From Methylococcaceae bacterium UBA2780 (lineage in GTDB: Bacteria > Pseudomonadota > Gammaproteobacteria > Methylococcales > UBA2780): a DNA stretch of 64,000 bases. The position numbers and the translations under genes are program-made. Below are positions 1 through 64,000 of the stretch, piece after piece; position 1 is the stretch's first letter; each line of letters begins with the position of its first letter. A model generated the notes under the pieces. It searched no databases, was not told where the DNA came from, and worked only from the letters and a program-made list of their open reading frames with translations. Location: contig DEIG01000008.1 of NCBI GenBank assembly GCA_002352345.1, positions 21,420 through 85,419 of the forward strand, read 5' to 3'.

Positions 1-816
1 CCAATGCGTCGCCGTTATAATACCTACGCAAACTACCGCCCCGTCTCTCTGCCAAAAGCACTCGCCCACTTCTCTCCATTAAAACCAGAAGTGATTGGTG
101 AAGGAATCGACCTGATTATGGTTCGCGAACTAGTGGGTGGGCTCTACTTTGGCGAAAAAGAGACTGGTATCAATGAAGCCGGCCTTCGTTATGTTAAAGA
201 GACGCTCGAATATGACGAAAAACAGATCACCCAAATCCTCCATCACGCCTTCAAATTAGCGAACAAACGCAAAAAAGTCCTTCACAACATTCACAAAAGT
301 AATGTTTTGAAATCTAGCGTGCTCTGGAACGAGATTCTCGAAGAGGTCGCCAAAGAATACCCAGAAGTTGAAGTGATCAACCTATTGGTTGATGCCGCAG
401 CCACGCTGCTCTGCCTAAAGCCCACACAGTTTGATGTAATGGTGATGGAAAATATGTTTGGCGACATCCTAAGTGACCAGGGCGGCGGCATTCTCGGCTC
501 TCTAGGCTTAATGCCTTCAGCTTGCCTAGGTGACGAAAAAGCCTACTACGAACCTTCACACGGTTCCGCACCCGATATCGCTGGCAAAAATATCGCCAAC
601 CCTTATTCAATGATTGGCTCTGTCGCCATGATGCTCGAAAACAGCTTTGGAATGGACCAAGAGGCCAAAAATGTCTGGGCAGCAATGCAGGCTGTTTTCG
701 CGGATGGTTATTCCACAGCCGACCTTTCTAAACCGGGCAGTGGCGTCAATATGATTGGCACCGATGCATTTGGTGACAAGGTCGTTGAGAAATTAAAGGC
801 AATGCCAATCGCTTAA
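1..816 (+). CDS. leuB: 3-isopropylmalate dehydrogenase, C-terminal ~270 aa (5' end outside window)
   Basis: The frame is open from the window edge. The translation carries isocitrate/isopropylmalate dehydrogenase blocks (IDLIMVRELVGGLYFG, MENMFGDILSDQGG, EPSHGSAPDIAGKNIANP). Other leu genes lie nearby. Confidence 0.9.
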   Translation, partial: PMRRRYNTYANYRPVSLPKALAHFSPLKPEVIGEGIDLIMVRELVGGLYFGEKETGINEAGLRYVKETLEYDEKQITQILHHAFKLANKRKKVLHNIHKSNVLKSSVLWNEILEEVAKEYPEVEVINLLVDAAATLLCLKPTQFDVMVMENMFGDILSDQGGGILGSLGLMPSACLGDEKAYYEPSHGSAPDIAGKNIANPYSMIGSVAMMLENSFGMDQEAKNVWAAMQAVFADGYSTADLSKPGSGVNMIGTDAFGDKVVEKLKAMPIA

Positions 817-844
817 TAAGCAGGATTTGTGCGAAAAATAAAAA

Positions 845-868
845 GGGGCCATCTAGGCCCCTTTTTTT
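845..868 (+). terminator. Rho-independent terminator after leuB
   Basis: Stem GGGGCC (845-850), loop atcta, stem GGCCCC (856-861), then a T7 run, 29 nt after the leuB stop. Confidence 0.75.
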
Positions 869-1106
869 ATCCCTCAAGAATAAACCAATTTCATTTTTCA
901 AAACAAACTTTGCCCCAACATCAATTTGCAGCCACTGATGAGCCATGTTTCTTTGAAAATTCAAGAAAATAACCCGACCACGGAACCGTTTTTCTTTTTA
1001 TCCATCTAAGAATTGAATGCTAGGGCTGGGTATAGCTAATGGACAAAAGTAGCGAGTAGCGTTCGTTTCAAACAACATTCCTGATCACCAGATAAAGGAG
1101 AACAAG

Positions 1107-1562
1107 ATGAACACAGAAGACAAACAAAAAAGCGTCGAAATTCTTAATGAAATCATGGAACTCGAACTGGCTGGCGTAGTGAGGTACACGCACTATTCGC
1201 TGATGGTGTACGGCTTTAACCGCATTCCGATCGTATCCTGGCTTAAAGGCAATGCAGATGAAAGCCTCTTACATGCTCATAGAGCCGGCGAAATGGTTAC
1301 CCTTCTGGGCGGCCACCCTTCGTTGAGCATAGGCCCTTTACTGGAGACGGCACAGCATGATGTTGGAGATATTCTTCGTGAAAGCCTTGAGCACGAAAAA
1401 ACGTCAATTTCTGCTTATTACCACTTACTTGAGCACAGCGAAGGCAAATCAACTCTGCTCGAAGAGTACGCTAGAGAGATGATCGTTGCTGAGGAGCTTC
1501 ACCTCGACGCGGTAAACAAAATGCTGCGCAAACCGGGAGATATTAGCGAATACGGCGGCTAG
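1107..1562 (+). CDS. Ferritin-like di-iron protein (bacterioferritin / Dps-like family)
   Basis: 151 aa with four-helix-bundle-like spacing of carboxylate/His pairs (ELELAG, DESLLHAH, ESLEHE, AEELH) typical of ferritin-like ferroxidase centres. AGGAG lies upstream of the ATG. Confidence 0.7.
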   Translation: MNTEDKQKSVEILNEIMELELAGVVRYTHYSLMVYGFNRIPIVSWLKGNADESLLHAHRAGEMVTLLGGHPSLSIGPLLETAQHDVGDILRESLEHEKTSISAYYHLLEHSEGKSTLLEEYAREMIVAEELHLDAVNKMLRKPGDISEYGG

Positions 1563-1715
1563 GTGGTGCAAAGGTTCATTAATTTTTAAAGCGGTCGAAC
1601 GTTTTATCTAGGCAAACAGTTGAAGGGGTATAACCACCCTTAATGAGTTCGCTATGCGAGACAAAATCTTGTTTAAAAGCAACCAATATAGGTAAAGATA
1701 ACGGAGACGATTAAT

Positions 1716-2081
1716 ATGAGACTTGATCATACCATCATCCCCTCTTCGGATAAGGAGGCGAATGCACGCTTCTATGCTGACTGTCTTGGCCTGAAATATT
1801 GCGGTGATTACACTCACTTTATTGTTGTCAAAATGAACTCCGGACTGAAATTACTATTTGATACAAGAAGTCAATTTGAGCCTCACCATTACGCCTTTCA
1901 ATGTAGCACTGAAGAATATGACGCCGTCCTCGCACGAATCAAAAAAAGTGCCCACCCATTTGGCGATAGCCCCGTAAACAGAACCAATTCCAGAGAATAC
2001 TTTTATGAGGGTGACAAAGGCTTCTATTTTGATGACAAAGATGGGCACATCCTCGAAGTGATCACGCAAGAAAACAGCTGA
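1716..2081 (+). CDS. VOC (glyoxalase/bleomycin-resistance/dioxygenase) family protein
   Basis: 121 aa. The N-terminus MRLDHTIIPSSDKEANARFYADCLGL and C-terminus DKDGHILEV fit the VOC beta-alpha-beta-beta-beta module pattern. Confidence 0.65.
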   Translation: MRLDHTIIPSSDKEANARFYADCLGLKYCGDYTHFIVVKMNSGLKLLFDTRSQFEPHHYAFQCSTEEYDAVLARIKKSAHPFGDSPVNRTNSREYFYEGDKGFYFDDKDGHILEVITQENS

Positions 2082-2118
2082 TCATTAAAATGTTTTCGAA
2101 TAGATACACGAGGCCTGA

Positions 2119-2508
2119 ATGAAAACAAAAAAGCGATTTAAACCGTTCTGGTACTGGAGTCTGCTAGCTTTATTGATTGCCCCCGGCACTTCGCTCAGTG
2201 AAAATATCAATGACGAAGATAAAGCCCTTTATGACATTCTTCCGGGGAAAACAGATGAACTCTGCATGACCCTGACACCTCAAGAGAGTTTAGAGTATTC
2301 CTTTGAAGCAACCGGCGCACTGCTCTTTAATATCCATTACCATCTTGCCCATAGAAGCTTCTACCCTGTTCACCAAAAACTTGCTTCAAAAGAAAAGGGG
2401 GGCTTCTCACCCAACTCAAAACAACGATACTGCCTCACGTGGCACAATGCCAACCGGCACCCGGTAGCAATTAAAGTTGAGCATAAAAAAATCCCTCGAA
2501 CGCAATAG
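2119..2508 (+). CDS. Small secreted hypothetical protein
   Basis: 129 aa with a signal-peptide-like N-terminus (KKRFKPFWYWSLLALLIAPGTSLS). No family recognised. A weak hairpin and T8 run follow at about 2513-2548. Confidence 0.55.
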   Translation: MKTKKRFKPFWYWSLLALLIAPGTSLSENINDEDKALYDILPGKTDELCMTLTPQESLEYSFEATGALLFNIHYHLAHRSFYPVHQKLASKEKGGFSPNSKQRYCLTWHNANRHPVAIKVEHKKIPRTQ

Positions 2509-2587
2509 GTTTGCCCCTGCATAATGTCGCTAGGGCCGTTTTTTTTATGACCTGTAGCCGATTCGGCTTTTTGACGAATCAAACCCC

Positions 2588-2956
2588 ATGATTTATTTAC
2601 TCATCGCAAACTTCGTCGTCATCTTCCACCTTGGATTCGTGCTTTTTGTATTATTCGGCGGATTACTAATTCAAAAATGGCGATGGCTTATTTTTCTGCA
2701 TATTCCCGCTGTAATATGGGGGGCACTCATTGAGTATCAAGGCGGACTGTGTCCACTCACCCCATTTGAACAAAAACTCCGACAAGCAGCCGATCAATCA
2801 GGCTATTCAGGTAGTTTTATCGAGCATTATATTTTGCCGATTTTGTACCCAGATTATCTCAACAAGGAGCTACAGGTTATCCTGGGATCAATCGTCATCA
2901 TCATTAACGTTGTTGTTTATGCATGGCTCGCAATACGATTTCTTGACGGCAAATAA
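2588..2956 (+). CDS. DUF2784-like small integral membrane protein
   Basis: 122 aa with 3-4 hydrophobic helices. The block GALIEYQGGLCPLTPFEQKLR resembles the DUF2784 family as I remember it. Confidence 0.55.
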   Translation: MIYLLIANFVVIFHLGFVLFVLFGGLLIQKWRWLIFLHIPAVIWGALIEYQGGLCPLTPFEQKLRQAADQSGYSGSFIEHYILPILYPDYLNKELQVILGSIVIIINVVVYAWLAIRFLDGK

Positions 2957-2959
2957 ACA

Positions 2960-3090
2960 GCCAACCTGCATTCTATGATTGGGCTGGATGCAATAATGCT
3001 TGAAAATAACTTTAAAATGGGAGGTGCCTAGGCACCGGTACATTTGGAGATAAAATTATTGAAAAATTAAAAGTAGTAATGGCTGCTTAA
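2960..3090 (+). pseudogene. leuB: Decayed duplicate of the leuB 3' end (ghost fragment)
   Basis: Hand alignment gives two collinear blocks. Block 1: 2960-3022 versus leuB 595-657, 44/63 nt identical (ANLHSMIGLDAIMLENNFKM versus ANPYSMIGSVAMMLENSFGM). Block 2: 3031-3090 versus leuB 757-816, 41/60 nt identical (GTGTFGDKIIEKLK versus GTDAFGDKVVEKLK), both ending in TAA in the same register. About 91 nt between the blocks are deleted. There is a premature TAG at 3029-3031 and a frame shift between the blocks. Confidence 0.8.
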
Positions 3091-3310
3091 ACTACCTTTC
3101 AATTTGGCCGATAGACACATAAATAAGCCTAGCAGCCATTGAACTTATTAATATCGAGATCAATCGCATCCAGCTCCATTCATTAATTGGTTAATCTTTG
3201 TCTGTTTTTTTTACATTTTCACCGCAATACTTGACGAGATACTAAATTAGTTTTTTTACAATTCGGAATAATTTTTATAAAACATCCACTTATAGACACA
3301 AAAATAATGT

Positions 3311-3326
3311 GGGCACCAAAATTGCT
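3311..3326 (+). promoter_or_regulatory. Putative sigma-54 (-24/-12) promoter of the PEP-CTERM gene
   Basis: gGGCAC-caaaa-TTGCt matches TGGCAC-N5-TTGC(A/T) in 9 of the 10 core positions with exact spacing. It sits 53 nt upstream of the ATG at 3379. AAGGAG Shine-Dalgarno at 3364-3369. Confidence 0.55.
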
Positions 3327-3378
3327 TATACACAACTGTGGTTATTTTAATTAACACAAAAGTAAGGAGTTTTTAAAA

Positions 3379-4137
3379 ATGAAAACAGTAAAAATAACAC
3401 TAAAAGTCGGTGCAGCAGTAGCTGCATTGACATTTGGAGCGACCGCAAACGCGACCATACTCACAGTATTTGATGGAATCACAGCAGGCGTATCCTCTTT
3501 TGATTCGACAGTAACAGGTGCAGGTGGAACCGTATCATCTGATGTTTGGACCACATTTGGTAGTGGCGCAAGCGTTGACCGAGGCGACTACACAGTCACC
3601 AACACCGATGGTGGGTCTATATCCACGCAAAATTATGGGGATATGTCTGGAAAGGTGATCGGTATTAACCCCGCAGGTGGAGGATCAAACCCTCGCACCA
3701 ACCCACTGGATTATATAAACAGTGGACTCACCTTTACCTTTGACAACCCTATTAACTCTTTCGGCTTCGAAGTTGGTGATTGGGCAACATGCTGTTTCGA
3801 TCCAACTACTGACCTGTTTATCTCTTTTGATGGTGCCACCCCAATTCAAGTGGCATCAGCAAATAGCAGTTCTGATGGGCTATTTCCGTCGCAAGATGAT
3901 GGCAGGAATGTTTTTGAGATCTTTGTTGCAGCATTCGATGATACAGGCGACTTTACTCAAATTTCATTTTGGGGAAATGGTATCGGTGAATTTCTTGTTG
4001 CTGGCGGACAAGTTCGCTATGCTCTACTCAATCAGGGCAGTCTACCTGGCGGAAACGTTCCAGAGCCCGCGACTTTAGCGCTTTTAGGTCTTGGTTTAGC
4101 CGGAATGGGTTTTTCACGAAAAAGAAAGAAAGCTTAA
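3379..4137 (+). CDS. PEP-CTERM sorting-domain secreted protein
   Basis: N-terminal signal peptide (MKTVKITLKVGAAVAALTFGATANA). The C-terminus VPEPATLALLGLGLAGMGFSRKRKKA gives the PEP motif, a TM helix and a basic tail. Confidence 0.85.
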   Translation: MKTVKITLKVGAAVAALTFGATANATILTVFDGITAGVSSFDSTVTGAGGTVSSDVWTTFGSGASVDRGDYTVTNTDGGSISTQNYGDMSGKVIGINPAGGGSNPRTNPLDYINSGLTFTFDNPINSFGFEVGDWATCCFDPTTDLFISFDGATPIQVASANSSSDGLFPSQDDGRNVFEIFVAAFDDTGDFTQISFWGNGIGEFLVAGGQVRYALLNQGSLPGGNVPEPATLALLGLGLAGMGFSRKRKKA

Positions 4138-4161
4138 ATCTTTGTATTTTAGGTTTTAAAA

Positions 4162-4191
4162 AGCCAGCTGGTTTTTCAGCTGGCTTTTTTT
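4162..4191 (+). terminator. Rho-independent terminator after the PEP-CTERM gene
   Basis: Stem AGCCAGCTG, loop gttttt, stem CAGCTGGCT, then a T-run. Confidence 0.8.
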
Positions 4192-4267
4192 GCTCTAAAA
4201 ATAAGCCAGCCTTCCTAATTTAACCACGGTCTAGGGGCTTTTAAGTACTGTAAATAACTCTGACAAA

Positions 4268-5818
4268 CTACTCTATTCCAGCACCCTGCTCATGCAGCTG
4301 AATATTAATCATTCGTAATGCTGCAAGCACCGAGGCAAAAACCTGATTAGAGTGAACGCCGCGTGTTTTGCGCTGTGTTTTACCACAATCCCAAGTAATC
4401 ACACATTCAGTTAAAGCGCTTGTATGGCCACCTTTAGGAATCCTTACTTCATAATCAACCAGACCTGGAAGCGCATAACCATAGCCTTTCAACGCCTTAT
4501 TAACTGCATCGATAAAGGCATCAAAACCACCATTTCCTGAACCCGACACACTATGCTTCTCACCCTTTATCTCTACTTGAATACTTGCGACTGACTCCAA
4601 ATCCAAGCTGCTGGTAATTGAGCAGTTAATCAATTTGATATGTTGGTAATTGGTGCTTTCCAGCACATCGGCAATGATAAATGGCAGATCTTCTGTGGTA
4701 ATTGTCTGCTTGGTATCTCCAAGTTTGACTATTCTCGCCAAGACTTTTTGCTGCTCTTCTTCTGAAAGTGTTAACCCAAGTTTCTCGAGATTCTTTTTAA
4801 GCGAGGCTTTGCCACTCATTTTTCCCAGTGCATAGCTTCGTGTTCTGGCAAAGCGTTCCGGGCTGAGTTTACTTTCGTACAAGCCCCCTTTTTGGTCTCC
4901 ATCGGCATGAATACCGGCTGTTTGGGTAAAGACATCCGCCCCGATGATCGGTGCATTCGCTGCAACCCATTTGCCTGAAAAGTTCTCAACCATATTGCTC
5001 AATCGAACAATATGGCTCTCATCGATAGAGAGCTGCATGCCCATTTTATCGCGCAAAACTGCTGTGACCTGTGAAACAGAAGCATTCCCTGCCCGCTCAC
5101 CGAGGCAATTAACCGTGCAGTGAACCGCGCTGACCCCAGCTTTAACCGCGGCCATCACGTTAGCCGTCGCCAAGCCATAGTCATTATGGGGGTGAAAATC
5201 GAATTGCAACTCTGGATATCGACTACACATATCGCTTAGGCTCTCAAAAACCTCATCGGGCGACATCACACCTAATGTATCCGGAAGCATAAAGTGGTTA
5301 ATCCCCGCATTCCTAAGCCTATCCATCAACTCATAGACATAATCACGGCTATCAACGTAACCATTCGACCAATCTTCTAGATAAACATTTACAGAAAGTC
5401 CTTTCTCTTGGGCATAAGCAACCGTTTTAAGAATTTCTTGAGCATGCTGCTCAAGATTTTTCCCAAGTTGCTCGCGACAATGCTTTTCACTTCCTTTTGT
5501 AAGCAGGTTGATCACTTGACCACCGGCATCGGCTATCCAATCAACGCTGCGTGTGCCATCAACAAAACCTAAGACCTCAACTGCATCACCAAACCCTTCA
5601 CTCCGCGCCCAGTCGTTTATATTTCGAACTGCCTCTTTTTCGCCCTCTGAAACGCTTGCAGAAGCCACTTCGATTCGGTCAATTTTAAGAGATTCCAGCA
5701 ATGCTTTGGCAATACCCACCTTCTCTGCTGGAGAGAACGAGACACCTTGTGTCTGCTCTCCGTCGCGGAGTGTGGTATCCATTAACTGGATTTTTCTGGG
5801 TTCTGCCGGCATCACCAA
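4268..5818 (-). CDS. LeuA-family synthase of the (R)-citramalate synthase type (CimA-like; may be annotated as 2-isopropylmalate synthase)
   Basis: 516 aa. LMDTTLRDGEQ and HPHNDYGLATAN mark the HMGL-like barrel, and a C-terminal LeuA-type regulatory domain is present. Blocks LGFVDGTRSVDWI, VYLEDWSNG, FTQTAGIHADGDQKGGLY, RSYALGKMSGKAS and EDLPFIIADV match my recollection of Leptospira-type CimA better than E. coli LeuA. TTG start at 5818 (GAGGA 7 nt upstream), or alternatively ATG at 5812. Confidence 0.8.
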   Translation of the reverse strand: MVMPAEPRKIQLMDTTLRDGEQTQGVSFSPAEKVGIAKALLESLKIDRIEVASASVSEGEKEAVRNINDWARSEGFGDAVEVLGFVDGTRSVDWIADAGGQVINLLTKGSEKHCREQLGKNLEQHAQEILKTVAYAQEKGLSVNVYLEDWSNGYVDSRDYVYELMDRLRNAGINHFMLPDTLGVMSPDEVFESLSDMCSRYPELQFDFHPHNDYGLATANVMAAVKAGVSAVHCTVNCLGERAGNASVSQVTAVLRDKMGMQLSIDESHIVRLSNMVENFSGKWVAANAPIIGADVFTQTAGIHADGDQKGGLYESKLSPERFARTRSYALGKMSGKASLKKNLEKLGLTLSEEEQQKVLARIVKLGDTKQTITTEDLPFIIADVLESTNYQHIKLINCSITSSLDLESVASIQVEIKGEKHSVSGSGNGGFDAFIDAVNKALKGYGYALPGLVDYEVRIPKGGHTSALTECVITWDCGKTQRKTRGVHSNQVFASVLAALRMINIQLHEQGAGIE

Positions 5819-5870
5819 GGTTGATTCCTCTACTTATTTGATCGCTTCTAGCTTTATTTATCAGAAAAAT

Positions 5871-6482
5871 TTACGCCCAAAGCCAAGGATAAAGTGTTTT
5901 ATGTTTATCTTCGTATTGGCTGATTTTCTCTTCATGCTTAAGCGTTAGGCCAATATCATCAAGTCCTTTCGAAAGGTTCTCTTTACGGAATGGATCAATT
6001 TCAAACTTGAAGCCATTGCCAGCAGGCGTGATCACATCTTGATTTTCAAGATCAATCGTAAATTGCACCCCTTCATTCGCTTCAATTTCTGCCATCAACG
6101 CATCCAGCTGCGCTTTGGTCGCAACAATAGGCAAGATGCCATTTTTAAAGCAGTTGTTATAGAAGATATCGGCATAGCTGGTCGAAATGATTGTATTAAA
6201 ACCATAATCTTCAATTGCCCATGGCGCATGTTCGCGCGATGAACCACAGCCAAAATTATCGCCAACAACCAGAATTTTTGATCCCTTAAAGGCAGGCTTG
6301 TTCAGCTCAAAATCGAGGTTATCGCTAGTATCTTCGTTATAGCGCCAGTCGTGAAAAAGATGAACTCCAAAACCGCTACGTTCTACTTTTTTCAAAAACT
6401 GTTTTGGGATAATTTGATCAGTATCGACATTGCTGCGATTCATCAATGCCGCAATACTTTCGTGTTTTGTATACGCTTTCAT
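5871..6482 (-). CDS. leuD: 3-isopropylmalate dehydratase small subunit
   Basis: Aconitase swivel-domain small subunit (DTDQIIPKQFLK, GDNFGCGSSREHA). I moved the start to the ATG at 6482 (MKAYTKHES), 16 nt after the leuC stop. The longer track ORF overlaps leuC. Confidence 0.9.
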   Translation of the reverse strand: MKAYTKHESIAALMNRSNVDTDQIIPKQFLKKVERSGFGVHLFHDWRYNEDTSDNLDFELNKPAFKGSKILVVGDNFGCGSSREHAPWAIEDYGFNTIISTSYADIFYNNCFKNGILPIVATKAQLDALMAEIEANEGVQFTIDLENQDVITPAGNGFKFEIDPFRKENLSKGLDDIGLTLKHEEKISQYEDKHKTLYPWLWA

Positions 6483-6498
6483 AAATAATCCAAATACT

Positions 6499-7893
6499 TT
6501 ATTTGCTGATATCGACAAAATGACCCGCTGCTGCTGCCGCTGCTGCCATTGCTGGAGAAACGAGGTGCGTGCGTCCGCCTTTACCTTGACGACCCTCAAA
6601 GTTTCGATTTGAAGTTGAGGCACAACGTTCTTTATCTTTAAGTTCGTCACCATTCATCGCCAAACACATTGAGCAACCCGGTTCGCGCCACTCCCACCCG
6701 GCTTCGGTGAAAATTTTATCCAGTCCTTCTTCTTCTGCCTGCTCTTTCACATGATAAGAGCCGGGAACCGCAATTGCAGTTACGCCCTCTGCAACCTGCG
6801 TACCTTTAGCAACATTTGCTGCCGCACGAAAATCCTCAATACGGCCATTTGTGCAAGAGCCAACAAAGACATAATCAATCTTAATATCGGTCATTTTTGT
6901 GCCGGCTGTTAGGCCCATGTAGTTCAATGCACCTTCACATGCCTGCTGCTGAATTTCACTCTCAAAACTTTCTGGTGAAGGGACAACATCATTTACCGCA
7001 ACAACCTGCTCGGGTGACGTACCCCAAGTGACTTGTGGTGAAATCTCAGCAGCATCAAGAACCAGCTCTGCATCAAATTCAGCTCCTTCATCACTCGCCA
7101 TTGATCCCCAATGGGCAACTGCCTGCTCCCAGTATTCTTCAGATGGCGCAAACTCTTTGCCTTTCAAGAATTCATAAGTCTTCTCATCGGGAGCAACCAT
7201 GCCGGCACGTGCGCCCGCTTCAATCGCCATATTACAGAGTGTCATGCGGCCTTCCATGCTTAGCGACTTGACTGCATCGCCTGCAAATTCAAAGACATAA
7301 CCTGTTCCGCCTGCTGTGCCTGTTTTACCAATAATTGCCAGCGCAATATCTTTCGCAGTACAAGCATCCGATAATTCGCCATCAACACGGATTATCATTG
7401 TTTTAGACTTCTTTTGAGGCAGTGTTTGGGTTGCCATCACGTGCTCAACCTCAGATGTTCCAATACCAAAGGCCAGCGCACCAAATGCCCCGTGTGTTGC
7501 CGTATGGCTATCACCACAGACAACCACCATGCCCGGGTGGACAAACCCATGTTCTGGAACAACAATATGAATCACACCATTATCAGGGCTTTTCATATCG
7601 TAAAGATTCAAGCCGTTCTCTTCGCAGTTTTCAGCCATTGTTTCGATCTGTTTTTTAGCAATCGGATCAGCAATGGGCAGGTCGCGATTTTTAGTCGGAA
7701 CACAGTGATCCATCGTCGCCAAAATACTGTGAACATTTCGCACCTTACGGTTTGAGTTCCGCAACCCTTCAAACGCCTGAGGACTGGTTACCTCATGCAT
7801 TAGGTGGCGATCAACATACAATAATGGGGCCTGTCCAGACTCTTCATGAACAAAGTGGCTATCCCAAATTTTTTCATACATCGTTTTTTTCAT
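6499..7893 (-). CDS. leuC: 3-isopropylmalate dehydratase large subunit
   Basis: 464 aa. Aconitase-family Fe-S ligand blocks ([28 protein letters not shown]). Confidence 0.95.
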
Positions 7894-8195
7894 AACTCTT
7901 CCAAAGCTTAATTACCCGTCCCGCTCAGGTAGATGACTACAGACCGCGGGAAAAACAGTGAGGCTAACGCCAGTTGAACCCGCTATTTTCTCTAAATATG
8001 GCCTGTTTTGCAATTTTACTGACACTTCTTTAATTGATAACACCAACACCTGGCACCTTCAAAACAGAGCTTAAAACCTACCTTTCATTCACCCGCTCGA
8101 AACTAGCCGTTGCATTCGTCTTTATTTCAGCAACGAAACTTAATTACTGTAGAATCTTTAGATTAACTTCAACCAGTTCAACTGCTCTCATACCC

Positions 8196-9308
8196 ATGTT
8201 GAAAAAAACAGTCTTCGCTCTGCTTGCTGCTTCCCTTTTGGTTGGCACAATTATCTATATAAAGCTCGGCCAATTTGGCGCAATGGAAGAGGCCAAACAA
8301 AGCATGGTGCCCCCCCCACAAACCGTGACCGCCATGCACATAAAAGAAGAGCAGTGGGAACAAATCATTTCTGCTACTGCCACTGTAACAGCGGTGCAAG
8401 GTGTCGAAATAAGCGCCGAAACTGGCGGAAGAGTGGTTTATATAGGCTTTAAATCTGGTTCAACCGTTAAGAAAGGCGACCTCCTTCTTAAACTCGATAC
8501 CGCAAGTGAGGATGCCCAGCTCGTCTCAGCAGAGGCCTCAGTTATACTTGCTAACGCAAACCTCAAGCGGATTAGCAGACTCAGAAAGCAAAATGTCGCC
8601 TCTCAAGATGCGCTTGATAGCGCGAAAGCGAAAGCAAAAGAAGCTAAAGCACAGGTACAAAACATGCTTGCTTTAATCGCTAAAAAGACAGTTCGCGCCC
8701 CTTTTTCTGGTCGACTTGGATTACGGCTAATTAACCTTGGTGAAATTTTAAAAGAGGGCGCTCCAATCGTCTCCTTGCAAACGCTTGATCCAATATATGT
8801 CGACTTCTCCATTCCACAAAAATCACTGCCAGCCCTCAAAACAGGGCTCGAAGTGCGTGTTGCGGTTGATGCCGCACCCGGCAAAATCTTCAGCGGCAAA
8901 ATAATGGCTAAAAATCCTGACGTAGATCTCGCGACACGTAGCGTAAGGGTTCGTTCACAAATTGCCAATTCTGATGAAATCCTGCGAGCTGGAATGTTTG
9001 CAACAGCAAGCGTGGTGATGGCTGGAAAACAAACTGTCTTGCCTGTCGTATCGACCGCAATATCATACGCAACCTTTGGGGACTCAGTCTTTGTGATCGA
9101 AAAACAGGGCGATGAGCAGCTACTTCGCCAGCAATTTGTCCGCTTAGGTGAAACACGGGGCGACTATGTTGATATCGTCGATGGATTAAAGGCAGGTGAA
9201 ACGGTTGTTACAAGCGGCCTGTTCAAGTTTCGCAGTGGCATGAAAGTGGTTATTGATAATACGCTAGCCCCTAAAGCCAGTCTTACGCCCAGCCCTGTAG
9301 ATTCTTAA
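8196..9308 (+). CDS. RND efflux periplasmic adaptor (membrane fusion protein)
   Basis: N-terminal anchor helix, a coiled-coil hairpin region and beta-barrel blocks typical of the HlyD/AcrA family. It lies immediately upstream of the RND pump. I chose the ATG at 8196 (MLKKTVFALLAASLL); the upstream extension looks non-coding. Confidence 0.85.
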   Translation: MLKKTVFALLAASLLVGTIIYIKLGQFGAMEEAKQSMVPPPQTVTAMHIKEEQWEQIISATATVTAVQGVEISAETGGRVVYIGFKSGSTVKKGDLLLKLDTASEDAQLVSAEASVILANANLKRISRLRKQNVASQDALDSAKAKAKEAKAQVQNMLALIAKKTVRAPFSGRLGLRLINLGEILKEGAPIVSLQTLDPIYVDFSIPQKSLPALKTGLEVRVAVDAAPGKIFSGKIMAKNPDVDLATRSVRVRSQIANSDEILRAGMFATASVVMAGKQTVLPVVSTAISYATFGDSVFVIEKQGDEQLLRQQFVRLGETRGDYVDIVDGLKAGETVVTSGLFKFRSGMKVVIDNTLAPKASLTPSPVDS

Positions 9309-9320
9309 AATAGCCTTTTC

Positions 9321-12300
9321 ATGAGCAATACATTTACAGATCTGTTTATTCGGCGGCCCGTTCTGGCTATCGTCGTCAACCTCATTATTGTTATTGCCGG
9401 GCTTAACGCATGGAATTCATTGAGCGTAAGACAATACCCGCTTAGTGAAAACGCATCTGTTCAAATATCAACTGTTTATGTTGGCGCTAGCGCTGAGCTT
9501 GTTCGTGGCTTTATCACGACACCTTTGGAGCATGCCGTCGGGGCTGCGGAAGGCATTGACTATGTCGAGTCTAAAAGCTTGCAGGGGATTTCAATTATCA
9601 CTGCACGGCTCAAGCTTAACTATGACTCAACCAAGGCTCTCGCTGATATTTCATCCAAGGTAGACCAAGTTCGAAATGACCTACCTACCGAGGCCGAAGT
9701 GCCCGCCATCAGTGTATTATCGGCAGACTCCGAATTTGCTGCGGCCTATTTAAGTTACTCATCTGACATTCTCTCCCAAGAGCAGATAACCGATTACCTT
9801 GCCCGCGTTGTACAGCCTCGTCTATCTGCAATCACCGGTGTGCAGCGCATTCAGATTTATGGCGCCAGAACATTTGCAATGCGTATTTGGCTTAAACCTG
9901 AACGCATGGCTGCACTGGGCATCAGCCCCTCACAAGTGCAGCAGGCATTAGCTGCCAACAACTATCTGGCCGCGATTGGCAGCACTAAAGGTGCACTCGT
10001 ACAGACTAAGTTAGCTGCCAATACCGACCTTCATACAGAAGAGGAATTTCGAGATTTAATCATTTTCCAAAAAGATGACACCATTATTCGTCTACAGGAT
10101 ATTGCAGAAATCAAACTGGGCTCCGAAGATTATGATACGCAGGTGCGATATTCCGGACATACCGCCGTTTTTGCCGGTGTATTCCCCCAGCCTAATGCCA
10201 ATATTATTGATGTAATCGACGCTGTACGCGTAGAGCTAGGAAAACTCGAACACGACTTGCCGCAAGGCCTTGATGCAAGTATTGGCTACGATGCTTCGGC
10301 CTATGTAAGTGATGCAATTCACGAAGTCACACGCACTTTGATCGAAACATTACTTATCGTGATTGTCGTTATTTTTCTCTTCCTCGGCTCATATCGCTCC
10401 GTACTGATTCCGGTGATGGCCATCCCCGTTTCGCTTATTGGCGGTATCTTTTTGATGCAACTGTTTGGCTTTACACTCAACCTGTTAACACTGCTTGCGA
10501 TCGTTTTATCGGTCGGCCTAGTGGTCGATGATGCGATCGTTATGGTTGAGAATGTCGAGCGACACCTGCGCGAGGGGCGTACACCAAAAGAGGCCGCAAT
10601 ACTTGGTGCCCGTGAACTGGTTGCACCCGTCATCGCGATGACAGTCACGCTGGTGGCCGTTTACATTCCGGTTGGTCTGCAGGGTGGCTTAACGGGCGCA
10701 CTGTTCCGAGAATTTGCATTTACACTTGCTGGCGCCGTAACCATATCGGGGATCGTCGCACTCACCTTGTCCCCAACCATGTCTGCCAGCTTACTTCGCA
10801 GCGCAGAAGATGAAGAGCGCGGCCTAACAGGCTGGGTCAATCACCTATTCGATCGAATCCGAATCGCTTACGGTCGATTGCTCGGCCACACGCTAAAAGC
10901 TAGACCTGCCGTCTATCTAATTTGGATTGTGATCAGCTTATGTACCATTCCAATGTACTTAATGTCTCCAAACGAGCTAGCGCCCTCCGAAGACCAGAGT
11001 GTGCTATTTGGCATCATCAATACTTCTGCTAATGCCACCACAGATCAGAATGCAGTTTATGCTGAAGCAGCCGAAAAAATCATGCTCGACACAACGGAAT
11101 CAGCACTCACATTTCAGCTCCTCTTTCCTCCATCCATCGGGGCAACAATTGGAGCCGATGGATTCAGTGGTATGGTGGTAAAGCCCTGGGCTGAACGTGA
11201 CCGAAGCGTCAAAGAAATCTTGCCTGAAATACAGGCAAAAGTTTCAAAAATCCCCGGCATTCAAACACTGATGACATTACCGCCAGCACTACCGGGTGGT
11301 AGCAATTTTCCTGTCGAATTTGTTATCACTTCGACTGCCGATTCAAAAGAGTTGCACAAAATTGCTCAAGCGCTACAAAAAAGAGCGCAAGAAAGCGGAC
11401 TCTTCCCCTTTCCTCCCATCATCGATATGAAATTAGATCAGCCACAAGATACTCTGCTGTTTGATCGAGATAAACTTGCAGCGCTTGGCCTAAACCTGTC
11501 TCAAGTAGGTGCCAATCTTGCTGTCGCTACCGGAGGAAATTTCGTCAACCGTTTCAATATGGAGGGCCGAAGCTACAAGGTTATTCCACAAATACAACGC
11601 GCTGACCGCTTAAATAGCGAGCAACTACGTGATATTTACATCCCTGCAGGAGATGGACAAATGGTGCCGCTATCATCATTTGCTCATATCGAACATGGGG
11701 TTGCCGCCCGATCACTAAACCGATTCCAGCAACTCAATTCGGTCAAACTTTCAGGCATGACTACTCGCACACTGGATGATGCGCTAATTTTCCTCGAAGA
11801 GGCAGCACGTAAGCTCCTGCCACCAGGATACAGTTTTGACTATACGGGTGAATCCCGCCAACTACGGAAAGAGGGCAATAAATTTATTCCTGCCTTTTCG
11901 CTGGCGGTTATTTTAATTTTTCTTGTCCTGGCCGTGCAGTTCAACTCATTTCGTGATCCATTCGTGATCCTCGCCGGTTCTGTACCTTTAGCAATGTTTG
12001 GTGCGTTGATTTTCACTGTACTCAAAATACCCGATCCCAACACCCCATTCTGGACAAATGGCTGGACCACAACCATGAATATTTATGCCCAAGTTGGTTT
12101 AGTCACCCTCGTTGGATTGATTGCAAAAAATGGCATTTTGATTGTTGAGTTTGCAAACAAACTTCAAGAGCAGGGCGTCAGTAAAGTCAACGCCATAAAA
12201 GAGGCGGCAATGACACGATTGCGTCCGGTATTGATGACAAGCATTGCAACCATTGCTGGCCATTTCCCGTTGGTGCTAGTGACAGGAGCCGGAGCCGCCG

Positions 12301-12428
12301 CAAGAAACTCTATCGGTTTAGTGCTCGTTGGAGGCATGGCAATTGGTACGCTATTCACACTCTTTGTTGTTCCATCGCTATACATACTGATAGCAAAGAA
12401 GAGAAATAGAGAAGATCAAAAAAGTTAA
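9321..12428 (+). CDS. RND efflux transporter, inner-membrane permease (AcrB/MdtC-like)
   Basis: 1035 aa. N-terminus FIRRPVLAIVVNLIIVIAG, the duplicated 12-TM architecture, and VGLVVDDAIVMVENVERH are all typical of the AcrB family. Confidence 0.92.
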   Translation: MSNTFTDLFIRRPVLAIVVNLIIVIAGLNAWNSLSVRQYPLSENASVQISTVYVGASAELVRGFITTPLEHAVGAAEGIDYVESKSLQGISIITARLKLNYDSTKALADISSKVDQVRNDLPTEAEVPAISVLSADSEFAAAYLSYSSDILSQEQITDYLARVVQPRLSAITGVQRIQIYGARTFAMRIWLKPERMAALGISPSQVQQALAANNYLAAIGSTKGALVQTKLAANTDLHTEEEFRDLIIFQKDDTIIRLQDIAEIKLGSEDYDTQVRYSGHTAVFAGVFPQPNANIIDVIDAVRVELGKLEHDLPQGLDASIGYDASAYVSDAIHEVTRTLIETLLIVIVVIFLFLGSYRSVLIPVMAIPVSLIGGIFLMQLFGFTLNLLTLLAIVLSVGLVVDDAIVMVENVERHLREGRTPKEAAILGARELVAPVIAMTVTLVAVYIPVGLQGGLTGALFREFAFTLAGAVTISGIVALTLSPTMSASLLRSAEDEERGLTGWVNHLFDRIRIAYGRLLGHTLKARPAVYLIWIVISLCTIPMYLMSPNELAPSEDQSVLFGIINTSANATTDQNAVYAEAAEKIMLDTTESALTFQLLFPPSIGATIGADGFSGMVVKPWAERDRSVKEILPEIQAKVSKIPGIQTLMTLPPALPGGSNFPVEFVITSTADSKELHKIAQALQKRAQESGLFPFPPIIDMKLDQPQDTLLFDRDKLAALGLNLSQVGANLAVATGGNFVNRFNMEGRSYKVIPQIQRADRLNSEQLRDIYIPAGDGQMVPLSSFAHIEHGVAARSLNRFQQLNSVKLSGMTTRTLDDALIFLEEAARKLLPPGYSFDYTGESRQLRKEGNKFIPAFSLAVILIFLVLAVQFNSFRDPFVILAGSVPLAMFGALIFTVLKIPDPNTPFWTNGWTTTMNIYAQVGLVTLVGLIAKNGILIVEFANKLQEQGVSKVNAIKEAAMTRLRPVLMTSIATIAGHFPLVLVTGAGAAARNSIGLVLVGGMAIGTLFTLFVVPSLYILIAKKRNREDQKS

Positions 12429-12485
12429 AGTAGCTTGCAGTAGTTAGAACCTTTCTGTGAAAAACTGAAAACTCAAACAAAAAAA

Positions 12486-12517
12486 GCCAAGCCCCTTTAT
12501 AAGGCTTGGCCTCTTTT
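12486..12517. terminator. Hairpin terminator between the convergent RND pump and lpd genes
   Basis: Stem GCCAAGCC, loop cctttataa, stem GGCTTGGC. An A-run lies on the left (a T-run for the minus strand) and cTCTTTTG on the right. Confidence 0.7.
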
Positions 12518-12528
12518 GTCTTACTCAG

Positions 12529-14262
12529 CTATTTCTTTTTGACGTAAAGATCAGTAATCGTCCCATCAATCATTTCAGCAGCAAAACCAAAAGTTTCAGA
12601 TAAAGTTGGGTGTGGATGGATCGACAAACCGATATCTTCGGCATCCGCCCCCATTTCCAGCGCAAGAACCGCTTCTGCAATCAACTCACCTGCATTAGGG
12701 CCCACCATTCCCGCCCCAAGAATTCGGCCTGTCTCCTTATCGCAGAGCATTTTGGTCAGCCCTTCATTGCGCCCTAAACTTAATGAGCGGCCACTTGCCG
12801 CCCAGGGGAACGCCCCTTTATCGTAAGCAATACCCTGCTTTTTAGCTTCAATCTCGGTTAAGCCCATCCATGCGACTTCTGGATCGGTATAGGCAACCGA
12901 TGGAATGGTGAGCGCATCAAAGCCTGATTTATGACCCGATAGCACCTCCGCCGCCACTTTGCCTTCATGCACTGCCTTGTGGGCGAGCATCGGGTTGCCA
13001 ACAATATCACCAATGGCATAAATGTTGGGTTGGTTCGTCTCTTGCTGACGATTGACCGGAATAAAGCCAGCCTCATCAACAATCAATCCGGCATTTTCAG
13101 CACCAATCAATTTGCCATTTGGACGACGCCCCACCGCGACCAAAACGCGATCAAAAACGGTTGGCTCTGGCGCATTATTTCCTTCGAAAGTCACTTTTAA
13201 ACCTTCATCAAGCGGCTCAATCGAAGCAACTTTTGTTTTTAGCCAGATATCTTCGTATTGCTTTTTGATGCGATTATGCAGCGGCTTAACCAAGTCTTTG
13301 TCACAACCTGGGATCAGCTGATCCATCAACTCAACAACACTAATCTTTGAGCCAAAGGCATGATAGACCGTTGCCATTTCAAGACCGATAATACCGCCCC
13401 CAACGATCAGCAATTTTTCTGGGATCTCGTCTAGGTTCAACGCATCGGTTGAATCCATCAATCGTGGATCATCATTAGGGAAGACAGGAATTTTAGTCAC
13501 TTGTGACCCAGCAGCGATTACCGCATGGTCAAACGAGATCGTCTCAACACCTTCAGCAGATGTCACTTCGATTGTTTGCGCTGAGGAAAAATTCCCCTCT
13601 CCCTGAACAACAGTCACCTTACGTTGCTTTGCCAACCCGGCTAGGCCACCGTTAAGTGATTTTGTTACACCCTCTTTAAACTCACGAATCTTGTCGATAT
13701 CCAGTTCTGGCTTCCCAAAGGTAATACCATGACTGCCCATCTCCTCTGCTTCATGAACAATCTGCGCCATGTGCAGCAGTGCTTTAGAAGGGATACAGCC
13801 AACATTTAAGCAAACACCGCCCAACACAGGATAACGTTCGACCAGAACCACCTGTTTACCTAAGTCCGCCGCACGAAAGGCCGCCGTGTAACCGCCGGGG
13901 CCACCACCAAGAACTAAAACTTCAGCATGTCTGTCTGCATCGCCCTGCGGCACGGCTGCCTTAGGCGCAACAGGGGCCTCTTTAACCGGCTCAGCAGCCG
14001 GTTTAGCTTCTGCACTACTCGCTGAGGCTTCTACTTTAACAATCACATCGCCTTCAGAAACCTGATCACCAACGTTCACCAGAATTTCTCTAACAACACC
14101 ACCCACAGAACTTGGAATTTCCATACTGGCTTTATCGCTTTCTAGCGAAACCAGTGGATCTTCTTCTTGTATGCTGTCGCCCACAGAAACCATGATTTCT
14201 ATAACATCGACACCGCTAAAGTCACCAATATCAGGAACCTTTACTTCAATCAAATCAGCCAT
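12529..14262 (-). CDS. lpdA: Dihydrolipoyl dehydrogenase (E3) with an N-terminal lipoyl domain
   Basis: 577 aa. Lipoyl domain (VSLESDKASMEIPS), Ala/Pro linker, FAD-binding GGGPGGYTAAFRAA and redox-active CLNVGCIPSK. It follows aceE-aceF. Confidence 0.93.
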   Translation of the reverse strand: MADLIEVKVPDIGDFSGVDVIEIMVSVGDSIQEEDPLVSLESDKASMEIPSSVGGVVREILVNVGDQVSEGDVIVKVEASASSAEAKPAAEPVKEAPVAPKAAVPQGDADRHAEVLVLGGGPGGYTAAFRAADLGKQVVLVERYPVLGGVCLNVGCIPSKALLHMAQIVHEAEEMGSHGITFGKPELDIDKIREFKEGVTKSLNGGLAGLAKQRKVTVVQGEGNFSSAQTIEVTSAEGVETISFDHAVIAAGSQVTKIPVFPNDDPRLMDSTDALNLDEIPEKLLIVGGGIIGLEMATVYHAFGSKISVVELMDQLIPGCDKDLVKPLHNRIKKQYEDIWLKTKVASIEPLDEGLKVTFEGNNAPEPTVFDRVLVAVGRRPNGKLIGAENAGLIVDEAGFIPVNRQQETNQPNIYAIGDIVGNPMLAHKAVHEGKVAAEVLSGHKSGFDALTIPSVAYTDPEVAWMGLTEIEAKKQGIAYDKGAFPWAASGRSLSLGRNEGLTKMLCDKETGRILGAGMVGPNAGELIAEAVLALEMGADAEDIGLSIHPHPTLSETFGFAAEMIDGTITDLYVKKK

Positions 14263-14277
14263 TTTTCTACTCCTTGA

Positions 14278-15846
14278 TTAAAGTAAAAGGCGACGAATAT
14301 CGCCAAGATATTGAGAGACGGCAACACAGAAACGCGCTGCATCCGCACCATCAATCACCCGGTGATCGTAGGTTAGATCGAGTGGCACCATCAGACGCGG
14401 TGCAAACTCAGATCCATCCCAAATCGGTTTAATGCTTGAGCGAGTAACCCCCAAAATAGCCACTTCGGGCGCATTAACGATTGGCGTAAATGCCGTTCCA
14501 CCAATCCCGCCAAGGCTGGAGATGGTCATACAACCGCCCTGCATATCGGCTGGCATCAACTTACCATTTCTTGCTTTGGCGCTAATCTCCGCCATTTCAG
14601 CCGATAGCTCATAAAGGCTTTTCTGGTCAACGTCTTTAAAGACTGGCACAACCAGACCATTGGGGGTATCCACCGCAATACCGATATTGAAGTATTTCTT
14701 GTAGATCAGGCTCTCACCATCGGCAGATAACGAAGCATTAAACTGCGGATACTGCTTCATCGCAGCAACCAGCGCCTTCATAATAAAGACAAGCCCAGTT
14801 ACCTTTACGCCCGCCTTTTCAGCTTCGGCCTTCATCGACTTCCGAAACGCTTCCATTTCGGTAATATCAGCCTCATCGTGATGCGTTACCATCGGCAAGT
14901 TCAGCCATGCGCGACTAAGATTTACACCAGTTAATCGTTTGATTTTACTGAGTTTCTGCTCTTCAATTTCACCAAACTTGCTGAAATCAACAGCTGGAAT
15001 TGGAGGAATACCCGCACCACCTTGAACTGCGGCTTTTCCACCGCCAGCCAAGGCCTGCTTAACGAAAGATTTAACATCTTCTTTAAGAATTCGCCCTTTT
15101 CTTCCACTTCCTTTACCCACCTTTACCAGATCGACACCCAGTTCACGTGCAAAACGCCTGATTGATGGTGTCGCATGTACACTGCCACCAATCGTAAGCG
15201 GTGTTTGTGATTCGGGAGCTTTTGCTGCTGCCGGTTTTTGTGGCGCTGCTTTTGCAGCTGCTGGCGCCGCTTCGGCCTGAACCGGCTTTTCTGCTGCTGG
15301 TGCTGATGCAGTTGTTGCCAGTAACGCAATGAGGTCCCCTTCGGAGATTTTATCGCCCACTTTGACTTTAACCTCTTGAACTATTCCAGCCTGCTCAGTT
15401 GGCACATCCATACTGGCTTTATCACTTTCGAGAACGACTAGCGTCTGTTCTGCTTCAACCTGATCCCCAGACTGAACCATCACCTCAATCACCTCGACTT
15501 CTGAGAAATCACCGATATCAGGAACTTTCGCCTCGTAAACCGCAGAAGCTGTCGCCTCCACAGCTGGTGCAGCACTTTCTTCAACGATTTCAGGGGCGCT
15601 AGCTGCACCCACCTCTAAAGTGATAACAACGCTTCCTTCTGAAACCATATCACCCACTGCCAGCTTAACCTCTTTAACGACACCGGCTGCAGTTGAGGGA
15701 ATATCCATGCTCGCCTTGTCGCTCTCCAAGACCGCTAAGGTTTGCTCTTCCTCAATTTGATCACCCGCTTGGACAGAGACCTCAATCACTTCAACTTCTG
15801 CAAAGTCACCAATATCTGGGATTTTAATTTCGACTATTTCACTCAT
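14278..15846 (-). CDS. aceF: Pyruvate dehydrogenase E2, dihydrolipoamide acetyltransferase (two lipoyl domains)
   Basis: Two lipoyl domains (LESDKASMD appears twice), subunit-binding domain ATPSIRRFARELGVDL, and catalytic DHRVIDG. Start set at the ATG at 15846 (MSEIVEIKIPD), 13 nt after the aceE stop. Confidence 0.93.
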   Translation of the reverse strand: MSEIVEIKIPDIGDFAEVEVIEVSVQAGDQIEEEQTLAVLESDKASMDIPSTAAGVVKEVKLAVGDMVSEGSVVITLEVGAASAPEIVEESAAPAVEATASAVYEAKVPDIGDFSEVEVIEVMVQSGDQVEAEQTLVVLESDKASMDVPTEQAGIVQEVKVKVGDKISEGDLIALLATTASAPAAEKPVQAEAAPAAAKAAPQKPAAAKAPESQTPLTIGGSVHATPSIRRFARELGVDLVKVGKGSGRKGRILKEDVKSFVKQALAGGGKAAVQGGAGIPPIPAVDFSKFGEIEEQKLSKIKRLTGVNLSRAWLNLPMVTHHDEADITEMEAFRKSMKAEAEKAGVKVTGLVFIMKALVAAMKQYPQFNASLSADGESLIYKKYFNIGIAVDTPNGLVVPVFKDVDQKSLYELSAEMAEISAKARNGKLMPADMQGGCMTISSLGGIGGTAFTPIVNAPEVAILGVTRSSIKPIWDGSEFAPRLMVPLDLTYDHRVIDGADAARFCVAVSQYLGDIRRLLL

Positions 15847-15859
15847 CTCAATTCCCCCC

Positions 15860-18538
15860 CTATACGCGCCACGGTGATTGTTTCTCTGGATCGATGCCAT
15901 ATTTGGCAATCGCGACTTCGACTTTAGCTGTTTCGAATTCTCCACTATCCGCCAGACTACTTAAGGCCGCAACGACAACGTGGTATCGATCAACCTCAAA
16001 AAAGCTACGCAGTTTTGCGCGTGTATCAGAACGACCAAAACCATCTGTTCCAAGCACCGTATAGGGCACCTCAACATAAGAGCTGATCTGCTCTGCAAAA
16101 AGGCGCATATAGTCCGTTGCAACAACCACAGGGCCACGTGTACCACCAAGACAACGTGCCACATGAGATTGACGTGGTGCTTCGGTTGGATGCAAACGGC
16201 TCCAACGCTCACATTCTTGCGCATCTCTAGCAAGCTCGGTAAAACTTGGGCAACTCCAGATATCAGACTCGATGCCCCAGTCTTCTTTCAGCAATATAGC
16301 AGCCTCTTCAACCTCACGAAGGATCGTTCCTGACCCCAATAATTGAACGCGCGAGCCTTCTGATTCACTACCTTGTTTGAGCTGGTACATCCCCTTGAGA
16401 ATATCCTCTTCGGCACCTTTAGGCATCGCAGGATGTTCGTAATTCTCATTCATTACGGTGATGTAATAGAAAATGTCTTCCTGCTCAACGTACATCCGCC
16501 GCATACCGTCCTGGACGATAACAGCCAATTCATAACTGTACGTTGGATCATACGAGATACAATTTGGTATCGTTGCTGACCAAAGATGGCTGTGGCCATC
16601 CTCATGTTGCAGCCCTTCACCATTTAGCGTTGTCCTGCCAGCTGTTCCACCGAGCAAAAATCCTCGTGTGCGTTGATCTGCCGCAGCCCAAATCAAATCG
16701 CCTACTCGCTGAAAACCAAACATTGAGTAGAAAATATAGAATGGAATCATGGGTACGCCGTGCGCTGAATAGGCGGTTCCTGCCGCAATCCAGTCGCTCA
16801 TACCACCTGCTTCATTAATACCTTCTTGCAAAATCTGCCCGTGCTTATCTTCTTTATAGAACATCAGCTGATCAGCATCTTGTGGTGTGTAGTTTTGCCC
16901 CGTTTGCGACCAAATCCCTAGCTGGCGAAACATCCCTTCCATTCCGAAAGTTCGTGACTCATCGGGCACAATTGGCACCACACGCTTGCCAACATTCTTA
17001 TCTTTGAGAAGGATATTCAATATCCGCACAAACGCCATTGTGGTCGAGATTTCGCGCCCCTCTCCGCTGCCTTGTAGCAGCGCTTTAAAGTCAGCCAAAC
17101 CTGGAACATCCAAAGCAATCGATTTTTCGCGACGCTCAGGGAGATAACCGCCCAGCTCCTCACGCTGCTTGCGCATATAATCGAGCTCTTTTGAACCCTC
17201 TTCAAATGTCAAATAGGGAAGCGATTCAATATCATCATCTTCCACAGGAAGTTCGAACTGATCGCGGAAATGGCGCAGCGCGTTATGGCTCATCTTTTTC
17301 TGCTGGTGCGTTGTATTTTGCGCTTCACCCGATTCGCCCATGCCATAACCTTTAATGGTTTTCGCAAGAATGACTGTCGGTTTACCATCGCTGTTCGCCG
17401 CTGCATGGAAAGCTGCAAATACTTTCGCAGGATCATGCCCGCCACGGTTCAACTCCCAAATATCCTGATCCGACCAATCGGCAACCATCGCCTTTAATTC
17501 AGGTGTATTGAAGAAATTCTCGCGTACATAGGCACCATCTTTCGCTTTAAACGTCTGATAATCACCATCTACGCATTCCGTCATCCTTTTCACTAACAGG
17601 CCGTCTTTATCGCGGGCAAGCAGCGCATCCCAGCGGTTACCCCAAACGAGCTTGATCACGTTCCATCCGGCGCCTCGGAAATTCCCTTCCAGCTCCTGAA
17701 TAATCTTTCCATTCCCTCTAACCGGCCCATCTAATCTCTGTAAATTACAGTTAATCACAAAAACAAGGTTATCGAGCTTTTCGCGCCCAGCCATGCCGAT
17801 CGCACCCAGTGACTCTGGTTCATCCGTTTCGCCATCGCCAAGGAAGGCCCAGACTTTACGGTCATAAGTATTCGCAAAGCCTCGATCTTGCAGATATTTC
17901 ATAAAACGAGCTTGATAGATTGCCATAATTGGCCCAAGCCCCATTGAAACCGTAGGGAACTGCCAAAAATCCGGCATCAGCCAAGGATGCGGATACGAAG
18001 AAAGCCCCTTACCATCGACCTCTTGACGAAAACCGTCCATCTGCTCTTGAGTCAACCGCCCTAGAAGGAATGCTCTCGCATAAACACCCGGCGCCGAGTG
18101 CCCCTGAACAAAGACTAAATCTCCACCATGTTTTTCAGAGGCGGCATGCCAGAAATGATTGTAGCCAACATCGTACAGCGTGGCTGCTGAAGAGAAGCTG
18201 GCAATATGCCCTCCCACATTAGTGTTTTTGTTGGCTCTTAATACCATCACCATCGCATTCCAACGCACATAGGAACGGATTTTATGCTCGATCGTTGTAT
18301 CACCCGGGAACTGCAGTTGCTGCTCAACCGGGATCGTGTTGATATAGGCTGTATTCGCACTAAAAGGGATATCTGCACCCGACTGCCTAGCGAGTGCGAC
18401 CAGTTGTTCAATCAAATAATGGGCTCTTTCCCCACCCTCTTCACGCAAAACAGCTTCAAGCGATTCGATCCACTCCTGTGTTTCAGTTGGGTCGACATCT
18501 TCATTTCCAAGCTGCTGCGCAATTAAACCATTGTTCAT
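15860..18538 (-). CDS. aceE: Pyruvate dehydrogenase E1 component (homodimeric type)
   Basis: 892 aa. Typical AceE length and blocks (GGHIASFSSAATLY, GDGETDEPES). It is the first gene of aceE-aceF-lpd. Confidence 0.95.
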   Translation of the reverse strand: MNNGLIAQQLGNEDVDPTETQEWIESLEAVLREEGGERAHYLIEQLVALARQSGADIPFSANTAYINTIPVEQQLQFPGDTTIEHKIRSYVRWNAMVMVLRANKNTNVGGHIASFSSAATLYDVGYNHFWHAASEKHGGDLVFVQGHSAPGVYARAFLLGRLTQEQMDGFRQEVDGKGLSSYPHPWLMPDFWQFPTVSMGLGPIMAIYQARFMKYLQDRGFANTYDRKVWAFLGDGETDEPESLGAIGMAGREKLDNLVFVINCNLQRLDGPVRGNGKIIQELEGNFRGAGWNVIKLVWGNRWDALLARDKDGLLVKRMTECVDGDYQTFKAKDGAYVRENFFNTPELKAMVADWSDQDIWELNRGGHDPAKVFAAFHAAANSDGKPTVILAKTIKGYGMGESGEAQNTTHQQKKMSHNALRHFRDQFELPVEDDDIESLPYLTFEEGSKELDYMRKQREELGGYLPERREKSIALDVPGLADFKALLQGSGEGREISTTMAFVRILNILLKDKNVGKRVVPIVPDESRTFGMEGMFRQLGIWSQTGQNYTPQDADQLMFYKEDKHGQILQEGINEAGGMSDWIAAGTAYSAHGVPMIPFYIFYSMFGFQRVGDLIWAAADQRTRGFLLGGTAGRTTLNGEGLQHEDGHSHLWSATIPNCISYDPTYSYELAVIVQDGMRRMYVEQEDIFYYITVMNENYEHPAMPKGAEEDILKGMYQLKQGSESEGSRVQLLGSGTILREVEEAAILLKEDWGIESDIWSCPSFTELARDAQECERWSRLHPTEAPRQSHVARCLGGTRGPVVVATDYMRLFAEQISSYVEVPYTVLGTDGFGRSDTRAKLRSFFEVDRYHVVVAALSSLADSGEFETAKVEVAIAKYGIDPEKQSPWRV

Positions 18539-18714
18539 TTTTTGCTCCTTATGGGCCTAAATATTTATTGTTAACGCCTTTTGGGCAAATTCAGTATATT
18601 TCAAAACTGGCTCACAGAACAATAATTGTTTCGCTATACTAGGCCAAAGCATAGTACATTTAGCCATCGATATATGTACTATTCAGAACAAACAAACCTA
18701 ACCGAGGAGAAAGC

Positions 18715-19014
18715 ATGATCGAGTACGGTGAGAAGCGCGACTTCATGAGAATGGATGCAAACTGCAGTATGACTTTCAAGAAGCCTGGTTCCAAAAAAGT
18801 CTCTACTGGTTTCTGCATAGACCTAAGTGGGGCCGGCCTAAAGTTTGAAACAGACAAAGAGCTTGAAACAGGGAAAGCATTTGAGGTCTGCATCACTCCA
18901 GAGAAAGAGGTCACCCCTCCCCTTGAGGTGCTTATCGAAGTGATTCGTTGTGAACAGAGTGAAGACTCAAAATGGCACGTTGCCGCCTCGATAAAAGGAA
19001 TTAAAGGCACATAA
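18715..19014 (+). CDS. PilZ-domain protein (putative c-di-GMP binding)
   Basis: 99 aa. N-terminal EKRDFMRMD resembles the RxxxR motif, and IDLSGAGLKF resembles the (D/N)xSxxG motif of PilZ. Confidence 0.7.
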   Translation: MIEYGEKRDFMRMDANCSMTFKKPGSKKVSTGFCIDLSGAGLKFETDKELETGKAFEVCITPEKEVTPPLEVLIEVIRCEQSEDSKWHVAASIKGIKGT

Positions 19015-19095
19015 GTAGACAAGATAGATCTAGGACTCTCGAAAGTGTTAAGACGCCCAGCTACAATGGCGGCCTACTAACTTCTGATTATCTTT

Positions 19096-19500
19096 ATGTA
19101 CACAGTCACCAAAGAAATAACCTTCTGCTACGGCCACCGCCTGATGAATCACCCTGGAAAGTGCCGCCATCTGCATGGGCACAGCGCCAAAGCAGTAATC
19201 ACTCTGGCCTCAGAAAATCTCAATGAGCAGGCGATGGTCTGTGATTTCGGTGAGTTAAAAGAGGTTGTTTCGAGTTATGTCGACAATGAGCTCGACCATA
19301 ATTTTCTTATTCATCGAGATGACCCTGTCAGACCTCTGCTCGAAGAGGCGGGTGAACGGCTGCTTGTTATTGATGAGCACCCAACTGCCGAAGTGATTGC
19401 AAAAATGATTTTCGAGCGCGTAAAAGCTGAAGGCTACCCCATCACACAAGTGACCATTCAGGAAACCGTCAGTGCCTTTGCCAGCTATAGAGAGTCCTGA
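19096..19500 (+). CDS. queD: 6-carboxy-5,6,7,8-tetrahydropterin synthase
   Basis: 134 aa PTPS-family protein with TFCYGHRL and the CxxxHGH signature (CRHLHGHS). Confidence 0.85.
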   Translation: MYTVTKEITFCYGHRLMNHPGKCRHLHGHSAKAVITLASENLNEQAMVCDFGELKEVVSSYVDNELDHNFLIHRDDPVRPLLEEAGERLLVIDEHPTAEVIAKMIFERVKAEGYPITQVTIQETVSAFASYRES

Positions 19501-20777
19501 TTCCTAATCAGCCTTTTCTTGATTCGCCGAACACCCCACCAGACTCCAAGCAGCACAAAAGGGATCGAACCTCCCACTGCTAAGTCCCCGTTCAGTGGCA
19601 CACCTGCTGCTTTTAATGCCTTAACCAAATAACCTACCAAACCAACAATGTAATAGCTGATTGCGGCTATTGATAGCCCTTCAATCGTTTCTTGAAGTCT
19701 AAGCTGTATGCTTGCGCGCCTATCCATAGAATGGAGCAGATCACGATTCTGCGAAACAAGCCCGACATCCACCCGCGCCATCAAAATCTGACTTGCTCTA
19801 GAAACTCGACTAGAAAGATTTTCTAGCCGTTTAGAAACCGATTCACAAGCACTCATCGCTGGCTGAAATCGCCTTTCTAAATAGCGCGATAGCATTTGCG
19901 CCCCTTCTATTCGGTGCTCTCGCAAACGTCTAACTCGGTCAAAAACGATTGTTTTATAGGCTTTTGTTGCCCCAAATCGGTAAGAGGTTGCCGCAATAAC
20001 CATTTCAACATCGGCTTCTAGAGCGGTTAACTCCTCTAGCAGCTCCCGCTCCTCTTCTAAAGTTTCAGCAATCGTCATCTGGCGTGTAAGGTTAGCCAGA
20101 CTCGCCCCCATCTCTGTGATTTTTCGACCATATTTTTCAACCAGAGGGAATCCCAGCATCGCCAGGATTCGATAGCACTCCATCTCCAGAAAATGCTGAA
20201 CAAAGCGACTTGTCTGCTGAGGCGTCAGCCTTTCATCCTGAACCAACAACCGGCTGAAACCATCTTTCTGAAGCCTAAAATCAGTCCATGCTTTAGCGGC
20301 GGTTCCGCCTACATAACTGCCAACTAAACTCTCTTCTCTGAAAAACTCCAGCAACTTACTTCGAGTAAGATCGCCCGCCTCAGAAGCTATAATTTCAACG
20401 TGCTGGGCAACTAGTAGCTCACCCTCCAGCCCGCCAAGCCACTCACCAGGAAGTTCGTTAATAGCTGGGTTAGAAAAGGGCTCCTCACAATCCTTTTCTG
20501 TAAAGAAAGTGTAACTAGAAAACTCTGTATGCCTGTCCCATTTGAGTGAGAATGAGCCAAAATTGGCCGCATAATGCGTTGCACCTTCCAATGGGGGCAC
20601 CACACCATACTGCTCAGCCAAAATCGCCAAATGCTCAGTCGCAGTGTTTGGGGAGAGCTCCCCCGTCAGAAAAACCATGTGCGAAACCTGCACAGGCACC
20701 CCTATTTCAGCATAAGGGCGCGTGTGCGTTTCGTTAAACAGTCGGTGCCGTAATGGGTGTTCAACAGGCTGTTTCAT
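19485..20777 (-). CDS. DUF3422-like membrane-anchored protein of unknown function
   Basis: A large soluble N-terminal part (HPLRHRLFNETHTRPY) followed by two C-terminal TM helices. ATG at 20777 is preferred over the TTG at 20798. The 3' end overlaps queD by 16 nt, convergently. Confidence 0.7.
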   Translation of the reverse strand: MKQPVEHPLRHRLFNETHTRPYAEIGVPVQVSHMVFLTGELSPNTATEHLAILAEQYGVVPPLEGATHYAANFGSFSLKWDRHTEFSSYTFFTEKDCEEPFSNPAINELPGEWLGGLEGELLVAQHVEIIASEAGDLTRSKLLEFFREESLVGSYVGGTAAKAWTDFRLQKDGFSRLLVQDERLTPQQTSRFVQHFLEMECYRILAMLGFPLVEKYGRKITEMGASLANLTRQMTIAETLEEERELLEELTALEADVEMVIAATSYRFGATKAYKTIVFDRVRRLREHRIEGAQMLSRYLERRFQPAMSACESVSKRLENLSSRVSRASQILMARVDVGLVSQNRDLLHSMDRRASIQLRLQETIEGLSIAAISYYIVGLVGYLVKALKAAGVPLNGDLAVGGSIPFVLLGVWWGVRRIKKRLIRNQDSL

Positions 20778-20835
20778 TTTCTGTTTAGACCTCTTCAACC
20801 TTAAACAGCCGACTAAACCAAATAGTATAAGCGTG

Positions 20836-22239
20836 TTAGCTTAAATGCTTTAAAATTGCATCAACACTATCTTTAGCGTCACCAAACAACATGCGGCTGT
20901 TTTCTTTGTAAAAAAGTGGATTATCAACTCCAGCGTAGCCTGTACTCATGCCCCGTTTCAAGACAATTGTTGTTTTTCCATTCCAGGGTTCCAATACCGG
21001 CATCCCGGCAATAGGGCTATCAGGCACCTCTTGTGCCGCTGGATTGACAATATCATTCGCGCCGATTACGACTGAAACATCCACATTTGGAAAGTCTTCA
21101 TTAACTTCATCCATTTCGTAAACAATATCGTACGGAACCTTTGCCTCAGCTAATAGCACATTCATATGACCCGGCATACGCCCCGCAACGGGGTGAATAC
21201 CGAAGCGCACATTAACGCCGCTACTTTTAAGTTTTTTGCTTATTTCGTACACAGTATGCTGCGCTTGAGCAACAGCCATACCGTAACCCGGAATAATCAT
21301 CACCTCTTTTGCATTCTTGAGAAGGTCAGCAGCCTCTTCTGATTGAATTGAGCGAACATCGCCTGCATCACCCACAACAGCAGCAGAGCCGTCCCCTTTA
21401 GGCTTTGTTCCAAAACCTCCAAGTATGACGTTAATAAATTTGCGATTCATCGCTTTACACATGATGTAACTCAAAATCGCACCACTGCTACCCACTAAAG
21501 CACCGACAACAATCAGCAAATCATTCCCAAGCATGAAGCCCATTGCGGCAGCGGCCCAACCTGAATAGCTATTAAGCATTGAAACTACTACTGGCATATC
21601 TGCACCACCAATGGCGACCACCATGTGCACACCAAAAGCCAGTGCAATCAACGTCATGATGACCAAAGCAGCCAAACCACCACCTTCAGCCGCCCCTTCA
21701 ACATAGACAAAACCGAGCCAAATAGAGGCGATTAATAGCCCCAGATTTAAAAAGTGACGCCCCGGCAGTTGAAGTGGCTTTCCGCCAATCTTGGCGCTTA
21801 ATTTCAAATAGGCAGCGACAGAACCAGCCACTGTAACTGCACCAATCAAAATACCAATATAGGTTTCTACCGCATGGATCGTTTTTTCAATATCAGTCAA
21901 TGCAGCACCACCATGATCTAGCGCATTGGCATAACCGACAAAAACAGCCGCTAACCCAACCAAACTATGGAGAATTGCTACAAGCTCCGGCATATGGGTC
22001 ATTTCTACCCTCTTAGCCAAAACCCAACCAATACCTCCACCTAAAACCATCCCGATAATGAGAAGAAACTGATTATCTGTGACCAGACCAAAAATGGTCA
22101 CAAATAGGGCTAGTCCCATTCCCAACATGCCGTAAAAATTTCCTCGGCGAGCTGTTTCTTGATGGCTTAATCCATTCAGTGCCAAGATAAAAAGGGCACT
22201 TGCTCCGATATACGAAGCTGTTATCACACCTGAACTCAT
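20836..22239 (-). CDS. pntB: NAD(P) transhydrogenase subunit beta
   Basis: 467 aa. Multi-TM N-terminal part plus a C-terminal NADP(H) domain ([24 protein letters not shown]). Confidence 0.95.
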
Positions 22240-22250
22240 TGTATTTACTC

Positions 22251-23813
22251 TTATTTACGGAACATGCGCAACATACGTTGGGTGACTGCAAAGCCCCCGA
22301 CAATGTTGATGCTTGTTATAAAAATGGCTAAAACCGACAACGCAACGACAACCGGACTTGAGCTGGAAACTTGAATAATTGCCCCAATAACAATAATGCT
22401 ACTGATCGCATTCGTGACACTCATAAGCGGCGTATGCAGAGAGTGGGAAACACCCCATATCACCATGTAACCGATAAAGCAGGATAGGACAAAGACACTC
22501 AAGTGACCTATAAAAGCAGGAGGTGCCACCGTGCCTAGCCCAAACAGCCCAAGGCCGCACAGCACGAGCGGAATAAGAAATGCGAGAGGATGAGCCGGCT
22601 TCTCTTCAGGTTGGCTTAACGCCTCTTTAGCCTTAAGACCAACATCCTCCTTAGGTGCTAACGAAATTCTTGGTGCCGGTGGTGGCCAAGTGATCTCACC
22701 ACTGTTCACAACCGTTGCTCCGCGAATCACCTCATCATCCATATCGACCACGATCTCGCCATTTTTCTCTGGGCACAAATCTGTCAACAGATGCCGTAAA
22801 TTCGTCGCATAAAGCTGGCTAGATTGCGCTGCAAGCCGGCTCGGCAAGTTTGTATAGCCGATTAAAGTGACATCATGCTTAACCACCACTTTGTTTGCTT
22901 CGGTTAACTTACAGTTACCGCCCGCCTCAGCTGCTAAATCAACAATGATGCTGCCGGGTTTCATATTCGCCACCATCCGCTCGGTAATCAACTCTGGTGC
23001 TGCTCGACCCGGAATTAATGCAGTGGTAATAATAATGTCTACTTCGGCGGCCTGAGAGGCAAACAGATCCATTTCTGCTTTAATAAACTCAGGGCTCATT
23101 GTTTTTGCATAGCCCCCTTCACCCGAGCCATCTTCATCGTCAAAATCGAGCATCAAGAACTCTGCATCCATGCTCTCAACCTGCTCCTTTACTTCAGGGC
23201 GGGTATCGAATGCTCGCACAACAGCGCCCATGCTCTTTGCAGCACCAATCGCCGCCAAACCGGCAACTCCAGCACCAATGACGAGAACTTTTGCTGGGGG
23301 AATTTTACCGGCAGCAGTAATTTGCCCGGTAAAAAACCGGCCAAAATGCTGAGCCGCCTCTACCACTGCACGATAGCCAGCAATATTAGCCATCGAACTC
23401 AGCGCATCCATTTTCTGAGCTCTTGAGATTCTTGGCACACTGTCCATTGATAGCGCCGTAACACCACGATCGGACAGCTCCTGAAGCAACTCTGGATTCT
23501 GCGCCGGATAGAGAAAACTTATCAGGATTTGACCCTTGTGAAGCAGCTCAAGGCCGTAAAACCCAAGCTCAGGATGCTGTTTTGGTGGCCGCACTTTAAG
23601 AATGATATCCGACGAAGTCCAAAGCTTTTGAGGGTCGCTAATCACCTCAACACCGGCTTGTGAATATGCTTCATCGCTAAAATTAGCCTCTTCACCTGCC
23701 TTTGATTCAATAGCAACTACAAAGCCAAGCTTTTGTAATTGATGAGCTGCTTCAGGTGTCAGCGCAACGCGCTTTTCACCCTCTTCAATTTCCTTTGGAA
23801 CCCCAATTTTCAT
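22251..23813 (-). CDS. pntA: NAD(P) transhydrogenase subunit alpha (full length, with TM tail)
   Basis: 520 aa. Alanine-dehydrogenase/PNT N-terminal domains, [18 protein letters not shown]-binding site, and C-terminal TM helices. Confidence 0.95.
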
Positions 23814-24023
23814 TACGTTTTTACCCCAAACATCGTTCTACAACAGACTGAATTTAAAAAAGTTTGCTAGTAAACCACGCTAGCCGTGTAAATGTCCACT
23901 CTAGAAGAATCAAACTTCCCCATAAATCAATCATTTATTTTTGACTAAGCTAAATCAGCCTGAAGAACGTTATAATGTTGTTAACTTCACTTAGCGTCAT
24001 AACCAATTTCCCTAAAACCTCGC

Positions 24024-24488
24024 ATGAGTACCGTTTCTCCAAACAACAAGTCTTTCCTCTTGCAAACACTCTGTGAAAGCAACTATAGAAAGCTTCTGCG
24101 GCTCATACCCAACTTAAGCGACCTAAATAGCTGCTCTACCGGACGTGCTTCAGGTAAACCTGAGCTATACATTACCCTCATAGAAAAAGGCCCATATACA
24201 ATGACACTAGAATTGAGTCACTGTTTCGGTCGCGATCTCGACCCTTTTTTCGAGCCAGCCATAAAACTTAGAGTCTATTTTGATGCACAAAGCACAGAGG
24301 TTCTACGGGATCACGAACGCCCGATGGTTAACCACGCATTCGAGCAACCTGCATCTGCTAAAGAGGTTATGGACTACAAATGGGAGCTCAACTACTTTTT
24401 AGAAAAATGGCTGAATCACTGCCTGAAAGATCATTATAAATTCCAGAATAGCGAACCTGTGAAAAGCAGATTCCCCGCCCTCACTTAA
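24024..24488 (+). CDS. DUF1249 (YqiB-like) protein
   Basis: 154 aa. LCESNYRKLLRLIPNL resembles the conserved N-terminal block of DUF1249 as I remember it. Confidence 0.55.
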   Translation: MSTVSPNNKSFLLQTLCESNYRKLLRLIPNLSDLNSCSTGRASGKPELYITLIEKGPYTMTLELSHCFGRDLDPFFEPAIKLRVYFDAQSTEVLRDHERPMVNHAFEQPASAKEVMDYKWELNYFLEKWLNHCLKDHYKFQNSEPVKSRFPALT

Positions 24489-24497
24489 GACAAACTT

Positions 24498-25070
24498 ATG
24501 ACCCAAAATAACGAACAATCATTCTCAAAAAACAAAGCCGAGCTATTAAGCAACTTTCTCTCCTCAGAACGAGCTGGAGAGGAGTCTCTGGACTACATTT
24601 CTGCACACGGTTTTTTAACTGCTTTGGCTATTTGCCCAGAAAAAATTGACTCTAATGACTGGATTCCCTCTCTATTTGGCGGATCACCTGCTTACCAAGA
24701 TGAGTTAGAAAAACAAAGTGTTCTAGAATTGCTAGCAGAACTTCTGGAGAGCCAAGAAAAATCTCTCGAGTCCGGCGAGCTTATTGAACTCCCCCTCTCT
24801 TCAGATGGAGACCATGAAGCCGAGTTGCAAACTTGGTGTATCGGCTTTGTTGAAGCCTTCTTTATAAAAGAGGAGGCTTGGTTTTCTAATAAAACAGAAG
24901 AGGTTATTGCCGAATTAACTCTCCCGACCATGGCACTATCTGGTCTATTCGAAGAGGAGCTAGAGGAGCTTATAGAAAATGAAGAGCAATATGAAAGCTT
25001 GGTTGAGCAACTTCCAGAAACACTAACCGACCTTTATCTCCTTTATCGCTCCCCTCCAGAAACTAAATAA
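24498..25070 (+). CDS. UPF0149 (YgfB/YecA N-terminal-like) family protein
   Basis: 190 aa and acidic. The block LDYISAHGFLTALAICPEKIDSNDWIPSLFG is typical of UPF0149. Confidence 0.6.
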   Translation: MTQNNEQSFSKNKAELLSNFLSSERAGEESLDYISAHGFLTALAICPEKIDSNDWIPSLFGGSPAYQDELEKQSVLELLAELLESQEKSLESGELIELPLSSDGDHEAELQTWCIGFVEAFFIKEEAWFSNKTEEVIAELTLPTMALSGLFEEELEELIENEEQYESLVEQLPETLTDLYLLYRSPPETK

Positions 25071-25133
25071 TGCTACTAATTACCCCTACACACCCCCATA
25101 TTGGAAATTAAATACAATATTTCTTGAAAACTG

Positions 25134-25163
25134 TTGCAGTCTTAATTGAAAGTTGCCTATAAT
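25134..25163 (+). promoter_or_regulatory. Possible sigma-70 promoter of the cold-shock gene, with a leader of roughly 95 nt
   Basis: TTGCAG (25134-25139), 18 nt spacer, TATAAT (25158-25163). Long 5' UTRs are typical of cspA-type genes. Confidence 0.35.
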
Positions 25164-25266
25164 CGCGAGAGCTTTCAGAAATTGATGTCAATGCCTTACT
25201 TAAGGTTTATAGGGGGTCCATTCTGTTTGCTATTACAAAGCATTTGTTTTTTTGAGGAAGATTAAG

Positions 25267-25470
25267 ATGGCAACAGGTAAAGTTAAGTGGTTCAACGAGT
25301 CTAAAGGTTTCGGTTTTATTGCACCTGATGATGGCGGCGAAGATATTTTTGTTCATTTCTCTGCGATCCAGGGCGATGGATTTAAAACTCTAAAAGAAGG
25401 CCAGGCAGTGAGCTTCGAAAGCGAGAATGGACCTAAAGGTTTAACAGCAACAGCTGTAAACCCGCAGTAA
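25267..25470 (+). CDS. Cold-shock protein, CspA family
   Basis: [18 protein letters not shown] and DIFVHFSAI are the RNP1/RNP2 motifs. 67 aa from the ATG at 25267. Confidence 0.95.
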
Positions 25471-25484
25471 AATTCCAGATCGAT

Positions 25485-25518
25485 AAAAAAACCCTGCTTA
25501 ATTAAGCAGGGTTTTTTT
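25485..25518. terminator. Bidirectional Rho-independent terminator (csp / usp convergent pair)
   Basis: Perfect palindrome: A7, CCCTGCTTAA, TTAAGCAGGG, T7. Confidence 0.85.
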
Positions 25519-25548
25519 ATGCCTATAACTTACCGGACTATAGTTTTA

Positions 25549-25989
25549 TTAATCGTAAATTCTAACGGCTAAAACATCACATTTTGCGTGATGTAGCACA
25601 CCATTCGCTGTGGACCCCAGCAACAGTCCCAGCCCATGTCTGCCATGCGAGCCTATAACGATTAGATCAATCTGCTCCTCCTCTGCTAAGGCGACCACCT
25701 CACTTACAGGCCGCCCCATCCTCTGATGACATCTTTCCTCTGGTACTGACAGCTCCTCAGCCAGCGCTGATAACTGCTTCTTAGTTTTATCAATTAAAAC
25801 CTCAGTTAGCTCAAAATCCAGAGAGTTAAGCACATCATAACCAGGCTCTGAAACAGGCAGATTATCTACAACATGAATGATTGAGATTTCAGCCTCATAC
25901 TGCTTCGCCAAATTAGTCGCCCGCTCAATGACTGAGCTATCCGTATCAGAAAAATCAACCGCTAACAGTATATGCCGGTAAGATTGCAT
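25549..25989 (-). CDS. Universal stress protein (UspA family)
   Basis: MQSYRHILLAVDFS start, and GSHGRHGLGLLLGSTANGVLHHAKCDVLAV as the C-terminal Usp ATP-binding block. ATG at 25989. Confidence 0.88.
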   Translation of the reverse strand: MQSYRHILLAVDFSDTDSSVIERATNLAKQYEAEISIIHVVDNLPVSEPGYDVLNSLDFELTEVLIDKTKKQLSALAEELSVPEERCHQRMGRPVSEVVALAEEEQIDLIVIGSHGRHGLGLLLGSTANGVLHHAKCDVLAVRIYD

Positions 25990-26038
25990 CGTAATCACTC
26001 CTTGAACAAAACCATTAATAGCGAGATTAAGCCCCTTT

Positions 26039-26914
26039 TTATGACAGATCAAGATGGAGTATCTTTTCTCCGTCTGTTAGATCGAATTTTTGGCTCTCAT
26101 CAGTTTGTGAGAGCGCCTTAAAATCAAACAAAGAGCTATCAGCCAAATGAGAGGGAGCAACATTTTGTATACTCGAGAAGATAGTTTCCAATCTTCCTGG
26201 GAACTGTTTATCCCACTGCGTTAGCATCTCCTTCATCGCCTGACGTTGTAGATTATCTTGTGACCCGCATAAATTACAGGGAATAATTGGGAATTTTTTT
26301 CCTTCCGCATACTGTGTAATATCCTTCTCTCGACAGTAAGCCATTGGACGAATAACAACATGTTTTCCGTTATCACTAAGCAACTTGGGAGGCATGGTCT
26401 TGAGCTTACCACCATAAAACATATTCAAGAAAAGCGTCTCAATTAGGTCATCTCGGTGGTGCCCTAACGCTATTTTAGTAATGCCGTTCTCTTCAGCCCA
26501 CGTATATAGAGAGCCCCGCCGCAAACGCGAACAGAGGCTACAGGTTGTTTTGCCTTCTGGAATGACACGCTGAACAACGCTATAGGTATCCTGCTCAATA
26601 ATAAAATAGGGTATGCCTAACTGCTTAAGATATTCCGGTAGAACATCAGCAGGAAAACCTGGCTGCTTCTGATCGAGATTTACCGCTATTAGCTCGAACT
26701 TAACCGGTGCGTTGTGCTGAAGGTTCAATAAAATATCAAGCATCGTATACGAGTCTTTCCCCCCAGAAAGGCAGACCATCACCTTATCGCCCTCTTCGAT
26801 CATTTCAAAGTCGGCAATCGCCTGCCCCATGCTTCTGCGTAGCTTTTTCTGCAGCTTATTCAGGTTTACCTTCTGTTTACGATCATCACTTTGATCGCAC
26901 ACCTTCTCATTCAT
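26039..26914 (-). CDS. ttcA: tRNA 2-thiocytidine(32) synthetase
   Basis: PP-loop CLSGGKDS, plus cysteine motifs [10 protein letters not shown] and CNLCGSQ. Confidence 0.92.
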
Positions 26915-26994
26915 TGCATTCCAACCATACTAAAACGGGGCCAAAAGGCCCCGTTATTTATCTATCCAGTAGTTATACTGATTTAAAGCACCTA

Positions 26995-28212
26995 CTAGCC
27001 TTTATAGCGCTGCATAATCAGTGTTGCGTTAGTTCCACCAAAGCCAAAACTGTTTGACATAATTGTATTCAACTCGACATCGTCCAAACGCTCTTGAACA
27101 ATCGGCATCCCTTCAGCTTTAGGGTCAAGTTCAGTGATATTTGCAGAGGCAGATATAAAATTATTCTGCATCATTAATAGTGAGTAAATTGCCTCATTCA
27201 CTCCCGCACCACCTAAAGCATGTCCTGTTAAAGACTTAGTAGAGGTAATGTATGGAACATTCTCTCCAAACACCTCTCTAACCGCTTCCAACTCTTTAGT
27301 ATCACCTACCGGTGTACTTGTTCCGTGGGCATTGATGTAATCTATTTCCCCATCAACCGTTTTCATCGCCTGCTGCATACAGCGCACAGCACCTTCACCC
27401 GATGGCGCGACCATATCATAACCATCAGACGTAGCACCGTAGCCAACCAGTTCAGCATAAATTTTTGCACCACGAGCTTTCGCATGCTCCAACTCTTCAA
27501 GCACAAACATGCCTGCACCACCAGAGATAACAAAGCCATCACGCGTCGCATCGTACGGGCGGGATGCCGTTTCAGGCGCATCGTTATATTTTGATGACAA
27601 AGCACCCATGGCATCAAAGAGCATTGTCAAACTCCAGTGGACATCTTCTGCACCACCAGCAAAAACGATATCTTGCTTACCCATTTGAATAAGCTCCATA
27701 CCATTACCGACACAGTGCGCGCTTGTCGCACAGGCTGAGCTAATTGTGTAGTTAACACCTTTTATTTTAAATGGAGTTGCCAAACAGGCTGAGGTGGTAC
27801 TGCACATTGTACGGGGCACCATATACGGGCCAACACGGCGGATACCTTTACTGCGCAACGTATCGGCAGCCTCTACGGTATTAGCTGAAGAGGCACCACC
27901 AGATCCCACTATTAACCCAGACATCGGATTTGAGACCTCCTCTTCTCCAAGCCCAGAGTCCTCGACAGCTTGCTTCATTGCCACATAGTTGTAGGCCGCA
28001 CAGTCGCCCATAAAGCGCTTTGTTTTACGGTCAACATGTTCAGCTAAATCTATCTTAATTGGGCCATAAACATGGCTGCGAAAGCCAAGCTCTTTGTATT
28101 CTTCACTGAACTCGATGCCTGATTTCCCAGATTTCAAAGACTCCAGAACCTCTTCGGCATTATTACCAATGCTTGAAACAATCCCTAAACCAGTAATTAC
28201 AACACGTCTCAT
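26995..28212 (-). CDS. fabB: 3-oxoacyl-ACP synthase I
   Basis: 405 aa. Active-site [17 protein letters not shown] and GHALGGAG. Directly downstream of fabA. Confidence 0.92.
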
Positions 28213-28221
28213 GAGCTTCCC

Positions 28222-28734
28222 TCAGAAATCAGCAGTCGATGTAAACAAGCCGACTCTCAGGTCGCTTGCCTCATAAATAAGTTTACCGTCGACTTCCATT
28301 TCGGCGTCGGCTATTCCCATTACAAGCTTGCGCATAATGACCCTTTTAAGGCTAATTCGATAAGTCACTTTTTTAGCCGTAGGCAGAACTTGCCCAGTAA
28401 ATTTGATACTTCCACCTAAAGCACGCCCTCTGCCTGGCCCACCCAACCAGCCAAGGTGAAAACCAACCAGCTGCCACATTGCATCTAGCCCTAGGCAACC
28501 CGGCATGACTGGATCCTCATTAAAATGACAACCAAAGAACCAAAGATCAGGAGTCACATCCAGCTCGGCAATGATCTCGCCCTTACCGTATTTACCACCC
28601 TCTTCGGTGATTTTTGTAATGCGATCGAACATCAACATAGGAGGAAGTGGTAACTGAGCATTGCCCGGGCCAAATAGCTCTCCATTGCCACATTGAAGAA
28701 GCTCTTCCCGTGTAAAACTGTTCTGTTTTTCCAT
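28222..28734 (-). CDS. fabA: 3-hydroxydecanoyl-ACP dehydratase/isomerase
   Basis: 170 aa hot-dog fold with [24 protein letters not shown]. Confidence 0.93.
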
Positions 28735-28852
28735 TAAAATTTCCTATTGCCCATCTTTTAGTAATGGTGAAAGAAAGGCATTATCTAATAAGCTGAAGAT
28801 AAATTCACCGGTTTATTGCTTCCTGATAAGAAAATAGCCTATTAACGGGTGA

Positions 28853-30829
28853 TTAGCGGCATTTTTTTATCAAATCCCCCCGATTCACCAAAGGCTTCTG
28901 CTGCCTTCTTTTTGGAGAGATAGTCGGCATATAGCCTGACATCTTTGACACGGGCTGTTTAAGCTGCCTTTGATAAATAACGGCATAAGTTAGAATTGCA
29001 CTGACATACTGACGTGTCTCCTTAAAAGGGATCGTCTCTATCCAGTTATCTGCGGCCATCTTATTCCCTTGTGGAAGCCAGCGATCTACTCTATGCGGCC
29101 CCGCATTATAAGCCGCCATCGCCAAAACAGGGTTTCCCTCAAATCGTTGTAGCAACTTCTGGAAATAGTCGGTTCCAAAGTGAACGTTGACCTCTGGTTT
29201 GTACAGCATTGCAGCCGACCCCCACTTCTCCTTAAGTCGACGAGCAATTTGCTTTCCCGTTGACGGCATAATCTGCATTAAACCGCGCGCTCCTACTGGG
29301 GAGCGAGCCTGCTTATCAAAAGCGCTTTCTCGGCGGATAATCCCGTAAACCAATGCTTTATCCAGCCTTTTTTTGTTTGCATGTTGCTCAATCAGTGGCC
29401 GATAGCTAACTGGAAAACGGAGAGAAAGGTCATCCCAGTATTCGCCTCTAGCTATGGTTAAAATTGCTATCTGCTCCCATTTCCACCGCTGCGCAAGCTT
29501 TGACGCCACCAATAGTTGCTCTTGATTAAATCCTTTAATCGCATGCCACCACTGGCGCCGCGCTTCAGTTTCACGCTTAAAATATAAAAACTCTTTCACC
29601 ACCAGAAAGGCTGGAAGTTGCTCTAATTTATTCAGATTATCCTGATCTACAGTCACGGGGCGATCAACGTATGAATAGTTACGATTGAGACGGTCTGAAG
29701 CCATAAAACCATAATAACTTCTTGTTTTTGCTAGCTCTTGATATTCATCATCGACAGCCGGGCTTTCTCCTTGCTCCTCCTGCGCTCTCGCCAGCCAGTA
29801 TCGCCATTTAGGCAGATTACCCTCCTCCTCTGATAATCTCGCTATCGCATTTTGTACTTTTGGCCATGCTTTCTGGCCTAAAGCATCTCTAACACGCCAC
29901 TCACGGACAGCCGAACTGCTCTGCTCATCAGATATATCATCCAGCTGTTTACGCGCTAAAGGGCTCTTTCTAACTGCCAATTTCAGAGCCAGCCGGTTCT
30001 CTACCGGCATTAACCTCGCTGGCCCCAAATCAAACTGCCCTTTCTTTGTATCCCACACCAGCAGAGCAAGCTCTGGATCTTTTCGAGCTAACCTTAGAAT
30101 GCCATGAACAAATATTTTTGCCTTCCGCCCCCCCAAAGATTCCCAGTCATAGCAATATAAAAGCTCCCTAGGATGGCGATGAATATGTTGCCACTTTTTC
30201 AAAACAGCTTGATCACCCGCCGGCAGAAAGCGGCCTAAATAGCCAGCTAAACGGCTTTTACCCGCTCCCATCGCCAGCTCAATACGTTGCCAAATCAGAC
30301 CCTCAGTGAAAAAAGAGCTCTTTTGGAACCATTCGAATAGCCGGTCGCAAGCTTTCGGCTGTGAACGGCCAACCAACCATAAATCCCGAGCACCAAACAA
30401 CGCTTTATTATCCTCACCTAACTGGTGCAGACCCCAGTAATAGTGGCACTGATAGGTTTCGTATGACTGCCCTCGATAATCCTCTACATAGCGCGCCCAT
30501 AAGTTGTTTTTTGCCAAATACTTTAACCAGCTCCGTTTTAAAGGGGCTGCATAGCGGCTATCGGACTCATTAAGCAGAAATTCTGATACTTTATCGGCCT
30601 GTTTGAGTGAGATCGTTTTGCGCAACCGGCGGTACTGAAGCCAAGAGTGAAGAGGGTAGCCCTCCAGCTTCACCATTAAGTGGTCGAAAGTTTTATATTG
30701 TCTAGCATTAAGTTCTTTTTCTGCCTTCAGAAAAATAGTTCTCTGCTGCGCGAGATCGAGATCCCCTGCCTGCAGAGAAAAACTAGCCGCTAGCAGCAAA
30801 AAAATAAATCTTATCCGTACAAACATCAT
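28853..30829 (-). CDS. slt: Soluble lytic murein transglycosylase (Slt70-like)
   Basis: Signal peptide from the ATG at 30829 (MMFVRIRFIFLLLAASFSLQA), a superhelical N-terminal region, and C-terminal SLT catalytic blocks RRESAFDKQARSPVGARGLMQIMP and AYNAGPHRV. Confidence 0.88.
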   Translation of the reverse strand: MMFVRIRFIFLLLAASFSLQAGDLDLAQQRTIFLKAEKELNARQYKTFDHLMVKLEGYPLHSWLQYRRLRKTISLKQADKVSEFLLNESDSRYAAPLKRSWLKYLAKNNLWARYVEDYRGQSYETYQCHYYWGLHQLGEDNKALFGARDLWLVGRSQPKACDRLFEWFQKSSFFTEGLIWQRIELAMGAGKSRLAGYLGRFLPAGDQAVLKKWQHIHRHPRELLYCYDWESLGGRKAKIFVHGILRLARKDPELALLVWDTKKGQFDLGPARLMPVENRLALKLAVRKSPLARKQLDDISDEQSSSAVREWRVRDALGQKAWPKVQNAIARLSEEEGNLPKWRYWLARAQEEQGESPAVDDEYQELAKTRSYYGFMASDRLNRNYSYVDRPVTVDQDNLNKLEQLPAFLVVKEFLYFKRETEARRQWWHAIKGFNQEQLLVASKLAQRWKWEQIAILTIARGEYWDDLSLRFPVSYRPLIEQHANKKRLDKALVYGIIRRESAFDKQARSPVGARGLMQIMPSTGKQIARRLKEKWGSAAMLYKPEVNVHFGTDYFQKLLQRFEGNPVLAMAAYNAGPHRVDRWLPQGNKMAADNWIETIPFKETRQYVSAILTYAVIYQRQLKQPVSKMSGYMPTISPKRRQQKPLVNRGDLIKKCR

Positions 30830-30954
30830 TCTTAACGTACAGCCTATATTTGACAGCCTCAAGAAAAGGCAAAAACAGGTCATTATCAACCTTAAAAAGG
30901 AAGTATCCTAGTAGATACCCTAAATCTCATTGGAAACAGATTTAAAAAAACAAA

Positions 30955-31782
30955 ATGGCCTTCGACCTCCATACACACTCGACCGCCTCCGACGGCACTC
31001 TAACACCAACGAAACTGGTCGAGCTAGCCAAGCAAAAAGGCATCTCTCATCTGGCGCTCACAGATCATGACACAATAGCAGGGCTCTCTGAAGCTGCGAT
31101 AGCTGCCGAGCTAGCAGGAATCACGCTTATCCCAGGTGTTGAAATTTCTGTCACCTGGCAAAAGAGGCTCTTTCATATGGTTGCTCTTAATATCAACCCT
31201 AATAATAAAGCACTCGAAGAGGGCTTAACCGGGTTGCAATCCATCCGCCTAGAACGCGCGAAACTAATGGGTGAGCGGCTAGCTAAAAAGAAAATTCCTA
31301 ACGTTTTTGAAAAAGCACAAGAGCTAGCAGGAGAGGGAATGATTACCCGCACACACTTTGCACGAGTACTGGTTGATAATGGCTATTCTTCTGATGTTAG
31401 CTCAGTTTTCGGCTCGTACCTCAAGCCAGGAAAACCAGGCTATGTTTCAACCGAGTGGGCCTCACTCGAAGAGGCTTTAGAATGGATAACAGCTGCTGGA
31501 GGCATTGCTGTCGTAGCCCACCCTGGTCGCTACCGGCTTAGTGGGAGCTGGATGAGACGCTTTTTAACCGCCTTTAAAGAATTGGGGGGAAGCGGTATTG
31601 AAGTGGTTTATGGACAGGCCAATCCTGTTGATATCACAAATGGCAGGCGACTCGCGCTCAATTTTGATTTAATGGCCTCGACAGGTTCTGATTTCCATAC
31701 CCCTGAAAATCGTTGGAGCCGCTTTGGATCTTTGCCACCTCTACCCCAAGGCGTTAAACCTATCTGGGATCTTTTTCAGTAA
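30955..31782 (+). CDS. trpH: PHP-domain phosphoesterase (TrpH/YciV family)
   Basis: MAFDLHTHSTASDG, LALTDHDT, VVAHPGRY and GSDFH are the PHP metal-binding motifs. 275 aa. Confidence 0.85.
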   Translation: MAFDLHTHSTASDGTLTPTKLVELAKQKGISHLALTDHDTIAGLSEAAIAAELAGITLIPGVEISVTWQKRLFHMVALNINPNNKALEEGLTGLQSIRLERAKLMGERLAKKKIPNVFEKAQELAGEGMITRTHFARVLVDNGYSSDVSSVFGSYLKPGKPGYVSTEWASLEEALEWITAAGGIAVVAHPGRYRLSGSWMRRFLTAFKELGGSGIEVVYGQANPVDITNGRRLALNFDLMASTGSDFHTPENRWSRFGSLPPLPQGVKPIWDLFQ

Positions 31783-31887
31783 ATCCCTGTTACCTTCTCG
31801 CAAAATTTAGATAGAAACTTTAATGAAACAGACCACTAATCAGGCAAAAAGTTGGGACTAGAGATCGACAACTGCACCTTTTCCAAG

Positions 31888-33294
31888 ATGGATTTTGAGC
31901 AATTTAGAACAAGCCTCGCACGTGAAACAGAATGGCTAAGGCAAGCCATTTCATCTAAAGCGCTCTCTGAAAAGACTCCAATTGCAGGGTTTGAAATCGA
32001 GGCATGGCTGATCGATAAGGAGATGAACGCCTCTCCTAGCAACTCATGCTTTTTAGAAAAGCTTAGCGACCCTCTCGCCACCCCGGAGCTGGCTAAATTC
32101 AATATTGAGCTAAATAACGCTCCGCGCCTGTTAAAGGGCGACGTCCTCCAGAAATTAAACGTGGAACTTGAAAATAGCTGGAAAAATGTCACACAAATAG
32201 CCCATTCTCTAGACCTTAGTGCAATCATGATTGGCATTCTGCCGACACTAGAAAAGTCATCACTTTGCCTCAAAAACATGTCCGAACTAAACCGTTTTCG
32301 GGCATTGAACGAACAGATACTAAAACAGCGTAACGCCCCGATACATCTTGATATTAGTGGCAAAGAACATCTCAAATTTGATCACCACGACGTCATGCTA
32401 GAATCTGCCGCCACCTCATTTCAGGTGCACATGCAGGTTCCACTCAGCCGTGCTCACCACTTTTACAATGCGGCCATAATTGCCTCCGCACCTTGCGTCG
32501 CTATTAGCGCCAACTCCCCTTTTTTGTTTAAACACAATCTCTGGGATGAGACACGTATCCCACTGTTCGAGCAGTCTATCGAAACGGGAGGTTTTGGAGG
32601 TGCAGCTCGGGGCCCAATACGTCGCGTCAGCTTTGGAACTGACTACGCTCGGAAATCCATAATGGAATGCTTTGAAGAGAATCTACAGCACTTCCCTCCG
32701 CTGCTCCCTATTCACTATCAGGCCGACAGCAGTGAACTTGCACACCTAAGACTCCACAATGGCACAATATGGCGATGGAACCGTCCTCTCGTCGGTTTTG
32801 ACGAAGACGGCACACCACATATCCGCATTGAACACCGAGTTATGGCGGCAGGGCCAACTATTACCGACAGCGTTGCCAATGCTGCCTTCTTTTATGGCCT
32901 CACCACAGCTATCGAGCAGCAGCTCGCCAATGAAAGCCCTCAACTCACTTTTGCGCAGAGCAAAGATAATTTCTATCAAGCCTCACGAAATGGTCTTGAG
33001 GCTCATATTTCATGGACTAATGGTGAACGGCAGCCCATCCAAACATTACTTCTAGACTGTTTATTGCCACTCGCTAAAAATGGATTGGCTCTCTTGAACA
33101 TCAATCACTCAGATGCAGAAAGCTACCTCAATATTATTCGAAAACGTGTGGAGTCCAAACAGAATGGCTGCCAATGGCAGCGTAATTTCATGAAACAGCA
33201 AAACAGAAATGACTTTGCAGAAATGGTGGAGTGCTATCTTTCTCACCAAAAAAGCGGAAATCCTATACATACTTGGCCATTATATAAATCATGA
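31888..33294 (+). CDS. GCS2-family carboxylate-amine ligase (glutamate-cysteine-ligase-like)
   Basis: GFEIEAWLID, ISANSPFLF, ETRIPLFEQS, IWRWNRP and HIRIEHRVMAAGP fit the glutamate-cysteine ligase family 2 pattern. The start is uncertain: ATG 31888, or the track's TTG at 31852. Confidence 0.7.
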   Translation: MDFEQFRTSLARETEWLRQAISSKALSEKTPIAGFEIEAWLIDKEMNASPSNSCFLEKLSDPLATPELAKFNIELNNAPRLLKGDVLQKLNVELENSWKNVTQIAHSLDLSAIMIGILPTLEKSSLCLKNMSELNRFRALNEQILKQRNAPIHLDISGKEHLKFDHHDVMLESAATSFQVHMQVPLSRAHHFYNAAIIASAPCVAISANSPFLFKHNLWDETRIPLFEQSIETGGFGGAARGPIRRVSFGTDYARKSIMECFEENLQHFPPLLPIHYQADSSELAHLRLHNGTIWRWNRPLVGFDEDGTPHIRIEHRVMAAGPTITDSVANAAFFYGLTTAIEQQLANESPQLTFAQSKDNFYQASRNGLEAHISWTNGERQPIQTLLLDCLLPLAKNGLALLNINHSDAESYLNIIRKRVESKQNGCQWQRNFMKQQNRNDFAEMVECYLSHQKSGNPIHTWPLYKS

Positions 33295-34325
33295 ACGACC
33301 AACTCTTAACGCAACTAGATCAGCTTCCAGATGGCTTTTTAACCAGTCATGCTCAGCAGCTACACAGCCTATTGCCACACCCGACACTTATCCACCTGCC
33401 TGGTCGGCTAAAAAACCCACTATTCGTCTCCATTTTACTGCATGGCAATGAGGTAACCGGCCTGCTTGCTATTCAAGAGCTCCTTAAAAAGCAGAAAGGC
33501 CGCGAACTGCCCCGCGCATTATCTATTTTTGTTGGAAATGTCTCAGCCGCACGCCATAACCTGCGCAGGCTTGAAGGACAGCCTGACTATAATCGCATCT
33601 GGCCCGGAACCACGTTGAACTCATCACCTGAAACTAAAATGGCCCGGCAGGTTTGTGATGAAATGAGCAAAAGAAAACCTTTTGCCAGCATTGATGTTCA
33701 CAACAACACTGGACTGAACCCTCACTACGCCTGCATCAACAAACTGGGACAGCCTTTTTTCCATCTTGCTGCACTTTTTAGCCGAACCGCTGTCTACTTC
33801 ACCTACCCAAAAGGGGTTCAAAGTGCCGCCTTTGCAGAAATCTGCCCAGCCGTAACCCTAGAATGCGGCAAGCCCGATCAAAAGCAGGGAGCAGAACATG
33901 CCTTAGAGTTTATCGAGAGCTGCCTTCACCTCTCTGAGCACCCACAACACCCCATTGCTCATAGTGATATAGAGCTATTTCATACCGTTGCTCAAGTTAA
34001 AATTCGTGAGAACTGCTCCTTTAGCTACCAGCAAAGTGATGTTGACCTTGCACTGGATCCCGACCTAGACCATATGAATTTTACTGAACTTCCCACTGGC
34101 ACCGTTATGGGAATATCAAAAAACAGATCACAGCCGCCTGTTATCGCCAACAATGATGATGGAGAGGATGTTACAGAGCGTTACTTCAACCTGAAAGATA
34201 ATGATCTCATCATAAAAAAACCGCTAATGCCGGCCATGCTCACGCTCGATGAACGCGTTATTGAGCAGGACTGCTTCTGCTATCTGATGGAAAGAATGTC
34301 CTACGATTTAATCAAAACAGCCTAA
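33291..34325 (+). CDS. Succinylglutamate desuccinylase/aspartoacylase (AstE/AspA, M14-like) family zinc hydrolase
   Basis: VSILLHGNEVTG (zinc-binding H-x-x-E), DVHNNTG and TLECGK blocks. The start overlaps the upstream stop (ATGA at 33291-33294). Confidence 0.72.
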   Translation: MNDQLLTQLDQLPDGFLTSHAQQLHSLLPHPTLIHLPGRLKNPLFVSILLHGNEVTGLLAIQELLKKQKGRELPRALSIFVGNVSAARHNLRRLEGQPDYNRIWPGTTLNSSPETKMARQVCDEMSKRKPFASIDVHNNTGLNPHYACINKLGQPFFHLAALFSRTAVYFTYPKGVQSAAFAEICPAVTLECGKPDQKQGAEHALEFIESCLHLSEHPQHPIAHSDIELFHTVAQVKIRENCSFSYQQSDVDLALDPDLDHMNFTELPTGTVMGISKNRSQPPVIANNDDGEDVTERYFNLKDNDLIIKKPLMPAMLTLDERVIEQDCFCYLMERMSYDLIKTA

Positions 34326-34756
34326 TGAAAGAAGCTTTTTGGAAAACCAAGTCATTCTCTGAAATGACTGAGCGAGAATGGGAAAGCCTTTGCGATGGCT
34401 GCGCTAAATGTTGTCTCGTTAAACTAGAGGATGAGGAGACAAATGAGCTTCACTACACCAATGTTGTCTGTGATCTTCTTGACCTTGAACGCTGTAGTTG
34501 CACTAAATATTGGGAAAGAACTCGACTTGTTCCTGAGTGCATTAAATTAACCCCTCAACATCTGGGCAAGCTGCCTTGGATGCCGGAAACATGCGCTTAT
34601 CGCCTACTGTCAGAGGGAAAAGAGTTACCTTCATGGCATCCTTTGATATCGGGGGACCCTAACTCAACACATGAAGCAGGAGTTTCCGTTCGTGCTTATG
34701 CGGTGCATGAATCTGAAGTCGATGACTTGGAAGATCATATTGTAGATTTGAGCTAG
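34325..34756 (+). CDS. ycgN: UPF0260 cysteine-cluster protein YcgN
   Basis: FWKTKSFSEMTEREWESLCDGCAKCC, TCAYRLLSEGKELPSWHPL. Close to E. coli YcgN as I remember it. The start overlaps the upstream stop by 1 nt (TAATG). Confidence 0.85.
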   Translation: MKEAFWKTKSFSEMTEREWESLCDGCAKCCLVKLEDEETNELHYTNVVCDLLDLERCSCTKYWERTRLVPECIKLTPQHLGKLPWMPETCAYRLLSEGKELPSWHPLISGDPNSTHEAGVSVRAYAVHESEVDDLEDHIVDLS

Positions 34757-34764
34757 AACAGCCT

Positions 34765-34820
34765 GCTCTGATAATAAAAAAGGGTGATAATTAATTATCA
34801 CCCTTTTTTATTATCAGAGC
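34765..34820. terminator. 56-bp perfect palindrome, bidirectional terminator between ycgN and the 95-aa gene
   Basis: GCTCTGATAATAAAAAAGGGTGATAATT / AATTATCACCCTTTTTTATTATCAGAGC. I verified base by base that it equals its own reverse complement. The core is a GGGTGATAATT hairpin flanked by A6 and T6. Confidence 0.8.
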
Positions 34821-34828
34821 ATTAGAGC

Positions 34829-35116
34829 TTATTCTTTACCGATCCAGCCCTGCAATGCATCAATAATCCCCTGTGCCTGCGCTTCGCTTGAGATATTGAA
34901 CTTTGATTTTGGCGAATAATTACCATCTCGTTTCTGGTAGCGGCGGATGGTGAATTTAACCGGGCCGTACTCTTCTTTTGTACGATTCCAATCTTGGTAT
35001 TTGTACATAATCGTTGCCCAAGCACCTTTTGTTAGTACGATCTTATCAAGCTCTTTGACCGTCTCAAGGTCGCCTTCTGAATAACTTACCGTTAATTCAT
35101 CAACTGTTTCAGCCAC
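34829..35116 (-). CDS. Hypothetical 95-aa protein, no family recognised
   Basis: GTG start at 35116 with GGAGA 5 nt upstream. The composition looks coding (KYQDWNRTKEEYGPVKFTIRRYQKRDG). It is bounded by strong structures on both sides. Confidence 0.55.
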   Translation of the reverse strand: MAETVDELTVSYSEGDLETVKELDKIVLTKGAWATIMYKYQDWNRTKEEYGPVKFTIRRYQKRDGNYSPKSKFNISSEAQAQGIIDALQGWIGKE

Positions 35117-35141
35117 TTCAATCTCCTATTTATCTATTACT

Positions 35142-35170
35142 AAAATTAGAAAGGCGGCCCATCAGCCGCC
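35142..35170 (-). terminator. Hairpin (terminator or attenuator) between the SRPBCC gene and the 95-aa gene
   Basis: On the minus strand: GGCGGC, loop tgatgg, GCCGCC, followed by tttctaatttt. It ends only about 25 nt before the downstream GTG start. Confidence 0.5.
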
Positions 35171-35199
35171 CCGAAACCAATAAAATTTATCTAATTTGG

Positions 35200-35742
35200 C
35201 TACTCTGCAGAGCTTTCTTCCAAATTCTCGACAGAACTTTCAAGCATATTTTTAAGGTTATCAAGGCCTGCTCGATAAATACCACTCACCCCTTTTTTCA
35301 CCTCTTCAGGATTCGCATCACCAACTGTCCCAAAATCCCCCATCCAGGTTACTGTTGAACCACCTGCCTGATTCGCTTTTACAGAAAACCAAGAGACATA
35401 GTTTTGCACCGGCAAAACGGCCGGATCAACTTTGGTAATTTGGTAGGTAAAACTCATGCTGCCATCACTAAAACTCATCAACTTTTCTGTAATAGTCGGC
35501 CCACCCAAATCTAAAACGCGAATGCTACCGCTGTTATTGCCATCAGAAGTGGTCGAACTTTGTACGGCAGGATGCCACCCTTGAAGGTTCCCAAAATTCT
35601 TTGCCACCTTCCAAACCTCTGCCGGTGTAGCAGCTATCTCAGCCGCTTCTGTCACATGATTTTCTCTATGATGTCCCGCATTGACAGCTGTCACAAAAAG
35701 CCCAAATAAAAGTGCCGATAAAAAAATTAGTTTTTGTCTCAT
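35200..35742 (-). CDS. Secreted SRPBCC-superfamily (polyketide cyclase/MxaD-like) protein
   Basis: Signal peptide MRQKLIFLSALLFGLFVTAVNA, then PAEVWKVAKNFGNLQGWHPAV, typical of SRPBCC ligand-binding domains. Confidence 0.65.
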   Translation of the reverse strand: MRQKLIFLSALLFGLFVTAVNAGHHRENHVTEAAEIAATPAEVWKVAKNFGNLQGWHPAVQSSTTSDGNNSGSIRVLDLGGPTITEKLMSFSDGSMSFTYQITKVDPAVLPVQNYVSWFSVKANQAGGSTVTWMGDFGTVGDANPEEVKKGVSGIYRAGLDNLKNMLESSVENLEESSAE

Positions 35743-35753
35743 ATTCTTTCCCC

Positions 35754-37199
35754 TTAAATAATCGCTAACGCATAGCGCTTGAGTTCTTTAATTATTGTCA
35801 GCTGCATGGTGCTATGTTTATGCTCTTTTAGCAAGGCATCCAACTTATCAAGATAGGCATCCCTGACTGAAAAACCCTCCTCCTCACCATTCAACAATTT
35901 CTGCCGACGAAACAGTTCCCACTGCTCTGCATCGTTAGCGCTTAATGTTTCAGGATAGTTACGGGCTCGATAGCGAAACAGCATCTCTGGTAATCTCGTA
36001 TCATCAAAGATCGTTTCGTATTCTACAAGCTTGTCAGGTGTCATTTTAGTAATCGCAACCATTTTTGATCTATCTGTATTGCTAAAAAAACCACCGCTGT
36101 AGAGCATTTTGTCTGGGTCTGAGACTTTTTCAAATGGAGGGCTTTCCATAACCTGCTGAATCTTTTTTTCCAGCCCTGTAACCTCTTTGATTATGGCAAG
36201 GTTTTCCTTGCAGCGTTCTATATCAATCTCATAATGTTCCGCACGCTCTTTAGAGAGTGTCCCTAAAGGTGCAATAGCTGGACATTTGTTAAGGTGAACC
36301 GTTTTTAATGGGATTCGCTCAACACCTTCTGGCAGCTCCGATACTGGAGTGAATAGGCGCTTTTTAATCTCCTCTACCGGTAAATTGATTAACTCAGTTG
36401 GATCCACATTTAAATCATAAACAATCACACCATTCTTATTAACAGGGTGTTGAGCTAGCGGCGAGACAACCGCCAGACAGCCCTTACTCGCTGGATACAT
36501 TCCCGAAACATGCACGAATGGCTTTTTATCCGCAACACTCAATAGCCGTCCTAGAGAGTGTTTATCCCTATTCTGGTAAAGATAGGAATAAAGTTTCGGC
36601 TGCTTTTCCCGAATCAGTTTTGCTAACTCAATTGTTGCATATACGTCTGAAAGTGCATCATGTGCTGATTGGTGACTAATTCCATTTGCAACCGTCAGCT
36701 CTTCCAACCTAAAGCTCGGCTTTCCATCCTCATGGTTCGGCCAGTTAATCCCCTCCGGCCTCAGTGCGCGCGCCATACGGGTCAAATCAATAATATCCCA
36801 GCGAGAATTGCCGTTTTGCCATTCTCGCGCATAAGGATCAAAGAGGTTACGATAAAGCGTATGCCGCGTTACTTCATCATCAAAACGGATGCTGTTGTAA
36901 CCCGCTACACAGCTGTTTGGACGAGAAAACTCCTTATGAATCCTTGAAATAAATTCTGACTCACAAAGACCTTTTTCGATTGCCGTTTGAGGTGTAATCC
37001 CTGTTACAAAACAGGCCTCTGGTTGAGGCAGGTAATCATTAGCCGGTTTACAGTAAATAACTAAGGGCTCTTCAACGACATTTAACGCCTCATCAGTACG
37101 AACACCAGCAAATTGCGCGGGCCGATCTAATGCAGGGTCGATCCCGAATGTTTCGTAGTCATGCCAATATATTGTTGCCGTCAATTTGTTATCACTCAT
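35754..37199 (-). CDS. sbcB: Exodeoxyribonuclease I
   Basis: YWHDYETFGIDPALDRPAQFAGVRTD and HDALSDVYATIELAKL are DnaQ-like exonuclease motifs. 481 aa from the ATG at 37199. Confidence 0.92.
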   Translation of the reverse strand: MSDNKLTATIYWHDYETFGIDPALDRPAQFAGVRTDEALNVVEEPLVIYCKPANDYLPQPEACFVTGITPQTAIEKGLCESEFISRIHKEFSRPNSCVAGYNSIRFDDEVTRHTLYRNLFDPYAREWQNGNSRWDIIDLTRMARALRPEGINWPNHEDGKPSFRLEELTVANGISHQSAHDALSDVYATIELAKLIREKQPKLYSYLYQNRDKHSLGRLLSVADKKPFVHVSGMYPASKGCLAVVSPLAQHPVNKNGVIVYDLNVDPTELINLPVEEIKKRLFTPVSELPEGVERIPLKTVHLNKCPAIAPLGTLSKERAEHYEIDIERCKENLAIIKEVTGLEKKIQQVMESPPFEKVSDPDKMLYSGGFFSNTDRSKMVAITKMTPDKLVEYETIFDDTRLPEMLFRYRARNYPETLSANDAEQWELFRRQKLLNGEEEGFSVRDAYLDKLDALLKEHKHSTMQLTIIKELKRYALAII

Positions 37200-37258
37200 C
37201 GAAAGAACCCAGTAAGCCGGTATAATGTCCGACTCAAAGTAACTTGTCGAGATAGCGA

Positions 37259-38308
37259 ATGGAAAACAGCCCGCAAACACTAGGTGAATTTATTAAATTA
37301 ACCGGCTCAAAAATGCGCATCTTTGACATGGGCCGGCGTATTTGCGAAATTTCTGATTATAATTTCTCAACCTTTGAGAATGCTCAAACACCCTACCCTT
37401 ACCCATTTCAGCAGCAAGCTCTATTCGGTATCGTTCTATGGAATAAGTCTCACAAAGATGAACAGTCAGTCTGGTTTCTTAAGTTTCCCTTGGATGAAAT
37501 GGGGTTATTAATCCAAGTCGCGAGAGATGATTTCCTCAACCGCCTTCTTGAAAAGGCAATTCTTGACCATGAACCATCAGAGCAGAGCGAGAAAATTGAT
37601 GCCGCTTTAAAAGATAACCCATACAGTTTTACACCCAACCCTGATCGAATGGCTGTCTTCCACGCCAAGGTCGCTCAGGCTCTAAAGGCAGCCCCATCGC
37701 AGTATTATGAGCATGCAATACAGTATTTCAAAGGGGAGAATGGCTTTGATCAATGGAAATTTGTTGGCCTACAGGGGATTGCCGATATTTCTAGCCGTCT
37801 TGAGAGTAAAGAAAATGAAAACACCCTTTCAAAAGCCATCTCAGAACTTCCCGCTGAACCTTACTCTATACTCTGTTCCTGCCTAGAGAATGAGATCATC
37901 AACCGCCCTTTAGCTGATGCAATTATTCAAAGAATTGATGAATCCATAAAAAATGAAGAGGTCGATATTGGCCAGGTTGCAATGGGAATCCGCGCCATTT
38001 CCTGCTCATCTGGAAAAGAGAAACAGAGGGAAACCTATCACAAAATACTTAATGCACCGCTTGGATTAGAGCCAGAAATATTAGCCTCTATATCAGGTAA
38101 GGCTTGGGAAGCGCTTGAAGAGCCTAATCTGCTGAATAAATATCTAGAACGGCTGGCCCAAGCTGGGCAAGGTTGTTTCAATCCACTTTTAGCAGACCTG
38201 CTCTATATTCCCTGCATGCGACTTCTTATTATGCAGTCTCTCAGAAGTCCACAATGTTCTAACACGTTAACCAGTGCTGTTGGCGCAATGTTTGGCAAAA
38301 AACTTTAA
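37259..38308 (+). CDS. Conserved hypothetical protein (DUF3549-like)
   Basis: 349 aa and soluble. The N-terminal block MRIFDMGRRI...PYPYPFQQQALFGIVLW resembles the gammaproteobacterial DUF3549 family as I recall it. Divergent from sbcB. Confidence 0.5.
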   Translation: MENSPQTLGEFIKLTGSKMRIFDMGRRICEISDYNFSTFENAQTPYPYPFQQQALFGIVLWNKSHKDEQSVWFLKFPLDEMGLLIQVARDDFLNRLLEKAILDHEPSEQSEKIDAALKDNPYSFTPNPDRMAVFHAKVAQALKAAPSQYYEHAIQYFKGENGFDQWKFVGLQGIADISSRLESKENENTLSKAISELPAEPYSILCSCLENEIINRPLADAIIQRIDESIKNEEVDIGQVAMGIRAISCSSGKEKQRETYHKILNAPLGLEPEILASISGKAWEALEEPNLLNKYLERLAQAGQGCFNPLLADLLYIPCMRLLIMQSLRSPQCSNTLTSAVGAMFGKKL

Positions 38309-38384
38309 GAGACCGCAGCATAACGACTGCACTTTTAGGCCAATTTTTGGTACTCGCCACATAATGCAGCAGACTCTCTAATAT

Positions 38385-38420
38385 AAAAAAGGCACTTTTC
38401 AATTGAAAAGTGCCTTTTTT
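38385..38420. terminator. Bidirectional Rho-independent terminator (end of the nqr-associated operon / DUF3549 gene)
   Basis: Perfect palindrome: A6, GGCACTTTTCAA, TTGAAAAGTGCC, T6. Confidence 0.85.
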
Positions 38421-38458
38421 ATATTTCTGGCTATTTCAACATCAGCCAAACCAAAGAA

Positions 38459-38857
38459 TTACCAGAGTTTTTCGAGTGCTCTCAACACATCCCGGCGACT
38501 AATTTGACCAATCAATTTATCATCAGAGATAACAGGGTAACGGCGAAATGAGCTCTTAATAAACATTTCGGCAACTTCCACTATCCCAGTAGAAGCATCG
38601 ATGCTTATAACATCTTTCATCATAAAATCACTGACAGTTCCGCCCATCTCCTCGTAATAAGCTGCGTTTAAAACGACCTTAAGGCAATCTTTCTCAGAGA
38701 GCATACCAATCATCTCTCCACGCTCATCAACGACTGGTGCACCAGAAATCCGATAGTCCAGAAATTTTTGAACAGCCTCCATTACGCCCATTTCAGGTGT
38801 AAGCGTAATAAGCCCTGTTGCCATATAGTCTTTAACTGTAACTGATTTAAGTGTCAT
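38459..38857 (-). CDS. Stand-alone CBS-pair domain protein
   Basis: 132 aa with two CBS repeats (VKDYMATGLITLTPEM...GAPVVDERGEMIGMLSEKD, and VSDFMMKDVISI...RYPVISDDKLIGQISRRDV). Confidence 0.85.
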   Translation of the reverse strand: MTLKSVTVKDYMATGLITLTPEMGVMEAVQKFLDYRISGAPVVDERGEMIGMLSEKDCLKVVLNAAYYEEMGGTVSDFMMKDVISIDASTGIVEVAEMFIKSSFRRYPVISDDKLIGQISRRDVLRALEKLW

Positions 38858-38878
38858 CTTTCCCTTCCTCTAATAAGG

Positions 38879-39073
38879 TTAAATATTGCCGTTGTTTTCA
38901 AGAGCCTCTGCTTCTGCTCTTTTTCTTTTGTCGCATTTTTTTGTACAGGCACAAGAGCCACCACCAGCTCCCCCACAGGAGCCCTGGATTGCTTTTCTAC
39001 CAAATATCACCCCAACAGCCATCGCTACGATGACCGTCCCAAACACCAAAAAGCTGATAAGAAATTCTTTCAT
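38879..39073 (-). CDS. nqrM: (Na+)-NQR maturation factor NqrM
   Basis: 64 aa. One TM helix followed by a Cys-rich segment, GSCGGAGGGSCACTKKC. Located directly after apbE at the end of the nqr operon. Confidence 0.85.
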   Translation of the reverse strand: MKEFLISFLVFGTVIVAMAVGVIFGRKAIQGSCGGAGGGSCACTKKCDKRKRAEAEALENNGNI

Positions 39074-39086
39074 TGTTACCTACCTA

Positions 39087-40145
39087 TTATCTTTTAACCG
39101 AGCCAAAGGCAGAGCTTACAACCTCTTCAAACCCTTTATCTCGTTTGACCAAAAATATTGCTTTTAGTTTTAGTCTATCTGCAAGAGCAACTCCATCTTT
39201 TGCACCCAAAACCATAAGTGCTGTTGCCATTGCATCAGAATATGCAGCACTTGAGGTTATCACAGAGACAGAAGCAACGCGATTTGTAATTGGGTAACCC
39301 GTAACAGGGTCTATCGTATGCGAAAAACGTTTCCCAGTATCTGTTTCAAAGTAATTTCTGTAGTCACCCGATGTAGCAATAGCCTCATTAGTTAACTCAA
39401 TCACCTGTTGAACACTTCTTTCATCAATCACGGGCTGCTCAATCGCTAAACGCCAAAGGACATTATCTTTATTTCGCCCTTTTACTCGAATTTCCCCACC
39501 TATCTCAACCAGATAATTCGTAACACCCTGCTTAGAAAGAAACTCAGCAACCTCGTCTACTGCATAGCCTTTAGCTATACCTGATAGGTCTATATAAAGT
39601 GCTGGTTCGAGTTTTTTTACTCTTGATGAGCCTATATCTAGAATCAGGTTGTTATAGCCAATATGCGCCATTAATGCGCTAATTGAAGCTGCGCTTGGCT
39701 CTTTTAGTTGATTTTTAGTAGGCCCAAAACCCCATAGATTAACTAAAGGCCCAATCGTCGTATCAAATGCCCCGCTGCTCGTTCTGCTAACTTCATCTGC
39801 TAGCTGAAGTACAGCCATCAGCTCAGCACTAACAGGTATCCAAGCACTATTTATATTTTGGTTAATCTTTGAAAGTTCTGAGTCAGCCAAATAGGTCGAC
39901 ATCGAGCCATTGATCTTATTCAGCAGTTCTTTAATTCCCTGCTCGAGCCTCTTTTCTTTAGCTTTACCATTAATCACCTTAACGCTAAAGCTCGTACCCA
40001 TCGTGAGACCTTGAATTACCGTCTCCTGCCTATCCCCTTGACTTGTACAATTCGTTACTAAAAAACTAAAAACGCATAGCAGAAGAACTGCTATGCGTCT
40101 GTTAGTTACAACCTGATTATTAACGAAATTACCCGCCAAAATCAT
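39087..40145 (-). CDS. apbE: FAD:protein FMN transferase (flavin transferase ApbE)
   Basis: Lipoprotein-like signal ([13 protein letters not shown]) plus ApbE blocks ([49 protein letters not shown]). ATG at 40145 overlaps the nqrF stop by 17 nt. The start is uncertain. Confidence 0.88.
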
Positions 40146-41352
40146 CCAGCAAGATATTCTCAGGCTCAACACCAAGATCTTCCAACATCTTAATAACCGC
40201 TGCATTCATCATTGGAGGCCCACACATGTAGAACTCGCAATCTTCTGGAGATGGGTGGTTTTCCAAATATTCATGTAGCAATACTTCATGGATAAAGCCG
40301 GTGTAACCTTCCCAATTATCTTCTGGCATTGGATCTGAAAGAGCGCAGTGCCATTGAAAGTTCTCATTCTCTTCCACCAGTTTGTCGAACTCTTCAGCGT
40401 AAAACATTTCACGCTTACTCCGAGCACCGTACCAAAAAGACATCTTACGTTTACTATTCAATCGACCCAGTTGATCGAAGATATGTGAACGCATTGGAGC
40501 CATACCTGCACCACCGCCAATGAAAACCATCTCGTTATCAGTTTCTTTAGCGAAAAATTCACCATATGGCCCTGATATTGTTACCTTATCACCCGGTTTA
40601 AGGTTAAAGATAAATGATGACATCTGGCCTGGTGGAACATCTTCTGGAGCACGTGGCGGAGGTGAAGCAATCCGCACGTTCAACATAATAATCCCCTTCT
40701 CCATTGGGTAGTTAGCCATTGAGTAAGCCCGTTCAACAGGCTCGTTCACAATTGACTCGTAGCGCCACAAGTTAAATTGATCCCAATCTGGGCGATACTC
40801 TTCTTCAACATCAAAATCAGAATATTTAACATGATGCGCTGGCGCTTCAATTTGAATATAGCCACCCGCACGGAAATCAACATTCTCACCTTCAGGTAAC
40901 TCCAACACTAACTCTTTAATGAAGGTTGCCCTATTAAAGTTAGAGCGAACAGTACATTCCCATTTTTGGACACCAAAGACGCTCTCTTCAACTTCGATCT
41001 TCATATCCTGCTTAACACCAACTTGGCAAGCAAGACGTTCTCCTTCCGCGGCTTCACGTTTAGTAATGTGCGACATTTCAGTTGGAAGAATATCTCCTCC
41101 ACCCTCAAAGACCTTCACTTTACACTGACCGCATGTTCCACCACCGCCACATGCTGAAGCAACAAACAGCTGATTATCACCAAGCGCATTCAGTAGTTTA
41201 GAACCTACTGGGGTGTGAATAACTTTTTCATCATTGATAGTGATCGCTACGTTTCCAGAAGGAACTAACTGGGATTTCGCACCCAATATAATGAAGACCA
41301 GCGCAATAATAATGCCTGTAAAAAAGGCAACACCTAAGGTTATTTCTAACAT
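40129..41352 (-). CDS. nqrF: Na+-translocating NADH:quinone oxidoreductase subunit F
   Basis: N-terminal TM helix, 2Fe-2S ferredoxin cysteines ([11 protein letters not shown]), and an FAD/NADH domain ([21 protein letters not shown]). Confidence 0.96.
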
Positions 41353-41361
41353 GCAGACACC

Positions 41362-41970
41362 TTATAATTGAATTCCAGAAAAGCCCATAAAGGCCATTGC
41401 CATCAAACCGGCTGTAATGAACGTAATTCCTAACCCTTCAAGGCCATCTGGAACATCGCTGTATTTTAGTTTTTCACGAACACCAGCCATTAAAGTAATA
41501 GCAAGAGCCCAACCAAAACCACTACCGACACCGTAAGTGACACTCTCAGCAAAATCATAGTCACGTTCGACCATGAAAAGGCTTCCGCCCATAATTGCGC
41601 AGTTTACTGTAATCAGTGGCAAGAAAATCCCAAGAGCATCATATAAAGCAGGAAAATACTTATCTAATGTCATCTCAAGAATTTGAACCATCGCTGCAAT
41701 CACACCGATGTAACTGATCAAACCAAGAAAGCTTAAATCAACTTCTGGATATCCAGCCCATGCAAGAGCACCACCTTTTAATAGGTAGGTATAGATCAGG
41801 TTATTTGCAGGTACTGTTAGAACCTGAACGACCATCACCGATATTCCAAGACCAAGCGCGGTCTCTACCTTTTTTGAAACGGCCAGAAACGTACACATCC
41901 CCAAAAAGAAGGACAATGCCAAGTTTTCAATGAAGACCGCCTTAACAAACAGACTTATATAATGTTCCAT
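41362..41970 (-). CDS. nqrE: Na+-NQR subunit E
   Basis: 202-aa polytopic membrane protein of the NqrDE/RnfAE family, in the conserved operon position. Confidence 0.95.
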
Positions 41971-42629
41971 TAGTGAGCCTCAGATTCCTGTAAACGTTCA
42001 ATTTTGAAGTCACGCGCTTCATTCTGCTCCTTCTTCCAAGCACGAACACCCCAAATGAGCAGACCAATAATAAAGAAGGCGCTTGGTGGCAGTAACAAAA
42101 GGCCATTAGGCACGTACCAGCCGCCATCACTCACTTTTTCTAGAATTTGAACACCTAACAGTGAGCCGGAGCCAAACAGTTCTCTGATCACACCAACAGC
42201 TATAAGGATAATGCTATAACCAAGACCATTACCGATACCATCCATAAAACTGGCTCCCGGTGGATTTTTCATGGCAAATGCTTCTGCACGCCCCATCACG
42301 ATGCAGTTTGTGATAATCAAACCAACGAAAACAGATAACTGCTTACTGACATCGTAAGCAAATGCTTTTAGTAGCTGATCCACCACGATTACCAATGACG
42401 CAATAATCGTCATCTGCACAATAATACGGATGCTTCCCGGAATATGATTCCGGATCATACTAATCCCTACATTTGAGAAAGCAGTTACAGATGTTAGCGC
42501 CAGACACATAATCAGCGCTGTTGCTAAATTAGATGTGACAGCAAGAGCCGAACAGATCCCAAGAACTTGTAGCGTTATGGGGTTATTGTCGACTAACGGA
42601 TCAACAAGTACTTTTGTATTGTCACTCAT
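41970..42629 (-). CDS. nqrD: Na+-NQR subunit D
   Basis: 219-aa NqrDE/RnfAE-family membrane protein. Its stop overlaps the nqrE start by 1 nt. Confidence 0.95.
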
Positions 42630-42633
42630 TTAA

Positions 42634-43449
42634 TCAACTCCTATCTTTCTTAATTTTTTCAAGATATGGTGCAAAACCTTCTTTGCCCAACCAATACTGA
42701 ATCAAATTGGTAACACCAACACTGGTCAATGTTGCTCCAGCTAAGCCATCAACTTTATACTCCGCATTTGGAGTTGCTTCTGTCACACTACCTTTGATTA
42801 GGCCTAAAACTGCTTCGCCTTCAGTGCTGTAGACTTTTTTGCCTTTCCATAGATTACGCCATTTTGGGTTGACAACCTCACCACCCAATCCAGGCGTTTC
42901 ACCTTGGTCATAAAAATTGATGCCAGCAACTGTGGTTCCATCACTCTCTAAAGCGAGAAAACCATACATAGTCGACCACAAACCATATCCATGCACGGGA
43001 AGAATAATAAGTTTTAGCTCATCATTTTCTTTAACTAGGTATACAGGTGCTTTTGTCGCCTTACGCCTGATTCCAGCAGTATCCAGCTCAGCTGGGATCA
43101 CAACGCTTTCTGCAGGATCCTTAGACGCTTTACGTTGATCGAAACTCTCGGGATTTTCTGTATCGACATACTCACCGCTTTCAAGCTCGATAAGTTTTGT
43201 TTCGATTTTACTCCCGAAGACCACTTCGATAGAGGTGCCTTCATCGTAAAGTTCTGCCACTTGAAGAATGTTTTTCTTCATATCCAGCTCTTTATTCTTA
43301 AGCTGTAGCGGTCTTAAACCAACCGCTGCAGCCGACACAAGAATCGAGCAAAAAAGACATAACGAAGCAGCAACAACAATTGTTTTAGAAAAGCTGTCAT
43401 TTGACCAGCCACTTTTTGCTTCTTGCCCATTTTCATTAACTTCAGACAT
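42634..43449 (-). CDS. nqrC: Na+-NQR subunit C
   Basis: 271 aa. N-terminal TM helix and the FMN-attachment motif region ([14 protein letters not shown]). Confidence 0.95.
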
Positions 43450-44655
43450 TGCGCGCTAGCCTCCTCTTGATATTTGCTTGGATTACAAAATAATCAACTA
43501 ATGGTGCAAACATGTTGGCAAAAAGAATTGAGAGCATCATTCCCTCTGGAAAAGCAGGATTAACGACACGAATCAACACCACCATTACACCAATCAGTGC
43601 ACCATAGATCCAACGGCCCCTGTTAGTCATCGCAGCACTAACAGGATCTGTAGCCATAAAGACCATCCCGAACGCAAATCCACCTAGCGTTAGGTGCCAG
43701 TACCAAGGCAATGCAAACATTGGGTTTGTATCACTGCCAATACCATTCAATAGTAACGAAGTAACAACCATCCCTAAAAATACACCACCGATTACTCGCC
43801 AAGAGGCAATTTTTGTGTATAGCAAGAAAGCCATCCCAAGCAGACAGGCAAATGTTGAAACCTCTCCCATTGACCCAGCCATATTGCCGAAAAAGGTATT
43901 CATCCAAGTCAAGCCTGATTCAGTGATTGCCTGCACACCACCGGCAGCAGCCAAACCAAGGGCGGTTGCTCCACTAAAACCATCGACAGCAACCCAGACA
44001 GCATCGCCAGACATTTGCGCTGGATAGGCAAAGAACAAAAATGCACGACCAACTAAAGCTGGGTTAAGGAAGTTTTTACCTGTACCACCAAAAACTTCTT
44101 TACCTAAAACCACACCAAAGCTGATACCCAGAGCTACCTGCCATAGAGGCGCAGTAGGTGGCAAAATAAGCGAATAGAGCATCGAAGTTACAAGGAAACC
44201 TTCATTAACATCATGCTTTCGCACAGAGGCAAATAAAACTTCCCAAAAACCACCGGCAGCCAGTGTGACTATATAAATAGGCAAGAAATAGAGCAGACCA
44301 TGTAGAAGGCAGGCAATTATGTTACCAGGGGCAAAACCAACACCGATCGCTGCTAAAAGATCCCCTCTCCAGCCTTCAGGCTGAGCCAACCCCATCGCCT
44401 CTACAGCCATGTTAGCTTGATGCCCAGTATTGTAGAGAGCCATGATGATGCATGGAATTGTTGCCAACACCACAAAAGTCATCATTCGTTTCAGATCAAT
44501 CCCATCACGAACATGAGGGCCGTTGTTTCCCGTTACACTTGAAGGCGTATAAAGCAGCGTATCAACCATCTCATAGACAGAGTAATACTTCTCCCATTTG
44601 CCGCCTGAAGTGAAGTGAGGATGGACTTTATCCAGATAGCGTCTTAAACCTGACA

Positions 44656-44656
<1 letters not shown>
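43442..44656 (-). CDS. nqrB: Na+-NQR subunit B
   Basis: 404-aa polytopic protein with the FMN-attachment motif [10 protein letters not shown]. Confidence 0.95.
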
Positions 44657-46080
<1,424 letters not shown>

Positions 46081-46355
46081 CTAGATTGACAGCCGTTTTA
46101 ACATGGAATGCTCTCCAAGCCCCTTCTTGAAGACCGTACAATTATAGCCAGAAACCCACTCTTCCGCAAAAAAATAGGCCACCGGTGACACAATTAATTA
46201 CTCGACCAACTTTTCAAATAAGCGTTTGAATTAAGCCGCTGAATTTGATGCCAAACCACACCAAAAATCAGAAAATAAAGCCACAAATCAAAAATTTGCC
46301 GTATAGTAGCCTGCCTTAACAACTATCAATCAAAGTGCTTTTGAAAGGATAAAAC

Positions 46356-46958
46356 GTGAATACAGTAAAAGAAAAGTTTAGCTACGCCATTGGACAGCAG
46401 ATTGGCCAAGGAATTATGAATGACCGTCTTGATGTTGAACCCGCAACACTTATACAAGGGATAAGTGATGCACTTAACCAAGAGAAATCCAAATTAACTG
46501 TTGAAGAGATGCAGCAAGCAATACAGCACTTTCAAGAACAGGCTGCTGGGAGCCGACAAGCAGTTAGCGACAAAAACTCTGAAGCCGGAAAAGCTTTTCT
46601 TGAGAAAAACAGCACCCGAGAAGAGGTGACCACTCTAGATAATGGGCTGCAATATCGCATCATCACCCAAGGCGACGGCGAACAGCCAACTAAAACGGAT
46701 AGCGTTACTGTTCACTATAAAGGCAGCCTAATCAGTGGCCAAGAGTTCGATAGTTCATACAGTCGCGGCACGCCGACTACATTCCCTGTAACTGGCGTTA
46801 TTGCAGGCTGGCAGGAAATCTTGCAAATAATGCCTCTCGGCTCTAAGTGGGAAGTTTTCATCCCTTCAGAAATGGCTTATGGCGAGCAAGGTGCCGGCAA
46901 TGCTATCGGCCCGAATGAAGCACTTGTCTTTGAAATGGAATTAATCTCCATTAATTAA
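46356..46958 (+). CDS. fklB: FKBP-type peptidyl-prolyl cis-trans isomerase (FklB-like)
   Basis: GTG start preceded by AAGGA. N-terminal dimerisation domain (FSYAIGQQIGQ) and an FKBP domain (VTVHYKGSLISGQEFDSS, GVIAGWQEIL, LVFEMELISI). Confidence 0.88.
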   Translation: MNTVKEKFSYAIGQQIGQGIMNDRLDVEPATLIQGISDALNQEKSKLTVEEMQQAIQHFQEQAAGSRQAVSDKNSEAGKAFLEKNSTREEVTTLDNGLQYRIITQGDGEQPTKTDSVTVHYKGSLISGQEFDSSYSRGTPTTFPVTGVIAGWQEILQIMPLGSKWEVFIPSEMAYGEQGAGNAIGPNEALVFEMELISIN

Positions 46959-46968
46959 AACTGTCAGC

Positions 46969-47001
46969 AAAAAAAAGGGCAGGTAGCTAAGCTACTTGCC
47001 C
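46969..47001 (-). terminator. Intrinsic terminator oriented for leftward (minus-strand) transcription
   Basis: 11-bp stem GGGCAGGTAGC / GCTACTTGCCC (one G-T pair) with a 3-nt loop. A8 lies on the plus strand to the left, which is U8 after the hairpin on the minus strand. There is no T-run on the plus-strand side. Confidence 0.6.
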
Positions 47002-47094
47002 AAACCTTCCCAGAGGATATTCGTTTTAACGAGTTCTAGGTTACTCCCTCAAATAAAAGCAACCTTGACCTACGTCAATTAAAGAGCAGATAAA

Positions 47095-47895
47095 ATGAAT
47101 AACAACAAAAACCACCCTGTAGAAATTGAAATTATATTTCACAAAGCAACCGTAGACTCAAACAAGTCACCCATTGTCTTTATTCACGGTGCGTATGTGG
47201 CAGCTTGGTGCTGGGATGAGTTCTTTCTAAGCTATTTTGCAGACAATGGCCATGATGTCTATGCCTTCAGTCTTAGAGGCCACGGGGAAAGTGGCGGTTA
47301 CAACCAAACTGCTTGGACAAGCCTTAATGATTATGTTGACGACCTACATCATGTCATCTCGACGATTGATGGGGACCCTATCATTATCGGCCACTCCATG
47401 GGGGGCATGATCCTACAGAAATACCTAGAGAACCATAGTTGTAAAGCGGCTGTTTTAATGGCATCCGTTCCTTGCGAAGGCCTCTTAGCGCCCACACTAA
47501 CGATGGCTGCTCTACACCCACAGAATTTTTTCTTTTTCCAAGCAACCCATTATCTTGGGCAAAATGCCATTACGCCTATGTTAGGACAAAGAGCGCTTTT
47601 CCACCGCGAGATGCACCCTGCCGAGGTTCAAAAATACCTCTCTCGCATGCAATCTGTCTCCCTGCGTGCTCTACATGACATGAGCTGGCTAAGCCTGCCT
47701 CGCAAACACAATCCAAACAACATACCGATGCTCGTCCTTGCTGCGGAAAATGACGCACTATTTAGTGTCTCAAGCCAGCGTAAAACAGCTCTCGCCTACA
47801 ATGCTGAATTTGAATCTTTCCCTGATATGTCTCACGCCATGATGCTTGAGCCGGAATGGCAACGGGTCGCTGACAAAATTATCAGCTGGGCCTGA
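47095..47895 (+). CDS. Alpha/beta-fold hydrolase
   Basis: 266 aa. Nucleophile elbow GHSMGG, an oxyanion HGA region (VFIHGAY), and a C-terminal His (SHAMMLE). Confidence 0.8.
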   Translation: MNNNKNHPVEIEIIFHKATVDSNKSPIVFIHGAYVAAWCWDEFFLSYFADNGHDVYAFSLRGHGESGGYNQTAWTSLNDYVDDLHHVISTIDGDPIIIGHSMGGMILQKYLENHSCKAAVLMASVPCEGLLAPTLTMAALHPQNFFFFQATHYLGQNAITPMLGQRALFHREMHPAEVQKYLSRMQSVSLRALHDMSWLSLPRKHNPNNIPMLVLAAENDALFSVSSQRKTALAYNAEFESFPDMSHAMMLEPEWQRVADKIISWA

Positions 47896-47940
47896 CGGCT
47901 AATCGCTAGCTCACCTTCCATCACAAGATGAGTCCAAGCA

Positions 47941-50900
47941 TTATGTGCCACTAAGTTGCTTATCATCCTCATTCAAGACGATTGCATGCAGCTCTTTTAG
48001 CACAACAGCCATCTTCTCTAATTCAATCCCTGAACCCGCCTCAATCCGTTGAACTAACTTCTGGTATCGCTCGACAGCCAGCTCGTTCTGCTTACACCAG
48101 TCATCTACCAGCTCTTCTACCGAACTCGAATTCACGCCGATCCTAAGAACATCACTCGTTAAAGTGCGGCACTCGGCATGAAAATCATCACGAATTGCGC
48201 TTCTTGCTAAAGATTGCCAAAAATTGGCCCTCGGCAACTTACTCACTTTTCCATTCAACCAGCCAAGTCTTAGCTGTTTCCCAAGTTCAAAATAGACAGC
48301 AGCAATCTCCTCCAAAGAGCGCTCAGATGACTCTTTTACCGCAATAATATCCAAGCAGACAAACTGGCTTGTTAGTACAGCAGTGCGCTCAGCCAAACTA
48401 TCCGGCACACCCGCTTCTCTATATTGCTCAACTTTTCCTTTCACAAGAGCCTGTTCACTTTCATGTAATAGGTCGAATATTCGTGGAGAAAGAGCCTCAA
48501 TACCCGGCGCAAACTCGTCAATAACTTTTTCTGTAGAAAAGGCTTTAGAGCGGTTCCTCTGCAGCCAAAACATACTTCGCTCAATCAGCTTACGGACTTC
48601 CATTTTCATCTCTAGCTGAATAGTCTGGCTTACCGAACCATCAAGCAACTCAATTTCACTCCAAATATTCTCAGCCGCGAAAAGCTTACAAGCCAAACGG
48701 TAGTTGCGTATCACAGCAGCCACATCGGCACCTGTCTCATCCATCATCCTAAAAGGAAAAGAGATCCCCAAGCGATTGACAAGGTTGTTAACCAGCTGGT
48801 TGGCAATGATTCCACGTTTCAACCGATGCTCTCCAAAAGTCTTCCCAAACCTCTTATTTAACGCAACAGGAAAATAGCCCTCTAACTCCGAAAGCAAATA
48901 GTTTGTTTCAAGGTATTCCGACTCAAGAAGCCGCTCTTTAAGCGCCATTTTGCTATAGGCGACCAAAACCGATATTTCGGGCCGTAACAGCCCTTTTTTA
49001 TTCGCCTTTCGCTCTTCCAACTCCTCTTCGTTTGGAAGAAACTCAATATCCCGATTAAGCACACCCTCTTCTTCCAATAGCTCAATTAGCCTACGATGTA
49101 CTGCCAACATTTCCGGCGCATGCGCTTCAATCATACTAATTGCGCCACTTTGCAAATAGTTATGCCTCAGAACAAGCGAGCCCACCTCATCCGTCATTTT
49201 CTCGAGAAGGTTATTACGCTGCTTTTCGGTTAAATCTCCTTGGCAAACAATTTTATTGAGCAGAATTTTGATATTGACTTCATGATCGGAACAATCGACA
49301 CCGGCAGAGTTATCAACCGAGTCCGTATTGATACGGCCACCTTTAGTGGAAAATTCAATCCTACCCCGCTGAGTGAACCCCAAATTGCCACCCTCACCCA
49401 CAACTTTACAGTTCAAATCAGAACCATTAATCCTGACTGCATCGTTGGCACGGTCGCCTACATCACTATCTTGCTCTTGCGCAGATTTAACATACGTTCC
49501 AATACCACCATTCCAAAGCAGATCAATTGGGGACTTTAGCATCGCCTGAATCAGTTCATTAGGCGCCATTTTCTTTTCGCTCACACCAAGAATGTTTCTG
49601 ATTTCTGGTGACAATGGAATCGACTTTGCGGCCCGTGGAAAAATCCCACCGCCTTTGGAAATAAGTGATTCTTCATAATCGCTCCAAGAGGAACGAGGCA
49701 ATTCGAACAGCCGTTTTCGCTCGCTAAAACTGGTTGCTGGGTCGGGATCAGGGTCAAGAAAAATGTGCATATGATTAAATGCCCCAACCAGCTTTATCTG
49801 CTCAGAAAGCAGCATTCCATTACCAAAGACATCACCAGACATATCCCCAATACCTATTACAGTAAATGGCTCCTGCTGTATATCACTGCCTAGCTCACGA
49901 AAATGGCGTTTAACCGATTCCCACGCTCCCTTGGCAGTTATCCCCATCTGTTTGTGGTCGTAACCCACCGAACCACCCGATGCAAATGCATCACCAAGCC
50001 AAAAACCATTTTTAATTGCAATTCCATTAGCAATATCTGAAAAAGTCGCTGTTCCTTTATCGGCCGCCACAACCAAATAAGGATCATCTTCATCATAACA
50101 AATCACCTTTTGGGGCTTTATAACCTCTTCGCCAGATAAGTTATCTGTCAGATCAAGTAACCCCTGTATAAACGTGCTATAGCAATCGACAACCTCAGAT
50201 TGAACCGCCTCTCTATCCATTGAATCAAGCAGCTGTTTTGCGACAAAACCACCTTTAGCACCTGTTGGAACGATCACCGCATTTTTAGACATCTGGGCCT
50301 TCATTAACCCCAGAACCTCCGTTCTAAAATCCTCTCGACGATCTGACCATCTCAATCCACCTCGCGCCACCTTCCCTCCACGCAGATGCACCCCCTCAAC
50401 GCGCGGAGAGTAGACAAAAATCTCATGCTTTGGGCGAGGCTCAGGAAGCTCCACTATTTTCAACGGATCCAGTTTCACAGCAAGATAAGGAAACCCTTTA
50501 TTATCCTCGCATTCGCAAAAATAATTGGTTCTATCAACCGCCATAATTAATTCAAGATAGCGCCTTAAAATTCGATCTTCATCGAGCGAAGCAACCTGAT
50601 CAATCGCCCCCTCAATCTCTTTTTGCAGTTTATCTAGCTTTTTCTCTCGGCCCTTTTCTTTAGGATTAAAACGCACCATGAAAAAGCCGACTAAACGCTT
50701 GGCAATATCAGGATTGCTGTTTAACGTCTGCTCAATGTAGCCTTGGCTGAAAGCAATTCCTGTTTGGCGCAAATAAAAATAGAATGCACGCAAAACAGCC
50801 ACCTCTTGCCAATCCATGCCTGCGCCGATAACCAAGCTATTAAAGCCATCATTTTCAATTCGGCCAGACCAGACCTGCTCAAATGCACCTTGGAACAGCG

Positions 50901-52803
50901 GCTTGATCAGCTCAACATCAATCTCACTATCTGCGGCAGGCTGAAGGCCAAAATCATGTATCCAGAAACTCTCACCGTTACTCTGCTCAATAATCTCATA
51001 AGGCCGTTCATCGATAACGCTCACCCCCATATTTTCTAGCATTGGCAGCGTGTTAGATAACGGTGCAGGCTCACCCTTACAGTACAACTTAAACCGCAAG
51101 CTATTGCCCTCCATTTCTAAGGGCTGATACAACATCATCTCGATGTCTTTGGAGTCTTCACCCCGCAGACCGCCAATCCGCTCAATATCCAGAATGACAT
51201 TTCTGGGTGGAAAATCGTCACGATAGGCCGCTGAAAACCCTCGTCCATAGTGGCTATAAAAATAATTTCCCTGCTCTTCACCAAAATAGCTATGCAAAGC
51301 GTCAACAACACCATCTTCCCAGCTGTGCAAAACGTCGACAATTTTTTGCTCTATTTCACGAATATCAAAGTCAACATCCATTCCATCTGGGCGATGAATA
51401 ATAAAATGAACTCTCGCTAGAATAGATTCAGACAGTTGCACATTGAAATCAACCGCATCACCCCTCAAAGCCTCTAGAAATATCTTTTGCAGCTTATGCC
51501 GTGTATCTGTCGTATAACGATCGCGCGGAACAAAAACTAAAACAGAGAAAAAATGCCCATAGACGTCATCCCTAACAAATAGTTTTACTCGCTGGCTCAC
51601 GGCCAACTGCAAAATACCCAAGCCACACTCAAGCAACTCCTCCTCTTTAGCGTGGAAGAGCTCATCCCTTGGTAAGTCTTCAAGCGCGTGCAATAGCGCC
51701 TTGCCATTATGCGTATTTTGACCAAACCCAGATTGCTGAATAACCTGGGCAATCTTATTTTTAATCAGGGGAATATGAGAAGGATTACTTTGGTAAGCAG
51801 ATGAACTGTAAAGCCCTAAAAATCGTCGCTCACCGACAACATTGCCGGCTGAATCAAACTGTTTAATACCAACATAATCCATAATTCCCGCACGATGCAC
51901 TGTCGAACGAGAAGTTGCTTTGGAGATAAGAATTGGCTGGTTATTACATACTTGGCCACAAGCCCCTTCACTTAAGGGCAAAAACTCACAAGCTGGCACA
52001 GGTGCTATCTCATCGCGCAAAACACCTAGGCCGGTTTCTGGAATAATACAAAAACCCATTGCCTCATCTTGGCTCGTTACTTTGTATTCCCGGTACCCCA
52101 AAAAAACAAAGTGATCATCAACCAACCAATCAAGAAACTCCATCGCCTCTTTTGCCGACTGCTTACTGATCCCTTTAACTTTCTTTTCTAAGGACTTGCG
52201 GGCCAACTTAACCTGCTCGAGGCATGCTCTCCAGTCTTCCGTTGCCGCTCGAACATTATCGAGCACCTCGGTAATTTTTTGTGAAATCTCTTCCAGACGG
52301 CCAAGATCACTCAACCGATCAAATTCGACATGAATCAGGACTTCCGCCCCCTTCTCTGACCGGCCATTAAATGTCGCATTAATCTCTTTTAAATCCCCTT
52401 TAGCCGTTCTTTTAATATCAAAAATGGGATGAATAATCAGGTGATTGGTTAGGCCTTGGTGGTTAAGCTCCATTGCAATCGACTCAACTAGAAAAGGGCT
52501 ATCTTCTATCACCAACTCAAGAACTGAGTGGCACGATTGCCAGCCATGATTTTCAAGAGAGGGATTATAAACACGCAACTTAGGCTTCCCTTTGGTGCGT
52601 TGCTTAGAAAAATTCCAATGAGATAGAACAATGCCATATAAATCTTCCAAAGAGCGCGTAACGAGCTCTTCTTCTGCAAGATATAGATAATAAATTTGCG
52701 AGAAGAAAGTAATATCTTCCGCCGATTCACTTTTTACCCTCTCTCGAATCAGCACCGCTAATTGATCTAGAATCACCTCTTTTTCACTTAACCGTTCTTC
52801 CAT
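47941..52803 (-). CDS. gdhB: NAD-specific glutamate dehydrogenase, large (~180 kDa) type
   Basis: 1620 aa. The central catalytic region (KGGFV, DKGTATFSD, GIGDMSGDVFGNGML, GEGGNLG) and overall size match the bacterial large NAD-GDH family. Confidence 0.9.
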   Translation of the reverse strand: MEERLSEKEVILDQLAVLIRERVKSESAEDITFFSQIYYLYLAEEELVTRSLEDLYGIVLSHWNFSKQRTKGKPKLRVYNPSLENHGWQSCHSVLELVIEDSPFLVESIAMELNHQGLTNHLIIHPIFDIKRTAKGDLKEINATFNGRSEKGAEVLIHVEFDRLSDLGRLEEISQKITEVLDNVRAATEDWRACLEQVKLARKSLEKKVKGISKQSAKEAMEFLDWLVDDHFVFLGYREYKVTSQDEAMGFCIIPETGLGVLRDEIAPVPACEFLPLSEGACGQVCNNQPILISKATSRSTVHRAGIMDYVGIKQFDSAGNVVGERRFLGLYSSSAYQSNPSHIPLIKNKIAQVIQQSGFGQNTHNGKALLHALEDLPRDELFHAKEEELLECGLGILQLAVSQRVKLFVRDDVYGHFFSVLVFVPRDRYTTDTRHKLQKIFLEALRGDAVDFNVQLSESILARVHFIIHRPDGMDVDFDIREIEQKIVDVLHSWEDGVVDALHSYFGEEQGNYFYSHYGRGFSAAYRDDFPPRNVILDIERIGGLRGEDSKDIEMMLYQPLEMEGNSLRFKLYCKGEPAPLSNTLPMLENMGVSVIDERPYEIIEQSNGESFWIHDFGLQPAADSEIDVELIKPLFQGAFEQVWSGRIENDGFNSLVIGAGMDWQEVAVLRAFYFYLRQTGIAFSQGYIEQTLNSNPDIAKRLVGFFMVRFNPKEKGREKKLDKLQKEIEGAIDQVASLDEDRILRRYLELIMAVDRTNYFCECEDNKGFPYLAVKLDPLKIVELPEPRPKHEIFVYSPRVEGVHLRGGKVARGGLRWSDRREDFRTEVLGLMKAQMSKNAVIVPTGAKGGFVAKQLLDSMDREAVQSEVVDCYSTFIQGLLDLTDNLSGEEVIKPQKVICYDEDDPYLVVAADKGTATFSDIANGIAIKNGFWLGDAFASGGSVGYDHKQMGITAKGAWESVKRHFRELGSDIQQEPFTVIGIGDMSGDVFGNGMLLSEQIKLVGAFNHMHIFLDPDPDPATSFSERKRLFELPRSSWSDYEESLISKGGGIFPRAAKSIPLSPEIRNILGVSEKKMAPNELIQAMLKSPIDLLWNGGIGTYVKSAQEQDSDVGDRANDAVRINGSDLNCKVVGEGGNLGFTQRGRIEFSTKGGRINTDSVDNSAGVDCSDHEVNIKILLNKIVCQGDLTEKQRNNLLEKMTDEVGSLVLRHNYLQSGAISMIEAHAPEMLAVHRRLIELLEEEGVLNRDIEFLPNEEELEERKANKKGLLRPEISVLVAYSKMALKERLLESEYLETNYLLSELEGYFPVALNKRFGKTFGEHRLKRGIIANQLVNNLVNRLGISFPFRMMDETGADVAAVIRNYRLACKLFAAENIWSEIELLDGSVSQTIQLEMKMEVRKLIERSMFWLQRNRSKAFSTEKVIDEFAPGIEALSPRIFDLLHESEQALVKGKVEQYREAGVPDSLAERTAVLTSQFVCLDIIAVKESSERSLEEIAAVYFELGKQLRLGWLNGKVSKLPRANFWQSLARSAIRDDFHAECRTLTSDVLRIGVNSSSVEELVDDWCKQNELAVERYQKLVQRIEAGSGIELEKMAVVLKELHAIVLNEDDKQLSGT

Positions 52804-52881
52804 TTCTCAACCCTCTATAATGCTCACTTTTTTAATGAGTATAGACGGGTATTTGATACTAGGGAAAACGACTATTTATGC

Positions 52882-53253
52882 TCAGAAAATAATCGGACTT
52901 TTTGTCATCGCCACAGAGACCATAAAGCAAAAAACAGTAATCGCTGCCAACCATGAAACCAATTGCATGCTAGCTTTTTTTGCAAAGCGGAAAGCAAGCA
53001 TCCCAAACCCTATATAGAGTAAAAGCGCTGTCAACTTTGTGGCCAACCAAGGTTGCTCCAAAGGATTCATGCCTGTAATCCAAGCGAGCGTAATTCCGCT
53101 TAATAGCAGAATGGTGTCGACCATGTGAGGTGCTTTCCTAACCCACACCGTATCCATCAACGGTGAGCCTCGCAGCAACAAAATGCCTCGAACGATAAAG
53201 CCTGTAAAGGTCAGCACAACGGCTGTTAAATGAATAATCTTAATTAATCCCAC
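52882..53253 (-). CDS. SirB2/YchQ-family small membrane protein
   Basis: Four hydrophobic helices (IKIIHLTAVVLTFTGFIVRGILLL...). GTG at 53253 with GAGGGA upstream is preferred. The track's ATG at 53298 would add 15 aa. Confidence 0.6.
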   Translation of the reverse strand: MGLIKIIHLTAVVLTFTGFIVRGILLLRGSPLMDTVWVRKAPHMVDTILLLSGITLAWITGMNPLEQPWLATKLTALLLYIGFGMLAFRFAKKASMQLVSWLAAITVFCFMVSVAMTKSPIIF

Positions 53254-53358
53254 TTTTCCCTCTCGCCTGATTAAAAATTTATCGCTAATGGAAACCAATT
53301 CTTACAAAAATTGACAAGATAGAGTAGCCTCATTTTTCTTAAATAAAATAGCCAACCA

Positions 53359-54087
53359 ATGATCTCTTTTTTTCAACGAAATAATAGTCAGACTCACACC
53401 ATCCAAAGCGATGGCTTTGAAGTGACTATAGTAAGAACCGACCGAAAAAAGAGTGCCACCATTAAAGTTAAAGATGGTGTTGTCTCCATCACCACACCAA
53501 AGCGGGCCGCTCTAACTGATATAGAGTCAATGATTGCTAAAAAGAGTAACTGGATTAAAAAACAGCTCTTACGCCAAAACGATGCAAAGGAGCAATTAAA
53601 CAGGAGTTATAACGAAGGGGAAAAGCTCTTTTATAGAGGCGAACAATTAACACTTATTTTCCAGAACAACCAAAAAGAGATAGCCATCATAAAAGGCGAA
53701 CAACTACTTTTATCAGCCAACATAGAGCGCTCACCAGAAAATATAAGGACGATCATCAGCGACCATTTTAAAAAATTGGCGGAAAAAATCTTAATTGAAA
53801 AAACTGAACTCTATGCCGGAAGAATTGGCGTAGGCTACAAAGCCATTCGGGTTAAATCGTATAAAAGCCGCTGGGGAAGCTGCTCCACTAAAGGGGTAAT
53901 CAGTTATAACTGGCGAATCATTATTGCACCTGACCCAGTGCTTGATTACATCATTATCCATGAGCTATGCCATCTGATTGAGCATAACCACTCACCGCGA
54001 TTCTGGGCACTGGTCGAGCAGTTCTCCCCCTGCTATAAACAAGACCGAAACTGGTTGTGTGAAAACGGCTTACTGCTTGATATTTAA
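53359..54087 (+). CDS. YgjP-like (DUF45 / M48-like) metal-dependent hydrolase
   Basis: 242 aa. YKSRWGSCS and the HExxH-containing block IIIHELCHLIEHNHSPRFW are typical of YgjP-family proteins. Confidence 0.8.
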   Translation: MISFFQRNNSQTHTIQSDGFEVTIVRTDRKKSATIKVKDGVVSITTPKRAALTDIESMIAKKSNWIKKQLLRQNDAKEQLNRSYNEGEKLFYRGEQLTLIFQNNQKEIAIIKGEQLLLSANIERSPENIRTIISDHFKKLAEKILIEKTELYAGRIGVGYKAIRVKSYKSRWGSCSTKGVISYNWRIIIAPDPVLDYIIIHELCHLIEHNHSPRFWALVEQFSPCYKQDRNWLCENGLLLDI

Positions 54088-54165
54088 ACCCACAAAAAAG
54101 CCGCGATCCTCATCACGGCTTTTAAGGAAGTTATATGCAATTGCTCCAGCACAGAAAACCTATCT

Positions 54166-55110
54166 TTATTTAAAAAGACCCTCCAACGTTTTGGCCAACT
54201 CATGCGGCTGAAACTTCGGAACATAGGCATCAGCACCAACATGCGTACCTAAAGCCTGATTCGCATCCGCTGTTAAAGATGAGTGCATCACAACTGGAAT
54301 ACTATCAAAGCGCGCATCGGCCTTAATCTTTTGAGTCAAAACATAGCCATCCATTTCCGGCATTTCAACATCTGTCAGAATTAAACTGACCCGATCCTTA
54401 ATATCCCTTCCATCTGCCTCACATTGCGAGGCTATATCTTTCAGCATTTTCCAAGCAACCGCGCCATTAATAGCACTAAGCTGCCTGATACCCATATGAT
54501 CTAATGTTTTTTTAATCTGGCCTCGCGCAACACTTGAATCATCTGCATACAAAACCGTCATATTCCTCTCATGGTGCTTATTGATTCCTTCAAAAATCGA
54601 ATCATCCTCATAAAAACAGGCTGTCTCTGCAAGCACCTTTTCAACGTCCATAATCATACAAAGACGATCGTCCTTTAGCTCCGTCACCGCCGTCACCAGC
54701 CCTCCCAAGCGGCTTGCCAACATTTGAGGTGGCGCTTTCACATCACTCCAGCTCAAGCGCTCAATCATATCGACCGAGTCAACCAAAAAACCCTGAACGT
54801 GCTTGTTATATTCAGTAATCATCAAAATTTTAGGCGGCTCTTTAGCATCAATCCCACAAAACTTTTGCAAATTAATTACCGGAACCATCACCCCACGAAG
54901 GCTAACCATTCCCTCAACCGAATCTGGCATATCAGGAGCCTGCGTGATTTCTGGAACATGCATCACCTCACGCACTTTAAAAACATTAATCCCATAAACC
55001 TCTTGTCGTCCGCTAACCTCCTCTTCGCCTAAGCTAAAGAGTAAAACCTCCAATTTGTTAGTCCCCGCTAAAGAGGTTCTTTCGTCAACCGAATTTATAA
55101 AGCTCGACAT
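54166..55110 (-). CDS. cheV: Chemotaxis coupling protein CheV (CheW-like plus receiver domain)
   Basis: N-terminal CheW-like domain (YGINVFKVREV) and a C-terminal receiver domain (LILTDVEMPEMDG, PVVMHSSL). Confidence 0.9.
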   Translation of the reverse strand: MSSFINSVDERTSLAGTNKLEVLLFSLGEEEVSGRQEVYGINVFKVREVMHVPEITQAPDMPDSVEGMVSLRGVMVPVINLQKFCGIDAKEPPKILMITEYNKHVQGFLVDSVDMIERLSWSDVKAPPQMLASRLGGLVTAVTELKDDRLCMIMDVEKVLAETACFYEDDSIFEGINKHHERNMTVLYADDSSVARGQIKKTLDHMGIRQLSAINGAVAWKMLKDIASQCEADGRDIKDRVSLILTDVEMPEMDGYVLTQKIKADARFDSIPVVMHSSLTADANQALGTHVGADAYVPKFQPHELAKTLEGLFK

Positions 55111-55153
55111 CTATTTCTCCTGATTCATTTTACGCTACCACCTATGGAGTCTT

Positions 55154-57178
55154 TTATGTTTTAAAGTGTGCCACTTCGCCCTGCAACTCTGTTGCTAAGC
55201 GAGCCAGCTCTTCACTTGCTATCGCAATCTCGCCAGATGCCGCAACGCTAGACTGAGCTACATCTGAGACCTGTAAAATATTAGCATCAATCTCTTTTGC
55301 AACCATGCTTTGCTCTTCTGAAGCGCTAGCAACTTGTGTTGTCATATCCATAATATGACCCACCGTATCAACGATTCTATCAATTGATGTTGAAGCATCT
55401 GATGCCTGACCCGCCATCTCTTCAGCATGATGTTTGTTTGATCCCATAACATCAACGGCTTGCTTGGTGTGCCCCTGCAAGCTCTCCACCATCTCTTGAA
55501 TCTGCGCAGTAGATTCTTGTGTACGCCCCGCCAAAGTACGGACCTCATCGGCCACCACAGCAAACCCTCTGCCATGCTCACCTGCCCTTGCAGCTTCAAT
55601 CGCTGCATTCAAGGCAAGCAGATTAGTCTGATCAGCAATACTACGAATCACATCTAGCACAGAACCAATATCATTGCTGTTCTTCTCAAGCTCATTGATT
55701 ACCGTTGCAGAACTGCCGACTTCTGCTGCCAGATTCTCAATCGCAACAATTGTTTTACGGATAACCTCTCCACCTGTAGTCGCCTCATGATCTGCCCTAT
55801 GCGCATCTGATGAAACCGTCTCCGCATTAGTCGCGATATCTCGAATCGTGATAGACATTTGATTCATCGCTGTCGCAATCTGTTCCGTCTGACTCTGCTG
55901 GTTTAATGCACCACTTTTTGACTGCTCTGTTGTTGCCGACAGCTCTGTAGAGGCAGATGCCAGTAGAGAAGAGTGCTCACCTAACCGAGACACTGTACCG
56001 CGCAGATAAGAAACCATTCCATTCAGTGCGTCCGCTATATTACTTAGCTCATCTTTGGTACCACTATCGACGACAACCGTAAGATCCCCTTCTGCAATCT
56101 TAGCGACAGAACGATCCAATGCCCGAATGGCATTGATCACTGCAGAATAAAAACCCAAGAACAGATATACAACTAAAATAATGCTTAAGACGATAATAAA
56201 TAATAAAGTATTTCTCGTAGAAGCCAACTTCGCTGCCCTATCCGAAAACAGACTATCCAGTGCCGGCACCATTGCATCATAAAGTTTATAACTTGCTTTA
56301 ATGGCTTCTGTGCCTGCGGCGAAAACAGCACCTGAATCAACATTAATAAATTCAGATTCTAAAATCTCTGCCTTAACCATCCCTGCAAAGCTCGCTGTTG
56401 AAGCTTTTGCACCCGCAACCATCGAGTCAAGCTCTCCTTCCAGCCCTTCATTTTCTAGAAAAGCAATCTTCATGCTCGCCTCAACAGAATGAAAGTTTGA
56501 CTCAATATTAGCCAACATCATCCCAAGCTTTACACGCTGCTGTAGTGTCACTGAGCCACGCGCCGCAACACCTGACCCCATCCCTCTAGACTGCCCTAAA
56601 TTCTCTGTAACCATAGGGACACGGTAGACAATAGCGTCCATAATAAAGGAGGTATTAATATTAGGATCCAACACCAATCCAGACTGATTACTTACCTGCT
56701 CAAAAAGAGCATAGACATCGGCGATTAAGGCTGTATGCCTACCAAACACATCTCCCGCAGGCCCATCAAATGCACTTTGCTCTAATTTACCCCAATCCGA
56801 CTTGATAGAAGCCCACAGCTCACCTGTTCCAAACTCAGCTCCATAACGACTGTCAATTTCATCAATCGCAGCTATATCAGATTTGATTGCCTCTCTTTTG
56901 GCTAAAATTTTCTCTTTAAAAGCAGAAGCCCCGTTTAGATAGGCATTGGTCATTCCCCTATGCTGAGGAAAGTGCTGATAAACCTGACGAACTGTCTTTA
57001 TATACTCCAAGCCTCTTTGCTCTTTCTCTGTTGACTCAATCTTAGCGCCAAGCTCCCCCATCAAAAGAGATGAAACAACAATCAACGGCACCATAAAAAG
57101 CACTGAAATAATAATCATTTTTCGTGGATAACTGAGCTGACTCATCAGCGCAACAGCTGGCTTTAACAGTCCATTCAT
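55154..57178 (-). CDS. Methyl-accepting chemotaxis protein
   Basis: Two TM helices flank a ~290-aa helical periplasmic sensor, followed by HAMP and the conserved signalling hairpin (IADQTNLLALNAAIEAARAGEHGRGFAVVADEVRTLA). GAGGAG Shine-Dalgarno. Confidence 0.93.
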   Translation of the reverse strand: MNGLLKPAVALMSQLSYPRKMIIISVLFMVPLIVVSSLLMGELGAKIESTEKEQRGLEYIKTVRQVYQHFPQHRGMTNAYLNGASAFKEKILAKREAIKSDIAAIDEIDSRYGAEFGTGELWASIKSDWGKLEQSAFDGPAGDVFGRHTALIADVYALFEQVSNQSGLVLDPNINTSFIMDAIVYRVPMVTENLGQSRGMGSGVAARGSVTLQQRVKLGMMLANIESNFHSVEASMKIAFLENEGLEGELDSMVAGAKASTASFAGMVKAEILESEFINVDSGAVFAAGTEAIKASYKLYDAMVPALDSLFSDRAAKLASTRNTLLFIIVLSIILVVYLFLGFYSAVINAIRALDRSVAKIAEGDLTVVVDSGTKDELSNIADALNGMVSYLRGTVSRLGEHSSLLASASTELSATTEQSKSGALNQQSQTEQIATAMNQMSITIRDIATNAETVSSDAHRADHEATTGGEVIRKTIVAIENLAAEVGSSATVINELEKNSNDIGSVLDVIRSIADQTNLLALNAAIEAARAGEHGRGFAVVADEVRTLAGRTQESTAQIQEMVESLQGHTKQAVDVMGSNKHHAEEMAGQASDASTSIDRIVDTVGHIMDMTTQVASASEEQSMVAKEIDANILQVSDVAQSSVAASGEIAIASEELARLATELQGEVAHFKT

Positions 57179-57375
57179 TCAAAACTCCTCAACAAATTTG
57201 GCTTAATTATCCATAAATATAGCAGCTGCTAATTTTTTTGGGGCAGGAGTTAAAAAATATAATAGCCAATCAGTCCGTAAACAGTACAAATCCCTCTACA
57301 CCCCTCTTTAACTGTGGGCAATGAGAAACTGAACAGGGGGAATCAAGCGGCCTGATCAAGAGAAACTTAGGGCAT

Positions 57376-57404
57376 AAAAAAACCAGCTAAAAGCTGGTTT
57401 TTTT
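57376..57404. terminator. Rho-independent terminator downstream of tRNA-Lys (symmetric A/T flanks)
   Basis: A7, ACCAGCT, loop aaa, AGCTGGT, T7. Confidence 0.8.
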
Positions 57405-57438
57405 AACTGAAATCTGACGTGCAGTTCAGTTTAAATCA

Positions 57439-57514
57439 TGGTGGGTCGTGAGCGATTCGAACGCTCGACCATCGCATTAAAAGTGCGGTGCTCTACCGGC
57501 TGAGCTAACGACCC
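57439..57514 (-). tRNA. tRNA-Lys (anticodon UUU)
   Basis: The reverse complement folds by hand into a cloverleaf: acceptor GGGTCGT/ACGACCC, D stem GCTC/GAGC, anticodon loop CTTTTAA, T arm GAGCG-TTCGAAT-CGCTC, encoded CCA. 76 nt, and very similar to E. coli tRNA-Lys. Confidence 0.95.
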
Positions 57515-57530
57515 GGATTTGAAGGCGAGA

Positions 57531-57558
57531 ATTCTACATGAACTAGGCTAAAAGGCAA
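57531..57558 (-). promoter_or_regulatory. Putative sigma-70 promoter of tRNA-Lys
   Basis: On the minus strand: TTGCCT (57558-57553), 16 nt spacer, TAGAAT (57536-57531), then a GC-rich discriminator (tctcgcc). It lies about 17 nt before the mature 5' end. Confidence 0.45.
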
Positions 57559-57630
57559 GCAGGATTCTCACTAAATACAGTTAAATCCAAAAAAATTTAA
57601 TGCAAAATAAGAATTTCAATAATAAACGCT

Positions 57631-58299
57631 TTATTGATAAGAGGTTGGGTCATCAACACCCGCTAGCGCAAAGCCCGCAGCCCTTAAACGGCACGCATCA
57701 CAAACACCACAAGCCGCCCCAGAATCATCGGCTGAATAGCAAGAGACCGTTTTTGAGTAATCGACCCCCAACTCAATACCTTTCTGGATAATTTCGGCCT
57801 TGCTCAAATCTATCAGGGGCGTATGGATGGTAAAGTGCTCGCCCTCCACACCTGCTTTTGTCGCTAAGTTTGCCAGCTTCTGAAAAGCCCCAATGAATTC
57901 TGGTCTGCAATCCGGGTAACCTGAATAGTCCACAGCGTTAACGCCAATAAAAATATCGTGGGCAGCCAGCACTTCAGCCCAACCTAACGCCATAGAAAGA
58001 AAAATAGTATTTCTTGCAGGAACATAAGTAACGGGAATCCCAGGCTCAAGATGATCTGGTACTTTTATACTTTCATCTGTCAATGCAGAGCCACCAAACC
58101 CTCCCATGCCTAACGTAACCACTTTATGCTCGACAACGTTGTACAACTTAGATATTCGTTGTGCAAACGCCAGCTCAGATTTATGTCTTTGCCCATAGTC
58201 AAAGCTGATCGCATAGCATTCAAACCCCTCCTGCTGGGCTATTGCCAGTGCCGTTACAGAATCTAAGCCACCTGATAATAAGATAATCGCTTTTCGCAT
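57631..58299 (-). CDS. queC: 7-cyano-7-deazaguanine synthase
   Basis: PP-loop LLSGGLDS and the C-terminal zinc Cys cluster ([17 protein letters not shown]). Confidence 0.93.
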
Positions 58300-58302
58300 G
58301 CT

Positions 58303-58944
58303 TTATTTTCCTGGGCGATCGCCCCAGATTGTTTTATGTAGTTGAACCTGAAAACGAACCTGAAGTCGATCCGCAAGTATCCAATCAGCCAGCTCTTCTG
58401 CTGCCTGTCTGCCCATACAAGGTGATAGCAGCAGTTCACAACGTTCGGTCAAGGCCTGTTCTTTGATGACATTTTTAACCCAGTCATAATCCTCTCTGGA
58501 GCAAATCACAAACTTAACCTCATCATGAGCAGTTAACGACTCGATATTGCCATAAAGGTTTTTGCTCATTTCACCTGAGTCCGGTGTTTTAAGATCCATC
58601 ACCTTTTTGACACGTCTGTTAACAGCTGAGACATCAAGAGCCCCGCTAGTTTCAAGAGAAACTTTGTAACCTTTATCGACCAAACTATCCAGCAACACCA
58701 GACACTCCTTTTGAGCCAATGGCTCTCCGCCTGTAACCGTTACATGTGCCGATTTGTAAAGAGATACCTCCTCTAAAATTGCCTCGACAGACCATTTCTC
58801 CCCACCCTGAAAAGCATACGCCGTATCGCAGTAAACACACCGTAATGGGCAGCCTGTCAGCCGTATAAAAACAGTGGGGAGTCCAACAGTGGTGGACTCC
58901 CCTTGTAAAGAGTAAAAAATTTCAGTAATACGTAGATCGGCCAC
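58303..58944 (-). CDS. queE: 7-carboxy-7-deazaguanine synthase (radical SAM)
   Basis: EIFYSLQGES and the CPLRCVYCDT radical-SAM cluster motif. 213 aa. Confidence 0.9.
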   Translation of the reverse strand: MADLRITEIFYSLQGESTTVGLPTVFIRLTGCPLRCVYCDTAYAFQGGEKWSVEAILEEVSLYKSAHVTVTGGEPLAQKECLVLLDSLVDKGYKVSLETSGALDVSAVNRRVKKVMDLKTPDSGEMSKNLYGNIESLTAHDEVKFVICSREDYDWVKNVIKEQALTERCELLLSPCMGRQAAEELADWILADRLQVRFQVQLHKTIWGDRPGK

Positions 58945-58947
58945 TGT

Positions 58948-59751
58948 TTAATGCTTCTCCTGCTTCATTCTACGCAACCGGTTTTCTGCCAACCGTGCAG
59001 CACTTGATTTCGGGAAACGGTTAATCACTTCTGTTAACTTCTTTCGCGCTGTTTTCCAATTTTCTTGCTCATAAGCGATATACCCTGTCTTCAAAAGTGC
59101 ATCAGGTACTTTCTGGCTTTCTGGAAATGAAACGACAAGTTTTTCAAACTCGGCTTTTGCCTCATTAAAATCTCTTGTTACATAATAGGTTTCCGCAAGC
59201 CAATAGGTTGCATTATCTGCATAATCACCCGCCGGGTAGTCCGATAGAAACGCTTTAAATTGTTTTACAGACTCCGAATAACGCCCCTCTTTCAGTGTGT
59301 TAAAGGATTTCTGATAGGCTTTCCGCTCCGCAGCGGGGTTCACCGAAACCTGCTTTATTACAGCTGGCTCTGCAGCCTTTTCCTTCACCTTTTCTGTGGT
59401 GCCCGAGCCTATGGTGGGCATTCCCTTTTCTTTCGCCACCTCACCAACAGCCCCTTCAAGGGGTTGCAAGCGTCGATCAAGATCTAGGTAAATATCTCGC
59501 TGCCTTTTTTTGACACCATCCATATTAAAGGTCAACTCCTCAAGCTCACCTCTAAGTTGCTGAACTTCGCGCTTGAGCTGCTCAACCTGCCGATACATTT
59601 CAAGCGAAATTTTACTTGAGGCCGGTGAAACCCTTTGGCTCGAGGCCGCCCCTCCTCGCACGCCATCTACAACAGGCGGCAAAGGCTGCTCAGCTTGAGC
59701 GAAACCAGCTGTGCAAAGCAGCCCTACAGCTACTTTTTTACCTAACTTCAT
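58948..59751 (-). CDS. cpoB: Tol-Pal system protein CpoB (YbgF)
   Basis: Signal peptide, N-terminal coiled coil (QLKREVQQLRGELEEL), and C-terminal TPR repeats. Located immediately after pal. Confidence 0.88.
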   Translation of the reverse strand: MKLGKKVAVGLLCTAGFAQAEQPLPPVVDGVRGGAASSQRVSPASSKISLEMYRQVEQLKREVQQLRGELEELTFNMDGVKKRQRDIYLDLDRRLQPLEGAVGEVAKEKGMPTIGSGTTEKVKEKAAEPAVIKQVSVNPAAERKAYQKSFNTLKEGRYSESVKQFKAFLSDYPAGDYADNATYWLAETYYVTRDFNEAKAEFEKLVVSFPESQKVPDALLKTGYIAYEQENWKTARKKLTEVINRFPKSSAARLAENRLRRMKQEKH

Positions 59752-59754
59752 TAA

Positions 59755-60294
59755 CTATTCTCCAGAATAGATGATTTCAACACGGCGATTTTGCTCCCAT
59801 GACAGTTCATCATGGCCAAAGCTAACCGGCTTTTCTTCCCCATAACCGATTACTTGAATTTGGGATGGCGAAACATTCTGAAGCCTCATTAAGTCGGCGA
59901 CAGTATTCCCACGTTGCTCACTCAATGCAACGTTGTATTCTCTAGAACCTCGCTCATCTGCATAGGCCTCTAGGATGACGTTTTTGCTTGGATTCTCAGC
60001 AAGATATGCAGCGTGAGCAGCAATTACAGGAAGGTGCTCGTCCGCCACTTCGCTGCTATCAAATGCAAAATGGATAACTCTTTTAGAAAGCAGACTTGCT
60101 GGATTTAACAGAGGATCACCTGTGTAAACCTCTCCACCTTCAATTCCGGTAGTCGATACACCTGACCCATTCCCGTAACCTCCACCCTCTTCTGTAGCTG
60201 TAGCAGAGCTAGCCCCGCCTATACCTAACGTTTCGCAACCAGACAAGACAAACAGACCAACAAAAATCAATAGTGCCGCTTTCAACTGCTTCAT
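59755..60294 (-). CDS. pal: Peptidoglycan-associated lipoprotein
   Basis: Lipobox LSGC. OmpA-like C-terminal domain (FAFDSSEV, EAYADERGSREYNVALSEQR, NRRVEI). Confidence 0.95.
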   Translation of the reverse strand: MKQLKAALLIFVGLFVLSGCETLGIGGASSATATEEGGGYGNGSGVSTTGIEGGEVYTGDPLLNPASLLSKRVIHFAFDSSEVADEHLPVIAAHAAYLAENPSKNVILEAYADERGSREYNVALSEQRGNTVADLMRLQNVSPSQIQVIGYGEEKPVSFGHDELSWEQNRRVEIIYSGE

Positions 60295-60311
60295 TATATT
60301 TCCTCTTTCTT

Positions 60312-61601
60312 TTATTTAAATGGTGACCAAGCTGGATCTCGAACTTCGCCACCTTTCATAACCAAATTCTGATGGACCCGCCCATCAGCAGAGACCGCTG
60401 CCAACAGCCCCCTTTCCCCTTTTTTTGCCGCATAGAGAATCATACTTCCATTCGGCGCAAAGCTTGGGGACTCATCAAGCTTACCGTTAGTCAGAACCTG
60501 AAGAATACCCGAATCAAGCTCTAGCACGGCAATCTGATATGCGCTCCCCTGCCTGTGAATCATTGCCAGACTTTTTCCATCCGGTGAAAATACAGGTCGA
60601 GCATTATAGCTCCCCTCATAGGTCAACCGCTTCGCTTTACCACCCTGAACCGGGATCTGATAAATCTGTGGCCTACCCCCCCGATCAGAGGTATAGGCAA
60701 TCATCTTTCCATCTCTAGACCAGCTCGATTCAGTCTCAATAGCATAACCTTTCGTTAGCTGACGAAGTGAGCCAGTAATCAGATCCAAGATGTATATATC
60801 AGGACTGCCACCAACTGAAAGCGTCATCGAAAGTTTACTTCCATCTGGCGACCAAGCAGGTGCACCATTAATACCAGGGGCGGAAGAGACCCGCTCCCTT
60901 TTTCCGCTGGAAATAGTCTGAACATAGATTGCTGAATGGCGCCCCTCAAAAGAGACATAAGCAATTTTTTCGCCATTTGGAGACCAAGCGGGCGACATAA
61001 TCGGTTCAGATGAGGTTGTAATCGTCTGAGGATTAAAACCATCAGCATCGGCCACTTGCAAACGATACTGTGGCTGGCTATTTTTATTACGAACCACCGT
61101 CACATAAGCGATTCGGGTTGAAAAAGCGCCTTTCTGTCCCGTCAACTGTTCGTAGACTATATCGCTGATTCTGTGAGCAGTTTGCCTAAGTGCCTTAGCG
61201 CTAGAAGGCATGCTATAACCGGTCAACTGTTCCCCTTTATAAACATCAAAAAGTTGAAACTGGATCACAAACCGGCCTGCTCCGGTTTCTCTGACCTGAC
61301 CAATTAAGAGATTATCCTGCCCCAAAGCCTGCCAATTACGAAAGCGAATTTTTGTCGCATCAGTAGGTTTTGTCAGCATATCTCGTTCGGGCAGTGCTTT
61401 AAATCGGCCCGAGCGGCTCAAATCCGCCGCAACAACAGCACCAATATCAAGCGGAGCCTCAGCTGCCATACCCTGCCAACCAAAAGGAACAATCGCAATA
61501 GGCGCCGCCCCTTCAATACCTTCGGTTATTTCAATTTCAAGTGCCGCAGAAAAAACTGATGTCGGTAGAAAAATCAACAATAGAAATAATCGTCTCAGCA
61601 T
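60312..61601 (-). CDS. tolB: Tol-Pal system beta-propeller protein TolB
   Basis: 429 aa. Signal peptide and repeated propeller blades (PAWSPDG / PVFSPDG / PSFAPNG). Confidence 0.95.
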
Positions 61602-61604
61602 AAA

Positions 61605-62588
61605 TTACTCTTTGGGTATAAAAATCAAGTCAAGCGTTCTAAAGTAGCTAAACAGCCCGGGGTCATTAGGAATGGGTAAAGGTGACGCTTTTAGTACAGC
61701 CACCTCAACCGACCGATCGAATAGTTGATCACCACTGCTCTTTACCACTCGCGCATCCATTACACTACCACCCGCAATTAGCTTAACTCGGATTTTACAT
61801 GATAAACCAACTGTGGATGTAGAGGGTTTCAGCCAACTACGTTGAATCTTTTGGCGAATAACATCTCGAAAGCTAGCGACCGCTTGCTGCGCTTTTCTTT
61901 CTGCTTCCATCTGCTGCTTTAGCGCTAATTCGCGTGCTTTGCGCTCTTTTTCCGCCTTTTCTTTCGCCAGCTTTTCCTGCCTTTTCTTTTCAGCTAGCGC
62001 TTTGGCTTTTTCCGCTTCAGCTTTTTCCTTTTTTGCAATCTCCGCCTTTCTTCTCTTCTCTGCCTCAATCTTTTTCTTTTCAGCCTTTTTCTTTCGAGCC
62101 ACCTCAGCTTTACGCCTCTTTTCCGCTTCAGCTTTTTGACGCTTCTGATTAGCCAATTGCTTCTCTTTCTTTAGCTTATCAAGCTTCTTCTTTTCGGCCT
62201 GTTTCTCTCTTTTGAGCTTTTCTAGCTTAAGTGCCGCTGCTTTTTCCTTCGCTCTGTTTTTCGTCGCCTGCTCTTTTGCTCGCTTTTGCTCTTGAACTCT
62301 TTTCTGCTTCAGATCAGCCAACCGCTTCTCTTCTTTTCGTTGTGCTTTTTTAAGACGCGCCTGCTTGGCCTTCTCACCCTGTTTTTTATCTATCTCCTGC
62401 TGCTTCAATTTCTGAAGCTCAGCCAATACTTTCGATTCATCAATAACTGTTGCCTGCACCACGTCTGGCACCGGTCTAGGCACTATCTTTTTCTTTTCAA
62501 ACTCTATATTTGCCAGCAGCAAGACTGCTAGAACAGCATGAAAAGCGAGTGACAGCAAAAGAGGTAAGCGATATTGCCCTTTCATCAC
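61605..62588 (-). CDS. tolA: Tol-Pal system protein TolA
   Basis: N-terminal TM helix, a long Lys/Glu/Ala-rich helical domain II, and a C-terminal TolA domain III (SGDQLFDRSVEVAVLKASPLP). Confidence 0.9.
   Translation of the reverse strand: MMKGQYRLPLLLSLAFHAVLAVLLLANIEFEKKKIVPRPVPDVVQATVIDESKVLAELQKLKQQEIDKKQGEKAKQARLKKAQRKEEKRLADLKQKRVQEQKRAKEQATKNRAKEKAAALKLEKLKREKQAEKKKLDKLKKEKQLANQKRQKAEAEKRRKAEVARKKKAEKKKIEAEKRRKAEIAKKEKAEAEKAKALAEKKRQEKLAKEKAEKERKARELALKQQMEAERKAQQAVASFRDVIRQKIQRSWLKPSTSTVGLSCKIRVKLIAGGSVMDARVVKSSGDQLFDRSVEVAVLKASPLPIPNDPGLFSYFRTLDLIFIPKE
61905..62420 (-). repeat. Low-complexity Lys/Glu/Ala-coding repeats (TolA domain II)
   Basis: Degenerate reiterations of aaagc/gaaaa-type codons encode KAEKKKIEAEKRRKAEIAKKEKAEAEK. 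On the plus strand they appear as ttt/ctt-rich repeats and generate spurious antisense ORFs. Confidence 0.8.
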
Positions 62589-62594
62589 AACCTG

Positions 62595-63023
62595 TTATTG
62601 AACCGTTTCAGGAGACTGAGTCATTAATCCAACATTTTCTACGCCGGCACTTTTTAACACCGCCATTACCGTAACAACCTTGCCGTAATCGACATCCATG
62701 TCGCCTCTAATCAGAACAGCAGTCTTTGGTTTATGGCGTAAAACCGCAGCAACTCTAACGGCGACTAACTCAAGTTCAACAGGCCTATTCGTCTCTTCAC
62801 CAACATCCATATAGTATGAACCACTAGCATCAACGGTAATGACTAAAGGCGGCTCTTGATCTTGTGGTAACTCTTTGGCATCTGCTTGAGGAAGATCGAC
62901 CTCAACACCTTGCTGAATCAATGGTGCCGTGATCATAAAGATAATCAATAAAACCAATGTCACATCGATATAGGGGACAACATTGATCTCGGCCATCGGC
63001 CTACGCTTAATGCGACGGCTCAT
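62595..63023 (-). CDS. tolR: Tol-Pal system protein TolR
   Basis: 142 aa ExbD/TolR-family protein (MAEINVVPYIDVTLVLLIIFMITAP). Confidence 0.93.
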   Translation of the reverse strand: MSRRIKRRPMAEINVVPYIDVTLVLLIIFMITAPLIQQGVEVDLPQADAKELPQDQEPPLVITVDASGSYYMDVGEETNRPVELELVAVRVAAVLRHKPKTAVLIRGDMDVDYGKVVTVMAVLKSAGVENVGLMTQSPETVQ

Positions 63024-63697
63024 TTCAGTCGGGCCTGCCGCTGAAGCAGGCTGATGAACTCTTCCATAAAGGTGTCGTAACGATTTGCTAATCGCTCAAC
63101 ATTTGTTGAATAGCGGTTATAGGCGATAACCGCAGGGATGGCTGCAAACAGCCCCATTGCGGTTGCGACCAGCGCCTCAGAAATTCCCGGTGCGACCAGC
63201 GCTAATGTCGCCTGCTTTGTATTACCCAGCGCACTAAAGGAATTCATAATGCCCCAAACCGTCCCAAAAAGTCCGACATACGGACTTGTTGAACCAACAG
63301 TTGCAAGAAAAGGGAGCCGTGCATCAAGCCGATCCATCTCTCTTGAGAAGGCAACGCGCATTGCTCGGTGCGAACCTTCTACAATGTCAGCCGCATCAAC
63401 ATCTTTTTCCTGTTTTAACTTTGCAAACTCTCTGTATCCTGCCAAAAAAATATTCTCTATCCCTTCACTGGTATAACGATCCGCTGAGAGCTGCTTATAT
63501 AGTTGCGCAAGATCAACACCAGACCAAAACCGCTCTTCAAACTGATCAGAAACTAAAAGCGCCTGCTTTAGCTCTTTCCGTTTTGAGAAGATAAATGTCC
63601 ATGAAGCAACTGAAGCGATCAACAACAGAAGCATCACCAGCTGAACGATCAGACTGGCGTTGATAATCAACTCGAATATCGATAGTTCAGAACCCAT
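63020..63697 (-). CDS. tolQ: Tol-Pal system protein TolQ
   Basis: 225 aa MotA/TolQ/ExbB-family protein (TSPYVGLFGTVWGIMNSF, ALVATAMGLFAAIPAVIAYN). Overlaps tolR by 4 nt. Confidence 0.95.
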   Translation of the reverse strand: MGSELSIFELIINASLIVQLVMLLLLIASVASWTFIFSKRKELKQALLVSDQFEERFWSGVDLAQLYKQLSADRYTSEGIENIFLAGYREFAKLKQEKDVDAADIVEGSHRAMRVAFSREMDRLDARLPFLATVGSTSPYVGLFGTVWGIMNSFSALGNTKQATLALVAPGISEALVATAMGLFAAIPAVIAYNRYSTNVERLANRYDTFMEEFISLLQRQARLK

Positions 63698-64000
63698 TCT
63701 TTATCCTTTCAATCATCTCGTTGGGGATTTTTTTAGGTGACATTGATTCACTATCCAGACAGGCAATTCGAATTGTCCCTTCACATAGTACCGTTCCATC
63801 CAAATGCTTAACCTGCTGATGGAAAAGCAAACTCGCCCGCTTCAGCTCAGTAAATTCTGCACTCACTAAAAGCTCTTCATTAAAACGTGCCGGTTTCAGG
63901 TAATCAGCCTCAACAGAGCGAACCGCAAAGACAACCTTCTCATTTTGCATAAGATCATCTTGCTCATACCCCAAGACTCTAAGGCGTTCTGTACGAGCTC
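63687..64000 (-). CDS. ybgC: Tol-Pal-associated acyl-CoA thioesterase YbgC, C-terminal part (5' end outside window)
   Basis: The frame stays open to the window edge (ARTERLRVLGYEQDDL...). 4HBT hot-dog thioesterase pattern, in the conserved position upstream of tolQ. Confidence 0.85.
   Translation of the reverse strand, partial: ARTERLRVLGYEQDDLMQNEKVVFAVRSVEADYLKPARFNEELLVSAEFTELKRASLLFHQQVKHLDGTVLCEGTIRIACLDSESMSPKKIPNEMIERIKNGF

Follow-up and report, generated by a model that had tools for sequence, protein, structure and literature searches.

The variable gap between leuB and leuA

In the 64,000-nt stretch of DNA analysed here (the window), which comes from Methylococcaceae bacterium UBA2780, an uncultured Cycloclasticus-like gammaproteobacterium, the genes leuB and leuA converge on a variable gap whose features are listed in Table 1. 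On the left lies the working leuB, whose full length of 368 aa is seen on the identical contig L106 and whose product has its best LeuB matches, at 94% identity, in Cycloclasticus-like metagenome bins. The right conserved flank is leuA, with leuD and leuC beyond it. Exact-protein look-ups of the DUF2784 protein, the small secreted protein and the PEP-CTERM protein returned five contigs, all 100% identical to the window, and no strain variant missing one of the two modules described below. The gene assignments made in a sequence-only reading of this DNA (ferritin-like, VOC/glyoxalase, DUF2784, PEP-CTERM and LeuA-type) were confirmed by Pfam, and the terminator that it had placed at 845-868 was recovered by a terminator scan as a hairpin at about 840-866. 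No Rfam family scored above threshold in 600-4500, where terminator-like noise was all that appeared.

Table 1. Features of the leuB-leuA gap and its flanks, in window coordinates.
Feature	Position	Strand	Basis
Live leuB, 3-isopropylmalate dehydrogenase, cut by window start, 270 codons visible, ends ...KAMPIA*	1..816	+	Pfam Iso_dh, E = 2e-85
Live leuB segment copied in the ghost (repeat copy 1)	583..816	+	Alignments, direct-repeat search
GC-rich terminator hairpin with T-runs on both sides, first D-module element	840..866	.	Terminator scan, inverted repeat
Ferritin-like gene, 151 aa, D module	1107..1562	+	Pfam Ferritin
VOC/glyoxalase-family gene, 121 aa, D module	1716..2081	+	Pfam Glyoxalase
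Small protein with N-terminal signal-like sequence, 129 aa, orphan, D module	2119..2508	+	No Pfam match
DUF2784 membrane protein gene, 122 aa, full length, last D-module gene	2588..2956	+	Pfam DUF2784, E = 8e-37
Ghost leuB block 1, matches live 583-657, translation GK*TANLHSMIGLDAIMLENNFKMG	2948..3022	+	52/75 nt
Deletion joint within the ghost: 8 nt replace live 658-756; in-frame TAG 3029-3031	3023..3030	+	Alignments
Ghost leuB block 2, matches live 757-816, translation GTGTFGDKIIEKLKVVMAA*	3031..3090	+	41/60 nt
AT-rich spacer, ghost stop to PEP-CTERM gene	3091..3378	+	Counterpart of the L081 spacer between live leuB and PEP-CTERM gene
PEP-CTERM-anchored protein gene, 252 aa, R module	3379..4137	+	Pfam PEP-CTERM
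Bidirectional terminator hairpin between PEP-CTERM gene and convergent leuA	4147..4200	.	Terminator scan, inverted repeat
leuA-type 2-isopropylmalate synthase, convergent with leuB	4268..5818	-	Pfam HMGL-like, HCS_D2, LeuA_dimer; synteny with relatives

We distinguish two modules in the gap. The D module consists of a leuB ending in ...MPIA* and a terminator, behind which stand the four genes of the cassette (ferritin-like, VOC, secreted-protein and DUF2784). The ferritin-like protein is 95% identical in amino acid sequence to P0121 on contig L102, from a related bacterium, and about 81% identical to Methylobacter proteins, where the gene stands alone beside glyQ. Searches with the small secreted protein returned no homologues, its sole database match being itself. 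Homologues of the DUF2784 protein measure 119-126 aa and have variable tails, and its metagenome relatives give no sign of a shared donor operon, having neither leu gene nor any other gene of the cassette linked to them; none of 13 metagenome DUF2784 loci adjoins leuB or leuA. The R module consists of a leuB end, a spacer of roughly 300 nt, the PEP-CTERM gene and a terminator.

Extent and decay of the second leuB 3' end

About 2.1 kb downstream of the working gene lies a second, truncated copy of the leuB 3' end (hereafter the ghost), which our alignments confirm as a real leuB remnant. The sequence-only reading had drawn it at 2960-3090 as two blocks, and its ungapped counts were reproduced exactly, with 44/63 positions identical between 2960-3022 and live leuB 595-657 and 41/60 between 3031-3090 and 757-816. 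The right end of that interval stands. The left end has to be moved, as block 1 runs 12 nt further to the left (2948-2959 against 583-594, 8/12), and the ghost begins at about 2948, inside the DUF2784 gene, with an uncertainty of some 15 nt at this edge. The whole of block 1 (2948-3022 against 583-657) is then identical at 52 of its 75 positions, the duplicated leuB segment measures 234 nt (live 583-816), and overall identity between ghost and live copy is 68%. A further extension to about 2934, resting on CGATTTC against CGATATC across a 2-nt gap, was statistically meaningless and was dropped.

The similarity is significant by formal alignment. A gapped local alignment of 2940-3120 against 1-820 scored 36.2, compared with a mean of 12.1 (sd 1.9) and a maximum of 20 for shuffled sequences, and a best score of 25 among 652 other window segments. 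Independently, a repeat search gave each block as a direct-repeat family of its own, larger than any other (73 nt at 71%; 41 nt at 78%), and tblastn found both of them, at LeuB residues 194-217 (62% amino acid identity) and 251-270 (55%). No exact match between the two copies exceeds 8 nt. Outside the repeat, identity is at random level, with 9/30 just upstream of 2948 and 13/60 downstream; the left joint is thus abrupt.

The ghost lacks the 5' 582 or more nucleotides of leuB, and the lesions described earlier were all borne out by the alignment. Live positions 658-756 (99 nt) are represented by 8 nt, a net loss of 91 nt; the frame of block 1 meets both a TAA within the block and the premature TAG at 3029-3031; blocks 1 and 2 are in different frames; and both the ghost and the live gene end in TAA in the same register. 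GC content is 36% in the ghost and 47% in the live segment, and differences between the two run from GC to AT in 25 cases and from AT to GC in 11, a pattern expected under unconstrained decay. The Jukes-Cantor distance between ghost and live copy is 0.41, which indicates that the event is old. For annotation purposes, 2948-3090 is a leuB pseudogene fragment, and the DUF2784 gene borrows its stop codon from it, since its last two codons and stop (GGC AAA TAA) fall within the ghost.

Two gap modules in related genomes

In seven Cycloclasticus genomes (L001-L004, L009, L023 and L038) the gap is empty and leuB meets a convergent leuA, as is also the case in the close relatives L085/L086 and L111/L112. 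The cassette is therefore an insertion relative to the ancestral state. Other relatives carry other content at this position: L087, for instance, has fragments of type I restriction-modification genes together with an AAA_22 protein, and L083 has small open reading frames with no assigned function.

Two relatives carry gap contents homologous to those of the window. In L081, the closest relative, the live leuB is followed by a spacer and a PEP-CTERM gene, both homologous to those on the ghost side of the window; a relative with leuB directly followed by this gene had been named beforehand as a test. The two PEP-CTERM genes share 75% amino acid and 74% nucleotide identity, and the terminator behind them is also kept in L081. 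Local alignment of the two spacers scored 21.5 (shuffles: mean 11.4, sd 1.7, maximum 20.5) with conserved blocks visible, while a control spacer from the window, 817-1106, scored 13 in the same comparison. The spacer at 3091-3378 probably holds the PEP-CTERM promoter. In L102, a leuB ending in ...MPIA* is followed by a terminator homologous to that behind the window leuB, the ferritin-like gene, a VOC pseudogene with an in-frame stop, a stub of the secreted-protein gene comprising about the first 34 codons and fused to the leuA end, and then leuA. This contig has neither a ghost nor a PEP-CTERM gene and is about 79-83% identical in nucleotide sequence to window positions 769-2186. The last 48 nt of the live window leuB are also closest to the leuB end of L102 (43/48, with all others at 39/48 or fewer).

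These comparisons show two alternative gap modules, D and R, each with its own leuB 3' end, which the window has in tandem. The ghost sits exactly at the seam between them. L081 has an independent scar of this kind: after the PEP-CTERM terminator, a leuA 3' ghost and a 45-nt leuB 3' ghost are joined head to head (leuA codon -16 to leuB codon -15), and this leuB ghost translates as GDKIVEKLRVMPIA* and keeps its own terminator. Beyond the double ghost lie a DUF2784 pseudogene, frameshifted and 73% identical in nucleotide sequence to the window gene, Phd/YoeB genes and the live leuA. L081 therefore contains both modules in the order opposite to that of the window, with the double ghost of leuA and leuB ends at the seam. 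Among 88 loci (the leuB loci of relatives, L001-L083 and L085-L088, and L084, which duplicates the window), leuB ghosts of the window type were found in the window and L084 only, no relative had an insert in leuB bounded by a ghost, and beyond L081 and the window the remaining loci gave nothing above noise-level secondary matches. A 21-nt comparison of the L081 leuA ghost with the L102 leuA end, tried as a guide to polarity, was set aside, as one mismatch against two offers too few sites.

A local tandem duplication starting at leuB nt 583, with later deletion of the rest of the second copy, would also yield same-orientation direct repeats 2.3 kb apart, but the modules make it extremely improbable. 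Such a history needs a second deletion precise enough to join the ghost stop codon to a spacer orthologous to that of L081, and it has left no trace of a second cassette copy, the 234-nt leuB segment being all that is repeated. Past their ends the copies lead into sequences with nothing in common (13/60), which match different modules elsewhere, and the two types of leuB end (...MPIA* and R-type), each found with its own module in another genome, would go unexplained.

Probable one-ended recombination at the leuB-leuA gap

The scar was probably left by a known kind of process, one-ended homologous recombination, whether a circular fragment integrated through one crossover or the route was homology-facilitated illegitimate recombination (HFIR). 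As part of the same explanation, and just as probably, the convergent leuB/leuA gap is a recombination hot spot in the Cycloclasticus-like clade. DNA from a related lineage with the other gap allele would recombine through one homologous end, and its remaining end would be joined illegitimately, at a joint that in such events typically shows 3-10 bp of microhomology. In the leading version, an R-type chromosome would have received a fragment, most simply circularised, that reached from leuB nt ~583 as far as the DUF2784 stop. One crossover within leuB would have placed the incoming leuB 3' end on the working gene and displaced the resident end (583-816), without its 5' part, 2.1 kb downstream, where it would have decayed through the 91-nt deletion, stop codons, a frameshift and AT drift. 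The insert is bounded on one side by leuB sequence (live 583-816, ghost 2948-3090), and donor-type alleles occur at the same locus, with the D module alone in L102 and the R module next to the live leuB in L081. Neither a donor nor an unmodified recipient of the same species turned up among the sequences compared, and we infer both the route of recombination and the identity of the module that arrived second. For the polarity of the leading version parsimony is the sole guide, the R modules of the window and L081 being alike and the D modules differing.

In E. coli, circular molecules that integrated by a single crossover left duplications of 109-950 bp of the region of homology (PMC3240628), and HFIR has been put forward as the origin of the displaced 3' ends of effector genes in the T6SS arrays of Vibrio cholerae (PMC5361080). 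HFIR normally gives an insertion plus a deletion without duplication, in laboratory examples with known parents (PMC3240628). Duplicating 234 nt, unlike the textbook HFIR insertion and deletion, calls for either a circular intermediate or a route through break repair. The sequence-only reading had held that an insertion brought its own leuB 3' end and left the old end to decay. The insertion stands; its polarity, which the leading version keeps, is less secure, as L102 shows the cassette to be native behind a leuB ending in ...MPIA*. Of the two mechanisms that it had considered, homologous replacement from a divergent donor is the better fit.

The reverse order of events is somewhat unlikely. 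The ancestor would then be D-type, with the four-gene cassette native, and an R-type fragment extending from leuB nt ~583 across the spacer, PEP-CTERM gene and terminator into leuA would be incoming; recombination in leuA with an illegitimate joint just after DUF2784 would be classical HFIR, with no duplication needed and a simpler topology, given that HFIR normally inserts and deletes (PMC3240628). The ghost and the PEP-CTERM module could equally be the incoming DNA, with the ghost a ragged end that was never functional here. L102 agrees with such a history, as its D module directly follows a ...MPIA* leuB with no ghost or PEP-CTERM gene and its leuB end is the nearest to that of the window, but in L081, the closest genome by the 5' part of leuB (83.4%), it is the PEP-CTERM gene that adjoins leuB, and a module of identical content would have to be introduced independently into the window and L081 lineages.

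Breakpoints and composition bear on both orders of events. A breakpoint in leuB near nt 583-595, suggested earlier as a signature of recombination, left no signal: identity of nt 4-582 and of nt 583-813 to 85 relatives showed no significant shift, the largest being to L002 (77.7% to 83.6%, on 225 nt), and identity to L081 is 83.4% in the 5' part and 81.8% in the 3' part. This absence suits an incoming R module, but a sliding-window scan of identity along leuA, where that module should have crossed over, showed no shift either. At four-fold degenerate sites the relatives are all close to saturation (0.94-1.45 substitutions per site), so that no crossover point is detectable in leuB or leuA. For the same reason the ghost is about equally far from every leuB (identity given as 65-70% and also as 56-70%), and identity was discarded as an uninformative guide to its donor lineage.

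The GC content, tetranucleotide composition and codon usage of the cassette, which the sequence-only reading had proposed to compare with those of the flanks, are ordinary, consistent with an old event in which the donor was related. A cassette resembling the rest of the window would also suit the reverse order, as would the placing of the ghost and PEP-CTERM stretch among the 4.4% most deviant window segments of the same length; this deviance comes mostly from 430 nt of AT-rich non-coding DNA, however, and PEP-CTERM codon usage is normal (z = -1.1).

An integrase-driven element that used the leuB 3' end as its att site, supplied a replacement 3' end and was later reduced, with the loss of the integrase and most other genes, to four cargo genes is quite improbable. 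Its attraction lies in the architecture of e14 and phage 21 in E. coli icd, a gene of the same enzyme family as leuB (Pfam Iso_dh): there, too, the live gene runs into an insert whose replacement 3' end keeps it working, and the far side of that insert carries the old C-terminal fragment as a pseudogene, icdC (Hill et al. 1989; PMC13626634). The variability of the gap downstream of leuB in many relatives (L087, L083) would also fit. However, e14 is a prophage with an integrase, an att core and SOS-induced excision, none of which is present here, and icdC is nearly identical to icd, whereas the ghost is 30% diverged and internally deleted. As the sequence-only reading had stated, there is no integrase or mobility gene: no recombinase or transposase, nor an integrase, excisionase or phage gene, is annotated between a point some 8 kb upstream of the window and window position 12,000, and the locus has no tRNA gene. 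None of the 88 loci scanned has an integrase-bearing insert inside leuB, and neither DUF2784 nor VOC has relatives in the viral contig collection. No att core is evident, the longest exact match being 8 nt, a weak argument in that decay could erase a core. The L102 cassette is plain chromosomal DNA between leuB and leuA, and the L081 scar, with a leuA end, a leuB end and a terminator, uses a different joint and is chromosomal donor DNA, not the end of an element. The earlier suggestion of an element targeting the leuB 3' end finds no support.

A dedicated, recurrent form of cassette shuffling at this gap would be a surprise, though the seams offer some hints of it. Circular excision products bounded by leuB and leuA 3' ends would be reinserted through gene-end homologies, by an integrase-independent or trans-acting system. 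The leuA-leuB joint of L081 has just the form expected where such a circle closes, the window and L081 lineages stack the one pair of modules in opposite orders, and in each of them DUF2784 adjoins the seam. If this were so, the gap would be served by an integrase-independent gene-end attachment system and not by rare accidents.

One-ended recombination, the reading we prefer, has close parallels. Campbell-type and HFIR integration of foreign DNA in Acinetobacter, S. pneumoniae, P. stutzeri and E. coli (PMC3240628) likewise combines one homologous and one illegitimate joint and inserts about 1-2 kb of non-homologous DNA, and the 234 bp duplicated here lie within the range seen with truncated circles. 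Those are laboratory events with known parents, whereas the event at leuB is ancient, would have come about by transformation, conjugation or transduction, and drew its foreign DNA from another allele of this very gap in the chromosome. In the displaced effector 3' ends and orphan immunity genes of Vibrio cholerae T6SS clusters and the orphan 3' modules of Rhs/CDI loci (PMC5361080), entry also takes place through a conserved upstream anchor, the resident 3' end is pushed downstream as a truncated remnant, and modules stack successively. These are toxin loci under diversifying selection in which the variable 3' end is the payload, whereas the anchor here is a housekeeping gene, the cargo consists of small unrelated genes and the modules number only two. 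The window is a natural example of a known process, neither a new type of element nor a new mechanism, and its scar is of a known kind and old.

In the replacement and additive flexible genomic islets of marine bacteria, alternative gene sets between conserved core genes are swapped by way of those flanks. The leuB-leuA gap resembles them in that related lineages carry alternative sets at the same position between conserved flanks; it differs in that a clean double crossover leaves no scar, whereas the exchange here was imprecise and both alleles and a ghost end remain. The locus is a natural record, from uncultured marine bacteria, of small gene sets being added between housekeeping genes without mobile-element machinery. 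The gene end brought by the donor keeps the essential gene whole, and the other copy becomes a datable fossil. With the reciprocal scar of L081, imprecise one-ended exchange recurs at the same gap, and such exchange bears on how flexible islets grow, by addition as well as by replacement.

The leuB remnant and its age

The sequence-only reading had placed a degraded second copy of the leuB 3' end behind a four-gene cassette, and its ungapped counts for the two blocks of this ghost proved exact, at 44/63 and 41/60 identical nucleotides. When 2940-3120 was aligned locally, with gaps, to 1-820, the ghost scored 36.2, compared with a mean of 12.1 for shuffled queries (sd 1.9, maximum 20) and a best score of 25 among 652 other window segments. 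The two blocks are the two largest direct-repeat families in the repeat finder output, and both are recovered at the protein level by tblastn. Because the first block reaches 12 nt further left (8/12 identical), the ghost starts at about 2948 and so overlaps the DUF2784 gene by its final two codons and stop codon. Directly outside the repeat, identity is at random level (9/30 upstream, 13/60 downstream).

The ghost is also decayed: 91 nt are absent, in-frame TAA and TAG stops occur, the frame changes between the blocks, and the final TAA stands in the register of the live gene. The ghost has 36% GC against 47% in the live segment, with 25 GC-to-AT and 11 AT-to-GC differences, a lowered GC content and base bias that mark unconstrained decay. 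The Jukes-Cantor distance between ghost and live gene is 0.41, compared with about 0.19 between live leuB genes of different lineages over the same positions, and the ghost has therefore gathered some 0.2-0.4 substitutions per site since its inactivation, which amounts to much of the divergence per lineage between the window and its nearest sequenced relatives. The event is old, one of two explanations first offered for the divergence of the copies, the other being a distant donor.

The age of the event also explains the absence of a compositional signal: neither the cassette genes nor the PEP-CTERM gene leave the normal range of the window in GC, tetranucleotide composition or codon usage (|z| <=1.14). 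The most deviant tetranucleotide composition belongs to 2.1-kb segments starting at 60,251-61,751. The recombination breakpoint that had been envisaged within leuB was not detectable, nor was one in leuA, with four-fold degenerate sites near saturation against every relative (0.94-1.45 substitutions per site). No leuB gene compared is closer to the ghost than the others. The five public contigs that encode exactly these cassette proteins all match the window at 100% identity and so offer no strain polymorphism.

Coordinates and properties of features in the window and in loci of related lineages
Feature	Position	Strand	Length	Remarks
Ghost block 1, leftward extension	2948-2959			live leuB 583-594
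Ghost block 1	2960-3022			live leuB 595-657
Ghost block 2	3031-3090			live leuB 757-816
Segment absent from ghost			91 nt	counterpart of live leuB 658-756
Small secreted-type protein	2119-2508		129 aa	orphan; signal-like N-terminus
Post-ghost spacer	3091-3378
Match to sok RNA	4133-4286	minus
leuD, mechanical ORF	5871-6653		260 aa	overlaps leuC end
leuD, as called on L106	5871-6482		203 aa
Most deviant tetranucleotide composition	about 60250-63900
L081, double ghost	10279-10403			JBMXIK010000044.1
L081, leuA 3'-end ghost		minus	47 nt	MINIQLHEVGGARG-stop
L081, leuB 3'-end ghost			45 nt	GDKIVEKLRVMPIA-stop (...MPIA-stop); own terminator behind
L102	1-1461			decaying D-type gap of another lineage
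L087, gap filling	9155-12361			type I restriction-modification methylase fragments and two further ORFs
L085, leuB/leuA overlap	8685-8779		about 95 nt

Contents of the leuB-leuA gap

Pfam confirmed the original gene calls (Iso_dh, Ferritin, Glyoxalase, DUF2784, PEP-CTERM and a LeuA-type synthase). The remaining, fourth cassette gene, for the small secreted-type protein, matched no Pfam family; its product returned only itself from 5.8 billion protein clusters, and the sole other trace of the gene is a shortened stub in L102, a contig of another lineage. In Rfam, the sok antitoxin RNA family gave a weak match (26 bits, with a gathering score of 59; E = 0.005) over the bidirectional terminator that separates the PEP-CTERM gene from leuA; this is almost certainly hairpin noise. 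The long N-terminal extension of the mechanical leuD ORF is probably not translated, since gene calls on L106, a contig identical to the window, give the shorter protein.

The window LeuB shares 94% identity with metagenome-bin proteins and 88-91% with proteins labelled Cycloclasticus or Methylococcaceae. In seven Cycloclasticus genomes, the convergent leuA-leuD-leuC lies no more than about 60-90 nt past leuB, and the same empty gap is found in two of the closest lineages (L085/L086 and L111/L112). Neither the four cassette genes nor the PEP-CTERM gene occurs within 8 kb in any of 80 genome loci. The whole 3.45 kb between leuB and leuA is therefore DNA added relative to the ancestral state, which bears out the reading of the cassette as an insertion. 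The gap contents vary in other close relatives as well: L083 has small unknown ORFs, L087 restriction-modification fragments and L088 another ORF. In L087, HsdM_N and N6_Mtase lie on separate ORFs, followed on the opposite strand by an AAA_22 ATPase and a 185-aa ORF before the contig stops short of leuA; this filling could belong to a transposition or defense module. In L085, the leuB C-terminus is extended (376 aa, ...PPRHPSHAAEY) and overlaps the convergent leuA 3' end, and the intergenic terminator region is therefore entirely lost.

In the closest relative by the leuB 5' part (83.4% nt), L081 (GCA_053986525.1), a terminator and then a 319-nt spacer separate live leuB from a PEP-CTERM gene (75% amino acid identity to that of the window), matching the prediction of a relative with the PEP-CTERM gene straight after leuB. 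Its spacer shares conserved blocks with the post-ghost spacer and is homologous to it (local alignment 21.5; shuffles mean 11.4, sd 1.7, maximum 20.5; control with the spacer after live leuB, 13), so one unit, the R module, runs from the leuB end through the spacer, the PEP-CTERM gene and the terminator to leuA. In the window, the ghost is the leuB end of this module.

L102, a 1,461-nt contig (Logan, SRR28272308) to which a ferritin-like homologue of 95% amino acid identity led, contains a leuB end (...FGDKVVEKLKAMPIA-stop), a terminator, the ferritin-like gene, a VOC gene with an in-frame stop and the first ~34 codons of the secreted-protein gene, joined directly to the leuA 3' end about 30 nt from its stop. 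It aligns to window 769-2186 at 79-83% identity, terminator and spacer (817-1106) included (local alignment score 60), and both the ghost and the PEP-CTERM gene are absent from its 1,461 nt. A second unit, called the D module, thus comprises the leuB end in MPIA, the terminator and the ferritin-like, VOC and secreted-protein genes. Over its final 48 nt, the live leuB of the window resembles L102 most (43/48, others <=39/48), and the MPIA end is in none of the best 120 LeuB database matches.

Directly after the PEP-CTERM terminator, L081 has two ghosts fused head to head, one of the leuA and one of the leuB 3' end, which are the strongest secondary matches in the all-locus scan, the window's own aside; the score of the leuA ghost is 31.5, where shuffles reached at most 16.5. 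Downstream are a frameshifted DUF2784 gene (73% nt identity to that of the window), a Phd/YoeB pair and live leuA. L081 is thus arranged R then D and the window D then R, with truncated gene ends exactly at each seam.

Origin of the reciprocal scars

An integrative element at the leuB 3' end, similar to e14 at icd, would leave the same architecture (PMC13626634), and an element targeting a gene 3' end had been proposed. The evidence is against it: as first noted, no integrase remains, and no recombinase is present in the stretch that begins about 8 kb before the window and ends at window position 12,000; no tRNA gene, recognisable att core or viral relatives of DUF2784 or VOC were found; the insert does not recur at the leuB target in other loci scanned; and in L102 the same cassette is ordinary chromosomal DNA. 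The joints are also unlike: that of the window is at leuB nt 583, that of L081 fuses leuA codon -16 to leuB codon -15, and no common motif is apparent, which argues against a site-specific enzyme. The likeness to icd/icdC is in architecture only. Local tandem duplication might also produce a ghost; it would need a second deletion of implausible precision and leaves unexplained the link of each leuB end type to its own module elsewhere.

Most simply, two alleles of one gap would have recombined, with homology used at one end only. A fragment from about leuB nt 583 to the DUF2784 end, probably circularised, would have met an R-type chromosome, and a single crossover within leuB would have duplicated 234 nt and turned the resident leuB end into the ghost. 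In E. coli, single crossovers of truncated circles duplicated 109-950 bp and outnumbered true homology-facilitated illegitimate recombination (HFIR) by 56 to 4 (PMC3240628); a 234-nt duplication would be of exactly this kind. The double ghost of L081 shows the junction expected where a circle cut out of a leuB-leuA gap had closed.

The opposite polarity also predicts the observed structure: a D-type chromosome would have taken up an R-type fragment anchored in leuA, with its left end by chance at leuB nt 583 and an illegitimate joint after DUF2784, a classical insertion-plus-deletion outcome. The version with the R-type recipient keeps the polarity of the sequence-only reading, in which the insertion or replacement brought its own leuB end. 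On thin evidence, we lean slightly toward a D fragment entering an R-type chromosome because window and L081 share the content of the R module, as under vertical descent, and differ in that of the D module, as with separate donors.

The scar falls into a class already described, the products of one-ended recombination, which includes laboratory single-crossover and HFIR events as well as displaced effector 3' ends of Vibrio cholerae T6SS arrays and Rhs/CDI orphan modules (PMC5361080), and is a fresh example of a kind already known. Its added value is modest: paired reciprocal scars in two lineages record recurrent imprecise exchange at one housekeeping-gene gap.
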